Sequence record: SRR31156797_350
Length of the DNA stretch: 56,183 bases
Strand: one strand, 5' to 3'
Part shown: positions 1 through 56,183 of the stretch, one piece after another
Layout of the letters: every line of letters starts with the position of its first letter
Numbering within the stretch: position 1 is the stretch's first letter
The notes under the pieces: generated by a model
What the model was told of the DNA's origin: nothing
What the model saw: only the letters and a program-made list of their open reading frames with translations
Databases searched by the model: none
Program-made: the position numbers and the translations under genes

Positions 1-29
1 GGTCGCCGGTTCGAAACCGGTCTTTCACC
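1..29 (+). tRNA. 3' half of a tRNA, probably tRNA-His (truncated by window edge)
   Basis: T-arm GCCGG-TTCGAAA-CCGGT (5-21), then acceptor strand CTTTCAC and discriminator C. C73 is typical of bacterial tRNA-His. Anticodon lies outside the window; CCA is not fully encoded (CCT). Confidence 0.7.
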
Positions 30-35
30 CCTAAG

Positions 36-68
36 AAAAAAGCAAGTTCATTTGAACTTGCTTTTTTT
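36..68. terminator. Bidirectional intrinsic terminator between the tRNA and the convergent PorV-like gene
   Basis: AAAAAAGCAAGTTCA-TT-TGAACTTGCTTTTTTT; perfect inverted repeat with A and T tracts on both sides. Confidence 0.9.
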
Positions 69-86
69 GTTTTATACTGTTTTGTT

Positions 87-1151
87 TTAATCGAAAGAAT
101 ACGAAAGGGAAAACACATTAGAATACTTTGCAATAGACTGATCTCCAACATCTGTTAACGCATAATCTAACCTGATTCCTTTGTAGTTAATACCCAAACC
201 AAGGTTAGGTTGAAAGGTCCACTCCGAAGTGTTATTGAAATCAGTCTTCTCTTGAAAGTTATTTACCCCGGCTCGAAGAAATATATTTTTTTTAAACGAT
301 GCCTCCACTCCCATGTGTGGATCGATACTCAAAGGATCTCCTTGTACCAAAACATTTCGTTTTCCATCAAAGGTAAGATCTGCATTAAATTCGGTTAAAA
401 TTCCAAAATTCTCAGATATTTTAAAATCCTTACTTACTCCCAATATCAAACGAGGCAAGGTTAGTTCTGTAGAATTTTCTGGAATTTCATTACCGGTTAT
501 TGCGAACACTTCCTCTAAATCATCGGTATTAAATACCCAGGAATTAAAAGTGCTAGAAGCATCCCTTAATACAGCAGCAAATCTCCAGTTCGATTTTTTA
601 TAAGTTGCAGATAAATCAATACCAAAACCATAAGCATTTGCAAAATCTCCAGTATGTCGGTAGATTAATTTCACATTTCCACCAACACTTAATCCTTTAA
701 TTTTTGTTTGGCGAGCATAGGAAATTAAAAACGCATAATCAGCTGATGTAAAAGTTGTAATTCTGTCGTAGCGTAAATTTCCATCCTTATCTATCAATTC
801 CAATGTATTGGGAATGTCATCAACTCCATATCGTATCAAACTTAATCCAAGTGCACTTTCTTTGTTCAATTTAATTGCAAATCCCAGGTAATCGTAGGTC
901 GACAATCCTCCAAAGTATTCCGAGTGCATTACTGATGCATCGTACTTATTTTGAAGATCAACAAGGGATGAAGGATTCCAATAAGCAGCTTCTACCGTAC
1001 TTTGGCTAGCAATACTAGAATTACCCATGGCAAAAGATCGTGCTCCAACTCCAATAGACAGAAATTCGTTACTATAAGTTGGCGCTGAAGTTTGTCCTTG
1101 TGCAAGACTGCAATAAAAACAAATAATTAAGAGAGTTACTACTATTCGCAT
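87..1151 (-). CDS. PorV/PorQ-family (FadL-like) outer-membrane beta-barrel, T9SS-associated
   Basis: Signal peptide from MRIVVTLLII (ATG at 1151, preferred over 1241). YSNEFLSIGVGARSFAMG and YWNPS motifs; alternating beta-strands; aromatic C-terminus. Confidence 0.75.
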   Translation of the reverse strand: MRIVVTLLIICFYCSLAQGQTSAPTYSNEFLSIGVGARSFAMGNSSIASQSTVEAAYWNPSSLVDLQNKYDASVMHSEYFGGLSTYDYLGFAIKLNKESALGLSLIRYGVDDIPNTLELIDKDGNLRYDRITTFTSADYAFLISYARQTKIKGLSVGGNVKLIYRHTGDFANAYGFGIDLSATYKKSNWRFAAVLRDASSTFNSWVFNTDDLEEVFAITGNEIPENSTELTLPRLILGVSKDFKISENFGILTEFNADLTFDGKRNVLVQGDPLSIDPHMGVEASFKKNIFLRAGVNNFQEKTDFNNTSEWTFQPNLGLGINYKGIRLDYALTDVGDQSIAKYSNVFSLSYSFD

Positions 1152-1276
1152 ATCAAATATTTCTAAGTCTGGTAAAAATAACATGCTTTTTTTAATCTCA
1201 CACATACAGAGAAGATAAATAAGCAGTTTCGGAAAATTCAATTATTTTTGTGCATTACTTAACAAAACTCAATTTC

Positions 1277-2032
1277 ATGTCTCAAGCAAAAGAAATCATA
1301 AAACATATCCCAAATACAATCACCTGTATGAACCTTTTTTCGGGTTGTACGGCAAGCTTAATGGCAATAGAGGGTCATTTGGTTAGCGCAGCTGTTTTAA
1401 TCATTATAGCAGCTGTTTTCGATTTTTTCGATGGATTGGCTGCTCGAGTTCTAAAAGCCTACTCGCCTATGGGAAAAGAATTAGATTCAATCGCCGACAT
1501 GGTTAGTTTTGGATTTGCTCCTGGTCTTATTGCTTTTGGATATTTAAAGATAGCCGTATTAGGTGATGTACATGCTGATTTCAATCCATCAGAATTCACA
1601 AATTCACAAATAGCCTTGCTACTATCGGCTTTTATTATTCCCATTTTTTCAGCGCTCCGACTAGCAAAGTTTAATATCGATACACGTCAGACTTCATCTT
1701 TTATTGGTGTTCCAACACCTGCAAATGCAATGTTCTGGGCTTCATTTCCTTTAATTTTATTCTTTGGAGATTACCCTACGATAGAATTATGGCTGAGCAA
1801 TACTATTGTGATCATCATTACCATTATTTTCACATCGCTTCTTTTGGTCTCAGAAATACCAATGTTTGCTCTAAAAGTGAAAAACTTAAAATGGAGCGAT
1901 AATAAGGTTATCTATCTATTCCTAATCACCTTGCTTATTATAGCCATTCTAATAAAGTGGCTAGTCATTCCAATGATATTAATTATTTATCTTTTATTCT
2001 CGCTGATAAACAATTGGATAGTTAAGAAATAG
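1277..2032 (+). CDS. pssA: CDP-diacylglycerol--serine O-phosphatidyltransferase
   Basis: CDP-alcohol phosphotransferase motif DFFDGLAAR..S.MGKELDSIADMVSFG; IPNTITCMNL; RLAKFN; FIGVPTPA. Confidence 0.88.
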   Translation: MSQAKEIIKHIPNTITCMNLFSGCTASLMAIEGHLVSAAVLIIIAAVFDFFDGLAARVLKAYSPMGKELDSIADMVSFGFAPGLIAFGYLKIAVLGDVHADFNPSEFTNSQIALLLSAFIIPIFSALRLAKFNIDTRQTSSFIGVPTPANAMFWASFPLILFFGDYPTIELWLSNTIVIIITIIFTSLLLVSEIPMFALKVKNLKWSDNKVIYLFLITLLIIAILIKWLVIPMILIIYLLFSLINNWIVKK

Positions 2033-2046
2033 ATTCTTTGCTCATA

Positions 2047-2083
2047 AACAAAGCCTAAAGGATAATATCCTTTAGGCTTTGTT
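2047..2083. terminator. Terminator-like hairpin between convergent pssA and DUF3857 genes
   Basis: 17-bp perfect stem AACAAAGCCTAAAGGAT-AAT-ATCCTTTAGGCTTTGTT. Confidence 0.8.
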
Positions 2084-2099
2084 GCATTTTGACATTTAA

Positions 2100-4040
2100 T
2101 CATTTCTCAGATATATTAATGTCTTTTTTTATAATGATATTCGTATTCAAATGTTTTACCATAAGAGAATACAATTCACGCAAATCGGCATATAAATCCT
2201 TACTTATCGAAGCACGATTAATTTTAAAATCAATCTTAAGTTTTAATTCATCGTTAATGATATTACTGGTAAGCCCGAACTTGGCAATATTGTCGGGTAA
2301 TTTCACTAATTGACCAGTAGGAATTTCTTCGAAACGATAAGATTTCGGTATTTTTATACTTATCATTACGAGCATATTTCGTTTGTAATTGTAGTCAATT
2401 CGATACTGTCTTGTTTCTTTTAAAAAGGGATTTTTCTTCAAAAGCTGAGGAAAGGGATTAAAATAAATCACATTCGATTCATTATCCCATTCAACTTCAA
2501 TGGGTATTCTTGATTTTACAATTAAGGGTTTATTTACCTTTAATTCATTCTCAACCTCTGTTGAGTCCTTACTCAATTCAAATAGAGAAGAATTCATTAT
2601 ACTTCTTAAATTTGATTCTACTCCAGTCCTACATATAATTTGGCGACTTTCCGAGGCATAATATCCATTTTGTTGGATTTGTAAATTACAAACAGGGTCA
2701 TTTAAATTCGTAAAATCATAATTCAAATTCAAATATTGACGGGACTTTCCATACGGGAGCACTTTCTGCCAGGTTGGATTACTTTTGACCAACACAAAAG
2801 CATAAAAATTTAAATCTTTTTCAGCAAGTAAATTATAGGGTCTATAAGGTGATGTTGCATTTAAAAATAACTTATTACCATACAGATCAACACAAGCCAA
2901 TACTTGATTGAATTGACTCATCAGAGGATAGTCTTTTTGCAACAATCCCAGATTATTTGTTCTCGATAAAGCTGGATTACAATTTAAGCCTGCCTCCCTC
3001 AAGAGCAATACCAAAAGTAAATTTATTTCAGAATTCGACGCCACTTTCTCCTCCAATATTTTTGGGGCAGATTTCTTAGGATAAATTCTGTACAACTCAT
3101 TCCATTTCACATTTTTTCGAATGTAATCGTACACTTTAATTACTTTCTCCCGATCGTTCTCACCTCCATCCAGGATATCTTCAAGTACTTTTTGCGCAAA
3201 ACCCTTTCTATTTAAAATATCAACTCTTTCCAAATACTCTTTAGACAAATTTTTCCATGTTAATCGGGAATCTACAAATTTTACTGTTCCGTGCATGGCA
3301 TGATCTTTCGTATAATAACCAGACAGTTGAAATCTGATTTGCTCCACAAAATCCATATGATTATTTACAAACTCTTCCTTTCTAATGGAAGGCATATCTG
3401 TTAAAATCCACTCATTGGTAACATTTTTTATGTATTTTGAACTTAAACGATCACCAAAAGTGACCAAATTATATCGAAAAGTCTCAGGCATATTTACCTT
3501 TAAACTACTATATAGTGTGGGAATATCATCCTGAAAATACCATGTATCCAAATAAGTATAAAAATTGGAATTTAAAACATATTTGTATTCAATAATGGAA
3601 CCAACTTTAACCGAAGGCATACCGAAGCGAGTTTCACCATAATTTTCATCTGTATCTACATTAAATATTGATTTACTAGATAAAACCGCAATTTGTTTTT
3701 TCCCATCCGCATCAAAATCAACAGTCTGCCCTTTTACGCCAGATATATTCTCGATACCATCTCTACGAAAGAAAGGCAATTCAACATCTGCATATTTTAA
3801 TCCTTCTTCTTTTAAAACCTTAATACGTACATGATAAAAATAACGTATCATTGAATACGAAATGTCTATTTTACAGGTCTTGTGTAAAATAACAGCGACT
3901 GCATCTTTCTCGTAGGAGCACTCGGTAAGCTTAATTTCTTCTTTGCTGTATTTACCAAACTTAACTCCCTTAGCATTACATTCTAGCGAAGTAATAAATA
4001 GCAATAAGATAAGTAAGCCCACAACATTATATGTTTTCAT
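2100..4040 (-). CDS. Secreted DUF3857 / transglutaminase-like domain protein
   Basis: Signal peptide; RIKVL..EG, MPSVKVGSIIEYKY and W.FQ..IP motifs of DUF3857; transglutaminase-like core (VYDYIRKNVKWN...EINLLL...LREAG...FNQVL). Confidence 0.75.
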   Translation of the reverse strand: MKTYNVVGLLILLLFITSLECNAKGVKFGKYSKEEIKLTECSYEKDAVAVILHKTCKIDISYSMIRYFYHVRIKVLKEEGLKYADVELPFFRRDGIENISGVKGQTVDFDADGKKQIAVLSSKSIFNVDTDENYGETRFGMPSVKVGSIIEYKYVLNSNFYTYLDTWYFQDDIPTLYSSLKVNMPETFRYNLVTFGDRLSSKYIKNVTNEWILTDMPSIRKEEFVNNHMDFVEQIRFQLSGYYTKDHAMHGTVKFVDSRLTWKNLSKEYLERVDILNRKGFAQKVLEDILDGGENDREKVIKVYDYIRKNVKWNELYRIYPKKSAPKILEEKVASNSEINLLLVLLLREAGLNCNPALSRTNNLGLLQKDYPLMSQFNQVLACVDLYGNKLFLNATSPYRPYNLLAEKDLNFYAFVLVKSNPTWQKVLPYGKSRQYLNLNYDFTNLNDPVCNLQIQQNGYYASESRQIICRTGVESNLRSIMNSSLFELSKDSTEVENELKVNKPLIVKSRIPIEVEWDNESNVIYFNPFPQLLKKNPFLKETRQYRIDYNYKRNMLVMISIKIPKSYRFEEIPTGQLVKLPDNIAKFGLTSNIINDELKLKIDFKINRASISKDLYADLRELYSLMVKHLNTNIIIKKDINISEK

Positions 4041-4176
4041 AAGATATGATTTAGATCATATCAAGTTAAACAAAATAATGATACTAGTAGCAAAATAAAT
4101 ATTCAATATTGCAATATATGTTTATAATATAGATTAATTATAGCAGGGGAATTATTACCTTTTGGTATCTTAAATT

Positions 4177-5268
4177 TTATTTCCGATTCATAACTTCATT
4201 CTGCTTTAAAATGGCTTCTTTATGAATCATTCGAAGTAACTGAGTGGTAAATTTCTCTGATAAACCAAGACTTTTAGCCAAATCAATTCCTCTTTCTCTC
4301 ACTTTTTCCCATCGCTGCAATTGAAGAATTGTCATGTTTTTCTCATGCTTGTATTCTCCTATTTCTTCAACAATGTTCATGCGTTGAGCTAACAACTCAA
4401 TCAATTGAGCGTCTACCGAATCAATTTGATCACGATACTTGTCCAACTGATCAATTTCCTGACCATCTACATCATGCAAACGACACACTAAACTACGAAG
4501 CAGCTTATCTAAATCCTTAGGTGTTAGTTGCTGTTCAGAGTCACTCAAAGCTTCATCGGGATTAAAATGACTTTCTATCATCAATCCGTCCATATTCAAA
4601 TCCATCGCTTTCTGAGCCATTTCATGAATGTATTTTCTGCTTCCTGCGATATGTGAGGGATCACAAATTATAGGTAAATTATGAAATCGTGATTTCAGTT
4701 CTATCGGAATTTCCCACTTGGGAATGTTTCGCAATAAAGTTTTTTCGAAAGGATAAAATCCACGATGTATAGCTGCCAATTTTGAAATTCCAGCCTTGTG
4801 AATTCTTTCCAAGGCACCTATCCATAAATTTATATCAGGATTAATTGGATTTTTCACCATTACCGGCACATTCATTCCTTGTAACGCACTTGCCAATTCC
4901 TGAACCGAAAAAGGATTAGATGTGGTTCTCGCACCTACCCATAAAATATCAACATTATGACGTAAACACATCTCCACATGCTTCGGCGAGGCAACCTCAA
5001 CAGTAGTTAAAAGACCTGTTTCAAGCTTAACTCTATTCAACCATTGAAGAGCATCTTCTCCTCTTCCTTCAAACGAATTGGGACGAGTACGTGGTTTCCA
5101 AACTCCTGCTCTGAAAATCTTCACTTGCTCCACCTTTTTCAATTCATTAGCCGTAGCCAACAACTGTTCTTCCGACTCTGCGCTGCAAGGTCCACTAATC
5201 ACAATAGGGTGAGTATCCAACTTTTTAAACCAATTGTGTATTGGTTTAATATTATCCAAATCGCTCAT
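4177..5268 (-). CDS. Bifunctional DAHP synthase / chorismate mutase (Bacteroidota type)
   Basis: ISGPCSAES, FRAGVWKPRTRP, VGART, KNP, HRGF, DPSH and GLMIESH motifs; C-terminal AroQ domain (RDQIDSVD..L..LLAQRM). Confidence 0.92.
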   Translation of the reverse strand: MSDLDNIKPIHNWFKKLDTHPIVISGPCSAESEEQLLATANELKKVEQVKIFRAGVWKPRTRPNSFEGRGEDALQWLNRVKLETGLLTTVEVASPKHVEMCLRHNVDILWVGARTTSNPFSVQELASALQGMNVPVMVKNPINPDINLWIGALERIHKAGISKLAAIHRGFYPFEKTLLRNIPKWEIPIELKSRFHNLPIICDPSHIAGSRKYIHEMAQKAMDLNMDGLMIESHFNPDEALSDSEQQLTPKDLDKLLRSLVCRLHDVDGQEIDQLDKYRDQIDSVDAQLIELLAQRMNIVEEIGEYKHEKNMTILQLQRWEKVRERGIDLAKSLGLSEKFTTQLLRMIHKEAILKQNEVMNRK

Positions 5269-5288
5269 ATTTTAAAATTTAGGCAGCA

Positions 5289-5296
5289 CAAAATTA
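5289..5296 (-). promoter_or_regulatory. Bacteroidota -7 promoter element for the DAHP synthase gene
   Basis: TAATTTTG on the minus strand, 20 nt upstream of the ATG. Confidence 0.6.
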
Positions 5297-5825
5297 CACT
5301 TTTAAACGAGACTGTAAAATCCTTTAAAAAGAATAAGCAATAGATCAAAACTATTAACTCTCTTTAATCAGAAATATATTGTTTGAATGTTTATTCAACC
5401 TTAACGACAACTACATACAATAATTCCTAATAGCCTATTAGCTCAATAATAAGATGTGGAAAGCCTTTTTATAAAACATTAATATTTATAGTAAACTCAT
5501 TAGCATATAGAAACTTTTTATATCAACATTTAAAAAATCAATAAACATTTAATTAACAGCAGCTTGTACATCCTATAAATTAACACACTCCTACTAAAAA
5601 CACCCTGATTTAAAAGGCTTTTAGCCTTTTCTCGTTAAATCTAGAAGTAATTTTTACTTCTATTACACAAAATGTTAACATTTTAAACACCCACAGCAAG
5701 CACTCTTCTAATTATCGAATTTTCAGCACCTTAACACAACCTTCACCGATATCCTAGTAAATTCACATCAAATTTGTTGATTATTGCAGCTTAATCATCC
5801 CCTATTCCAATTCGATATATTTCTT

Positions 5826-5833
5826 TATATTTG
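5826..5833 (+). promoter_or_regulatory. Bacteroidota -7 promoter element for the respiratory gene cluster
   Basis: TATATTTG matches TAnnTTTG and lies about 180 nt upstream of the ATG at 6014. Confidence 0.5.
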
Positions 5834-6013
5834 AATTACCACGCAAACGTTGGTGAAACATAAAAATTTTAAACAAGTGGCACCTTAAAGCCCTAAAAAC
5901 AAAGAAAGCCCCTTCTTATTTAGAATCGTTTTAAGGAACTGCATTTACTTTTATTTTTAGTGGGTCTTAACTGATAAAATAAGAGTTAATTTGAAAACTA
6001 ACCTTATAGCATA

Positions 6014-6949
6014 ATGAAAGAAGAATCATCAAACCACAGTAGACGAAAATTCCTGAAAAGTTTTGGTATTTCGGTTGGTGCAGCCGGTGTGGTAAGTAGC
6101 TTTTCTCTTTTGGGAGCTGCCAAAGCTGCAGCAAAACAACCTGGAGAAATGGTTAATTTGCTTACTCAAGACGGACAGTTGGTTCAGGTTGATAAAAACC
6201 AACTAAGACCTACTGTTACCGAACCTCTTAATGAACTTCAAGAAAGAGGTAGAGAAGGTATTCCTGGAAAATCCTTCGTTATGGTTATTGATTTAAGCAA
6301 ATGTCGAAATGCAAGAAAATGCATGTCGGCTTGTCAGAATCACCACCAGCTAAGAGCAGACCAACACCACATTAATGTTCTTCAAATGCAGGATGCTGAA
6401 CATACGGCTCCTTATTTTATGCCTAAGCCTTGTCAGCATTGCGATAATCCTCCATGTACAAAAGTTTGCCCGGTAGATGCAACTTTTAAGCGTCAGGATG
6501 GTATTGTTTTAATTGACAATGAAAGATGTATTGGCTGTAGATTCTGTATTGCAGCCTGTCCTTATTCAGCACGTATTTTCCAATGGACAGAACCTAAAGA
6601 TGCTGAAAAATACAAAGATCTAACTTATAATATTGAAGCCAACGTTCCTCAGAAAAAAGGTACAGTTAGTAAATGTCTGTTTAGCGCAGATCGTCTACGC
6701 GAAGATAAACTTCCTTCATGTGTTTCTGCCTGTCCCAATGGGGTTTATTATTTTGGTGACAGAAACGAAGATGCAGTTACAAACGGTACAACTGGCGAAA
6801 CAGTTCGATTCTCGAATCTAATTGAAGAAAACGCAGGTTACACCTTAATGGAAGAATTAGGCACTAAACCTCGTGTATACTACTTGCCTCCAAAAAATAG
6901 AGCCTTTGAGTTTAACGGAGATTTATTAGACGAAGAAAATCTTCACTAG
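6014..6949 (+). CDS. Tat-exported 4Fe-4S dicluster protein (NrfC/DsrO/PsrB family)
   Basis: SRRKFLK twin-arginine signal; four ferredoxin-type motifs (CRNARKCMSAC, CQHCDNPPCTKVCP, CIGCRFCIAACP, CLFS..PSCVSACP); C-terminal LGTKPRVYYL. Confidence 0.9.
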   Translation: MKEESSNHSRRKFLKSFGISVGAAGVVSSFSLLGAAKAAAKQPGEMVNLLTQDGQLVQVDKNQLRPTVTEPLNELQERGREGIPGKSFVMVIDLSKCRNARKCMSACQNHHQLRADQHHINVLQMQDAEHTAPYFMPKPCQHCDNPPCTKVCPVDATFKRQDGIVLIDNERCIGCRFCIAACPYSARIFQWTEPKDAEKYKDLTYNIEANVPQKKGTVSKCLFSADRLREDKLPSCVSACPNGVYYFGDRNEDAVTNGTTGETVRFSNLIEENAGYTLMEELGTKPRVYYLPPKNRAFEFNGDLLDEENLH

Positions 6950-6998
6950 AATACCAATAAAACTATAGATAATTATTTGCCCTAAATAACTAAATCTT

Positions 6999-8339
6999 AT
7001 GAATGACTTACCAAAACAGAAAGAAAACACTCTTTCGTTTGAAAAGATAAAAAAGGACATTCTACATCCAATGCAAAACCATAAGGGTCTTGAACTTTGG
7101 CTTGTATTTCTAATAACAGTAATTAGTGTTTGTGGCTGGGCCTACTATGTGCAATTGCGCGATGGTCTGGGAGTTACAGGCATGCGCGATTACGTTTCCT
7201 GGGGACTGTACATCGCCAACTTTGTATTTTTTGTTGCAGTTAGTTTGGTAGGAATGTTGATTTCCTCCATACTTGGATTGCTACGAATTGATTGGATTAC
7301 TCCAATATCCAGAATTGCTGAGATAATAGCGGTAGCATTTGTAGCCGTTGCTGGCTTAGTAATCGTTCTGGATATGGGTCGCCCCGACAGAGTTTTAAAC
7401 GTAATGATTCACGGTCGTTTTCAATCTCCAATTCTTTGGGATGTCACCGTAATTACCACTTACCTAACAGTTAGTGCTCTTTTATTAATTCTTCCGATGA
7501 TTCCTGATTTGGCTATCTGCAAGAATGAACTAAAAAAGGCATCTCCAATTATGAAGAAGTTATACAACATTCTTTCTTTTGGATACATTAATACGCCAGA
7601 ACAGCACAAGCACCTACATAAAATGATTAGAACCTTAATGGTACTAATTGTTCCTATTGGTTTGGCAATTCACACCGTTACTTCATGGTTGTTTGCGGCA
7701 ACTTTACGTAATGGATGGGATACAACTATTTTTGGTCCTTATTTCGTTGCAGGAGCATTTGTTGCGGGTACCGCTGCCTTAATCATTGCCATGTATTTCT
7801 TCAGAGTTAACTATAAACTCCAAGATTACATCACAGATCTGCAATTCGATAAAATGGGGAAACTATTGGTAGCCGTTTGTTTGGTTTATCTATACTTTAA
7901 CCTTAACGAATTCCTTGTTCCGGGATATAAAATGAAAACCGGTGACGATGTTCACCTTAAGGAGTTATTCTATGGTAACTGGGCTATCATGTTTTGGGCA
8001 TCGCAATTACTAGGTAACATTATTCCAATTATTTTATTAGTAGGCAAGAAATTCCGGAAGCCATTACCAATAATGATTATTTCTCTTTTCATTCTGGCTG
8101 GTGCTTGGTTTAAGCGTTACGTTATTGTAATTCCGACCATGCTTCACCCTCATCTACCAATTCAGAATGTTCCTGAAAATTTCGTTCACTACTACCCTAG
8201 TGCGATAGAGATATCAGTAACAGTATTGAGTTTTGCTTTGGTGCTTCTGATCATTACGATATTGTCGAAAATATTCCCTGTTGTACCTATTGTTGAAACC
8301 GCAGAAAGTAAAGGAATCGAAGTTAAAATTGATGCTTAA
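6999..8339 (+). CDS. NrfD/PsrC/DsrP-family quinol-interacting membrane subunit
   Basis: About 10 TM helices; GLGVTGM..VSWGLYIANFVF, DMGRP, SPILWD, IHTVT and KRYVIVIP motifs. Confidence 0.88.
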   Translation: MNDLPKQKENTLSFEKIKKDILHPMQNHKGLELWLVFLITVISVCGWAYYVQLRDGLGVTGMRDYVSWGLYIANFVFFVAVSLVGMLISSILGLLRIDWITPISRIAEIIAVAFVAVAGLVIVLDMGRPDRVLNVMIHGRFQSPILWDVTVITTYLTVSALLLILPMIPDLAICKNELKKASPIMKKLYNILSFGYINTPEQHKHLHKMIRTLMVLIVPIGLAIHTVTSWLFAATLRNGWDTTIFGPYFVAGAFVAGTAALIIAMYFFRVNYKLQDYITDLQFDKMGKLLVAVCLVYLYFNLNEFLVPGYKMKTGDDVHLKELFYGNWAIMFWASQLLGNIIPIILLVGKKFRKPLPIMIISLFILAGAWFKRYVIVIPTMLHPHLPIQNVPENFVHYYPSAIEISVTVLSFALVLLIITILSKIFPVVPIVETAESKGIEVKIDA

Positions 8340-8351
8340 AACTAAAGAAAG

Positions 8352-9272
8352 ATGAAGAATACAATAAAATCAATAGCTGCTTTATTCCTGATTTTTCTTT
8401 TCTCAGGTTCTGTAGTTAGTGCTCAGGATTGGACGATTCCAGCCTCGGCTAAAAAGAAACAAAATCCTTACGAAGCAACTTCTAAAAATGTAAGTTCTGG
8501 TAAAAAAATATACAATATTCATTGTAAGTCATGTCACGGTGATCCTACAATGGCGAATATGCTTCCTTTGGCTCCAGTAGCTCCTACCGACTTAGGTGCA
8601 CAAAATTTCCTTGTTCAATCGGATGGAGAAATTTACTACAAGGTAAACAAAGGAAAAGGTGCAATGCCAACCTTCGAAAAAACCTTAAGCGACGAAGACA
8701 AGTGGATGGTTTTATCATTCCTTCGTTCATTTGATAAAAACAAAAAAGTTGCTCAAAAAACTGTAGAAGTTAATAATCCTGAGGTTACCGAAGTTAAGTT
8801 GGAACTTAAAGTTGAAGATGCCGACAAAAAGATGATGGCTCAATTAACCGGTTTAACTAAAAAAGGAAAACGAGTAGGTCTTCAAGGTATAGAAATGAGT
8901 TTTCTTGTGAAAAGAAGTTTCGGTTATCTTGATGTATCAGGTGAAGATCCTTATACCAATGAAAAAGGTGAAGTGGAAGTTCTATTCCCTAATGATTTAC
9001 CGGGTGATCGTGAAGGTCAGGTTAATTTGCTTGTAAAAGTCACCGATGATGATTTTTACGGCAAAATGGAAGAAGCCAGAGTGGTTACTTTAGGTGTTCC
9101 AACTGATCCTAAAAACCCACTGGACGAAAGAGCAATGTGGGGGACTAGGGCAAATGCTCCTATCTGGATTATTGTGACTTTTATTGGTGGAGTTCTTTCA
9201 ATTTGGAGTGTAATCTTTTTGGTGTTATTCCAAATGATAAAGCTTCCAAAATTGGCAACTAAAAAAGACTAA
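8352..9272 (+). CDS. Monoheme cytochrome c with C-terminal beta-rich domain and membrane anchor
   Basis: Sec signal; CKSCH heme site; distal Met in GAMPTF; beta-rich domain; hydrophobic helix IWIIVTFIGGVLSIWSVIFLVLF followed by a basic tail. Confidence 0.85.
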   Translation: MKNTIKSIAALFLIFLFSGSVVSAQDWTIPASAKKKQNPYEATSKNVSSGKKIYNIHCKSCHGDPTMANMLPLAPVAPTDLGAQNFLVQSDGEIYYKVNKGKGAMPTFEKTLSDEDKWMVLSFLRSFDKNKKVAQKTVEVNNPEVTEVKLELKVEDADKKMMAQLTGLTKKGKRVGLQGIEMSFLVKRSFGYLDVSGEDPYTNEKGEVEVLFPNDLPGDREGQVNLLVKVTDDDFYGKMEEARVVTLGVPTDPKNPLDERAMWGTRANAPIWIIVTFIGGVLSIWSVIFLVLFQMIKLPKLATKKD

Positions 9273-9406
9273 TCAGATTCTTCATCTTCCTTCCTTTTAG
9301 TTTTTGATGGTCTTCCCAATTTGTAAAGAAGATATCCAATACCGATAAGAAAATGAAGAGCTACTATGCCCACAAGGACATAGATTAAGTTAGAATCTGT
9401 TCTCAT
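9269..9406 (-). CDS. 45-aa single-pass membrane microprotein (not in ORF track)
   Basis: Manual translation MRTDSNLIYVLVGIVALHFLIGIGYLLYKLGRPSKTKRKEDEESD*. One TM helix followed by a basic then acidic tail; AT-rich start context with A at -3; fills the intergenic gap. Confidence 0.7.
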   Translation of the reverse strand: MRTDSNLIYVLVGIVALHFLIGIGYLLYKLGRPSKTKRKEDEESD

Positions 9407-9436
9407 AATTATAAATTAAATTACACGCTCTGCAAG

Positions 9437-11917
9437 ATGGCAAAAATGCAGCAAGATACAAAAAACGCAATCTGTGTTCACTGTGGTGACGACTGTGGCA
9501 AGCATCCCGTAATGTGGGATGACAAAGCATTTTGTTGCAATGGCTGTTCTACAGTTTATCAATTGCTGCACGAAAATGAATTGTGTACGTACTACGATTT
9601 TGAATCCAATCCAGGAATTAAAGTAGAAAGTACCAAGTACAAGGAAAAATTTGCCTTTTTAGATGAAGCTGAAATAGCGGAACAACTGTATGATTTCTCG
9701 GAAGGTAATATTCGAAAAATCTCGCTATACATTCCAGCCATTCATTGTAGTTCCTGTATTTGGCTATTGGAAAATATAAGTATCCTCAACAAAGGAGTGC
9801 TTAAATCAATGGTCAACTTCGTGAAAAAAGAAGTAAGCATTACCTTCGATTCCGATCAAATTAGCATTCGTGAATTGGCTGAATTGCTATCCTCGATTCA
9901 TTACATTCCAGAGATTACTTTGGACAAACTGCAGGAAAAACAAAACAAAGATGTCAATAAGAAAATCCTTTATAAAATAGGGATTGCAGGCTTTTGTTTT
10001 GGAAATATCATGCTGCTTAGTCTGCCTGAGTATGTTCCCGGAAGTGAATATCTGGAATCTCATTTCAAGGATTTCTTTGGCATGATGAACTTCTTCCTGG
10101 TACTACCGGTTTTCTTGTATAGTGGAAATGATTATTTAAAATCAGCTTTTAAAGCCGTAAAACATCGATTCATAAATATTGATGTTCCAATTTCACTTGG
10201 AATTTTAACCTTGTTCTTCCAAAGTTCTTTTGAAATTTTCACAGGAACCGGATCGGGTTATATGGATTCTCTTACAGGTTTGATTTTTTTCCTACTAATT
10301 GGGAAATGGTATCAGAACAGAACCTATCAGGCTTTATCATTCGAAAGAGATTACCGTTCCTATTTTCCTGTTGCTGTTAGCAAGATGGAAGCTGGTGAAG
10401 AGGTAAGTATTCCGATCGAAAAACTGAAAAAGGGAGATATCATTTTGATTAGAAATCAGGAATTGATTCCTGCAGATAGTATTCTGACCAAAGGAGATGC
10501 CCAAATAGATTACAGTTTTGTAACTGGAGAATCGAATCCTGTTTTTAAAGAAGCGGGTGATCAAATATTTGCTGGAGGAAAACAAATGGGAAGTTCTATA
10601 GAATTAACCATTGAAAAAGATGTGGTTCAAAGTCGTTTGACTCAGCTTTGGAATCAATTCGAAGATGAAAACAAAGAAGCCTCGCGATTACATTCAATGA
10701 TCGATAGAATCAGTAAATATTTTACTGCAATAATCATTGCAATTGGAGCAATTGCCGGAATTTACTGGATGATGAACGATGTAAGTAAGGCTGTTTTTGC
10801 ATTTACTTCCGTCTTAATAGTTGCTTGTCCATGCGCTTTGGCACTATCTGCACCTTTCGCTTTGGGTAACACCATGCGCTTAATGGGACGATTGGGCATC
10901 TATCTGAAAGGTTCTGATGTAGCGGAAAAACTAAATTCCATTACTACCATCGTTTTCGATAAAACAGGTACGATTACCCAAGCCGATGAAATGAAAATTT
11001 CATTTAATGGAACTCTCTTAACTGATGAAGATATTATTGCAGTTAAATCTTTGACTAGGCATTCTACCCATATCTTAAGTGCTTCCCTATACGAATACTT
11101 TAAGGATATTAGTCCTGAAACCGTAGAGAATTACCAGGAATTGCCTTCTATGGGAATTTCAGGTAGGGTAAATAATCGTGATATCAAATTGGGTTCAGCC
11201 AAATTTATTTCAGAAGGTATTGCTGAAAGTAAATCCTTAACTACAGAAGTTTATTTATCGGTTGATGGAAATGTCAAAGGACATTTCACATTGAGCAATC
11301 AGTACCGAAGTGGATTGTCTGAGTTAATTGATAGCCTATCATCAAAATATGATCTTCATGTAATATCTGGCGACAATGACTCTGAAAAAGAGAACCTTGT
11401 AAGATTGTTTCCCGATGCCAGCAATATCAGATTCGATCAATCACCTAACGACAAATTGAACTACATTAACCAACTGAAGCAGAAAAATAAAAAAGTGTTG
11501 ATGATTGGTGATGGCTTGAACGATGCCGGTGCATTAAAATCGAGTGATCTGGGAATTTCAATTGCTGATGATGTATATCATTTCTCACCTGCTTGCGATG
11601 CCATTTTAGAATCTTCAAAATTTACGCAATTGGCAAAGTTTTTATCCATCTCAAAAAAGAGTATCTGGATTGTAAAAATGAGTTTTGTACTCTCCTTTTT
11701 GTATAATTTTGTTGGCTTGTATTTCGCCGTACAAGGAGTTTTATCTCCAATTATGGCAGCTTTATTAATGCCAATTAGTTCAGTCTCGATTGTAGCATTT
11801 ACAACCGTGACTACTAACATGATTGCAAAAAGCAAAGAGTCTGAAAATATAAATAAGAGTAAAAATAACAATGAGCTGTCTGCTGTTATTAAAGCAAAAT
11901 CAGTTCAATTAAATTAA
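9437..11917 (+). CDS. ccoI: cbb3 oxidase-associated Cu-type P1B ATPase (CcoI/FixI)
   Basis: N-terminal CVHC..FCCNGC and HCSSC metal sites; TGES, CPC, DKTGT and GDGLND motifs; heads the cco cluster. Confidence 0.9.
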   Translation: MAKMQQDTKNAICVHCGDDCGKHPVMWDDKAFCCNGCSTVYQLLHENELCTYYDFESNPGIKVESTKYKEKFAFLDEAEIAEQLYDFSEGNIRKISLYIPAIHCSSCIWLLENISILNKGVLKSMVNFVKKEVSITFDSDQISIRELAELLSSIHYIPEITLDKLQEKQNKDVNKKILYKIGIAGFCFGNIMLLSLPEYVPGSEYLESHFKDFFGMMNFFLVLPVFLYSGNDYLKSAFKAVKHRFINIDVPISLGILTLFFQSSFEIFTGTGSGYMDSLTGLIFFLLIGKWYQNRTYQALSFERDYRSYFPVAVSKMEAGEEVSIPIEKLKKGDIILIRNQELIPADSILTKGDAQIDYSFVTGESNPVFKEAGDQIFAGGKQMGSSIELTIEKDVVQSRLTQLWNQFEDENKEASRLHSMIDRISKYFTAIIIAIGAIAGIYWMMNDVSKAVFAFTSVLIVACPCALALSAPFALGNTMRLMGRLGIYLKGSDVAEKLNSITTIVFDKTGTITQADEMKISFNGTLLTDEDIIAVKSLTRHSTHILSASLYEYFKDISPETVENYQELPSMGISGRVNNRDIKLGSAKFISEGIAESKSLTTEVYLSVDGNVKGHFTLSNQYRSGLSELIDSLSSKYDLHVISGDNDSEKENLVRLFPDASNIRFDQSPNDKLNYINQLKQKNKKVLMIGDGLNDAGALKSSDLGISIADDVYHFSPACDAILESSKFTQLAKFLSISKKSIWIVKMSFVLSFLYNFVGLYFAVQGVLSPIMAALLMPISSVSIVAFTTVTTNMIAKSKESENINKSKNNNELSAVIKAKSVQLN

Positions 11918-11922
11918 TACAA

Positions 11923-12135
11923 ATGAGTGTATTGTTCGTTTTAATCGGTGTAAGCATGCTTGTAGCAGGAGGTTTCCTTGTTGGATTCCTTTGGGCTGTG
12001 AAGAAGGGACAATATGATGATTCCTATTCTCCTTCGGTTCGAATTCTATTTGACGACCAGGAAAAAGAAACACAAAAGGCAGAGAAGGAAAAAACTGAAA
12101 AAGAAAAAACAACTAAGAAGAACCATAAATCTTAA
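11923..12135 (+). CDS. ccoS: cbb3 oxidase maturation protein CcoS/FixS
   Basis: TM helix followed by FLWAVKKGQYDD...SVRILFDD. Confidence 0.92.
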   Translation: MSVLFVLIGVSMLVAGGFLVGFLWAVKKGQYDDSYSPSVRILFDDQEKETQKAEKEKTEKEKTTKKNHKS

Positions 12136-12139
12136 TTTA

Positions 12140-14269
12140 ATGGAAACACAACACTTTTCGTACGACAACAAAATCGTGAAGTTTTTCGCCTACGCAACCA
12201 TAATTTGGGGTGTAGTTGGAATGTTAGTAGGGCTTTTAGCCGCTCTGCAATTGGCATTCCCGATTTTTAATTTCAATCTGGCATATACCAGTTTTGGTAG
12301 AATTCGCCCTATTCATACCAATGCTGTAATTTTTGCATTTGTAGGAAATGGAATATTCACAGCTGTTTACTATTCGCTTCAGCGTTTACTTAAAGCCAGA
12401 ATGTTTAGCGATAAATTAAGCTGGATCCATTTCTGGGGCTGGCAAGCAATTATTGTTTCTGCTGCCATAACATTTGTTTTGGGTATCACAACCAGTAAAG
12501 AATACGCTGAATTGGAGTGGCCAATTGATATTGCCATTACAATTATTTGGGTGGTTTTTGGTTGGAACATGTTCGGCACCATTCTGAGACGGAGAGCAGA
12601 TCACTTGTATGTTGCCATATGGTTCTATATCGCAACCTTTGTAACCGTTGCCGTGCTTCATATCGGTAACTCTATTGCATTACCATACAGTTGGATTCAG
12701 TCTTATCCGGTATACGCTGGTGTTCAGGATGCACTGGTTCAATGGTGGTACGGACACAATGCGGTTGCATTCTTCCTTACTACTCCTTATTTGGGATTGA
12801 TGTACTACTTTTTACCAAAGGCTGCGAATCGTCCGGTATATTCTTATCGCTTATCGATCATTCACTTTTGGGCACTAGTATTCCTATATATTTGGGCAGG
12901 TCCTCATCACTTACTTTACACTTCTTTGCCTGATTGGGCACAATCATTAGGTGTTGTATTCTCGATTATGCTTCTTGCTCCATCGTGGGGTGGAATGTTC
13001 AACGGTTTACTAACACTTCGTGGTGCCTGGGATAAAGTACGTGACAGTGCTACCTTAAAGTTTATGGTGGTTGCAGTAACCTGCTACGGTATGTCAACAT
13101 TCGAGGGACCAATGATGTCTCTTAAATGGGTTAACTCGCTAACACACTATACCGACTGGACAATTGCTCACGTACACATTGGTGCAATGGGATGGAATGG
13201 ATTCTTAACGTTTGGAATGCTATACTATCTGTTCCCAAAAATGTGGAATACAAAATTGTACTCAGAAAAATTGGCCAATGCTCACTTCTGGATTGGAACT
13301 TTAGGTATGATTTTCTATGCTCTTCCTTTATATTGGGGAGCTGTAGTTCAAACTTTAATGTGGAAAGAATTTACTCCAGACGGATTGTTAGCTTACCCTA
13401 ACTTCCTAGAGACAATTACCCAGATTTTACCAATGTATCACGCAAGAGTATTTGGTGGACTTCTTTATTTCTCTGGATTATTCTTAATGGTTTATAACCT
13501 GTTCAAAACAGCTGCATCGGGTAAATGTTTGGATAACGAAGAGGCTTCAGCTCCAGCAATTGTAACCGATACAAAACGTAGCAAGAGCGAAGGTTTACAC
13601 CGTTGGTTAGAAAGAAAACCAATTCAGTTTATGATTTTAGCTACTGTAGCAATCTTAATTGGTGGTGCATTCGAAATTGTTCCTACTTATCTGATTAAAT
13701 CAAATATTCCTACAATTGAAAGTGTGAAACCATATACTCCACTAGAATTGCAAGGTAGAGATATTTATATCCGTGAAGGTTGTAATACTTGTCACTCGCA
13801 AATGGTTCGTCCGTTCCGTTCGGAAACTGAACGATATGGTGAGTACTCAAAAGCTGGTGAGTCGGTATACAATCATCCACACTTATGGGGATCGAAGCGT
13901 ACCGGACCAGATTTGGCTCGCACCGGAGTACCTGGAGGTAAAATGTACAAAACAAATGTTTGGCATTTCAATCACATGCTCGATCCGCAAAAAATGAATG
14001 CTCAATCTATTATGCCAGCTTATCCATGGCTTATAAAAGATGAATTGGACACATCTGAAACTGCAGCTAAAATTAGAGCAATGATGACCTTAGGAGTTCC
14101 ATATCCGGAAGGATACGATCAAATTGCTAACGATGACTTGAAGAAACAAGCAGAAGAAATTGCTGCTGATTTGAAAAAATCGGGTGTTGAGGTAGCAAGC
14201 GATAAAGAAATTTTAGCTCTGATTGCCTACTTACAACGTTTAGGTAGAGATATTTCAGTACAAGAATAG
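12140..14269 (+). CDS. ccoNO: Fused cbb3-type cytochrome c oxidase subunits I/II (CcoN-CcoO)
   Basis: Start METQHFSY at 12140. RPIHTN, WWYGHNAVAF, GPHH and HVH metal ligands; CcoO part GRDIYIREGCNTCHSQMVRP and WGSKRTGPDL. Confidence 0.96.
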   Translation: METQHFSYDNKIVKFFAYATIIWGVVGMLVGLLAALQLAFPIFNFNLAYTSFGRIRPIHTNAVIFAFVGNGIFTAVYYSLQRLLKARMFSDKLSWIHFWGWQAIIVSAAITFVLGITTSKEYAELEWPIDIAITIIWVVFGWNMFGTILRRRADHLYVAIWFYIATFVTVAVLHIGNSIALPYSWIQSYPVYAGVQDALVQWWYGHNAVAFFLTTPYLGLMYYFLPKAANRPVYSYRLSIIHFWALVFLYIWAGPHHLLYTSLPDWAQSLGVVFSIMLLAPSWGGMFNGLLTLRGAWDKVRDSATLKFMVVAVTCYGMSTFEGPMMSLKWVNSLTHYTDWTIAHVHIGAMGWNGFLTFGMLYYLFPKMWNTKLYSEKLANAHFWIGTLGMIFYALPLYWGAVVQTLMWKEFTPDGLLAYPNFLETITQILPMYHARVFGGLLYFSGLFLMVYNLFKTAASGKCLDNEEASAPAIVTDTKRSKSEGLHRWLERKPIQFMILATVAILIGGAFEIVPTYLIKSNIPTIESVKPYTPLELQGRDIYIREGCNTCHSQMVRPFRSETERYGEYSKAGESVYNHPHLWGSKRTGPDLARTGVPGGKMYKTNVWHFNHMLDPQKMNAQSIMPAYPWLIKDELDTSETAAKIRAMMTLGVPYPEGYDQIANDDLKKQAEEIAADLKKSGVEVASDKEILALIAYLQRLGRDISVQE

Positions 14270-14342
14270 ACATGATAGTAGATGTGAGAATTGATTCAAA
14301 TCCTTATTTCAATTCTCATATCTTATCTAAAATCTGGAAAAT

Positions 14343-14543
14343 ATGAAATTAGTTAGTCATTATTTACGAAGCATATCGGATGTTGGATTTTTTCCAAGCA
14401 TCTCTTTGCTCATCTTCTTTTTATTTTTTGCCGGAATGTTATGGTGGGTTTTCAAAAAAAGCAACAAAACATTCTTTACTGAAATGGAAAGTTATGCTCT
14501 TGACGATGATGGAACAAATTCATCTTCGGAAGCAATAGAATAA
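14343..14543 (+). CDS. ccoQ: cbb3 oxidase subunit CcoQ
   Basis: 66 aa, single TM (SLLIFFLFFAGMLWWV), between ccoO and ccoP. Confidence 0.8.
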   Translation: MKLVSHYLRSISDVGFFPSISLLIFFLFFAGMLWWVFKKSNKTFFTEMESYALDDDGTNSSSEAIE

Positions 14544-14565
14544 AAATGCCCTAAATCACGATAAA

Positions 14566-15132
14566 ATGGAGAAAAAAGATAAATTCCTTGAAGAACACGA
14601 ACACCTAATCAGCGACCATGATTATGATGGCATCAAAGAATTAAATAATCCAATGCCAACCTGGTGGCGTTACCTTTTTTATGCTACTATAGTATTCTCT
14701 GCTGTATACATGTTTCGCTACCATGTTTTTGGCGATGATCTTCAAATTGATGAATACAACAAAGAAATGGCATTAGCCGAAGCAAATAAACCAAAACCTA
14801 AATTTGATGAAAATGCTTTAGTTTTAATGACCGATGCAGCCAATTTGGAAAAGGGGAAAGCCATTTACGATAAGAACTGTATTGCTTGCCATGGAGCATT
14901 AGGAGAAGGAAATGCAATTGGACCAAACCTAACAGATAAATATTGGCTTAATGGTGGTAGCCTTGAAGATGTTTACCAAATTATAAAAGTAGGTAAACCT
15001 TTAAAAGGCATGTTGGCATGGCAAAATCAATTATCACCAGAACAAATGCTACAAGTCTCAAGTTACACTATGAGTCTTGTAGGAACTAATCCTCCTAATG
15101 CAAGAGAAGCTCAAGGTGAACTGATAGAATAA
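14566..15132 (+). CDS. ccoP: cbb3 oxidase subunit III (short, monoheme CcoP)
   Basis: HDYDGIKELNNPMPTWW FixP N-terminus; single CIACH; GPNLTD.YW; GMLAW. Confidence 0.9.
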   Translation: MEKKDKFLEEHEHLISDHDYDGIKELNNPMPTWWRYLFYATIVFSAVYMFRYHVFGDDLQIDEYNKEMALAEANKPKPKFDENALVLMTDAANLEKGKAIYDKNCIACHGALGEGNAIGPNLTDKYWLNGGSLEDVYQIIKVGKPLKGMLAWQNQLSPEQMLQVSSYTMSLVGTNPPNAREAQGELIE

Positions 15133-15137
15133 CTTTT

Positions 15138-15199
15138 AAGCTACAAGCTATAAGCTTCAAGCAAATGAACTTGAGGCTTGAGACTTGAAACTTGAAGCT
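15138..15199. repeat. Opposed heptamer tandem repeats
   Basis: (AAGCTHY)x3+AAGC followed by (RCTTGAR)x4; the two arrays are partly complementary. Confidence 0.7.
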
Positions 15200-15218
15200 A
15201 ATCAATAAACAAAACAAA

Positions 15219-16616
15219 ATGGCTCCTAAAAATCCATATACTGGATATCGCGATCAACTAGCAACACTAAATGAAAGTGGAAAAAGAAATTGGGTATACG
15301 CTCAAAAACCCAAAGGAAAACTATACAACTACCGAAATATAGTAAGTTATACCTTGTTGTTTTTACTTTTTACCATTCCATTTGTAAAGTTGAATGGAGA
15401 GCCCTTTTTGTTATTTAATATTTTAGAGAGAAAATTCATTCTATTTGGCGTTCAATTCTGGCCACAAGATTTTCATCTCTTTCTCTATTCCATGATTACT
15501 CTTTTTGTGTTCGTGGTACTTTTTACTGTAAGTTATGGACGTATTTGGTGTGGATGGACTTGTCCACAAACTGTTTTTCTGGAATTTATATTTCGAAAAA
15601 TCGAATACCTAATTGAAGGAAATCCTAGTCAACAAAGGAAATTGGATGCCCAGTCGATGAATTTCAGTAAGTTCTGGAAAAAGACATTGAAGCTTGGACT
15701 TTTTTACGCCATTTGCTTTTCCATTACAAATGCTTTTCTCTCCTACATTATAGGTGTTGATCAGTTAATTGAAATAATAAAAGCTCCTATCTCCGATCAT
15801 AGAGTTGGTTTTACTATGGCTGTATTATTTTCAGGAGTAATGTTCTTTGTTTTTACGAAACTACGAGAACAAGTTTGTACCATGATTTGTCCTTATGGTA
15901 GATTGCAAGGTGTTCTTCTGGATTCCAATTCCATTGTTGTAGCTTACGACTACAAACGTGGAGAAGAAAGAGCTCCACTTGAAGCTGGTGAAGATAGAGA
16001 GGAAGATGGCAAAGGAGATTGTATTGATTGCTATCAATGTGTTGATGTTTGTCCGACAGGAATTGATGTTCGTGATGGTACTCAATTGGAATGTATCAAC
16101 TGCACTGCCTGTATTGACGAGTGTAACTCGGTAATGGATTGGATAGGAAAACCAAAGGGTTTAATTCGATTCGATTCTGAAAAAAACATTGCCGAAGGCA
16201 GAAAGCAAAAATGGCCTGCTCGAAAAATTGCATATACCGCTGTTCTATGTGTTTTATTAGGAGTTGTAGCAACATTATTTACTTTAAGAACCGACTTAGA
16301 AGCCATTATCCTAAGAACTCCTGGTTTAATGTATCAGCAACAAGAGAATGGTATTAGTAATATGTATAGCTTTAAAATTGTAAATAAAACCAACTTCGAC
16401 ACACCAATATATTTTAAAATTATGAATCATGATGGAGAAATTAAGGTGATTGGTGAAGAGTTTAAAGCTGGAGCGAGTTCGATAAAAGAAGGTGTATTTT
16501 TTGCAATTTTACCACAAAAAGAAATTACCAGCGATAATATTCCAATAACAATAGGAGTATTTGCTGACAAAAATTTAATTGAAGAAGTGGAACTTACCTT
16601 TGTAGGTCCGAATTAA
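15219..16616 (+). CDS. ccoG: cbb3 oxidase accessory Fe-S membrane protein CcoG/FixG
   Basis: GRIWCGWTCPQTVF, REQVCTMICPYGRLQ, CIDCYQCVDVCPTGIDVR and ECINCTACIDEC; start MAPKN. Confidence 0.93.
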   Translation: MAPKNPYTGYRDQLATLNESGKRNWVYAQKPKGKLYNYRNIVSYTLLFLLFTIPFVKLNGEPFLLFNILERKFILFGVQFWPQDFHLFLYSMITLFVFVVLFTVSYGRIWCGWTCPQTVFLEFIFRKIEYLIEGNPSQQRKLDAQSMNFSKFWKKTLKLGLFYAICFSITNAFLSYIIGVDQLIEIIKAPISDHRVGFTMAVLFSGVMFFVFTKLREQVCTMICPYGRLQGVLLDSNSIVVAYDYKRGEERAPLEAGEDREEDGKGDCIDCYQCVDVCPTGIDVRDGTQLECINCTACIDECNSVMDWIGKPKGLIRFDSEKNIAEGRKQKWPARKIAYTAVLCVLLGVVATLFTLRTDLEAIILRTPGLMYQQQENGISNMYSFKIVNKTNFDTPIYFKIMNHDGEIKVIGEEFKAGASSIKEGVFFAILPQKEITSDNIPITIGVFADKNLIEEVELTFVGPN

Positions 16617-16627
16617 GAAATAAGCAT

Positions 16628-17074
16628 ATGAAAAAGTTGAGTTGGGGGACAAAACTAGGACTTGGGGCATCGATATATGTTATTGGTGTATTGATATTTG
16701 TTGGATTTAGCACCACACAAAAAATCAATTTGGTATCGAAAGATTACTATCCTAAAGAAGTGAAATATCAAGAGCAGATTAATAAAATAAAAAATGCTCA
16801 ACAAATGCCGACTTCAATTCTTATAGAACAAGTCGGAGAAAATATTGAAGTGAAATTTCCTAAGGAAATGCATTCTGGAGTTGAAGGAAATATCGTTTTG
16901 TATCGCCCGGCAGATTACGAATCGGATATGAAATATCAAATTGCATTAAACGATAGTGGCGTACATACTTTAAGCACAAATAATCTTTTGAAAGGAAGAT
17001 ATACCGTACAAATCGATTGGAAGCATAATGAAGTAGCTTATTATAAGGAAGAGGCGATTTATTTAAGTAAGTAG
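16628..17074 (+). CDS. ccoH: FixH/CcoH family protein
   Basis: SWG + TM + LVSKDYY..E..YQ; LYRP; position after ccoG. Confidence 0.82.
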   Translation: MKKLSWGTKLGLGASIYVIGVLIFVGFSTTQKINLVSKDYYPKEVKYQEQINKIKNAQQMPTSILIEQVGENIEVKFPKEMHSGVEGNIVLYRPADYESDMKYQIALNDSGVHTLSTNNLLKGRYTVQIDWKHNEVAYYKEEAIYLSK

Positions 17075-17101
17075 ATTGAGGTCGTTAAACAAAAATAATA
17101 A

Positions 17102-17830
17102 ATGGTTTATATATCAGCATTAACTTTAGGACTTTTGGGCAGTTTTCACTGCGTAGGAATGTGTGGTCCAATAGCCTTGGCTATTCCATTGAAAACCGAT
17201 TCATGGTTAGCAAGAATTTTTGGAGGCGTTTTGTACAACCTAGGTAGAGCTATTACTTATGCATTAATGGGTGCCGTATTCGGATTATTGGGTCGCGGAT
17301 TGGTGATGAGTGGTTTTCAGCAATGGATTTCCGTAATTATGGGAGCCATCATGATACTTTCGGTAATCACTCCATCTATCTATAAAAACAGGTTCAATGC
17401 CGATAAAGGTGTTTTCTCATTTGTTGGAAAGGTGAAAATGTCACTCGGAAAGTTGTTTGCAAAACGAAGCTATGGAGCTTTACTAATGATCGGTCTGCTT
17501 AACGGATTACTTCCATGTGGATTGGTTTATTTTGCAATTGCTGGTGCCATTGCAACTGGATCATCAATTAGTGGAAGTCTTTTCATGTTTATTTTCGGAC
17601 TGGGAACTCTACCCATGTTACTTGCCATTTCTTTAATTGGGAACATGATTACTCTGGAATTAAGAAAAAAAATCACCAAATTAATTCCTTATGCAATTGT
17701 GTTTATTGGTGTACTCTTTATACTGCGAGGATTAAGTCTTGGTATTCCTTACCTAAGTCCTCCGGAAAAAGCAATGACCATACCAGTTGAACAAGCTGAT
17801 GAAGAGCAAAAACCTTCTTGCTGTCATTAA
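17102..17830 (+). CDS. DsbD_2 / TauE-like membrane protein of cco clusters
   Basis: GSFHCVGMCGP, YNLGR, NGLLPCGLVY and FGLGT motifs; C-terminal CCH. Confidence 0.85.
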   Translation: MVYISALTLGLLGSFHCVGMCGPIALAIPLKTDSWLARIFGGVLYNLGRAITYALMGAVFGLLGRGLVMSGFQQWISVIMGAIMILSVITPSIYKNRFNADKGVFSFVGKVKMSLGKLFAKRSYGALLMIGLLNGLLPCGLVYFAIAGAIATGSSISGSLFMFIFGLGTLPMLLAISLIGNMITLELRKKITKLIPYAIVFIGVLFILRGLSLGIPYLSPPEKAMTIPVEQADEEQKPSCCH

Positions 17831-17832
17831 AT

Positions 17833-18213
17833 ATGGATAAAGTTGAAGAATACATATACAATTGTGAAGGTGAACAACAAGAAATTTTGTTACAGCTTCA
17901 CAATTTGCTTTTATCTTTCCCTCATGTAGTAGCCAAGTTCAAATACAAAGTTCCATTTTATTACCGCAAATCCTGGGTTTGTTATTTGCTTGCAAATAAA
18001 AATGGAACTGTTGAGTTATCCTTTACAAGAGCTAGAGAGCTAGAAGATGATCTCAAAGTATTAGACTTTAAAGATCGGAAAATGGTAGCCAGTGTTTCCA
18101 TTTCCAAACCAAGCGATATCAATGATAAAACTGTTTCAATCATTCAGGAAGCTCTCATTCTCGATGATACGGTTCCATACACCAAACAGTGGTTTGGAAA
18201 AAGTAAGAAATAG
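17833..18213 (+). CDS. DUF1801-like protein
   Basis: VEEYI..., KFKYKVPFYY..SWVCYL and EAL.LD pattern. Confidence 0.65.
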   Translation: MDKVEEYIYNCEGEQQEILLQLHNLLLSFPHVVAKFKYKVPFYYRKSWVCYLLANKNGTVELSFTRARELEDDLKVLDFKDRKMVASVSISKPSDINDKTVSIIQEALILDDTVPYTKQWFGKSKK

Positions 18214-18296
18214 ATTATTTGCAATCTGTTTTGATGATAAAGTTTAACACTCAAATTTTATCCTTAATTTCGCCTCGAATTTTCGAAGAAACTGTA

Positions 18297-19202
18297 ATGA
18301 ACAAACAAACTATTTTGGTGTATGCCAGTATTATATTGGCTATGTTATTCTGGAGCTTTTCCTTTGTGTGGGTTAAAATCGTTTATCTGGTGTACAATCC
18401 CATTACTACTGTATTTATCCGGTTGATTATTTCATCTGCATTACTTTTCCTTATCGGAAAAATTATTGGGCGTATTCAACCTATCAGCAAAAAGGATAGA
18501 ATGCATTTGGTTTTATTGGCTTTCTTCGAACCTTTCCTTTATTTCATGGGCGAAAGTTTTGGCTTAAAACTGGTTTCATCAACGCTGGGAGCAGTAATCA
18601 TATCCACTATTCCTCTCTTCTCTCCCATAGCAGCTTACTTTTTCCACAAAGAAAAAATAAGTCCTAAAATTATTTTAGGAATCCTTATTTCAATAATGGG
18701 TGTTGGAGTTATCATCTTTAACAAAGAGTTCAATTTAATTGCATCGCCAGTTGGAATTGCTCTCATGTTTGTCGCAGTTGGTGCAGCGGTAGGTTATTCA
18801 ATTGTATTAAAAAACCTGGCATCAAAATACAATCCTCTTACCTTAATAACCTATCAAAATTTAATAGGAATCGCATTCTTCATGCCTTTGTTTTTTGTAT
18901 TCGATTGGAATCATTTTATTAATGCAGAACCAACAACCGAAGTTTGGATTGCCATAATAGAGCTTGCTATTTTTGCATCATCTTTGGCATTTATGTGCTT
19001 CACTTATGCTTTGAAATATTTAGGGATAAACAAATCCAACATCTTCATTAATGCCATTCCCGTTTTTACTGCTATTTTTGCATACTTTGTGTTAAACGAA
19101 ACGCTTAGCTTTCAAAAAATGGTAGGCATTTCCATTGTGATTTCAGGTTTGTTTTTATCTCAAGCCAAATTAAAGATGTTTAAAATAGGTGTTAAAAAAT
19201 GA
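18297..19202 (+). CDS. EamA/DMT family transporter
   Basis: 10 TM helices in two repeats; FWSFSF, R in TM2, KEK loop, LNE.L. Confidence 0.88.
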   Translation: MNKQTILVYASIILAMLFWSFSFVWVKIVYLVYNPITTVFIRLIISSALLFLIGKIIGRIQPISKKDRMHLVLLAFFEPFLYFMGESFGLKLVSSTLGAVIISTIPLFSPIAAYFFHKEKISPKIILGILISIMGVGVIIFNKEFNLIASPVGIALMFVAVGAAVGYSIVLKNLASKYNPLTLITYQNLIGIAFFMPLFFVFDWNHFINAEPTTEVWIAIIELAIFASSLAFMCFTYALKYLGINKSNIFINAIPVFTAIFAYFVLNETLSFQKMVGISIVISGLFLSQAKLKMFKIGVKK

Positions 19203-19705
19203 GCAAAATTAAGATTGATTTAGAGCTGTTGAAGGTAAAGGCTAAAAATACAGAGGCGGATACCAAAGAGTTTTTTGCTAAACTAAAAAAGAAGAAACCT
19301 AAGCAATTAGACACTATTGTTCATGCTCTTCACGATGAAGTTTTTGCTGAATTGGATTGTCTGGAATGTGCCAATTGCTGTAAAAGCATTAGCCCTATTA
19401 TTATAGATAAGGATATCGATCGTTTGGCAAAGCATTTACGCATGAAACCAAAAGATGTAATCGATCAGTATTTGGAAATGGATAAGGATAATGATTACGT
19501 TTTTCGGGAAGCGCCTTGTCCATTCTTAATGCCAGACAATTACTGTATGGTGTACGAAAATCGCCCTCGTGCTTGTCGTGAATATCCACACACCGACCGT
19601 AAGCGTTTTTATCAGATTTTAAACCTTACACAAAAAAACATACATTACTGCCCTGCAGTTTACGAAGTAACCGACAGATTAAAAAAGAAAAAAGATCAAT
19701 TGTAA
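19199..19705 (+). CDS. YkgJ-family cysteine-cluster protein
   Basis: CLECANCC...CPFL...CMVYENRPRACREYPH. Confidence 0.88.
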   Translation: MSKIKIDLELLKVKAKNTEADTKEFFAKLKKKKPKQLDTIVHALHDEVFAELDCLECANCCKSISPIIIDKDIDRLAKHLRMKPKDVIDQYLEMDKDNDYVFREAPCPFLMPDNYCMVYENRPRACREYPHTDRKRFYQILNLTQKNIHYCPAVYEVTDRLKKKKDQL

Positions 19706-19759
19706 TTTCGTTTTCAAATCGGATTTTTATCTTTATGATTCATAATTTGAACCAATCTA

Positions 19760-20791
19760 ATGAATAAACTCTCAGTTTTACTTTTCCTGATTCTATTTAG
19801 TTCTCTTATTTCCCGTGCTCAATCGGGTGGTGAGAATATTTATGAGTTTTTAAATTTGGGAAGTTCGGCAAGAGTGGCAGCATTAGGTGGCGATCAAATT
19901 GCATTGGGAAATGTTGAGGCTGATTACGCATTTTACAACCCTGCGGCACTAAATTCAGATTTAGATCAGCAGGTAGCTTTAAATTACGTAAGTTATATTG
20001 CTGATATCAATTATGGATATGCTTCCTACAACAAGCATTTTAAGAACATTGGAACTTTTGCTATAGGAATGCACTACGTAAACTATGGAAAATTTACCGA
20101 AGCAGATCAATTGGGTGAAATTACTGGTAATTTTAAAGCATCGGATTATGCCCTTTTTATTAGCTATGGAAGACAAATTAGCGATAAAATTAAAGTCGGC
20201 ATAACACTTAAACCCATTTATTCTTCTCTCGAAAAGTACAATTCCTTTGGCTTAGCTACCGATCTTTCCATCATTTACGATAGTTCCGATCAATTATTCA
20301 GAGCAGCACTACTTGCCAGAAATTTTGGATATCAGATAAAACCATATTACGGATCGCATCGAGAAGATTTACCAAATGAAATTCTTCTTGGTTTTAGTAC
20401 AAAATTACAACATGCACCCTTTTGCTTTGCTGTAACCTATCGACATCTCGAGGAATTTGACATGAGTTACAAATCAGATTTAGATAATACTGACAATACA
20501 ATTTCCAATCCTTCTTCATCCGATAATTTTGCTGACAAAGCTTTAAAACATTTAATTTTGGGTGTAGAATTTCTACCTACAAAAAATGTCTCTGTTCGTC
20601 TTGGGTATAATTTTCAACGCAGAAAAGAGCTGAGTATCGATGATAAAAAATCAACCGTTGGCTTTTCATGGGGATTTGGATTTAAGGTTTCACGATTTCA
20701 TATCAGTTATGCTTCTGCAAAATATCATTTGGCAGGTGCAAGCAATCATTTTTCTATTAGTACCAGACTAAGCGATTTTAATTTTCGATAA
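19760..20791 (+). CDS. porQ: T9SS outer-membrane protein PorQ
   Basis: YEFLNL.SSARVAALGG, NPA, LGYNFQRRKEL and GFS.GFG motifs; upstream of cmk as in other Bacteroidota. Confidence 0.82.
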   Translation: MNKLSVLLFLILFSSLISRAQSGGENIYEFLNLGSSARVAALGGDQIALGNVEADYAFYNPAALNSDLDQQVALNYVSYIADINYGYASYNKHFKNIGTFAIGMHYVNYGKFTEADQLGEITGNFKASDYALFISYGRQISDKIKVGITLKPIYSSLEKYNSFGLATDLSIIYDSSDQLFRAALLARNFGYQIKPYYGSHREDLPNEILLGFSTKLQHAPFCFAVTYRHLEEFDMSYKSDLDNTDNTISNPSSSDNFADKALKHLILGVEFLPTKNVSVRLGYNFQRRKELSIDDKKSTVGFSWGFGFKVSRFHISYASAKYHLAGASNHFSISTRLSDFNFR

Positions 20792-20894
20792 ATTTTCGTC
20801 AAAAAAACCGCAGCGCAATCGTTTACTAAGGAGTACTCACTCGAAACCCCATCATTTTTAAAGCTTTTTCTAACTTTTTGATCGATTTTCTTTT

Positions 20895-20902
20895 TACTTT
20901 TG
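20895..20902 (+). promoter_or_regulatory. -7 promoter element for cmk-ispH-pfkA
   Basis: TACTTTTG; supports the ATG at 20939. Confidence 0.6.
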
Positions 20903-20938
20903 TACGCAATTGCACAAAAATTTCGAGCAATAAATAGA

Positions 20939-21634
20939 ATGGATATATCTGAAAAGAAACTAATTATAGCAATTGACGGTCATTCGTCATGCGGAAAAAG
21001 CACAGTCGCCAAAGATTTGGCAAAAAAAATAAATTACACCTATATTGATAGTGGTGCAATGTACCGCGTTGTAACTTTATTTGCAATGCGCAACAATTTG
21101 ATTTCTTCCGATGTTGTAGATGAAAACAAATTGGCTCATCATATCGATCAGGTAAGCATTTCGTTTAAATACAACAATGAAAAGCAACGTCACGAAACCT
21201 ATCTTAACGGAGAATTGGTTGAAGATGAAATCAGAAGTCTTGACGTTTCGAACAATGTAAGTTTGATTGCTACAATCAAATTTGTACGTGAGAAAATGGT
21301 TGCTTTTCAACGTGAATTGAGCAAAGCTGGTGGAGTAATCATGGACGGTAGAGATATCGGAACTGTAGTTTTCCCTAATGCTGAATTGAAAATTTTCATG
21401 ACTGCTGATGTAGAAGTAAGAGCCATCCGCCGTTTCAAAGAATTGAAAGAAAAAGGAGAAGATGTTTCCTTAGATGCAATTCGTGAAAATGTTCAGAAAA
21501 GAGATTATATCGACGAAAATCGTGATGAAAGTCCATTACGCAAGGCCGATGATGCAATAGTTCTTAACAATAGCAATCTTACTCCAGCAGAGCAGTTGGA
21601 TTGGATTGTAGAAAGAATGAATGAGATTAAATAA
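20939..21634 (+). CDS. cmk: Cytidylate kinase
   Basis: IAIDGHSSCGKST, DSGAMYR, MDGRDIGTVVFP and RDYID..R..SPL motifs. Confidence 0.96.
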   Translation: MDISEKKLIIAIDGHSSCGKSTVAKDLAKKINYTYIDSGAMYRVVTLFAMRNNLISSDVVDENKLAHHIDQVSISFKYNNEKQRHETYLNGELVEDEIRSLDVSNNVSLIATIKFVREKMVAFQRELSKAGGVIMDGRDIGTVVFPNAELKIFMTADVEVRAIRRFKELKEKGEDVSLDAIRENVQKRDYIDENRDESPLRKADDAIVLNNSNLTPAEQLDWIVERMNEIK

Positions 21635-23481
21635 TGAAGATTGAAATTGATCCAAATGCCGGTTTTTGTTTTGGTGTTGTTAATGCAATAAACAAAGCAG
21701 AAGAATCACTTACAAAAGAAGAGCAACTCTATTGTATTGGTGACATTGTTCACAACAGTACCGAGGTTGATCGCCTGCAAAGTTTGGGTTTACAATCAAT
21801 CGATCATGAAGAATTTAATGCTGTAAAAGGAAAAAAGGTTTTGTTTCGCGCACATGGCGAACCACCTTCATCGTACAAAACAGCAAAGGACAATAAAATT
21901 GAAATTATCGATGCTACTTGTCCGGTTGTATTAAATCTTCAAAAAAGAATAAAAAAAGCTTACCGCGAGATAAAAAAATCGAACGGACAAATTGTAATAT
22001 ACGGCAAAAAAGGACATGCCGAAGTAAATGGTCTGGTTGGACAAACCGATGGCAATGCCATAGTGGTTGAAACGTTAAAAGATTTAAAATCAGTTAATCC
22101 TGATTTACCAGTAATCTTGTTTTCACAAACAACAAAAACCATTGAAGGATTTAAATTGGTTACCGAACAATTGAAAAAAACGGTAAAAGCTTCATTTAAA
22201 TCGCATGATACAATTTGCAGAAAGGTTGCCAATCGTGTGCCTTTGATTAAAGATTTTGCAACCAAACACGATGTTATGGTGTTTGTAAGTGGTAAGAAGA
22301 GTTCAAATGGTAAGCTTTTGTTCGATGTTTGTAAAAATGCAAACCCGAATAGTTATTTCATTACCGGTCCTGACGAAATTAAGACGGAGTGGTTCGATAG
22401 AGGTAAATCTGTTGGTGTTAGTGGTGCAACTTCGACTCCAGGATGGTTAATGAATGACGTTGTTGAAAAAATCAAACTTGAAAATAAAATAATTATTAGC
22501 ATGTCAAGAATTAAAAAAATAGGTGTGCTTACATCAGGGGGCGATGCTCCTGGAATGAATGCAGCAATTCGTGCGGTTGTTCGTACTGCTATCTTCAATA
22601 AGTTGGAGGTATTCGGTATCAAACAAGGTTACGAAGGTTTAATCAGTGGTGATTTCAAAAAAATGAAATCTCACGATGTAAGTAATATCATTGGTAAAGG
22701 AGGAACTATTCTTTGTTCAGCAAGAAGCGACGAGTTTAGAACCGTAGAAGGGAGACAAAAAGCTTACGATCAAATGGTCGCAAATAAAATGGATGCTTTG
22801 GTTGTGATTGGTGGAGATGGTACTTTTTCTGGTGCACGTATCTTTACTCAGGAGCACGATATTCCTGTTGTTGGAATCCCTGGAACTATTGACAACGATT
22901 TGTATGGTACTGATTACACAATTGGTTACGATACAGCTATCAATACTGTTATTGATGCAGTTGATAAGATTCGCGATACTGCAAGCGCTCACAACCGTTT
23001 ATTCTTTATTGAAGTGATGGGACGTGATGCTGGATTTATTGCTCTTCGCAGTGGTATTGCTACCGGTGCTGAGGCTATTATGATTCCTGAAAAAGAAACT
23101 CATGCAGCCGAATTGCAAGCTTATCTTGAAAAAGGATACAAAGAACACAAATCGAGTGGTATTGTAATTGTTGCCGAAGGTGATAAATCTGGTGGAGCAT
23201 ATACTATCGCTAAGGAAATCGAGAAAGAACATCCTGAGTATGATATTCGAGTTTCGATACTTGGACACATGCAACGTGGTGGATCTCCATCTGCTTTCGA
23301 CCGTGTAACTGCATCTACATTAGGTGTTGCTGCTGTTGAAGCATTGCTTGATGATCAAAAAAGTATAATGGTAGGTATGGTTCACGGTGAAGTATCACAT
23401 GTTCCTTTTAACAAAACCATTAAAAATAAAAAGAAAGTAAAGGATACTTATCTGTACATCAACGAGATCCTTTCTATCTAA
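21634..23481 (+). CDS. ispH-pfkA: In-frame fusion of IspH (aa 1 to about 283) and ATP-dependent 6-phosphofructokinase (from Met290, nt 22501)
   Basis: IspH: GFCFGV, IVHN, RAHG, DATCP, H.EV.G, SQTT, DTIC, SSN, GATSTP. PfkA: LTSGGDAPGMN, GGDG, PGTIDND, EVMGR, VAEG, LGHMQRGG. No stop codon between the two. Confidence 0.9.
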   Translation: MKIEIDPNAGFCFGVVNAINKAEESLTKEEQLYCIGDIVHNSTEVDRLQSLGLQSIDHEEFNAVKGKKVLFRAHGEPPSSYKTAKDNKIEIIDATCPVVLNLQKRIKKAYREIKKSNGQIVIYGKKGHAEVNGLVGQTDGNAIVVETLKDLKSVNPDLPVILFSQTTKTIEGFKLVTEQLKKTVKASFKSHDTICRKVANRVPLIKDFATKHDVMVFVSGKKSSNGKLLFDVCKNANPNSYFITGPDEIKTEWFDRGKSVGVSGATSTPGWLMNDVVEKIKLENKIIISMSRIKKIGVLTSGGDAPGMNAAIRAVVRTAIFNKLEVFGIKQGYEGLISGDFKKMKSHDVSNIIGKGGTILCSARSDEFRTVEGRQKAYDQMVANKMDALVVIGGDGTFSGARIFTQEHDIPVVGIPGTIDNDLYGTDYTIGYDTAINTVIDAVDKIRDTASAHNRLFFIEVMGRDAGFIALRSGIATGAEAIMIPEKETHAAELQAYLEKGYKEHKSSGIVIVAEGDKSGGAYTIAKEIEKEHPEYDIRVSILGHMQRGGSPSAFDRVTASTLGVAAVEALLDDQKSIMVGMVHGEVSHVPFNKTIKNKKKVKDTYLYINEILSI

Positions 23482-23584
23482 TTTTACATTCTGCAACATT
23501 CTTGTTCATGATATTTTCTTCTGATTGAGATTCCTTCTTGGGATTTCAGTCAGAACTGATAACTTTGAGGAAAATGCCTCTCTA

Positions 23585-26059
23585 ATGAACAACAATTCAA
23601 ATTTTGCAGATGTTATACTGCCACTTCCTTTGGCCGGACTTTTCACTTATTCCATTCCGGAAGAGTTAAAAACAGATGTGGCCATTGGAAAAAGGGTAGT
23701 TGTTCCTTTGGGCAATAAAAAGCTGTATACAGCAATTGTCAGAAAACTTCACAACAACGAACCTTCCGATTACAAAGTAAAAGATATCCTATCCTGTCTC
23801 GACAGTTCTAATGTTATCAATGGCTATCAATTGAAATTTTGGGATTGGATATCACAATATTATCAAGCAGTTTTAGGTGATGTTTACAAAGCTGCTGTTC
23901 CTTCTGGCTTAAAACTTGAGAGCCAAACTAAAATTTCGATTAACTCTGATTTCAATACAGATTCAATCTTAAATAAGACCGAAGAGCAAATTTTAAATGT
24001 TTTAACTCATTCGAAAGATGTAAGTATCTCCAGCTTAAATCAAGCTGTTGGTTTAAAAAATACTTTACCACAAGTTAAATCACTTCTCGAAAAAGGTGCT
24101 GTTTCGATTGATGAACAAATCTCAGCTGGATACAAGGAAAAAAAACAGGAGTTTGTCTGTTTAAATTCGGATTTCCAGGAATATGAAATGGGTGAAATCC
24201 TTAACAAATTAAAACGAGCCAAGAAACAACAGGAATTACTATACTCTTATTTAAATCTATCAAAGCACTTTTTTGAAGAAACCCCACAAAAAGTTAGCGT
24301 TCTAGAATTGTTAAAATCGATAGATTGTTCACGTACCATTTTAAAAAGTTTAATAGAAAAGAACATTCTAAAAATCTATTTTGAAAAAGTTGATCGACTT
24401 GATCATTCCGAAATATCATCTTCTGAATTAAAAATATTAAACCAATATCAAGAAAAAGCAATTGGTGAAGTACGAACTCATTTCGAAAATCAAAATTGTG
24501 TTTTATTGCACGGAGTAACTTCAAGTGGGAAAACAGAAATTTACATTCATCTAATTGAAGAGCAAATAAAAAAAGGCAAACAAGTTCTTTATCTTTTACC
24601 CGAAATTGCGCTTACTACTCAAATTATTAATCGATTGAAATTGGTTTTCGGAAACAAAGTAGGTGTTTATCATTCTAAATTTAACGATGCTGAACGAGTA
24701 GAAATATATAACAACATTCTTGAGAATAATTCCGAAAGATCCTACCAGATAATTCTCGGAGTTCGTTCTTCTATTTTTCTACCATTTAATAATTTAGGAC
24801 TTATCATTGTAGATGAAGAGCACGAAAATACTTACAAACAATTCGATCCATCACCACGTTATCATGCTCGTGATGCCGCATTATATCTCGCACATATACA
24901 TCAGGCGAAAACTCTACTGGGAACAGCAACTCCCGCCGTTGAAACCTATTTTAACGCACAGAAAGGAAAATATGGATTGGTGGAATTATTTCAACGTCAT
25001 CAAGATATAGAAATGCCGGAAATTATCGTTTCGGATATAAAGGAAGCACGTAGAAAAAAACAGATGAAATCCATCTTCTCTCCTGATTTGATTAAAATGA
25101 TGGAAACCTGTATGGAAAATAAAGAACAGGTAATTTTATTTCAGAACCGAAGAGGATATGCACCTTATTTGGAATGTAAATCTTGTGGTTGGGTACCAAA
25201 TTGTCCCAATTGTTCTGTTAGCCTCACTTACCATCGGCACAACAATCAACTTACTTGTCACTATTGTGGACATGGTACACATCCTCCGGTAAATTGCAAT
25301 CATTGTGGATCAACCGATATTGAAGATAGAGGTTTTGGTACCGAAAAAATTGAAGAGGAATTATCAGCTTTTTTTCCGGATGCAAGAATTGCCCGAATGG
25401 ATTTGGATACCACAAGAAAAAAACGTGCCTACGAAAAACTGATTTACCAGTTTGAAAATCATGAATTGGATATTTTGGTAGGAACACAAATGGTTTCAAA
25501 AGGCTTGGATTTCGACAATGTTAGTTTGGTAGGTATTCTAAATGCGGATTCAATGATGAATTATCCTGACTTTAGAGCTTATGAACGAAGCTTCCAAATG
25601 ATGGCACAGGTATCAGGTCGAGCTGGTCGAAAAAAGAAACGTGGAAAAGTCTTAATTCAAACCTACGCACCCGATCATCCTATCATTCAAAGTGTGGTTA
25701 AGAACGATTATCAAGAAATGTACTCTTCTCAACTACTAGAAAGACAAGAATATATATATCCGCCCTATTATCGATTGATTAATATAGGTATGAAACACAA
25801 ACAGCAGCATTTGGTAAATGAAGCTGCTGAATATTTAGCCAAATCATTAAAAAAAATATTTGGAGTGCGTGTTTTTGGTCCTCAGGCACCAGTTATAAAT
25901 CGTATTCAAAACAATTACATTGTGAACATTTTACTTAAAATTGAAAAGAAGAGTTCACCTGCAAAAGCAAAATGGATTTTGAATCAGCAAGCCAGTTTTA
26001 TAAAAGAAATTGACCGATTTAAGGCTATTCAAATTAATTTTGATGTTGATCCTATGTAA
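23585..26059 (+). CDS. priA: Replication restart helicase PriA
   Basis: GVTSSGKT, PEIALT, DEEH, QNRRGY, four CxxC, GTQMVSKGLDF, QVSGRAGR and DVDP; -7 box TAACTTTG at 23560-23567 supports this start. Confidence 0.96.
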   Translation: MNNNSNFADVILPLPLAGLFTYSIPEELKTDVAIGKRVVVPLGNKKLYTAIVRKLHNNEPSDYKVKDILSCLDSSNVINGYQLKFWDWISQYYQAVLGDVYKAAVPSGLKLESQTKISINSDFNTDSILNKTEEQILNVLTHSKDVSISSLNQAVGLKNTLPQVKSLLEKGAVSIDEQISAGYKEKKQEFVCLNSDFQEYEMGEILNKLKRAKKQQELLYSYLNLSKHFFEETPQKVSVLELLKSIDCSRTILKSLIEKNILKIYFEKVDRLDHSEISSSELKILNQYQEKAIGEVRTHFENQNCVLLHGVTSSGKTEIYIHLIEEQIKKGKQVLYLLPEIALTTQIINRLKLVFGNKVGVYHSKFNDAERVEIYNNILENNSERSYQIILGVRSSIFLPFNNLGLIIVDEEHENTYKQFDPSPRYHARDAALYLAHIHQAKTLLGTATPAVETYFNAQKGKYGLVELFQRHQDIEMPEIIVSDIKEARRKKQMKSIFSPDLIKMMETCMENKEQVILFQNRRGYAPYLECKSCGWVPNCPNCSVSLTYHRHNNQLTCHYCGHGTHPPVNCNHCGSTDIEDRGFGTEKIEEELSAFFPDARIARMDLDTTRKKRAYEKLIYQFENHELDILVGTQMVSKGLDFDNVSLVGILNADSMMNYPDFRAYERSFQMMAQVSGRAGRKKKRGKVLIQTYAPDHPIIQSVVKNDYQEMYSSQLLERQEYIYPPYYRLINIGMKHKQQHLVNEAAEYLAKSLKKIFGVRVFGPQAPVINRIQNNYIVNILLKIEKKSSPAKAKWILNQQASFIKEIDRFKAIQINFDVDPM

Positions 26060-26128
26060 GTTGATTCCATATAAATGTTAAAAATGCATAAGGAAAACAC
26101 TAAAAATTCATGAAAAGGCAGATTTGTT

Positions 26129-26136
26129 TATCTTTG
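26129..26136 (+). promoter_or_regulatory. -7 promoter element for the heptose kinase gene
   Basis: TATCTTTG. Confidence 0.6.
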
Positions 26137-26158
26137 CTGACAGCAATTCAAAAATCAA

Positions 26159-27166
26159 TTGATAGTGAACAAAATTGAATTAGAGAAAACCTTCGAAAGT
26201 TTTTCCAATTTTAACGTGCTAATTATTGGCGACGTTATGGTCGATGCCTACGTTTGGGGCAAGGTTGAACGAATTTCACCTGAGGCTCCAGTGCCAATTG
26301 TTTCATGTGTTAACAGAGAAAACAGACTGGGTGGTGCTGCAAATGTTGCACTAAATATCAAATCAATGGGTGCTAACCCAATTCTTTGTTCCGTTATTGG
26401 AAATGATGAAAAAGGGAAAGATTTTTTGAACCTTTTGACTGAAATTCAGCACGAACAAGATGGTATTGTAACGAGCGACCATCGCCGAACAACTGTAAAA
26501 ACTAGATTTATAAGCGACAATCAGCATCTAATTCGAGTGGATGAAGAAGATACTCACGAACTGGCTGATGAAATTGAGTTGGAATTCATCAAACACATTA
26601 AAAGTTTGATGGAGAAACATACCATTCATGCTGTCGTTTTTGAAGATTACGATAAAGGTGTTATCACCAAAAAATTGATAGAGGATATTACCAGTTTGGC
26701 AAATCAAAAAGAGATTCCAATACTAGTTGACCCTAAAAAGCGCCATTACAAAGACTATAAAAATGTTAGTCTGTTTAAGCCAAACTTTAAGGAATTTGTT
26801 GAAGGATCGAATTTAGATCTAGAAAAAGGAAATATTGAAGGCTTATTTGCTGAAGCTAAAAAATTCCAAAACGAGATGGGTATTAACAAGTTGTTGATAA
26901 CTCTATCGGAGCTAGGTGTTTTTATCAGTAATGAAAATACTTATGAACATATTCCTGCTGTAGTTAGAGAAATTGCAGATGTTTCGGGTGCAGGTGATAC
27001 AGTAATAAGCGTTGCTACACTTTGTCTTGCTGCTGGAATGGAAGCGAAAGAAATAGCCGCTATCTCGAATTTAGCAGGTGGTATTGTTTGTGAAATACCT
27101 GTAGTAGTACCAATTGATAAGGATCAGTTGCTGAGTGAGAGTATCAAAATACTGTCATCAAATTAA
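26159..27166 (+). CDS. rfaE1: D-glycero-beta-D-manno-heptose-7-phosphate kinase (RfaE domain I / HldA, PfkB family)
   Basis: GDVMVD.Y..G.VERISPEAPVP, GGAANVA, DYDKG, VDPK, KPN..E and DVSGAGDTV; start may be GTG at 26165. Confidence 0.88.
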   Translation: MIVNKIELEKTFESFSNFNVLIIGDVMVDAYVWGKVERISPEAPVPIVSCVNRENRLGGAANVALNIKSMGANPILCSVIGNDEKGKDFLNLLTEIQHEQDGIVTSDHRRTTVKTRFISDNQHLIRVDEEDTHELADEIELEFIKHIKSLMEKHTIHAVVFEDYDKGVITKKLIEDITSLANQKEIPILVDPKKRHYKDYKNVSLFKPNFKEFVEGSNLDLEKGNIEGLFAEAKKFQNEMGINKLLITLSELGVFISNENTYEHIPAVVREIADVSGAGDTVISVATLCLAAGMEAKEIAAISNLAGGIVCEIPVVVPIDKDQLLSESIKILSSN

Positions 27167-27198
27167 AATTAAACAAATTCACATGTTCATTATGAACA

Positions 27199-27225
27199 AA
27201 ATTGACTTCGAGTCGATTTGTTTTT
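27199..27225 (+). terminator. Probable intrinsic terminator after the heptose kinase gene
   Basis: AAATTGACT-TCG-AGTCGATTT followed by GTTTTT. Confidence 0.55.
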
Positions 27226-27324
27226 AAAGAGATGTTAGAATTCATTTAAAAATATGTTGATAATTTGGATGGTACTTGTTACTATTTTAGAATGTCTCAA
27301 AATTTTAAATGTCGCTTAAAAGTG

Positions 27325-27332
27325 TATCTTTG
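27325..27332 (+). promoter_or_regulatory. -7 promoter element for parAB
   Basis: TATCTTTG. Confidence 0.65.
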
Positions 27333-27378
27333 AAAAACATCAAATAATATAATTTAATCCTTGTAATACGAATTGTTT

Positions 27379-28182
27379 ATGGCTAAAATTATTGCTCTAG
27401 CGAACCAAAAAGGAGGGGTTGGTAAAACCACAACAGCTATCAATCTGGCTTCGAGTCTTGCTGTTTTGGAGTATAAGGTATTGATCATTGATGCAGATCC
27501 ACAAGCAAATTCTACATCAGGAATTGGTTTTGATGTTCGCACTATCGACAAAAGTATTTACGAATGTATTGTTGATGGTATTGATCCTAAAGAAGCTGTT
27601 CTGAATAGTGAAATTGAAGGATTTGATATTATTCCATCTCATATCGACTTGGTTGGTGCCGAGATTGAAATGTTAAACCTTGCCAATCGTGAAAAGATTC
27701 TTCTAAATGTATTGGAAAAAGTTAGATCTGATTACGATTTTATTTTAATTGATTGTTCACCATCTCTCGGTTTAATAACTGTTAATGCACTTACAGCTGC
27801 TGATTCCGTAATTATTCCAGTTCAGTGTGAATATTTTGCATTGGAAGGATTAGGAAAACTTTTGAATACAATTAAAATCATACAGAACCGTTTAAATACA
27901 GAATTGGAAATTGAAGGTTTCCTTTTAACCATGTACGATAGTCGTTTAAGATTATCAAATCAGGTAGTAAGTGAAGTTCGAAAGCATTTCCAGGATATGG
28001 TTTTTGAAACAATAATTCAAAGAAATACTAAACTTGGTGAAGCTCCTAGTTACGGGAAACCTGCAATTCTTTACGATGCAGACTCGGTTGGAGCAATTAA
28101 TTACCTAAATTTGGCACGTGAATTATTGCAAAATAACGATATGACCAAATCGAGCAATAAAGAAAAAATTATTAGCGAATAA
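27379..28182 (+). CDS. parA: Chromosome partitioning ATPase ParA/Soj
   Basis: NQKGGVGKTT, DADPQAN, DCSPSLG and PVQCEYFALEG motifs. Confidence 0.96.
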   Translation: MAKIIALANQKGGVGKTTTAINLASSLAVLEYKVLIIDADPQANSTSGIGFDVRTIDKSIYECIVDGIDPKEAVLNSEIEGFDIIPSHIDLVGAEIEMLNLANREKILLNVLEKVRSDYDFILIDCSPSLGLITVNALTAADSVIIPVQCEYFALEGLGKLLNTIKIIQNRLNTELEIEGFLLTMYDSRLRLSNQVVSEVRKHFQDMVFETIIQRNTKLGEAPSYGKPAILYDADSVGAINYLNLARELLQNNDMTKSSNKEKIISE

Positions 28183-28204
28183 TAAATAATTCTGAAGGAG
28201 TACC

Positions 28205-29086
28205 ATGGCAAAAAAAAGCGCATTAGGAAGAGGTTTAGGAGCACTAATTGATGATGTTGAAGAAGTTCAGGCAAAAAACCCTGAGAGAAGCTTAAGTAAC
28301 GAAATTGAAATTTCTAAAATTGAAGCTAACCCATATCAACCTAGAACAAAGTTTGATGAAGAGGCTTTAAATGAGCTTGCTCAATCGATTAAGGAACTGG
28401 GTATTGTTCAACCAATTACTGTTCGTAAAATTAACAACAACTCTTACCAGCTTATTGCCGGGGAAAGACGTTACAGAGCTGCTAAAATTGCAGGACTAAC
28501 CAAAGTTCCTGTATACATTCGCATGGCTGAGGATGATAAAATGCTTGAATTAGCATTGGTAGAAAATATTCAGCGTGAAGATCTTGATTCTATTGAAGTT
28601 GCCATTTCGTATCAAAGGTTAATTGATGAATGTAAATTAACACAAGAAAGTTTATCTGATCGCGTTGGTAAAAAACGCTCAACCATATCCAACTATTTAC
28701 GACTACTAAGACTACCTGCCGAAATCCAAAAAGGAATTCGTGAGAAAAGACTACTAATGGGACACGCAAGAGCATTGGTAAATGTTGATGACCCAAAATC
28801 TCAATTGGACATTTTCCAATTGACTGTTGAAAATGATTTCTCTGTTCGAAAAGTAGAAGAATTGGTTCGCTCCCTTAATAATGGTGCTAAAGAGGAGAAA
28901 AAACCAGCCTCTAAAATCAATCTTCCGAAAGAATATGAATCATTAAAAGATCACTTATCGCAGCATTTTAAAGCTAAAGTTGATCTTAAGCGTACCAATA
29001 ATGGTAAAGGAAAAATTATTATTCCTTTTAAATCAGATGATGATCTTGAACGCATTTTAGCGGTTATGGATCAAATGAATTCGTAA
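28205..29086 (+). CDS. parB: Chromosome partitioning protein ParB/Spo0J
   Basis: ALGRGLGALI, NPYQPR, AGERRYRA, ENIQREDL and HTH. Confidence 0.96.
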   Translation: MAKKSALGRGLGALIDDVEEVQAKNPERSLSNEIEISKIEANPYQPRTKFDEEALNELAQSIKELGIVQPITVRKINNNSYQLIAGERRYRAAKIAGLTKVPVYIRMAEDDKMLELALVENIQREDLDSIEVAISYQRLIDECKLTQESLSDRVGKKRSTISNYLRLLRLPAEIQKGIREKRLLMGHARALVNVDDPKSQLDIFQLTVENDFSVRKVEELVRSLNNGAKEEKKPASKINLPKEYESLKDHLSQHFKAKVDLKRTNNGKGKIIIPFKSDDDLERILAVMDQMNS

Positions 29087-29114
29087 GATAGTTGAACAAT
29101 TAAAAAGTTTCAAA

Positions 29115-29783
29115 TTGAATAATTTACGCCCACTCCTGATAACAGGAGTCGTATTTCTTGCTATGCTTTTCACTAGTATTTTGAAGGTAGAAGCACAGCA
29201 ATTTACCGCTGACACAGTGCAAGTTGTTGAGTCGAATGTTAAAATTCATTCACCTCATAAGGCTACCATGTATTCGGTTATTTTGCCCGGATTAGGTCAG
29301 GCTTACAATAAAAAATACTGGAAAATTCCAATTCTTTACGCTGGAATTGGTGCTACCATTTACGCAATTAATTGGAACACGAAAAATTTCAAGAGATACA
29401 AAAATGGGTTCAAAGATTTTTCCAATTATTACGATTTTAAATATCAAGATCCTGACTTGGAAACTCCAATTGATGAACCTTCTACCAAAAGATATGAGGA
29501 TCTTTATACCGATGGATTTGATTTTGAAAATTCAAGCTCAAGTTTCGACAGTTGGTTTAAAACACAATTGAAAAATAAAAAAGATTCATACAAACAAGAT
29601 CGGGATCTTAGCTATATCATTTTAGCAGGAGTTTACGTATTAAATATCATTGATGCAGCAATTGATGCACATTTTACCAATTTTAACGTAAACGATAACT
29701 TAACCATTAGAGTTGAGCCTGCTGTTAGCTATTCAGCATTATCAGGCAATTCGCTTGGTTTTAGATGTCAAATTACATTTTAA
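29115..29783 (+). CDS. DUF5683 domain protein
   Basis: SPHKA..YS.ILPGLGQAYNKKYWKIP and NIIDA.IDAHF; usual position after parB. Confidence 0.8.
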   Translation: MNNLRPLLITGVVFLAMLFTSILKVEAQQFTADTVQVVESNVKIHSPHKATMYSVILPGLGQAYNKKYWKIPILYAGIGATIYAINWNTKNFKRYKNGFKDFSNYYDFKYQDPDLETPIDEPSTKRYEDLYTDGFDFENSSSSFDSWFKTQLKNKKDSYKQDRDLSYIILAGVYVLNIIDAAIDAHFTNFNVNDNLTIRVEPAVSYSALSGNSLGFRCQITF

Positions 29784-29797
29784 GACGAGAGAGAGAA

Positions 29798-31492
29798 ATG
29801 AGAAGAAAGAGATTTTTAATCCCCTGCATTTTATTGGGAACAGCATTTGCGTGCAGTACAATTAAACCTGTATCGCAAGAACAAAATAGCACAGAACCAG
29901 AAATAATTGCCGATAATACTTTATCTGAAATTGATACTCTTGTTACCGAAGTTGAAACTATTCTTCCTACAAAAGATATCGATACGCTAGCTTTTCTTAA
30001 ATTAAATATAGTTGATGTTCGAACAGATTTAGATGATGTTATCAATACTAGTTTTTCGAACAATTTGGATAGCTTGGTTCATTTATGGTATGTGAAAAAC
30101 TCCATTAAAACCAACGAATACACAAAAAGTAGTTCATACACTCCTGAAAAATTATCCGATTCGATTTATATTGAAAGGTTAGGACAAATTCCATCGTTAA
30201 TTGATTTATCTTACAACAAGATTGTTAAAAATTACATCAAGTTGTATTCTGAAAAAAGAAGATCTCAAGTCGAAATGATGATGGGAATGTCGGAATACTA
30301 CTTCCCTATTTTCGAAGAAATTCTTGATAAAGAAGGTTTACCTCAGGAATTAAAATATCTGCCAATAATTGAATCTGCATTAAATCCTAAAGCACTCTCA
30401 AGAGCTGGAGCAAGTGGTTTATGGCAATTCATGTATGGTACTGGTAGAATGTATAAATTGGATATCAATTCATTTGTTGATGAAAGAAGAGATCCTGTAA
30501 AAGCCAGCTATGCCGCAGTTAAGTATCTTAAAGATATGTACAAAGTATATGGTAACTGGCATTTGGTTATTGCTGCATACAATTGTGGTCCGGGGAATGT
30601 AAACAAAGCCATTCGCCGTAGTGGTGGAAAAAGAAACTATTGGGATATTTATTATCGATTACCTCGTGAAACTAGAGGATATGTGCCAGCTTTTATCGCA
30701 GCAATCTACACCTTTAATTATCACAAAGAGCACCAACTATTCCCTAAACCTTCGAGTTTACCAATAGCTTGTGATACATTAATGATAGATGAAACTTTGC
30801 ATTTTGATCAGATTTCAAATGTAATCAACATTCCTAAAGGACAATTAAGAGATCTGAATCCTCAGTATAGAGCAGATATTATTCCTGGAGGTAAAAAAGC
30901 TTATGCTTTAAAAATACCTTTGGAATACACATCAAAATTCATTGACCAACAAGATTCAATTTTTGCATATAAGAAGGATTACTACTTCAGTCAGAAAGAT
31001 AAAGTGGTGAATCCACGAGACAGATACCAGAAATTTGTTCATGTTACACCTAAAAATAAGGCTAAGGTATATTATAAAGTAAAGCCGGGCGATGCTGTTG
31101 GACTAATCGCATCGTGGTTTCATGTGCGAACATCAGATCTTAGGTACTGGAATAATATTAGACGAAATTTGATTAAAGTCGGTCAAAAACTCGTTGTCTA
31201 CGTACCTAAAAACAAAGCCGCTTTTTACAAAGATTTTAATAGCATGAGCTATACTCAAAAGCAAGCGACCTTAGGTAAAACAAGTACTCCTAAAAAAACC
31301 ACAACTACAACAAAACCAGTTCAATTTGATGGATCATATATTTATTATACCGTGCGAAGAGGAGATAATTTTTGGACAATAGCTAAAAAATTTCCTGGTA
31401 TTTCGAATTACGATATCATGAAAATGAACAACATTACGAATGCCAAAAATTTAAAGGTGGGTCAGAAGCTTAAGATTAAACCCAAGAGTTAA
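29798..31492 (+). CDS. mltD: MltD-like lytic transglycosylase lipoprotein with LysM domains
   Basis: Lipobox AFAC; IIESAL, ASGLWQFM, AAYNCG and ETRGYV; two C-terminal LysM repeats. Confidence 0.88.
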   Translation: MRRKRFLIPCILLGTAFACSTIKPVSQEQNSTEPEIIADNTLSEIDTLVTEVETILPTKDIDTLAFLKLNIVDVRTDLDDVINTSFSNNLDSLVHLWYVKNSIKTNEYTKSSSYTPEKLSDSIYIERLGQIPSLIDLSYNKIVKNYIKLYSEKRRSQVEMMMGMSEYYFPIFEEILDKEGLPQELKYLPIIESALNPKALSRAGASGLWQFMYGTGRMYKLDINSFVDERRDPVKASYAAVKYLKDMYKVYGNWHLVIAAYNCGPGNVNKAIRRSGGKRNYWDIYYRLPRETRGYVPAFIAAIYTFNYHKEHQLFPKPSSLPIACDTLMIDETLHFDQISNVINIPKGQLRDLNPQYRADIIPGGKKAYALKIPLEYTSKFIDQQDSIFAYKKDYYFSQKDKVVNPRDRYQKFVHVTPKNKAKVYYKVKPGDAVGLIASWFHVRTSDLRYWNNIRRNLIKVGQKLVVYVPKNKAAFYKDFNSMSYTQKQATLGKTSTPKKTTTTTKPVQFDGSYIYYTVRRGDNFWTIAKKFPGISNYDIMKMNNITNAKNLKVGQKLKIKPKS

Positions 31493-31509
31493 GATAAAAA
31501 AAATACAAT

Positions 31510-31542
31510 AAAAAAAAGCGAAGAATTATCTTCGCTTTTTTT
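31510..31542 (+). terminator. Intrinsic terminator after mltD
   Basis: A8-GCGAAGA-ATTA-TCTTCGC-T-tract. Confidence 0.88.
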
Positions 31543-31737
31543 GTGTCAATTATCAACAAGTATATCTGTTTTATTCACAAACTTTTTCTGATTTATTTAT
31601 AAGCTTTTTAAATTAAATCTTATCATTTAACCTTATCCTTTAATTATCTACGACTTACAAATACGACACTCTTTACAACAGTGTATATTCTTATTTTTTT
31701 TTGATATGTCGTTTGAATATAATTAAATTGCTTTCGA

Positions 31738-31858
31738 TAAATAAAAATCAACTTTTGTTGTTTTTATTTGTTCCCCGATTCATTGATATGCTAATTAGCT
31801 TCCGGTGTACCCCTCCCCGGGAAAACCGGAAGTCGGGAACAACTTCCTGATTTTGTTT
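31738..31858 (+). ncRNA. Candidate orphan structured small RNA
   Basis: Promoter-like TTTG-N20-TAAATTGC upstream; nested GC-rich stems with a C-rich loop; terminal hairpin plus T tract; no downstream + strand gene. Confidence 0.45.
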
Positions 31859-33371
31859 ATTTTATAAAACCTGGTCGCATTCTTTTTGCTCTCCTAATAC
31901 TTCGTTGTCTAAATCGTATTAAGCCATAAACAATTAGCATTATTACGGGAATCAGAAAATTAAAATATTTAATCAAGAATACTTTTCCATCAGACAACTT
32001 ATTAATCGGTCTAGAATTCACTCCTTTAGTTCTTAAACTCATTAAACCAGAATCATCAGACAGCCAATCAACAGCATTTGCAAAAAAGTTGATATTGTCC
32101 TTTTGAATAGCAATCTTACTTTGTCCAAGACCATTCACAATAAAATTACCATCACCTACCAAACAAATCTTAGCTTCTTTTTCTCCCCCCATGAAACCTT
32201 TTAGCGTTGCTGCCAATGTTAAATCTGGATAAAGAAAATCCTGAGTTCTCCATGATCGTCCGATATTAAAACTAATTGGAGCTTTTAATTTACCTGAAAT
32301 CTTAGATGTATATGCTAAAGGTTGGTAATCTAAAATAGTATCACCAACATAAGTAATCGGACTTGCAAATTGCATAATCATTGTCTCAATTCCATCTGTA
32401 ATACTATGATTCTCAAAATTAGAGACCACAGGAAGGAATGGAAAATTCACTTGCTTAGGAAAAGAGAAAAATCCTTGCTGCTGAACGGTAACCGTACCAC
32501 ACTGTTTATCAACAATAAACGAATCTTCAACATATAATCCTTTTTTCTCCAACCATCTTTCTAAACCAGTATTTACACTAACTCCAATACCATCGTTAAG
32601 CATTCCATTTACTCGTTCCATGGCAATCATCAAACTACCACCTTGTGCTAAATAAGAGTCGAGTCGACCTAATTGAGTACTTGAAATAGTACCCGTTGGT
32701 CCCAATAATATTAAAGATTTATATTGATTTAGATCCGGTTCAGATAAAAGGTGGATTGGCTTGATATCGTATAGGATAGTAAGCTCATTTATAACCTGTT
32801 CAACAGCGGCTAATGCTGGCTCTCCATGTCCCATAATGTAGCCAATCTGAGGTTTATCAACTATTGTTAATCGTTTTATAAGCGTAGATAAGGTATATTC
32901 CATAGCAATACCCGGTTTAATCAATGGTATTGCCTCAAACTGATCACCAACCTGAATTACCATACCTAGAAAAACTCTCTGTACTTTCAGTTGATCTTTT
33001 TCACGAATTTCTAAGGGAACCGGGTGAATACCAGCATCGATGGCTTCTTGTTCCAGTTCTTCATTATTGTTTGGATTAATGTATTCAAAATCTATTTTTC
33101 GTTTACTATAATGATTGTATTCCGTTAGCAAATTCTTAAGATCCTGCACAGATCTATTTACATCGGGAGGAAGATCATCCGAAATGTATAAAGTGATAAT
33201 TATAGATTCATCAACTTCTCGTAAAATTCGCTTCGTTGAACGATCAAGTGTATATCTTTTATCTTCCGTGAAATCAGCACGCAAAAAGAACATTGAAGAC
33301 AATGAATTCAGAATAATGATAAATCCTGCAAGAGTAAGAATACTGTAAATTATATTTTTCCTTTTCACCAT
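31857..33371 (-). CDS. gldG: GldG-family ABC transporter auxiliary protein
   Basis: R.DFTEDKRYTL, EYINP, GHGE, GDGNF and NAVDWL motifs; N- and C-terminal TM helices. Confidence 0.85.
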   Translation of the reverse strand: MVKRKNIIYSILTLAGFIIILNSLSSMFFLRADFTEDKRYTLDRSTKRILREVDESIIITLYISDDLPPDVNRSVQDLKNLLTEYNHYSKRKIDFEYINPNNNEELEQEAIDAGIHPVPLEIREKDQLKVQRVFLGMVIQVGDQFEAIPLIKPGIAMEYTLSTLIKRLTIVDKPQIGYIMGHGEPALAAVEQVINELTILYDIKPIHLLSEPDLNQYKSLILLGPTGTISSTQLGRLDSYLAQGGSLMIAMERVNGMLNDGIGVSVNTGLERWLEKKGLYVEDSFIVDKQCGTVTVQQQGFFSFPKQVNFPFLPVVSNFENHSITDGIETMIMQFASPITYVGDTILDYQPLAYTSKISGKLKAPISFNIGRSWRTQDFLYPDLTLAATLKGFMGGEKEAKICLVGDGNFIVNGLGQSKIAIQKDNINFFANAVDWLSDDSGLMSLRTKGVNSRPINKLSDGKVFLIKYFNFLIPVIMLIVYGLIRFRQRSIRRAKRMRPGFIK

Positions 33372-33382
33372 AAGTTTACGAA

Positions 33383-34108
33383 TTAAACATGCAGATTTCG
33401 ATTAGACAATATCTGTTTAGAAGTATACAAACAGAAAAATACAATTGATAAAAAATAGATAATATCCTTGGTATCCACCACACCACGTGTAATGGATTCG
33501 AAATGTGTTGAAAGGCTGATGTAGCTACATAAATTGCCAGTAAAACCAACAAAATTAGCAGCTAAAACATCGAATATTATATGAAAAAATATCCCTATAG
33601 ATAAACCTGACAATGATGCAACAATAGGATTCGAAAACAAACAACTTGTTAGCAATCCAATACTAATATAAACCATACTCATTAGAAGTAAACCAACATA
33701 ACCAAGCAGAATAGCAGAATGATCGACAGGACCAATAGACCAAAGTGTAAAGTAATAAACAACAGTTGGAGCTAAGGCGATTACTATTAAAAGTAAGGTG
33801 GAAAGAAATTTTCCCAATATCAATTGCCAATCGCTAACTGGCTTGGTAAGCAATAATTCCAAAGTACCTTCGGTTAATTCTCCAGCGATTGATTTCATAG
33901 TTAAAGCTGGAATAAAAATAAAAAGACTCCAATATGCAACCGTAAAAAAAGTATTCAAATTAGCCTGCCCCACAAAGAATACATCTGCACCATAAACCCA
34001 GGTAAAAAAACCACTGAATCCAAGAAAGATCACAATTAAAACATAAGCAGTGAGTGAATCAAAAAATGTATTCAGTTCGCGAGTAGCGATATGTAAGATT
34101 TGCTTCAT
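33383..34108 (-). CDS. gldF: GldF-family ABC-2 permease
   Basis: REL..FF.S..AY, IPALTM and GTLELLLTKP...ILGKF motifs. Confidence 0.85.
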   Translation of the reverse strand: MKQILHIATRELNTFFDSLTAYVLIVIFLGFSGFFTWVYGADVFFVGQANLNTFFTVAYWSLFIFIPALTMKSIAGELTEGTLELLLTKPVSDWQLILGKFLSTLLLIVIALAPTVVYYFTLWSIGPVDHSAILLGYVGLLLMSMVYISIGLLTSCLFSNPIVASLSGLSIGIFFHIIFDVLAANFVGFTGNLCSYISLSTHFESITRGVVDTKDIIYFLSIVFFCLYTSKQILSNRNLHV

Positions 34109-34114
34109 ACTTAT

Positions 34115-35044
34115 TTAATGAAGAGTTAATTCTCGGAAAATATCTTCCAATTTAGTTTCTGTTGGTGTTAATTCTGAAATATAGTAATTGTTTTGTACAC
34201 AAGCGTCGAATATTGCCTTTACCGAAGAAGTGTCAGCAATTGACTGTATTTCGAATATTTGCTTATCGGCATCAATAAAATCAACTGTTTCAATCGTTTC
34301 GATATTAACAAGACATTCAAAAATTTCATTCACATCACCACCTTGAACACCTAACTTTAAGATCTCATTACCTGCAGCTTGTTTTCTCAATTCCTCCGCT
34401 GTTCCATCAACAACAATTCTTCCGTTATTAATAATTAAAATTCTATCACAGGTTGCTTCAACTTCGGCAAGTATATGAGAACTCAATATTACCGTTTTCT
34501 CTTTTCCAATTCTTTTTATCAACTCACGAATTTCTACAATCTGATTGGGATCTAATCCTGTTGTAGGCTCATCTAAAATTAAAATTTCAGGATCGTGAAT
34601 TAATGCCTGTGCCAAACCAACTCTTTGCTGATAACCTTTTGATAATTCACTGATTAACTTGTGCTTCTCTCCTTCCAATCCACAAGTTCGAATCATATCC
34701 AATATTCGTTCAGGTATCAAATATTTCGGAACATCGTGAATCTTGGCTATGAACTCCAAAAAATCAATGATATTCATATCATCATACAAAGGGTTGTTTT
34801 CGGGTAAATAACCAATATTTTTCTTAATTGTACCCGGATGCTCATGAATTGAATAACCACCAACCTTTATATCACCTTCCTCAGGTATAATATAACAAGC
34901 AATAGCTTTCATTGTAGTTGTTTTTCCTGCGCCATTAGGACCCAAAAAGCCTAAAACTTCTCCTGCCTTAACGCGAAAAGACACATTATCTACAGCCTTT
35001 TGCGGACCATATCTTTTAGTCAAATGCTCAACAACAATATCCAT
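34115..35044 (-). CDS. gldA: GldA-family ABC ATPase
   Basis: GPNGAGKTT, GYLPENNPLY, LSKGYQQRVG, ILDEPT and SSH motifs. Confidence 0.88.
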   Translation of the reverse strand: MDIVVEHLTKRYGPQKAVDNVSFRVKAGEVLGFLGPNGAGKTTTMKAIACYIIPEEGDIKVGGYSIHEHPGTIKKNIGYLPENNPLYDDMNIIDFLEFIAKIHDVPKYLIPERILDMIRTCGLEGEKHKLISELSKGYQQRVGLAQALIHDPEILILDEPTTGLDPNQIVEIRELIKRIGKEKTVILSSHILAEVEATCDRILIINNGRIVVDGTAEELRKQAAGNEILKLGVQGGDVNEIFECLVNIETIETVDFIDADKQIFEIQSIADTSSVKAIFDACVQNNYYISELTPTETKLEDIFRELTLH

Positions 35045-35204
35045 AAACAAATAATATCTTTGGTTCTTAACAAATTTAAAAAATTCGAGACCTTTATGCT
35101 TCGGCTACTCTAGATTTAACAATTATTAACAAATTGATAAGGGTTGATAAAAATACAACAATCGAGAAAAGAAGTAAATTTGGGGCTTATTAAAATATAC
35201 AAGA

Positions 35205-35858
35205 ATGATAAAAGCTGTTATTTTCGATATGGATGGGTTGTTGATTAACTCAGAACCTTTTTGGCAAGAAAGTGAAACTAAGGTATTCAATTCACTTGGA
35301 ATTAAGACCAATAAGGCGATGTTCGAAAAATTCATGGGGAAAAGAATTGATGAAGTTGTTGATGTAATGTGGGAAATGCAGCAATGGAATGGAAAATCGA
35401 AAGAACAAGTCGTTATTGAAATTGTTGATAATGTAATTGAATTGGTTAGAAAAAAAGGAGAAGCCCTTCCTGGAGTACTTGATACTTTAAATTTATTCCA
35501 AAAATCCTCCTATAAAATAGGACTTGCATCTTCATCAAAGCTAAGAATAATTCAAGCTGTATTAGATAAACTTGCTATCAAATCATATTTTGAAGTTGTT
35601 CACTCTGCAGAATTTGAAGAATATGGTAAGCCTCATCCTCAAACCTTTATCTCTACAGCAAAAATGCTAAATGTAAAGCCCAATGATTGCCTTGTTTTTG
35701 AAGATTCTTTAAATGGTGTTATATCCGCTTTAGCAGCTAATATGAAATGTATTGCTATTCCAGAACAAGAAGCAACAAATCTGAATAAATTTATTATTGC
35801 TGATAAAACACTTAGCAGCCTGGAAGAATTTTCTATTAGCGATTTACAGTATTTATAA
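35205..35858 (+). CDS. HAD-family sugar phosphatase (HxpB/YniC-like)
   Basis: FDMDGLLINSEPFW, ASSS, GKPHP and FEDS motifs. Confidence 0.85.
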   Translation: MIKAVIFDMDGLLINSEPFWQESETKVFNSLGIKTNKAMFEKFMGKRIDEVVDVMWEMQQWNGKSKEQVVIEIVDNVIELVRKKGEALPGVLDTLNLFQKSSYKIGLASSSKLRIIQAVLDKLAIKSYFEVVHSAEFEEYGKPHPQTFISTAKMLNVKPNDCLVFEDSLNGVISALAANMKCIAIPEQEATNLNKFIIADKTLSSLEEFSISDLQYL

Positions 35859-36357
35859 TCGGCTCAAGTAATTTGATAAAATCGGGTAATTCCAAATTGC
35901 CCGAAACAATTTTATGTTTTGCCTGATGATAGAAAGGCAATCTATTCTGAAGATGTCTCTTGATGTACTCCAACAAATCATCTTGAGACAAATTCTTAAC
36001 CAGTGGTCGTTCCGTTTTAGATTCTGTTATTCTCTCTCTCAACAACTCTGGTGAGGCTTCGATATATAAAGTGGTACCCAAAGAGTTCATTATCTCCATA
36101 TTATTATTAAAACAGGGCGCACCTCCACCAGTGGAAATTATTGTGTTTTCTAAATCAGAAATGGAATATAAAGCTTCATTTTCACGTTTACGAAAACCAC
36201 TTTCATTAAATTTGGCAAATATCTCTGGAATAGATAAGTTTTCTCTTTCTTCAATCAAACTATCCAAATCAACAAAATTATAAGCATAGTAATCCGCAAT
36301 CATTTTACCCCAGCGTGACTTCCCGCAACCCATATATCCTATCAAAAATATTCGCAT
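35836..36357 (-). CDS. aroK: Shikimate kinase
   Basis: GYMGCGKS, DLD, FR..E, STGGG and RPL motifs. Confidence 0.93.
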   Translation of the reverse strand: MRIFLIGYMGCGKSRWGKMIADYYAYNFVDLDSLIEERENLSIPEIFAKFNESGFRKRENEALYSISDLENTIISTGGGAPCFNNNMEIMNSLGTTLYIEASPELLRERITESKTERPLVKNLSQDDLLEYIKRHLQNRLPFYHQAKHKIVSGNLELPDFIKLLEPIINTVNR

Positions 36358-36367
36358 AACAGTTACC

Positions 36368-36397
36368 AAATAAAAACAGGTACAATAAGTACCTGCT
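36368..36397 (-). terminator. Intrinsic terminator-like hairpin between parC and aroK
   Basis: Minus strand AGCAGGTAC-TTATT-GTACCTGTTTTTATTT. Confidence 0.6.
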
Positions 36398-36408
36398 CTG
36401 ATTATATT

Positions 36409-39015
36409 TTATTCCTTCTGATTATCATCTTCCTTTGCCTCCACAACTTCTAATTGAGTATCTGAATCCTCATGTTCAGTAATCTCATTTTCCCTTGGTA
36501 GTGGATCAATTTCTTTAATCTTATCAATTTCGTAAATACTTAGTCTTTTACCTCTAGCCTTATACGATTTTACACCAATAAATTCAGCTCCTTCGATCAC
36601 CTCATCAGGTCGATCGTCGTTTTTTCCACCAAATGAGATTTCAAAACGTGGATACTGCTCATCAGTTAAGATCATTAATTTATTTTCTGCATTCTCTCCA
36701 ATAAATCCAACAGGTTTACCATTGCCCTCCATTGTAAAACGTTTCAAATAATAATATTCCTGATCGGCATCGTAGAACACAGCTGTCCAAACTTTCTCAG
36801 CATCATATTTCTCAATGATACTTATTGTATCAGAGTAATGATTACTTAAATCGAATCCTGTAAAATGGAAAGTTGCAGCTCTACGAATCACCAAAATTCT
36901 ATCATCACCCAAGAATTCTCCAAGGAAATCTCCCCTTTGGTCGGTATTCAATCTTAAAACATCTGGGTCAAACCAAATTTTTCGACCTCCAAGAGTAGAA
37001 ACACCTTCATGCTTTAAGGTAATTTTATGAACATCGTTTCTGGAAAGAATATTTCCCATGGATGCACGTCCTTTTACCGCCAATTCTGCAAAATCAAATT
37101 CAAAATTCAACTTTTTTAAACGCGGCTTAGGCTTAAGAACTACTCTGATTATTTCTGCTTCACCATTTGGATTGGCACTAAAATATAAAATTCTAGAGCC
37201 AGCAGTTCCTTTGGTTATATTGTACTCCTTATCACGAGTAATACTTGTTACCGAGAATCTTTTGATATAGCAAATTCCACCTTTTCCATCTCGATAAGCA
37301 ACATTGTAAATGGTTCGTTTATCATTTTTACGGAAAACAGCTATATGCAAAATATTTTTACCGATAAAAGATTTCTCCGCTACCTTGCTCACAAAGTAAG
37401 TTCCATCCTTACGGATTAAAATGATATCATCAATATCAGAACAATCGCAAACATACTCATCTTTTTTAAGACCAGTTCCCATGAAACCTTCCTCGCGATT
37501 GATGTATAATTTTTGATTTGCCACAACAACCTTTGTTGCTACAATATTTTCGAAACTTCTAATTTCCGTTTTACGCTCTCTTCCCTTACCATACTTTTTC
37601 TTAATTGCCTGGAAATAACGAATGGTAAATGGTATAATATTGGCAATATGAACATTAATTTCCTCAATTTCATCTTCGATAGACTGAATGAAATCTTTAG
37701 CTTTATCAATATCAAACTTAGAAATTCTCTTGATTTTGATCTCCGTTAACCGAACAATATCATCCTGTGTAACAGCGCGCATTAAATGCTTGGTATGTGG
37801 CTTTAAACCATCATCAATAGTTTTCAATACCGACTCCCAAGTTTCACACTCCTCAATGTCGCGATAAATCCTATTTTCAATAAAAATTCGCTCAAGCGAT
37901 GCATAGTGCCAGGCTTCTTCCAATTCGCGTTTGCGAATTTCGAGTTCAAGCTTAAGCAGTGCTACTGTATTATCTGCCGAACGTCGTAAAATTTCAGAAA
38001 TTCCAATAAACTTAGGCGTATCATTTTCAATAATACATGCATTTGGAGAAATTGAAATTTCACAATCTGTAAATGCATATAAGGCATCAATAGTCTTATC
38101 GGATGAAATTCCCGTTGCCAAATGAATTAATATCTCAACATCTGCAGCAGTATTGTCATCGATCTTTTTAATCTTGATTTTACTCTTATCGTTTGCCTTA
38201 ATAATCGAATCGATTACCGATGTAGTAGTCTTTCCATAAGGAATCTGAGTAATTTTTAAGGTTTTATTGTCAACCTTTTCAATTTTTGCACGAACCTTAA
38301 CCGCTCCTCCTCTTAATCCATCATTATAACGGCTTACTTCAATCATTCCTGCAGTAGGAAAGTCTGGATACAATTCAAACTCATCTCCTTTTAAATAGGA
38401 AATACAAGCTTGAATTAATTCATTAAAATTGTGAGGTAAAATTTTAGATGCTAAACCAACAGCAATTCCTTCTACTCCCTGAGCCAAAAGCAAAGGAAAC
38501 TTTACCGGAAGTGTTATTGGCTCTTTATTTCTACCATCATAAGATTGTTTCCAATTCGTAGTTTTTGGATTAAAAAGAACCTCTAAAGCAAATTTCGACA
38601 ATCGAGCTTCGATGTAACGAGGTGCAGCCGAAGAGTCCCCAGTTAGTATATTTCCCCAGTTTCCCTGGGTATCAATTAACAAATCTTTTTGTCCTAACTG
38701 TACAAGTGCATCACCAATAGAGGCATCTCCATGAGGGTGATACTGCATTGTATTACCAATAATGTTGGCAACTTTATTGTATCTGCCATCATCAAGCTGT
38801 TTCATGGCGTGTAATATTCTACGCTGAACAGGTTTTAATCCATCATTCACGTAGGGAACTGCACGTTCCAAAATTACATAAGATGCATAATCAAGAAACC
38901 AATCCTGATACATACCAGAAAGATAGGTAACATTACGCATCGCTTCGGATTGCGCACCATTTACCTCATTTTCCATTTCCTCTGGTGTTTCCATATCTTC
39001 TGTCTCTTCGCTCAT
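36409..39015 (-). CDS. parC: DNA topoisomerase IV subunit A
   Basis: DGLKPVQRRIL, YHPHGD, AAPRY (catalytic Tyr), GIAVG and PDFPT; Bacteroidota ParC type. Confidence 0.93.
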   Translation of the reverse strand: MSEETEDMETPEEMENEVNGAQSEAMRNVTYLSGMYQDWFLDYASYVILERAVPYVNDGLKPVQRRILHAMKQLDDGRYNKVANIIGNTMQYHPHGDASIGDALVQLGQKDLLIDTQGNWGNILTGDSSAAPRYIEARLSKFALEVLFNPKTTNWKQSYDGRNKEPITLPVKFPLLLAQGVEGIAVGLASKILPHNFNELIQACISYLKGDEFELYPDFPTAGMIEVSRYNDGLRGGAVKVRAKIEKVDNKTLKITQIPYGKTTTSVIDSIIKANDKSKIKIKKIDDNTAADVEILIHLATGISSDKTIDALYAFTDCEISISPNACIIENDTPKFIGISEILRRSADNTVALLKLELEIRKRELEEAWHYASLERIFIENRIYRDIEECETWESVLKTIDDGLKPHTKHLMRAVTQDDIVRLTEIKIKRISKFDIDKAKDFIQSIEDEIEEINVHIANIIPFTIRYFQAIKKKYGKGRERKTEIRSFENIVATKVVVANQKLYINREEGFMGTGLKKDEYVCDCSDIDDIILIRKDGTYFVSKVAEKSFIGKNILHIAVFRKNDKRTIYNVAYRDGKGGICYIKRFSVTSITRDKEYNITKGTAGSRILYFSANPNGEAEIIRVVLKPKPRLKKLNFEFDFAELAVKGRASMGNILSRNDVHKITLKHEGVSTLGGRKIWFDPDVLRLNTDQRGDFLGEFLGDDRILVIRRAATFHFTGFDLSNHYSDTISIIEKYDAEKVWTAVFYDADQEYYYLKRFTMEGNGKPVGFIGENAENKLMILTDEQYPRFEISFGGKNDDRPDEVIEGAEFIGVKSYKARGKRLSIYEIDKIKEIDPLPRENEITEHEDSDTQLEVVEAKEDDNQKE

Positions 39016-39102
39016 AGAGAAATTAGGGTTTAATTGTTAGAGTTCTTGGTCTAAGCCAATGGGAATTCGCTTTACTTCTAAATTTACATTCTTCAAATGC
39101 GT

Positions 39103-40935
39103 TTACACCTCATCCTTTTCAACATGCAAATTTTTGATAATAAATTCTTGTCGGTTCGGCGTATTCTTACCCATGTAGAATTCCAACATTCCCGAAACAG
39201 AATCATCTTTTTTCATTACAACAGGATCTAATCGAATATCTTTACCAATAAAGTTCTTAAACTCGTCTGGTGATATCTCTCCCAAACCTTTAAAGCGGGT
39301 AATTTCAGGTTTGGCTCCTAATCTTTTCATTGCTTTTTCTCTCTCTTCTTCGGAGTAGCAATAAACTGTTTTGCGTTTATTTCTTACTCTAAATAAAGGA
39401 GTTTGCAAGATGTACAAATGTCCACTTCTCACAATATCAGGAAAAAACTGAAGAAAGAAGGTAATCAACAACAGTCTAATGTGCATACCATCCACATCTG
39501 CATCCGTTGCGATAATCACATTGTTGTAACGTAAGCCTTCCATTCCGTCCTCGATATTCAAGGCTGCCTGAAGCAAATTAAACTCTTCGTTTTCGTAAAC
39601 AATTTTCTTGGTTAAACCATAAGTATTTAAAGGTTTCCCTTTCAAACTAAATACAGCTTGTGTGTTTACATTTCTTGATTTTGTGATTGAACCACTCGCA
39701 GAATCTCCCTCGGTAATAAATATCGATGTTTCTGATTTCTGTTCATGTTTCGTATTAAAGTGAACTCGGCAATCGCGAAGTTTACGATTGTGTAAACTTG
39801 CCTTTTTTGCTCTCTCTTTTGCTATTTTTTTGATACCGGAAATGGCTTTACGCTCTTTTTCCGATTCTAATATTTTCTTGTGAAGGATTTCTGCAACACT
39901 TGGATTCTTATGCAAATAATTATCCAAATTTGAGGTAACAAAATCCATAATAAAGTTACGAACCGAAGGACCTTTAGGACCTATATCTTTAGAACCCAAT
40001 TTGGTTTTGGTTTGCGATTCGAAAACCGGTTCTTCAACTTTTACACTTATTGCTGCAATAACTGAAGTTCTGATATCTGATATATCGAAATCTTTTTTGT
40101 AAAAATCACGAATGGCTTTTACTAAAGCTTCTCTAAAGGCAGCCAAATGAGTTCCTCCCTGCGTAGTATGCTGTCCGTTAACAAAGGAGTAATATTCCTC
40201 TCCATATTGGCGTCCGTGTGTTAAGGCAACCTCAATGTCTTCCCCTTTCATGTGTACAATGTTGTACAAAGGTTCAGAGTTCATGTTTTCATTCAATAAA
40301 TCAAGTAGTCCATTTTTAGATAAAAATCGTTGACCATTGAAATAGATTGAAAGTCCTGCATTCAAATACACATAGTTTTTCAGCATCGTTTCGATATACT
40401 CTGAAATAAACCTGTAATTCGAAAACAACTCTTCATCGGGATGAAAAGTAATCTTTACACCATTTTTTTCTTCACTTGCCTGAATATCCTCCTCGTGAAT
40501 TAAAGCACCTCTGCAAAACTGTGCTTTTTTCACCTCTCCATCGCGAAATGATTCTATAACGAATTCATCAGATAAAGCATTAACTGCTTTTATACCGACA
40601 CCATTTAAACCTACTGATTTTTTAAAGGCTTTTGAATCGTATTTTGCTCCGGTATTCATTTTAGAAGTAACATCTATTACTTTTCCCAAGGGAATACCAC
40701 GACCATAGTCGCGCACCGTTACTTTTCTATCTGTAATACTTACCTCAATTGATTTACCAATTCCCATGGCATACTCATCAATAGAGTTATCAATTACCTC
40801 TTTTATTAGAATATAGATACCATCATCATGAGAAGATCCATCGCCAAGCTTACCGATATACATACCGGGACGTTTACGAATATGCTCTTTCCAATCTAAT
40901 GTACGTATTGAGTCTTCAGAATATTTTGCAGTCAT
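39103..40935 (-). CDS. parE: DNA topoisomerase IV subunit B
   Basis: [38 protein letters not shown] and RFKGLGE motifs. Confidence 0.94.
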
Positions 40936-40952
40936 GAAAAATCGCGTTTTTA

Positions 40953-40960
40953 CAAATATA
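40953..40960 (-). promoter_or_regulatory. -7 promoter element for parE-parC
   Basis: TATATTTG on the minus strand, 17 nt upstream of the ATG. Confidence 0.6.
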
Positions 40961-41202
40961 GCTAAAAGAACGATTCGTTAGAAAGTTGTTTATCAACAGG
41001 CTGTTAAAACGCACTAAAAATAAGCGTTAAGAGGATAGTTTAATAATTCTTATTTCACTAAAAATCAATCCAATTAGCTCTAGAGATCCAAAATGATTCC
41101 AAATAAGGAAGTGCATTTATTTTTAGATAATCACGGCAATAAATTTAACATTAATATACAAATCCGGTAAATATCGCAAGAAATAACGTGTTATAATAAG
41201 AA

Positions 41203-41895
41203 TTAGAATAATCCGTATTTAAGTAGTTTTTTAACCAAAAGGCAGATGGTTATTATTTCGATAGAAGCCACTCCAATTATAAGCCAAACTGTAGAATAAT
41301 CAATTCCTTTTACGCTTCGTCCAAGCTTTACCTGAGCAAATCCTCTTTTAATTGTCCACCATTGGGTTAATCGATAAACACCAAATCCGAGCAATAAACC
41401 AAGAAGCATTCCGCCAATAATATCACCAGGAAAATGTACACCTAAATAAATTCGCGTATACGCAACCAGCAACGACCAAGAAAACACAAAAAACGTATAC
41501 AGTCGATTTTTGAAGAGTAAAGAGGTAAACAAAGCAAATCCGAAGGAATTAGTGGCATGAGATGATACAAAACCAAATTTTCCGCCTGTATAGCCGCTAA
41601 CTAAGTTTATCATACCCTTTAAGGATGGGTCACGACTTGGGCGGAATCTTTCAAATACATTTTTGAAAAACTGAGTCGATATCTGATCACATAGGAATAC
41701 TAATAGAAATGCTCCTAAAATCCACCACACAGCTTCTTTACCCTTGAATTTATATATTTGATAAAGCAATAAAAGGTACAATGGAATCCAAAACTCTTTA
41801 CGGGTAAAAAACATCATTACAACATCCCAAAATGGCGTATTGTGGCTGTTCAGCCAAATTAAAAGTTCTTTATCCAGTTGAATTAGGGTTTCCAT
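41203..41895 (-). CDS. PAP2-family membrane phosphatase
   Basis: K....RFRP, SSHA and TRIYLGVHFPGD motifs. Confidence 0.9.
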   Translation of the reverse strand: METLIQLDKELLIWLNSHNTPFWDVVMMFFTRKEFWIPLYLLLLYQIYKFKGKEAVWWILGAFLLVFLCDQISTQFFKNVFERFRPSRDPSLKGMINLVSGYTGGKFGFVSSHATNSFGFALFTSLLFKNRLYTFFVFSWSLLVAYTRIYLGVHFPGDIIGGMLLGLLLGFGVYRLTQWWTIKRGFAQVKLGRSVKGIDYSTVWLIIGVASIEIITICLLVKKLLKYGLF

Positions 41896-41909
41896 TGACT
41901 ATTATTTTT

Positions 41910-42899
41910 TTATTGATTGATTGCTTTCCAAACCATGTCTTTCAGTTCCATCATCCCTTTCTGTGCTACCGATGATATAAACACAAATGGAATTTCAGGC
42001 AAATCTTCTTTTATTTCATCCATTAGCTCCTCATCCAACATATCTGATTTGGTAATGGCAAGTAATCTTTGCTTATCCAACAATTCAGGATTAAACTGCT
42101 TTAATTCATTTAAAAGAACTTTGTACTCTTTGTGAATATCATCACTGTCGGCAGCCACCATAAATAGTAAAACTGAATTTCGTTCGATATGACGTAAGAA
42201 TCTCAAACCTAATCCACGACCTTCGTGAGCTCCTTCTATAATACCAGGAATATCAGCCATTACAAAAGAACGATCATCGCGATATGCTACAATTCCTAAG
42301 TTTGGAACTAAAGTTGTAAAATGATATTCCGCAATTTTAGGCTTTGCTGCCGAAACTACAGAAAGTAAAGTTGATTTTCCTACACTTGGGAATCCAACCA
42401 AACCAACATCAGCTAAAACTTTCAATTCCAAAATAACCGACCTTTCAACTCTTTCGCCACCCGATTGTGCATAGCGAGGAGTTTGATTGGTAGATGAACG
42501 GAAATTCCAGTTTCCTAAACCTCCACGACCACCTTTTACAAGAATCTTTTCCTCACCATCTTCGGTTACATCAAAAATAACTTCTCCAGTTTCAGCATCA
42601 CGAGCCACAGTTCCTAATGGGACTTCAATTACCTCATCGTCACCATCACGACCAGTACTACGACTCTGACTACCAGAACCACCATCACCCCCAAAAATGT
42701 GACGGCTAAACTTCAAATGAATTAAGGTCCACAATTGAGAATTCGCACGAATAATAATGTGTCCTCCACGTCCACCATCTCCACCATCTGGTCCTCCTTT
42801 CATCGTTAACTTATCACGATGAAGGTGAGTAGAACCATTTCCTCCGGCTCCGGAGCGACAAAATATTTTTACGTAATCAACAAAGTTAGACCCCGACAT
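41910..42899 (-). CDS. obgE: GTPase ObgE/CgtA
   Basis: FVD start, glycine-rich Obg domain, [21 protein letters not shown] and TKSD. Confidence 0.96.
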
Positions 42900-42911
42900 A
42901 ATTTTTTTCTT

Positions 42912-43517
42912 CTATTGAATTTCTGCGTATGCAGATTTTACTGATAATTGAGATTCTATCAAAATTGAAATACGTTCCAAAACTTCTTCTGTTGATCCCA
43001 TGGCATCAACAGAATGATAAACCCCCATTTTTTTATATTCTACCGCAATTGGTGCAGTAACATCATCATATATTCGCAAACGTTTTTCAATTACTTCGCG
43101 TCCGCTATCATCTGGTCTTCCTGAAGTTTCACCCCTTTTCAAGAGGCGCTGAATTAATTCTTCTTCTTCAACTTTCATTTCAACCACTATATCAACAATA
43201 CCATTTCGTTTGGCAAGCATATCCGAAAACACAGGAATTTGTCCTTCATGTCTTGGCATGCCATCGTAAACGAAACCCTTTGCCTCACTATTACTGTCAA
43301 GAAATTTCTCAACAATACGATACGCCAATTTGTCCGGAAAGAAATTCCCTCCATCGATCAACCTCTTTGCCTCTAATCCTTCAGGAGTTGCTTGTTTAAT
43401 TTCCTCTCGACAAACATCACCGGTCGACAAGTGGATTAAATCAAATTTTTCCTGTATTAATTTAGATTGGGTTCCTTTACCTGAGCCCGGAGGTCCAAAC
43501 AAAACAATATTCAACAT
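42912..43517 (-). CDS. adk: Adenylate kinase (short-LID type)
   Basis: GPPGSGKGTQ, STGD, DGMPR and R.DD motifs. Confidence 0.92.
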   Translation of the reverse strand: MLNIVLFGPPGSGKGTQSKLIQEKFDLIHLSTGDVCREEIKQATPEGLEAKRLIDGGNFFPDKLAYRIVEKFLDSNSEAKGFVYDGMPRHEGQIPVFSDMLAKRNGIVDIVVEMKVEEEELIQRLLKRGETSGRPDDSGREVIEKRLRIYDDVTAPIAVEYKKMGVYHSVDAMGSTEEVLERISILIESQLSVKSAYAEIQ

Positions 43518-43520
43518 TCA

Positions 43521-44063
43521 TTAATCAATTACAGTGTAAATGTCTGGAAGGTTTCTTCCAATTCCATCATAATCCAAACCTCTACCAACAATAAAATCAT
43601 TAGGAATATCCATACCTACGTAATCTATCTTCACATCTCGGATCAATGCATCTGGCTTAAATAACATTGTTGCTACCAAAACTTCTTTTGCATTGTAATC
43701 TTGGATTTGCTCAAGAGTATTCGAAATTGTAATACCAGTATCAACGATATCTTCCAACAAGACTACTGTACGATCATTTAAATCTTCGGTAAATCCCATT
43801 AATTTCTTCACCTTACCTGTTGTCTGCATTCCACCTTCATAAGAAGATAAACGCATAAAGGTAATTTGCGAATTCTCAACTGTGATTTGCTTCATTAAAT
43901 CTGAAGCGAACATGAACGATCCGTTAAGGATACAGATAAACAAAGGATCTTTCCCTTTCAAATCTTCATTCATTTTTTCCGCCATTTGGGTAATCACCTT
44001 ATCAATTTTCTCTGCAGGAATTGATACTCTAAACTCTCGATCCAGAAGTTTTACTGTTTTCAT
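43521..44063 (-). CDS. hpt: Hypoxanthine phosphoribosyltransferase
   Basis: LNGSF.F, SSY, EDIVDTG.T and FIVG.GLDY motifs. Confidence 0.94.
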   Translation of the reverse strand: MKTVKLLDREFRVSIPAEKIDKVITQMAEKMNEDLKGKDPLFICILNGSFMFASDLMKQITVENSQITFMRLSSYEGGMQTTGKVKKLMGFTEDLNDRTVVLLEDIVDTGITISNTLEQIQDYNAKEVLVATMLFKPDALIRDVKIDYVGMDIPNDFIVGRGLDYDGIGRNLPDIYTVID

Positions 44064-44303
44064 TGGTTGTAAATTTGTCTTAGTTGTCCGATCTCCCCCT
44101 TCAGAAAAACCCTGAATTATCGGGCGATTAAGGCAATGCCCTAAACTATCGTATTCGTAATATTATTCCATATTCATCAGGAAATAAAAAAATGTTTCAA
44201 TTCCAATGTGCAACATACATATTTTTTTTTCAATTTTACGCTTCAAAATAAGCGACTAATGCAGCTTCACAAATTGGAGTTAAAACAATTCCTGATTTTG
44301 CTG

Positions 44304-44311
44304 CAAAAGTA
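44304..44311 (-). promoter_or_regulatory. -7 promoter element for hpt-adk-obgE-PAP2 (implies a leader of about 230 nt)
   Basis: TACTTTTG followed by CAGC on the minus strand. Confidence 0.55.
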
Positions 44312-44355
44312 CAATTTTTTGTCATTTTATTTATTAAATCCACGAATAAAACCAC

Positions 44356-44862
44356 ATGAAAGCGAAAGTTAGTATTATTATGGGCAGTACATCTGATCTG
44401 CCAGTGATGGAGAAAGCAGCCAAAGTGCTTAACGATTTTAAAATTCCATTTGAAATCAATGCATTATCTGCACACAGAACTCCAGCAGAAGTTGAAAAAT
44501 TTGCAAAAAACGCAAAAGATAACGGAATCCAAGCTATTATTGCCGGTGCAGGTATGGCAGCACACCTACCAGGCGTAATTGCAGCCATGACTTCAATTCC
44601 AGTAATTGGAGTGCCAATTAACGCATCTCTTGATGGAATGGATGCTTTATTGAGTATTGCACAAATGCCTCCTGGAATTCCTGTTGCAACAGTTGGAATT
44701 AACGGTGCTATGAATGCAGGTATTCTTGCAGCTCAAATGTTAGCTGTTGGCGACGAAGAATTACAAAAAGCGGTTATTGATTTTAAAGAAGGCTTAAAAG
44801 AAAAAATCGTTAAAGCCAACCAAGAATTGTCTACTGTGAAATATGATTTCAAGACAAACTAA
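44356..44862 (+). CDS. purE: N5-CAIR mutase
   Basis: IMGS.SD, SAHRTP, AGAGMAAHLPG and QMPPGIPVATV motifs. Confidence 0.96.
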   Translation: MKAKVSIIMGSTSDLPVMEKAAKVLNDFKIPFEINALSAHRTPAEVEKFAKNAKDNGIQAIIAGAGMAAHLPGVIAAMTSIPVIGVPINASLDGMDALLSIAQMPPGIPVATVGINGAMNAGILAAQMLAVGDEELQKAVIDFKEGLKEKIVKANQELSTVKYDFKTN

Positions 44863-44883
44863 GAACCAATATTAAATACTTTG

Positions 44884-44920
44884 AAAAAAACTGCAGATCA
44901 TTATGATTTGCAGTTTTTTT
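44884..44920 (+). terminator. Intrinsic terminator after purE
   Basis: A7-CTGCAGATCAT-T-ATGATTTGCAG-T7. Confidence 0.88.
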
Positions 44921-45097
44921 GTTTTAATTTAATACTTCGAGTTTGTTGTTTTTATAATGAGTTTATTTTCAACAAATAAAAAGAACAAATTCAAAAATAA
45001 ATTAACAGCAACCAGATAGTAGTACTTTTCGCTACTACGTGATGTAAATTCTTCTCAGAGCACTAATTGTAAAGTAATATTTTTCATCCGTAATACT

Positions 45098-45910
45098 ATG
45101 AAAACTTTATTTCTTTTATGTGCGTTATTGTCACCTATTCAACTTTTAGCTTCAAATGAAAATCGCCTTGCAGGTGCTCGATCTGATGCAATGGGAAAAG
45201 CTTCTGTTGCACTCATCGATACCTGGTCAGGCTTTCACAATCAGGCTAGCTTAGCTCTTCTCGAGAAAAAATCGTTTGGCGCATACTACGAAAACAGATT
45301 TAAAAGCAAAGAATTAAGTACAAAAGCATTTTGTTTTAATCTTCCTTCGAAATTGGGAACTTTCTCGTTAAACTATACCCAGTTTGGTTTCAACCTGTAC
45401 AAAGATTCTAAAATTGGGATAGCATATGCCCGTGCATTAGGGAAACATTTTTGGGCAGGAATCCAATTGAATCAGATCCGTAAAGATTTAAATGCAGAAT
45501 ATGGCTCTCAAACCAAATACACGTTTGAACTTGGACTACTCGCCGAAATTTTCCCTGATTTTCATTTAGGCTTCCATCTTTTTAATCCTACTCAAGAAAA
45601 ATTTACCACATGGGATTACGATGACAAAATTCCAACAATAGGAAAATTAGGATTTTCCTGGAAATTATCGAATGGTACTATTATTAGTTCAGAAATTTTA
45701 AAAGATTTAAACGATGATTTTCAAATTAAAGGCGGTATTGAATATCCTGTCAGTAAAAAATTCTTTATTCGAGTTGGTGCATACAATCATCCAAACTCGA
45801 TAAGTATGGGCTTAGGATTCAATTTCTCTTCTGTCAAGGCAAATGTAGCATTCTCTCGCCATCCCGTTCTCGGATACACTCCATCTGCAGATTTAAGTTT
45901 GAAATTTTAG
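45098..45910 (+). CDS. Small outer-membrane beta-barrel, PorV/FadL-like
   Basis: Signal peptide; GARSDAMG...FHNQASL plug-like motif; amphipathic strands; C-terminal Phe. Confidence 0.6.
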   Translation: MKTLFLLCALLSPIQLLASNENRLAGARSDAMGKASVALIDTWSGFHNQASLALLEKKSFGAYYENRFKSKELSTKAFCFNLPSKLGTFSLNYTQFGFNLYKDSKIGIAYARALGKHFWAGIQLNQIRKDLNAEYGSQTKYTFELGLLAEIFPDFHLGFHLFNPTQEKFTTWDYDDKIPTIGKLGFSWKLSNGTIISSEILKDLNDDFQIKGGIEYPVSKKFFIRVGAYNHPNSISMGLGFNFSSVKANVAFSRHPVLGYTPSADLSLKF

Positions 45911-45919
45911 CAAAAACCC

Positions 45920-47953
45920 ATGAGCTTATTTTTTAAGATATCAATAATAACTTTATTTATTTTCACAAGTCTGCGATCATCATCACAAACTGCAAAACAA
46001 AATGATTTAATTGAAAACATCATTGAAAACATAGCAGAAGAGAATGAAGAAAATCTGGATTACACTAATCTTTTAGAAGAAATAACTCTACTTATTAACA
46101 ATCCAATCAATCTGAATACTGCGGAACGTGATGATCTTCTACGATTGTACTTTCTCAACCAAAATCATATTGACAATTTGATAAAATACAGAACTACGGG
46201 CGGTGAAATTTACAGTCTCTACGAATTGCAACTCATTCCTGGTTTTTCATTCGAACTAATTAAAAACATTGAGCCTCTCATTTGTTTAAAATTGGATTCT
46301 AAGCAAATTCAAATCAGAAAAAAAGCACAGCATATCGCATTTTTAAAAAGTGAATACACATTTGAAAAGGAAAAAGGCTACAATACAGACAATGCCAATT
46401 CTAAATATCAAGGGAATGCTTGGAAATACTATACCAGATTACAATCGAAAATCCCTAATAAAGGTTTAGAGTATGGCATTACTGCAGAGAAAGATAAAGG
46501 AGAAACTTTTTTCGAAAAAGACAATAATCAAGGATTTGATTTTTATTCTGCACATTTACAAATAAAAAGATCCGGATTTTTTAAGCAAATAAACATTGGT
46601 GATTACCAAGTGAAATTTGGACAAGGAGTAAGTCTATGGTCGGGCTTGGGAGGTGGAAAATCATCTTTTACCACACAAAATGCACGAAAATATCAAGGGA
46701 TACGTGGATACAAATCTACGGATGAAAATAAATTCTTAAGAGGTCTCTCTCTTCTTTTACATCCAACTAAGAAAATAAAACTTGCTCTTTTTGCTTCATC
46801 AAAAAAAATTGATGCAAGTACCGATATTGATACTACAAGTGCTGTTGCTTCAAGCATTATTAATACAGGATTTCACAGAAATTTGAATGAAATTGACAAA
46901 GAAGATCAAGTAAAAGAAAAAATATTTGGCTCTTATCTTATTTTAAATCTAAAAAATATTGAAACGGGAATATCCTATTTACAGTATAACTATTCGCCAG
47001 AAGTAAGCATAAACGAGGATCCATATGCAGTTCACAATTTCAGTGGAAAAAGCAATTCCATTTTAAGTTTCACATATCAAACTCAAATTAATTCCATTCA
47101 TTTTTATGGGGAAGCAGCCAAAAGCAAATCTGGTGGAATGGGAATATTACAAGGAGCCAACATACAGGTTCACCCACAACTAAATCTTGAAGCTATTTTC
47201 CGAAAATACGATGAAAACTATCACGCACATTACTCCAATTCCTTCTCGGAACAAACTCGTTCGCAAAACGAAGAAGGTATCTACTTAGGTTTAAATTTTC
47301 ATCCTCTTCCAAAATGGACAATCAAAGCTTACTACGATCAATTTTGGTTTCCCTGGTTAAGATACTCTGTAGATTCTCCTAGCGATGGACATGAATATTT
47401 CTCACAAATTGAATTTACTCCGAACGAAAAAGTATCGGTTTATTTCAGATTTAAACAAGAAAATAAAGCAGAAAACTATACCGACGAAACAGTAAAGTAT
47501 CCCTTAGAAATTCAAAAAAATCAATATCGATTTCATCTTAGTGCGAAACCAGCATCAAACTGGGAAATCAGAAACCGATTGGAATTTTCTCAATTCAAAA
47601 AGAATAATTTAAACGAAAATGGTTTTTTAATTTATCAGGATATCATTTACAGATTTCCTCAAATTCCCTTACGCATGAGTATGAGATATGCTTTATTCGA
47701 TACTGATTCCTATGATACCAGAATATATGCTTACGAGAATGATGTTTTGTATGCTTATTCGGTTCCCGCATATTATTTAAAAGGAAGTAGGTTTTACATC
47801 AATTTAAATTATAAAATTGATAAAAAAATCAGTTTGTATACTCGCTATTCACAAACCAAATATCAGGATGTTGAAAGTATTGGTTCCGGTACTTCCGAAA
47901 TAAATGGCAACACAAAATCTGACTTCAAAATTCTGTTACGAATTAAATTTTAA
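45920..47953 (+). CDS. ComEA-type helix-hairpin-helix domain outer-membrane protein
   Basis: Signal peptide; PINLNTA..DL..L...I..YR...G..SLYEL..IPGF (ComEA-like HhH); EKD.GE, GDYQ.KFGQG and RIYAYEND; C-terminal Phe. Confidence 0.75.
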   Translation: MSLFFKISIITLFIFTSLRSSSQTAKQNDLIENIIENIAEENEENLDYTNLLEEITLLINNPINLNTAERDDLLRLYFLNQNHIDNLIKYRTTGGEIYSLYELQLIPGFSFELIKNIEPLICLKLDSKQIQIRKKAQHIAFLKSEYTFEKEKGYNTDNANSKYQGNAWKYYTRLQSKIPNKGLEYGITAEKDKGETFFEKDNNQGFDFYSAHLQIKRSGFFKQINIGDYQVKFGQGVSLWSGLGGGKSSFTTQNARKYQGIRGYKSTDENKFLRGLSLLLHPTKKIKLALFASSKKIDASTDIDTTSAVASSIINTGFHRNLNEIDKEDQVKEKIFGSYLILNLKNIETGISYLQYNYSPEVSINEDPYAVHNFSGKSNSILSFTYQTQINSIHFYGEAAKSKSGGMGILQGANIQVHPQLNLEAIFRKYDENYHAHYSNSFSEQTRSQNEEGIYLGLNFHPLPKWTIKAYYDQFWFPWLRYSVDSPSDGHEYFSQIEFTPNEKVSVYFRFKQENKAENYTDETVKYPLEIQKNQYRFHLSAKPASNWEIRNRLEFSQFKKNNLNENGFLIYQDIIYRFPQIPLRMSMRYALFDTDSYDTRIYAYENDVLYAYSVPAYYLKGSRFYINLNYKIDKKISLYTRYSQTKYQDVESIGSGTSEINGNTKSDFKILLRIKF

Positions 47954-48014
47954 TTCCCCTCTGTTTTCATTTCAACATTCCTTTCGTACATTCGAATGCT
48001 GAAAATAATATATC

Positions 48015-48488
48015 ATGAAAAAAATTATCAACCCATATAATTCGACCGAAAACGGAAAATGTTTCGGCTGTTCGCCAGATAACGAACAAGGTTTACAAAT
48101 GCAGTTTTTTGAACAAGATGAATACATCATCTCCGAATGGGACCCAAAATCACATTTATCAGGATTCAAAAATATTTTACATGGTGGAATTCAAACCACA
48201 ATACTAGACGAAATAGCGTGTTGGGTTGTGTTCGTAAAATGTCAGACTGCCGGAGTTACCACAGCCTTAAATGCAAAGTTTAAAAATTCTGCCTTTACGG
48301 ATAAAGGAAAGTTAACTGTACGAGCAAAATTAATTTCTCAGGAAAGAAAGTTTGCCAATATTCATGCTGAAATTATTGGTTCCGATGGAAAAGTTTGCTC
48401 CGAAGCCGAAGTTCAATATATGATTTTTCCACAAGCATTAGCAATTAAAAAATTCGAATATCCGGGCATTGAAGCATTTTATGAATAA
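48015..48488 (+). CDS. PaaI/hotdog-fold thioesterase
   Basis: CFGC...N..GL and LHGG..TILDE motifs. Confidence 0.88.
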   Translation: MKKIINPYNSTENGKCFGCSPDNEQGLQMQFFEQDEYIISEWDPKSHLSGFKNILHGGIQTTILDEIACWVVFVKCQTAGVTTALNAKFKNSAFTDKGKLTVRAKLISQERKFANIHAEIIGSDGKVCSEAEVQYMIFPQALAIKKFEYPGIEAFYE

Positions 48489-48491
48489 AAT

Positions 48492-49397
48492 TTAGAAGGC
48501 TTCAGTTTCTGATTTGTATTTTTCCCATCGTTTCTCCTCCATTTCCATAAATCGACCAAATTTATATGGAGGATCGATGGAAATATTCATCTCTTCATTT
48601 GTATCCGGGTGTGTAAATTGTAATCCTGCCGCGCAAAGAAACAATCCTTTCCCTCGTAAAATTTCACCTTCAATTCCATACAACTTATCACCCAAAATTG
48701 GGGTTCCTAATCCAGCCATATGAATACGCAACTGGTGCGTTCTTCCTGTTTCGGGATAAAGATGGACCATACTCAAAAATTTATTCCGAATCGATGGTGA
48801 CTTTTTCACCAATTCATAAGTACTTACCGCATCTTTATCATCCACCTGCATATCTATTTTACCTTTATTGGGAAGTGCGCCAATCACTACAGCACAATAT
48901 CTCTTTTTCACTTCTCTATTCTCAAACTGTTTTCCCAAATGAGCCGACGATTCAGCTGTTTTGGCAATAAGCAGGAGTCCACATGTAGGACTATCAATCC
49001 GGTGAACCGGACGAAAAACTGGCAAAGCATTTTTCCTCATTGAAAGTCTCAAGTTAAATGGCAAAGCATTCTTAATCGTTTTAAACTGATTTCCACTTAC
49101 CGAAATTCCTCCTGGTTTGTTTATCACAGCTATGTAATCATCTTCGTAAATCACCTCCAAAGGCAATTCATAAATTTTACTTGGAGGTATCTCCAAATCG
49201 TATAATTCTATTCTAAATCCACTTTTCACCCACAAACCAGTTGATGCTTCAATGCCATTAACATGAATCATTCCTCTTTTTATGGCTTTCTTAACTCCTT
49301 GAAATGAAGAAATACTTGAGAAAATATTTGGAGCATAATCTTGTAGTCTGATACTCTCAATTCCTTCTGGAACAATATGGGCTTCGATTAATTTCAC
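48492..49397 (-). CDS. RluA/RluD-family pseudouridine synthase
   Basis: S4-like N-terminus; NKPGG, VHRID, TGRTHQLRIH and PILGD.LY; GTG start. Confidence 0.92.
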   Translation of the reverse strand: MKLIEAHIVPEGIESIRLQDYAPNIFSSISSFQGVKKAIKRGMIHVNGIEASTGLWVKSGFRIELYDLEIPPSKIYELPLEVIYEDDYIAVINKPGGISVSGNQFKTIKNALPFNLRLSMRKNALPVFRPVHRIDSPTCGLLLIAKTAESSAHLGKQFENREVKKRYCAVVIGALPNKGKIDMQVDDKDAVSTYELVKKSPSIRNKFLSMVHLYPETGRTHQLRIHMAGLGTPILGDKLYGIEGEILRGKGLFLCAAGLQFTHPDTNEEMNISIDPPYKFGRFMEMEEKRWEKYKSETEAF

Positions 49398-49658
49398 GAT
49401 TTTATTTTAAAATGATTTGCAAATATAAGATAAGACAAAATCATTAAAAAAATTATCAGAATTGGATTAAAACAAATTTCAAACAAGCAATAATAAATTG
49501 ATTTTTGCAGTAATACAGCCTACTTTAAGCTTAATTTTAATTCATTAAAAATTAAAACTATCACTTGCAAAACCTTACGCAAACCTTTTAAAACGGACAT
49601 TTAGAAAATAATTTATCTCGCATTGGACAGAAATAATTTTGTAATTTAAAATTTTTAC

Positions 49659-49666
49659 TAATTTTG
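49659..49666 (+). promoter_or_regulatory. -7 promoter element for the ybaK operon
   Basis: TAATTTTG followed by CCGC; a second copy at 49634-49641 could supply the -33 TTTG. Confidence 0.6.
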
Positions 49667-49753
49667 CCGCTCATTAAAAAAGATCATCTGGGAAACTGGT
49701 AATTCCCGATACGAAAAACATAAGTTTTAACTATCGGGCCAAAAAACGAAAGG

Positions 49754-50245
49754 ATGAAGAAAACAAATGCAGCTCGCATTTTAGATCGGGCAAAAATAGA
49801 ATATGAGATTATCGACTACGATGTGGATCCAATAGAATTGGGTGCTGAACGCGTGGCCGAAAAAACTGGACAACATATTCAACACATATACAAAACTCTT
49901 GTACTTTCCGGAGATAAAACGGGAGTTATTGTTGCCTGCATACCTGGTTCATCCGAACTCGACCTTAAATCCATTGCACAAATTAGTAAAAATAAAAAAT
50001 GTGCTATGGTTCCCATGAAAAATATTCAAGATATTACAGGTTATATCCGCGGAGGCTGTTCACCTTTAGGTATGAAAAAGGATTTTCCATTGTTTATGGA
50101 TGAATCTGCTTATAATCTGGAGTATATTTTAATTAGCGCCGGATTAAGAGGTAAGCAAATCAAAATAAATCCTAAAGATCTAAAATCAGTAACTAATGCA
50201 GTTGTTAGCTTAATTTCAAATCCAAAATCCGAAACAACATGTTAG
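49754..50245 (+). CDS. ybaK: Cys-tRNA(Pro) deacylase
   Basis: KTNAARIL, YKTLV, LDLK, TGYIRGGCSPLG and SAG.RG motifs. Confidence 0.93.
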   Translation: MKKTNAARILDRAKIEYEIIDYDVDPIELGAERVAEKTGQHIQHIYKTLVLSGDKTGVIVACIPGSSELDLKSIAQISKNKKCAMVPMKNIQDITGYIRGGCSPLGMKKDFPLFMDESAYNLEYILISAGLRGKQIKINPKDLKSVTNAVVSLISNPKSETTC

Positions 50246-50877
50246 ATTACAAAGCTATAATTTGGGATTACAACGGAACTCTTCTAAACGATTTATCGAT
50301 AGGTGTTGAGTGCATAAATAGAATGCTAACCAAAAGAGGCTTGCCATTACTTACAACCGAAAGTTATCGTGATGTATTTACTTTTCCTGTAAAGAAATAT
50401 TACGAACTGGTTGGTTTTGATTTTAACAAAGAAGATTGGGACAAAGCTGCCAAAGAATTCATAGCTCATTATACATCTCTTTTGCCTGAATCAGGTATTT
50501 TTCCTGAAGCCATACAATTACTTTCTCATTTTTCAACAAATGGTAAAAAGCAATTCATTTTATCGGCAATGGAGCAAAACATGCTAAATCAATCAACAAA
50601 AACTGAAAATATCAGAAAATATTTCGACGAAATTTCTGGCATTGATAACATATATGCAAGCTCTAAAATTGAAAACGGATTAAAATTAATCGAAAAGCAT
50701 CAGCTACAAGCACATGAAGTTTGCTTATTAGGTGATACAACTCACGATTACGAAGTTGCCAAAGAATTGGGATGCCAATGTATTTTAATTGCTGCAGGTC
50801 ATCAATCAATTGATAAATTAAAACAAACTGGTTGTCCGAAGGTGGTCAATCATTTAAATGATATAATACAGAACTAA
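50239..50877 (+). CDS. HAD-family phosphatase
   Basis: WDYNGTL, ILSA and GDT.HD motifs; overlaps the ybaK stop. Confidence 0.85.
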   Translation: MLDYKAIIWDYNGTLLNDLSIGVECINRMLTKRGLPLLTTESYRDVFTFPVKKYYELVGFDFNKEDWDKAAKEFIAHYTSLLPESGIFPEAIQLLSHFSTNGKKQFILSAMEQNMLNQSTKTENIRKYFDEISGIDNIYASSKIENGLKLIEKHQLQAHEVCLLGDTTHDYEVAKELGCQCILIAAGHQSIDKLKQTGCPKVVNHLNDIIQN

Positions 50878-50933
50878 ACAACCATTTATTTATATTTCAC
50901 TTTTATTTTCTACTAAACAATCATTTTTAAATT

Positions 50934-51614
50934 ATGAAAAAACTTATTGTAATCTTCGCTGTTCTTGTTTCATTTGCTGCTAGCTCGCAAAACCTTCAAT
51001 TACACCGTGATTTTGACAGAGGTCATTTTACAACAACTTTTGAAATGTTCAAAATGGATAAATGGGGTAACACATTTACTTTTATTGATTTTGATTACGA
51101 TGCTGAAAACGGAATTAACCAAGGATATTTCGAGATTGCTCGTGTATTGAAAACAGAAAAAATGCCTATCGGTTTACACATTGAGTACAATGGTGGTGTT
51201 GGAAACGCTGAAACTGCAATTGGAGATTTTGGTTATACCATTAATGATGCATGGATTTTTGGTTTAAATTATGCAAAAGGTGGAGCAAAAAGTGGTTTCT
51301 CAACTTATGCTGGTTACAAGGCAATTAAAGATGCTGGTAAAGCTAACTTCCAAATTACAGGAACATGGTATGTTAACTTTTTCGATGGCAAAATGACTTT
51401 CTCAGGTTTTGCTGATCTTTGGTCAGAAAATGGAGACGATGAAGCTATTGCTGCTGGTAGCGTTTCAGATGATCTTGTATTCTTAACTGAGCCTCAATTA
51501 TGGTATAATGCTACTAAAAACTTTTCTTTTGGTGGTGAAGTTGAAGTATCAAACAATTTTGCTGGTGGCGATTTCGAAGTTCGTCCAACTTTAGCAGTAA
51601 AGTGGAATTTCTAA
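50934..51614 (+). CDS. DUF5020 / Tsx-like outer-membrane channel
   Basis: Signal peptide; QNLQLHRDF, TT.EMFK.DKWG.TF.FIDFDY, EYNGG, EPQLWYN and KWNF terminus. Confidence 0.75.
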   Translation: MKKLIVIFAVLVSFAASSQNLQLHRDFDRGHFTTTFEMFKMDKWGNTFTFIDFDYDAENGINQGYFEIARVLKTEKMPIGLHIEYNGGVGNAETAIGDFGYTINDAWIFGLNYAKGGAKSGFSTYAGYKAIKDAGKANFQITGTWYVNFFDGKMTFSGFADLWSENGDDEAIAAGSVSDDLVFLTEPQLWYNATKNFSFGGEVEVSNNFAGGDFEVRPTLAVKWNF

Positions 51615-51690
51615 TATTCGATTTTTTACAATAAAAATATAGTTGCTTGGTATGTAACATTTACCAAGCAACGACAATACACAAACAACC

Positions 51691-53013
51691 ATGTTAGATA
51701 AATTTTTTAATATTACCGGACTGGGTTCAACCATGAAGACAGAAATTGTCGCTGGTTTGACAACCTTTGCCACAATGGCTTATATCTTAGCCGTTAATCC
51801 ATATTTTCTTTCCGTTGCAGGGATGGATTATGGTGCTGTAATGACAGCAACTGCCTTATCTGCAGTAATTGCTACTTTGGTTATGGCTTTGGTTGCAAAA
51901 TTACCATTTGCATTGGCTCCTGGAATGGGATTAAATGCATTTTTTGCATTCACCGTTTGCGGTGTAATGGGATGTAGCTGGCAGTTGGCTTTAACAGCAG
52001 TACTTGCCGAAGGGATCATCTTCCTTTTACTAACATTCTTTAATGTTCGTGAAGCTATTATCAACTCCATTCCTAAAAACATTAAGCACGCCATTTCGGT
52101 AGGTATCGGTCTATTTATTGCATTTATCGGATTAGCCCACCAGGATGTTGCTATTATTGTACAAGGTCAGGGAATCCCTGTTCACATGGGTAACCTACAC
52201 TCTCCTGGTGCATTACTTTGTATTGCGGGTATCATCATTATTGGTGTTCTTCACATTCGTAAAGTAAAAGGAGCTATCCTAATCGGATTATTGCTTGTTA
52301 CTGTTCTTGGATTAATTCCAGGATTAGACGTTACCAGTCTTCCTAAAGATGGAAGCATTGTAAGTCTTCCTCCATCATTAGAGCCTATCTTCTTTAAGTT
52401 TGTAGGTTGGGATGAAATCTTTTCCTGGAAGTTTGTAACCATCCTATTTGTATTCCTTTTTGTTGATATGTTTGATACTGTAGGGACTCTTGTAGGCGTA
52501 GCTTCTAAAGCCGATATTCTAACTGAAGACGGTAAAGTACCACGTGCAAAACAAGCTTTATTAGCTGATGCTGTTGGAACTACTGCCGGAGCCATGATGG
52601 GAACTTCTACTGTTACAACTTATGTTGAGAGTGCTGCTGGTGTTGCCGAAGGTGGTAAAACAGGAATGACATCTCTTACCGTTGCAATCATGTTCTTTTT
52701 AGCCTTGTTCTTTACTCCATTATTTACAATGATTCCTGCGGCTGCAAGTTCATCTGTATTGGTAATTATCGGTATTTTCATGATGAGTCCAATCACCAAA
52801 ATTAATTTTGATGATTATTCAGAATTTATACCAGCTTTCCTTACCATGATTATGATGCCATTTACTTATAGTATTGCAGAAGGTATTGCTTTCGGTATGC
52901 TTTCTTATGTAGTCCTAAAAGTACTTACTGGTAAATACAAAGATCTTAATATCGCAATGATTTGTATCGCTATTTTATTTGTAATAAAGTACGTTTATAA
53001 TATTGGAGAATAA
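51691..53013 (+). CDS. NCS2/AzgA-type purine (guanine/hypoxanthine/adenine) permease
   Basis: E..AGLTTF.TMAYILAVNP, APGMGLNAFF, DMFDT.GT, TTYVESAAG and PFTYSIA.GI motifs. Confidence 0.93.
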   Translation: MLDKFFNITGLGSTMKTEIVAGLTTFATMAYILAVNPYFLSVAGMDYGAVMTATALSAVIATLVMALVAKLPFALAPGMGLNAFFAFTVCGVMGCSWQLALTAVLAEGIIFLLLTFFNVREAIINSIPKNIKHAISVGIGLFIAFIGLAHQDVAIIVQGQGIPVHMGNLHSPGALLCIAGIIIIGVLHIRKVKGAILIGLLLVTVLGLIPGLDVTSLPKDGSIVSLPPSLEPIFFKFVGWDEIFSWKFVTILFVFLFVDMFDTVGTLVGVASKADILTEDGKVPRAKQALLADAVGTTAGAMMGTSTVTTYVESAAGVAEGGKTGMTSLTVAIMFFLALFFTPLFTMIPAAASSSVLVIIGIFMMSPITKINFDDYSEFIPAFLTMIMMPFTYSIAEGIAFGMLSYVVLKVLTGKYKDLNIAMICIAILFVIKYVYNIGE

Positions 53014-53098
53014 TTATTTCAACAATTACAACCTTGTTTATTATTAAATTCTATTTCGTTTAAGTGATGATTTTCGAATGGAATTTACCATATTCAAT

Positions 53099-53133
53099 AA
53101 CCCTTTCCATACTTATGGAAAGGGTTTTTCTTT
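53099..53133 (+). terminator. Intrinsic terminator after the purine permease
   Basis: AACCCTTTCCATA-CT-TATGGAAAGGGTTTTT. Confidence 0.9.
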
Positions 53134-53275
53134 TCTACTACTTCCAAATCAAAATTTACAATCAGAATCTCATCTGCATTTATATATCATTCATACTGAT
53201 TATACGCTGATTCATCCTAACTTTCCACTCTCACTCTCGTAGAACCTAACAAGATAGACCCGAAAAAAGAGAGAT

Positions 53276-54124
53276 ATGAGAACAGGAAAGGGATTATGCT
53301 ACATGGTAGCCGCTATACTGCTTTACACATCATGTGATTCATCAGAGCATGAACTTGATGTAAAAATTACCAACTCAGTTAATATTGAAGAAAATGCAAT
53401 GATTAATTGCATCTTGGAAAACATCACAAATGAAGTTGAATTAAGTCTACTAAGAGGGGGTTCAAATGAAAATCCAGAAAAAGATTCAATTCCCGTGGTA
53501 AAGATGAGTTCAGACGGCTCGCACAGCAATAATCAGTATTTGATTATCGACTATGGTATAAATAACCAAATTGATTACCTGGGACATGCTAAGCGAGGTA
53601 AGATATGTAGTGAAGTATTTGGTAGCATTACAACAGAACAGAGTACCCAATTCATCCATTTCGAAGAGTTCTATATTAATGACCTAAAGATTTCTGGAAA
53701 TATAAATATTATAACAATTGGTTTTAACAGCAACAATTGTCTTTGCTTTGATATTACCTATGACAATATCGAATTTGAATCCAACTCAGGGAAAACATAT
53801 ACCGTAAATGGAAGCAAAACTAGAGAGTGGATTCAAGGGTACAATACTCAGGAATATCTTTGGGATGATGTATTTTTAGTAAACGGCTCTTTATCGGGGA
53901 TTAACTCAGAAGAAAGAAATTATACTGTCGAAATCACGAGTCCGTTATTAATAAGTCATTCATGTGAATTCATAACCGAAGGAGAAATCTCTTTTATTGT
54001 GGAAAAGGAAAAAAGCATCTACAATTTTGGTAATGGGAAATGTGACAATAAAGGTTATTTTAATAGAAAAGGGGAACAGTCTAAATTTGAATTTGGACGC
54101 TACGAATTCAGATATGACCATTAA
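53276..54124 (+). CDS. Hypothetical beta-rich lipoprotein
   Basis: Lipobox LLYTSC followed by DSSE; IDYG...RGKI, DDVF..NG and FG.G.CD patterns. Confidence 0.65.
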   Translation: MRTGKGLCYMVAAILLYTSCDSSEHELDVKITNSVNIEENAMINCILENITNEVELSLLRGGSNENPEKDSIPVVKMSSDGSHSNNQYLIIDYGINNQIDYLGHAKRGKICSEVFGSITTEQSTQFIHFEEFYINDLKISGNINIITIGFNSNNCLCFDITYDNIEFESNSGKTYTVNGSKTREWIQGYNTQEYLWDDVFLVNGSLSGINSEERNYTVEITSPLLISHSCEFITEGEISFIVEKEKSIYNFGNGKCDNKGYFNRKGEQSKFEFGRYEFRYDH

Positions 54125-54170
54125 AGAAAAATAATTCTTTATTTTTATTACACTTACAATAGCCGCAAAT

Positions 54171-54194
54171 AAAAAAAGCCCCTAAAAGGGGCTT
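54171..54194 (-). terminator. Intrinsic terminator for the uracil permease
   Basis: AAGCCCCT-AAA-AGGGGCTT with a T7 tail on the minus strand. Confidence 0.8.
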
Positions 54195-54286
54195 AATATA
54201 TAAAAGGGATGTTAAACCCAAATCGAAACTTAGGTTAACAGAATCTAATTTAATCATTTTTGAACAAAATAATTAATTAAAATTAA

Positions 54287-55519
54287 TTATTCTACTTTAC
54301 TACCTTTAATTGGTGTTGACTTATCAGGTAAAATCAGATTCAAAATAACTCCTACAACTGATGCAAGACCAATACCTGCAAGAGAGAAGTTTCCGTATGT
54401 TATTTGAGCTCCACCTATACCTACAGTTAATACAATAGAAACAATTACTTGATTTCTTGTTTTTGAGAAATCCGTTTTTGCATCGATTAATGTTTTAATT
54501 CCAATTCCTGCAATCATACCGAAAAGTAATAACATGATACCACCTAAAACTGCTTGAGGAATTGTTTTTAAGAATGCACTAACTTTTCCAATCATTGAGA
54601 ACACAAGTGCTGTTATAGCTGCAATTCTTAATACTCGTGGATCAACAACCTTAGTTAAAGCAATTGCACCTGTAACTTCTGAATAAGTTGTATTTGGAGG
54701 TCCACCAAAAAAACCTGCAAAAGCAGTAGCCACACCATCTCCCAATAAGGTTCTGTTTAAGCCTGGTTTTTTAACAAACTCTTTGTTTGCAACACCTCCA
54801 ATAGCATACATATCTCCCACATGCTCAATAATTGGTGCAAAAGCAACAGGAATCATATAAAGAACTGCACTCCAATTTAATTCTGGACGAACAAATTCTG
54901 GTAAAGCAAACCAGGCAGCCTCTTTAATTGGAGTAAAATCAACCTGTCCTAAAAATATCGAAACTGTATAGCCAACCACTATAGCAGCAAAAATTGGGAT
55001 CAATTTTAAAATACCTTTAGTGTATACTACAATTAAAACAGCTGTTAATAATGCTATTGATGAAATTATCCAATTGGTTTTTGCCATATTAACTGCAACT
55101 GGCGCTAATGATAAACCAATTAACATGATAACCGGACCAACAACAATGGATGGGAAAATTTTCTCAATTACTCCCAATCCCCAAAGTTTAATTACTCCAG
55201 AAAAAATTCCGTAAACCAAACCAACTGCAATTAAACCAGAGAGAGTTCCAGGTAAACCATACAATTGAGTCGCCGCAACAATTGGAGCAATAAAGGCAAA
55301 ACTACTGCCTAAAAAAACAGGAACCATACCTTTTGTGATTAAATGAAAAATCAAGGTTCCGATTCCTGCTGTAAATAATGCGACCGCTGGATCAATGCCA
55401 ACTAATAGGGGGACTAAGACAGTTGCGCCAAATGCGACAAATAAAAACTGTATTCCCAGAATAATTCTTTTGGCGGGATTTTGAATACCCTGCTCTTTAG
55501 GATTTTGAAATAGGATCAT
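54287..55519 (-). CDS. uraA: Uracil/xanthine permease (NCS2, UraA/PyrP)
   Basis: QFLFVAFGATVLVP, FLGSSFAF, EHVGD and GGPPNTTYSEVTG motifs. Confidence 0.9.
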   Translation of the reverse strand: MILFQNPKEQGIQNPAKRIILGIQFLFVAFGATVLVPLLVGIDPAVALFTAGIGTLIFHLITKGMVPVFLGSSFAFIAPIVAATQLYGLPGTLSGLIAVGLVYGIFSGVIKLWGLGVIEKIFPSIVVGPVIMLIGLSLAPVAVNMAKTNWIISSIALLTAVLIVVYTKGILKLIPIFAAIVVGYTVSIFLGQVDFTPIKEAAWFALPEFVRPELNWSAVLYMIPVAFAPIIEHVGDMYAIGGVANKEFVKKPGLNRTLLGDGVATAFAGFFGGPPNTTYSEVTGAIALTKVVDPRVLRIAAITALVFSMIGKVSAFLKTIPQAVLGGIMLLLFGMIAGIGIKTLIDAKTDFSKTRNQVIVSIVLTVGIGGAQITYGNFSLAGIGLASVVGVILNLILPDKSTPIKGSKVE

Positions 55520-55549
55520 AAAATGGATTTAAAAATTCACAAATTGGCG

Positions 55550-55557
55550 CAAAGATA
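55550..55557 (-). promoter_or_regulatory. -7 promoter element for uraA
   Basis: TATCTTTG followed by CGCC on the minus strand. Confidence 0.65.
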
Positions 55558-55732
55558 ATAAGGAAGTTTGAACTGGCAAATCTGAAAATCTCAATAAATC
55601 AACGCAAAGGAGTGCATAATCCACTATTCTATTAAGTATATCTTTAATAGAGGTAAACTGCTACAAATTAATATCTAGCTTATAAAGAAAAGGTTCAATT
55701 CAAAATAGTGAAGTTTGAAAGCTATTTTAGTT

Positions 55733-56183
55733 CTAAAATTTAATATCCCTAACCATTAATTGAGTTTCTATCTTACCCATATATTCATTTTCCTGAACTG
55801 AGTAACATACATCAAACTGTGCTCCACTAGAAATTTTTGGATATAAATTTCCCATGGAGAAAGCAATTCCTCCTTTAACATCACCTTCTCGAATATCATC
55901 AACAACAGAAAGTTTTAGATGTTCTTTATTACGACCAACCGGTCGACTATATCCGTAATCAACCACCTTTTCACTAATGAAAACAGGTGTCATATTCTTA
56001 GGTCCGAAAGGTTCGAACTGCTTTAATACCCGATAAAATTTAGGAGTAATATCCGATAAACTAATACTCGCATCTACCTTAACTTGTGGAACCAACATAT
56101 CATCTGTGATGTTATCACAAACATATTCTTCGAAACGCTGTTGGAATGCAGATACATTTTCAATTTTCATGGTTAATCCTGCG
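55733..56183 (-). CDS. recJ: ssDNA exonuclease RecJ, C-terminal part (5'-truncated by window edge)
   Basis: Frame continues to the window edge as AGLT (end of DHHA1); EPFGP.N..PVF, HLKL, IAF and N.Y.G...QL...DI. Confidence 0.88.
   Translation of the reverse strand, partial: AGLTMKIENVSAFQQRFEEYVCDNITDDMLVPQVKVDASISLSDITPKFYRVLKQFEPFGPKNMTPVFISEKVVDYGYSRPVGRNKEHLKLSVVDDIREGDVKGGIAFSMGNLYPKISSGAQFDVCYSVQENEYMGKIETQLMVRDIKF

Follow-up and report, generated by a model that had tools for sequence, protein, structure and literature searches.

In the textbook picture, quinol is linked to cytochrome c oxidases by the cytochrome bc1 complex or by alternative complex III (ACIII). Electron flow through NrfD-type modules is known in both directions (PMC8076601), and the NrfCD pair of Melioribacter roseus, an iron-sulfur protein with a cofactor-less NrfD and no molybdoenzyme, is described as donating electrons to periplasmic cytochromes c (PMC3534657). 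For the DsrMKJOP complex, a preprint reports menadiol within DsrP, less than 8 Å from a DsrO cluster and adjoining a strictly conserved aspartate that is a histidine in ActC (bioRxiv 10.64898/2026.08.25.746951).

The locus considered here lies in a window of 56,183 nucleotides (the whole stretch of DNA that was analysed) from Marinifilum, sequence record SRR31156797_350, and the analysis was computational. Three genes, hereafter the trio, stand ahead of a cbb3 oxidase cluster and encode an iron-sulfur (FeS) protein, an NrfD-family membrane protein and a cytochrome c. It is fairly probable that their products form a small membrane complex in which menaquinol is oxidised, the complex's own tethered cytochrome c is reduced, and electrons are passed on to the neighbouring cbb3 oxidase. 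Judged from sequence comparison, the trio probably fills the role of respiratory complex III in Marinifilum, as it seems to do in roughly one in two of the sampled Bacteroidales species with an oxidase. The only trio-like module found in the literature, the "candidate alternative complex III" of cable bacteria, is an analogue.

Gene organization of the locus

All eleven genes, the trio and ccoI-S-NO-Q-P-G-H-dsbD2, lie on the plus strand at the coordinates given in Table 1. The order described in the initial annotation was confirmed: a Tat-exported FeS protein, a ten-helix NrfD-family protein and an anchored monohaem cytochrome c, co-oriented and separated by only 49 and 12 bases, followed by the cco genes. 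Its statement that the window encodes no usual partner of an NrfCD pair also held. A Pfam search of 50 ORFs of the window found no molybdopterin protein, multihaem cytochrome, ActA, ActD, ActF, Rieske protein or cytochrome b, and no DsrM, DsrK or trihaem DsrJ was found in the window.

Table 1. Coding features of the trio and the adjoining cbb3 cluster in the window.
Feature	Coordinates	Strand	Length or supporting match
Tat-exported FeS subunit (NrfC/DsrO-like)	6014..6949	+	311 aa
NrfD-family membrane subunit, predicted to bind quinol	6999..8339	+	446 aa, ten predicted helices
Membrane-anchored monohaem cytochrome c, beta-sandwich stalk	8352..9272	+	306 aa
Single-helix ORF, conserved, between trio and ccoI	9269..9406	-	45 aa
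ccoI, copper-translocating P-type ATPase	9437..11917	+	E1-E2_ATPase, HMA, ATPase-cat_bd; TIGR01525 353 bits, above cut-off
ccoS	11923..12135	+	PF03597 7e-22; TIGR00847 above cut-off
Fused ccoNO (catalytic and monohaem subunit of cbb3)	12014..14269	+	NF011053 1244 bits, cut-off 1080
ccoQ	14343..14543	+	PF05545 29.5 bits, cut-off 29
ccoP, short monohaem form	14566..15132	+	188 aa; FixP_N and one cytochrome domain
ccoG	15192..16616	+	TIGR02745 416 bits, above cut-off
FixH-like	16628..17074	+	PF05751
DsbD_2	17102..17830	+	PF13386

In the cbb3 cluster, CcoN and CcoO score above the curated cut-offs (NF011053, TIGR00780 and TIGR00781; COX1 and FixO domains) and are accompanied by ccoQ, ccoP and the assembly genes ccoGHIS. 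The fused ccoNO has one CxxCH motif, at residue 590; because its longest ORF overlaps ccoS by 122 bases and the family match begins at residue 43, the true start is probably later. CcoP, also with one CxxCH, matches positions 10-203 of the 285 of TIGR00782; with a single haem domain where the family has two, it reaches 109 bits and so misses the cut-off of 180.

The trio had been placed directly before ccoI, and this is correct as to order. However, the apparent gap of 164 bases from the end of the cytochrome c gene to ccoI contains the minus-strand 45-aa ORF, which is found at the same place and on the same strand in Marinifilaceae loci with 51-91% identity (tblastn). Its frame is kept through many synonymous changes, at a nucleotide identity of 56-84%, and no family matched it. 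With a conserved opposite-strand gene in between, it is uncertain whether trio and cco genes form a single operon. RNA-library contigs from relatives span the junction between the NrfD and cytochrome genes (7969-9152) as well as the end of the cytochrome gene, the gap and ccoI (9131-10442); they lend weak support to the explanation favoured here, as such contigs carry no strand or single-transcript information and the libraries may contain DNA.

The three subunits

The membrane subunit is a cofactor-less protein with ten hydrophobic segments that matches PF03916 (NrfD) with E 4e-37 and 129 bits, against a gathering cut-off of 25.8. Its top NCBIfam match is DsrP, with 148.8 bits and thus below the cut-off of 350. 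Its solved matches at E ≤ 0.01 are five, namely four ActC chains (6lod_C at 2.5e-46, 6btm_C, 8k9e_C and 6f0k_C; E 1e-44 to 1e-46) and one ActF chain (6f0k_F, E 0.0084), with no PsrC chain among them. In trees of 51 and 48 NrfD-like proteins, built from Bacteroidota sequences only, the trio proteins form their own clade (support 100/99), sister to the clade that contains ActC and not within it; DsrP of Chlorobia falls outside the trio-plus-ActC group, and short NrfD proteins of about 315 aa (for example L058-L060) form the outgroup. Asp125, within the motif DMGRPDR, is invariant in 12 homologues, and the same column holds His in the 18 ActC rows and Asp in DsrP. By these sequence criteria, the NrfD subunit is a member of neither ACIII nor Dsr.

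The FeS subunit does carry a Tat signal of its own, as first annotated, with the twin-arginine motif SRRKFLK. It consists of Fer4 domains only, with 4Fe-4S dicluster domains (Fer4_11, E 7e-22), and its top NCBIfam match is DsrO (181.2 bits, below the cut-off of 200). QrcC (123 bits) and QrcD (67 bits) are also among the NCBIfam matches of the trio. Among solved structures the FeS subunit is closest to PsrB (2vpw_B, 3e-29) and to ActB (6f0k_B, 4e-20), whose C-terminal part, residues 837-1022 of 1039, is covered by the alignment. Across 12 homologues only 14 cysteines are invariant, in four groups, of which groups I and IV lack the second cysteine (CxxAxxC and CxxS); in ActB it is group III that lacks it. 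The low number of cysteines counts against the explanation favoured here.

The cytochrome c matches PF13442 (E 2e-12) and has a single CxxCH, at residue 58; C58, C61, H62 and M105, the candidate ligands, are invariant in 12 homologues. It has a signal-like helix at the N-terminus and a hydrophobic helix at the C-terminus. An AF2 model (mean pLDDT 68) places the signal helix at residues 2-21, the cytochrome domain at 31-127, a beta-sandwich at 145-245 and a further helix at 271-302. The cytochrome domain resembles c552, c6 and ActE; the match to ActE is weak by sequence (E 3e-4), and 6lod_E ranks second by fold. The stalk and C-terminal anchor had no counterpart among the matches.

Linkage and distribution among relatives

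An oxidase catalytic gene lies directly downstream of the trio in 51 of 57 related loci: cco genes follow in 22, cox genes in 28 and both in one. Of the other six loci, five are of insufficient length for a call and one lacks both. Linkage to oxidase genes was recovered, with cox commoner than cco, and the caa3 operon content of these loci was confirmed by Pfam. Specificity for cbb3, as first proposed, was not borne out, as most relatives head caa3 operons and a trio paralogue heads napAGHBD in M. flexuosum. Nap, too, is a periplasm-fed reductase, and this paralogue counts in favour of a donor module. The cbb3-linked form occurs in the cultured genera Marinifilum, Labilibaculum and Ancylomarina. 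Modules more distantly related (NrfD identity 34-53%) adjoin DUF5777 and EB_dh genes rather than oxidases, which counts against the favoured explanation.

Among 301 evenly drawn Bacteroidales genomes, the trio was found in 60, ActD (PF11821) in 52 and a haem-copper oxidase in 100. From the coordinates in this sample, COX1 lies within about 6 kb on the same contig for at least 31 of the 60 trio genes. An oxidase was found in 56 of the 60 carriers (odds ratio 63), a statistic that, like the one that follows, ignores shared ancestry and includes many incomplete assemblies; the four carriers in which no oxidase was found count against the favoured explanation. The 100 oxidase genomes divide into 48 with the trio only, 39 with ActD only, eight with both and five with neither (odds ratio 0.02), a complementary pattern that argues for equivalent function. 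Cytochrome b was found in only three of the 60 trio genomes, all of them with both modules, although in a caa3-linked set 14 of 25 genomes had cytochrome b, again a point against. Nearly half of the oxidase genomes in this sample of 301 species (48 of 100) had no detected ACIII or cytochrome b, and all 48 carry the trio. Genomes of such Bacteroidales are often scored as lacking complex III.

At the level of comparative genomics, these results support a conserved unit tied to cytochrome c oxidases and, as the initial annotation had suggested, distinct from bc1 and full ACIII. The annotation's premise that the trio is required for want of ACIII and bc1 was not supported. ActD was found in 14 of 15 other Marinifilaceae genomes searched, M. 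flexuosum has a complete actABCDFE beside a caa3 operon, and a cytochrome b match was present in all three Marinifilum genomes searched (G002, G003 and G313), that of G003 within a cluster of cytochrome b, Rieske and multihaem c genes. The expectation that trio genomes lack these complexes holds for most trio-plus-oxidase genomes of the sample (no ActD found in 48 of 56) but not for most of the Marinifilaceae genomes searched. Since close relatives have ACIII as well as a Rieske/cytochrome b cluster, the trio is probably not needed here to join quinol to cytochrome c. Where trio and ACIII co-occur, gene linkage suggests one module per oxidase: M. flexuosum has trio-cbb3 and ACIII-caa3, and two further genomes (G304 and G533) each have trio-caa3 and ACIII-caa3.

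Proposed role and alternatives

In the proposed mechanism, menaquinol would bind in a periplasm-facing pocket of the NrfD subunit, at Asp125 and its DsrP-type motif, and release its protons to the periplasm. The iron-sulfur chain in the Tat-exported subunit would relay the electrons to the one haem of the cytochrome c, whose C-terminal helix keeps it at the membrane on the beta-sandwich stalk; the next acceptor would be the cbb3 oxidase with its short, one-haem CcoP. Members of the module family may be dedicated donors for a co-encoded, periplasm-fed terminal reductase, which would be cbb3 in this locus, caa3 for the majority of other Bacteroidales and Nap for a Marinifilum paralogue. In Marinifilum the trio would work alongside ACIII-caa3 and a Rieske/cytochrome b complex and would not replace them. 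We infer that the three proteins form a complex, that they oxidise quinol and pass electrons in this direction, and that cbb3 receives them; gene content, conservation, linkage and the complementary distribution with ACIII are observed. A bolder version, which we hold only tentatively and think rather doubtful, is that the trio is a third class of complex III, stands in for ACIII and bc1 in about half of oxidase-bearing Bacteroidales, docks through its tethered cytochrome as a dedicated supercomplex on one terminal enzyme (cbb3, caa3 or Nap), and conserves energy via NrfD.

Several other roles could be imagined for the trio. As a general periplasmic hub, it would oxidise quinol and feed any c-type-dependent reductase (Nap, Nir, Nor, Nos and both oxidases), and its position at cbb3 would reflect co-regulation rather than a dedicated partnership. 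The paralogue at nap, the relatives that head caa3 operons, the distant relatives with other neighbours and the opposite-strand gene before ccoI are all in keeping with a hub. It is nevertheless unlikely, given that M. flexuosum has separate paralogues for cbb3 and nap, that in G304 and G533 each module goes with one oxidase, and that the cytochrome is predicted to be tethered to the membrane and not soluble. Electrons might also run the other way, as in Qrc, from a periplasmic donor through cytochrome c to menaquinone; the QrcC and QrcD matches and the two-way operation of NrfD-type modules (PMC8076601) speak for such a quinone reductase. All conserved neighbours, however, are terminal reductases that take up electrons, and a distribution complementary to that of ACIII speaks for quinol oxidation. 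The potential of a Met/His class I cytochrome c should moreover lie far above that of menaquinone, and reverse flow is accordingly judged quite improbable.

A role in assembly or maintenance, in which the trio would supply periplasmic reducing power for oxidase maturation (copper or haem handling) without respiratory flux, is suggested by its immediate neighbours, which are copper-handling genes (ccoI here, SCO1 in caa3 loci), and by CcoG and DsbD_2 in the same cluster. We give it little credence: the nap-linked paralogue has no such neighbours, and 39 of 47 genomes with ACIII and an oxidase have no trio, as would be expected of a substitute for ACIII more than of an assembly factor. It is highly implausible that the trio genes are spare or alternative subunits of an ACIII with genes at another site of the genome. 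Most trio-plus-oxidase genomes (48 of 56) gave no ActD, and the separate clade, the pocket residue and the cysteine pattern are unlike ActC and ActB, even though the membrane subunit is closest to ActC among solved structures and, in one Marinifilum genome, only some 4 kb separate the trio from an ACIII upstream of it.

If the trio is the missing link in such genomes, it would alter the reading of oxygen respiration from genomes in a major group of bacteria (sediment, wastewater and gut-related), and would offer a minimal model for NrfD-type coupling of quinol chemistry to electron transfer. The cultured genera make the idea testable in the cbb3-linked form, and the presence of ACIII-caa3 and the nap-linked paralogue in the same genomes would allow donor modules to be compared in one cell.

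Relation to known systems

The two-subunit quinol dehydrogenases of the NrfCD/PsrBC type embody the same concept as the trio. Their NrfD, however, is of about 315 aa, in contrast to 446 aa here, and forms the outgroup of the tree; no PsrC chain matched the trio's membrane subunit at E ≤ 0.01.

ACIII (ActABCDEF; 6BTM, 6F0K, 6LOD and 8K9E) likewise has a ten-helix NrfD-family quinol subunit (ActC), a periplasmic FeS subunit, with the trio's corresponding to about the C-terminal half of ActB, and a monohaem class I cytochrome c, ActE, which the cytochrome domain of the trio's matches weakly; it too is encoded beside cytochrome c oxidases, and the two distributions are complementary. Membership in ACIII was nonetheless rejected. 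The trio comes without ActA, ActD and ActF, its FeS protein lacks the molybdopterin-like half of ActB and has its cysteine gaps in groups I and IV instead of III, its NrfD stands in a sister clade outside ActC with Asp instead of His in the pocket, and its cytochrome has the beta-sandwich stalk and C-terminal helix.

DsrO and DsrP of DsrMKJOP are the best NCBIfam matches, the path in that complex also runs from quinol through an FeS protein to cytochrome c, and DsrP shares the D-x-GRPDR motif, whose Asp lines the menadiol pocket according to the preprint (bioRxiv 10.64898/2026.08.25.746951). Assignment to DsrMKJOP was rejected as well: the scores stay below the NCBIfam equivalog cut-offs (181 against 200 bits and 149 against 350), DsrM, DsrK and trihaem DsrJ were not found in the window, DsrP is shorter (about 385 aa), and Chlorobia DsrP falls outside the trio-plus-ActC group.

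The TMH1-DsrOhPh-tetrahaem locus of cable bacteria can be likened to the trio by description only. The cytochrome there is a His/His tetrahaem protein, an identity rejected for the trio's cytochrome on its single CxxCH and invariant Met105, and the description consulted gives no oxidase linkage of the kind seen here. A small single-helix gene adjoins both loci, on the opposite strand at the trio. Architecture and proposed role are, as described, the same in both, a DsrO-like FeS protein with a DsrP-like membrane protein and a c-type cytochrome, and no catalytic subunit.

Gene content of the window

At 100% identity, the window corresponds to a contig from an uncultured Marinifilum sp. (Marinifilaceae, Bacteroidales); its G+C is even at ~32–40%. 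The initial annotation had described a trio of genes (Tat FeS protein, NrfD-family protein, anchored cytochrome c) running into a cco cluster for a cbb3 oxidase, with no catalytic partner nearby. This observation is confirmed: all eleven co-oriented genes were found in place, and the other 33 larger ORFs, which are housekeeping genes, include no molybdoenzyme, multihaem cytochrome, ActA/D/F, Rieske protein or cytochrome b. What it had overlooked is a short minus-strand ORF in the gap before ccoI. One ORF of 615 aa (21634–23481) joins LytB (IspH) and phosphofructokinase domains.

Features of the window and of comparable loci in relatives (L-numbers denote extracted loci, with locus-internal coordinates)
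Feature	Coordinates	Strand	Remarks
Tat FeS subunit	6014–6949	co-oriented with cco genes	311 residues; twin-arginine motif; 4Fe-4S dicluster domains
NrfD-family membrane subunit	6999–8339	co-oriented with cco genes	446 residues; ten hydrophobic segments
Monohaem cytochrome c	8352–9272	co-oriented with cco genes	306 residues; signal-like helix, one CxxCH, C-terminal hydrophobic helix
Single-helix ORF	9269–9406	minus	45 aa; lies in the 164-base gap between trio cytochrome gene and ccoI
Genes after the trio, in order			ccoI, ccoS, fused ccoNO, ccoQ, short one-haem ccoP, ccoG, FixH-like, DsbD_2
Cytochrome b (~410–430 aa), Rieske and multihaem cytochrome c cluster	L109 (complete Marinifilum chromosome, G003 C1:753000-768000), 7230–11287		TPR repeats fused to multihaem cytochrome
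Cytochrome b/Rieske/multihaem c cluster of the same type	L110 (caa3-linked Bacteroidales genome)		TPR repeats in adjacent gene
Nap-linked FeS-NrfD-cytochrome c paralogue	L096 (M. flexuosum, G002 C1:559000-578500), 7993–17208		upstream of napA, napG, napH, napB, napD

The place and strand of the 45-aa ORF are kept in the Marinifilum, Labilibaculum and Ancylomarina loci (Marinifilaceae), where its frame is preserved with many synonymous changes at a nucleotide identity of 56–84%; Pfam gave no meaningful family match for it at E≤1. Parts of the region are present in RNA libraries, judged by contigs from four RNA-labelled runs, holding 10–16% of words. One such contig, from a relative at ~93% identity, bridges the NrfD/cytochrome junction, a second runs from the cytochrome end across the gap and 1 kb into ccoI, and another with an exact match covers 9273–9486, that is, the minus-strand ORF and the ccoI start. 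Because these contigs give neither strand nor transcript starts nor proof of a single transcript, they lend weak support to expression of the trio/cco region. A sigma-70 scan of 5200–18400, uninformative for Bacteroidota, found fewer promoter-like sites than in shuffled sequence, and the scan of the same stretch, likewise uninformative for this phylum, found no terminator-like site in the gap (9273–9436).

The three subunits

Compared with solved structures at E≤0.01, the NrfD subunit has five matches. Four are the ActC chains, the NrfD-family quinol subunits, of four structures of alternative complex III (ACIII; actABCDEF), with E values from 2.5e-46 to 5.7e-44, and the fifth is ActF (6f0k_F, E 0.0084); PsrC is not among them. 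In NCBIfam, which holds no ActC model, the best matches are DsrP for the NrfD subunit and DsrO for the FeS subunit, both under the curated cut-offs, and querying Protein Atlas with the NrfD sequence gave generic NrfD clusters only. Trees were built from proteins of Bacteroidota genomes (51 rows from a quick search, 48 from a careful one). The cco-, cox- and nap-linked NrfD proteins form a single clade (support 100/99). This clade joins a more distant module type, and the two as a group are sister to the one that contains ActC (95/87), with Chlorobia DsrP branching outside both groups (99/95) and the short NrfD proteins as outgroup. In a recent DsrMKJOP structure, a residue next to bound menadiol is a strictly conserved Asp, which in ActC is His (bioRxiv 10.64898/2026.08.25.746951). 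The trio likewise has Asp in this quinol-pocket column, within a DsrP-like D-x-GRPDR motif, in contrast to the His of ActC. Open frames of 758–775 aa hold trio-type NrfD matches in three genomes (G610 C1:2292066-2293355, G358 C4:63321-64601 and G576 C27:34193-35488), which suggests that the membrane subunit is fused with the cytochrome in some species.

In the FeS subunit 14 cysteines are invariant; they fall into four groups, with the second cysteine replaced by Ala in group I and by Ser in group IV, whereas ActB of Marinifilum misses the second cysteine in group III. No DsrO reference sequence passed the filter in the sequence flanking Chlorobia DsrP. In the cytochrome, C58, C61, H62 and M105 are invariant. 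Its AlphaFold model (mean pLDDT 68) has a class I cytochrome domain, a beta-sandwich at 145–245 and a long C-terminal helix; in a fold search the cytochrome domain alone was matched, with c552, c6 and ActE as structural relatives, and the beta-sandwich found no partners. A profile search gave 244 representatives at E≤1e-30, and most of the best 150 of these match over the full length (~290–320 residues). Public annotation says "c-type cytochrome" or similar and nothing more specific; in a cluster look-up of ten distant relatives, the sole named organism was Saccharicrinis carchari, with the label "cbb3 subunit III". Prediction of the complex (FeS 70–311, NrfD and cytochrome 25–306) scored 0.81, against 0.65 for a control in which another chain stood in for NrfD; these scores were used neither for nor against binding of the trio proteins.

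Linkage to terminal enzymes

Peptide-pattern scanning, with one genome per species, gave 57 loci, and the trio is intact in all of those whose flanks reach far enough. Directly downstream lies the cco cluster in 22 loci (Marinifilum, Labilibaculum, Ancylomarina and relatives), the operon of another haem-copper oxidase, caa3, in 28, both in one and neither in one, while five end too early to tell. The expected linkage to cco is present, but not to cbb3 alone. The caa3 operon contains, as confirmed with Pfam, a 128-aa protein, SCO1, COX1, COX3, COX4, COX2-cytochrome c and CtaB. The ~128-aa protein separates the trio cytochrome from SCO1 (L026, 12319–12705; same place in 30 caa3-type loci), is absent from cco-linked loci and has no meaningful Pfam match at E≤1. 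A second trio in M. flexuosum (NrfD 58% identical) stands directly ahead of napA-G-H-B-D.

More distant relatives (34–53% identity) belong to a four-gene module of FeS protein, NrfD, a ~290-aa protein and a monohaem cytochrome c of ~135 aa, which occurs in many Bacteroidota (L097–L102, L106–L108, L119–L123). The ~290-aa proteins have no meaningful Pfam match at E≤1. This module adjoins genes for DUF5777 (a membrane beta-barrel) and an EB_dh haem domain, not oxidases, an arrangement that may provide a route from quinol towards the outer membrane.

Distribution and other quinol routes

In an even sample of the order (301 genomes), 60 genomes have a close trio-type NrfD (E≤1e-100, ≥49% identity), 52 have ActD (PF11821), the ACIII marker, 100 have COX1 of a haem-copper oxidase (E≤1e-100) and 20 have cytochrome b. 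An oxidase is present in 56 of the 60 trio carriers, and COX1 lies within ~6 kb of the trio gene in at least 31 of the 60, by coordinates among the matches listed. The oxidase carriers divide into 48 with the trio only, 39 with ActD only, eight with both and five with neither; cytochrome b was found in 0/48 of the trio-only genomes and next to COX1 in two of the five. Fisher odds ratios were 63 for trio with oxidase and 0.02 for trio with ActD among oxidase carriers, uncorrected for shared ancestry and with genomes unrated for completeness. In M. flexuosum and two further genomes carrying both trio and ACIII (G304, G533), each module adjoins its own oxidase.

Bacteroidota are usually said to lack bc complexes. 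The premise that neither ACIII nor bc1 is at hand is not supported by a search of relatives: 14 of the 15 other Marinifilaceae genomes searched carry ActD, and all three Marinifilum genomes searched (G002, G003, G313) have a strong cytochrome b match. One complete Marinifilum chromosome has actB-C-D-F-E upstream of the trio, the cluster ending ~4 kb before it, with an IS1634-family transposase (L007, 5824–6909) and a DAHP synthase gene between them; in M. flexuosum, actA-B-C-D-F-E lies ~42 kb away, convergent with a caa3 operon. Upstream gene order of the trio varies among Marinifilum genomes. To judge from its relatives, other quinol routes are probably not missing in the window's organism. 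In caa3-linked lineages, ActD was found in one of 25 genomes and cytochrome b in 14, while ten gave no match to ActD and no strong one to cytochrome b.

Proposed function and comparison with known systems

The most economical explanation of these gene arrangements is that the trio works as a menaquinol:cytochrome c oxidoreductase of three subunits, with a tethered cytochrome that would feed the enzyme encoded alongside, cbb3 in the window. CcoP usually has two haems; the tethered donor may stand in for its outer haem domain, and the short one-haem CcoP is consistent with such a replacement. Less probably, the trio could be a general electron hub passing electrons to more than a neighbouring enzyme, could run in reverse, could have a role in assembly or could represent spare ACIII subunits.

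That NrfCD-type modules feed periplasmic cytochromes is an established concept (PMC3534657; PMC8076601). For cable bacteria, PMC11976967 and PMC13047784 propose an analogous "candidate alternative complex III", which has a tetrahaem cytochrome, whereas that of the Bacteroidales trio is monohaem. The literature within the scope of the search, which stopped short of subscription journals and supplements, contains no description of the Bacteroidales trio or its oxidase link; sequences of this kind may be found in the supplements to PMC8076601 and PMC13047784. To these known systems the window adds a form of the trio that is linked to cbb3, occurs in cultured genera and coexists with ACIII-caa3 and a Rieske/cytochrome b cluster, together with a nap-linked paralogue and an order-wide complementary pattern.
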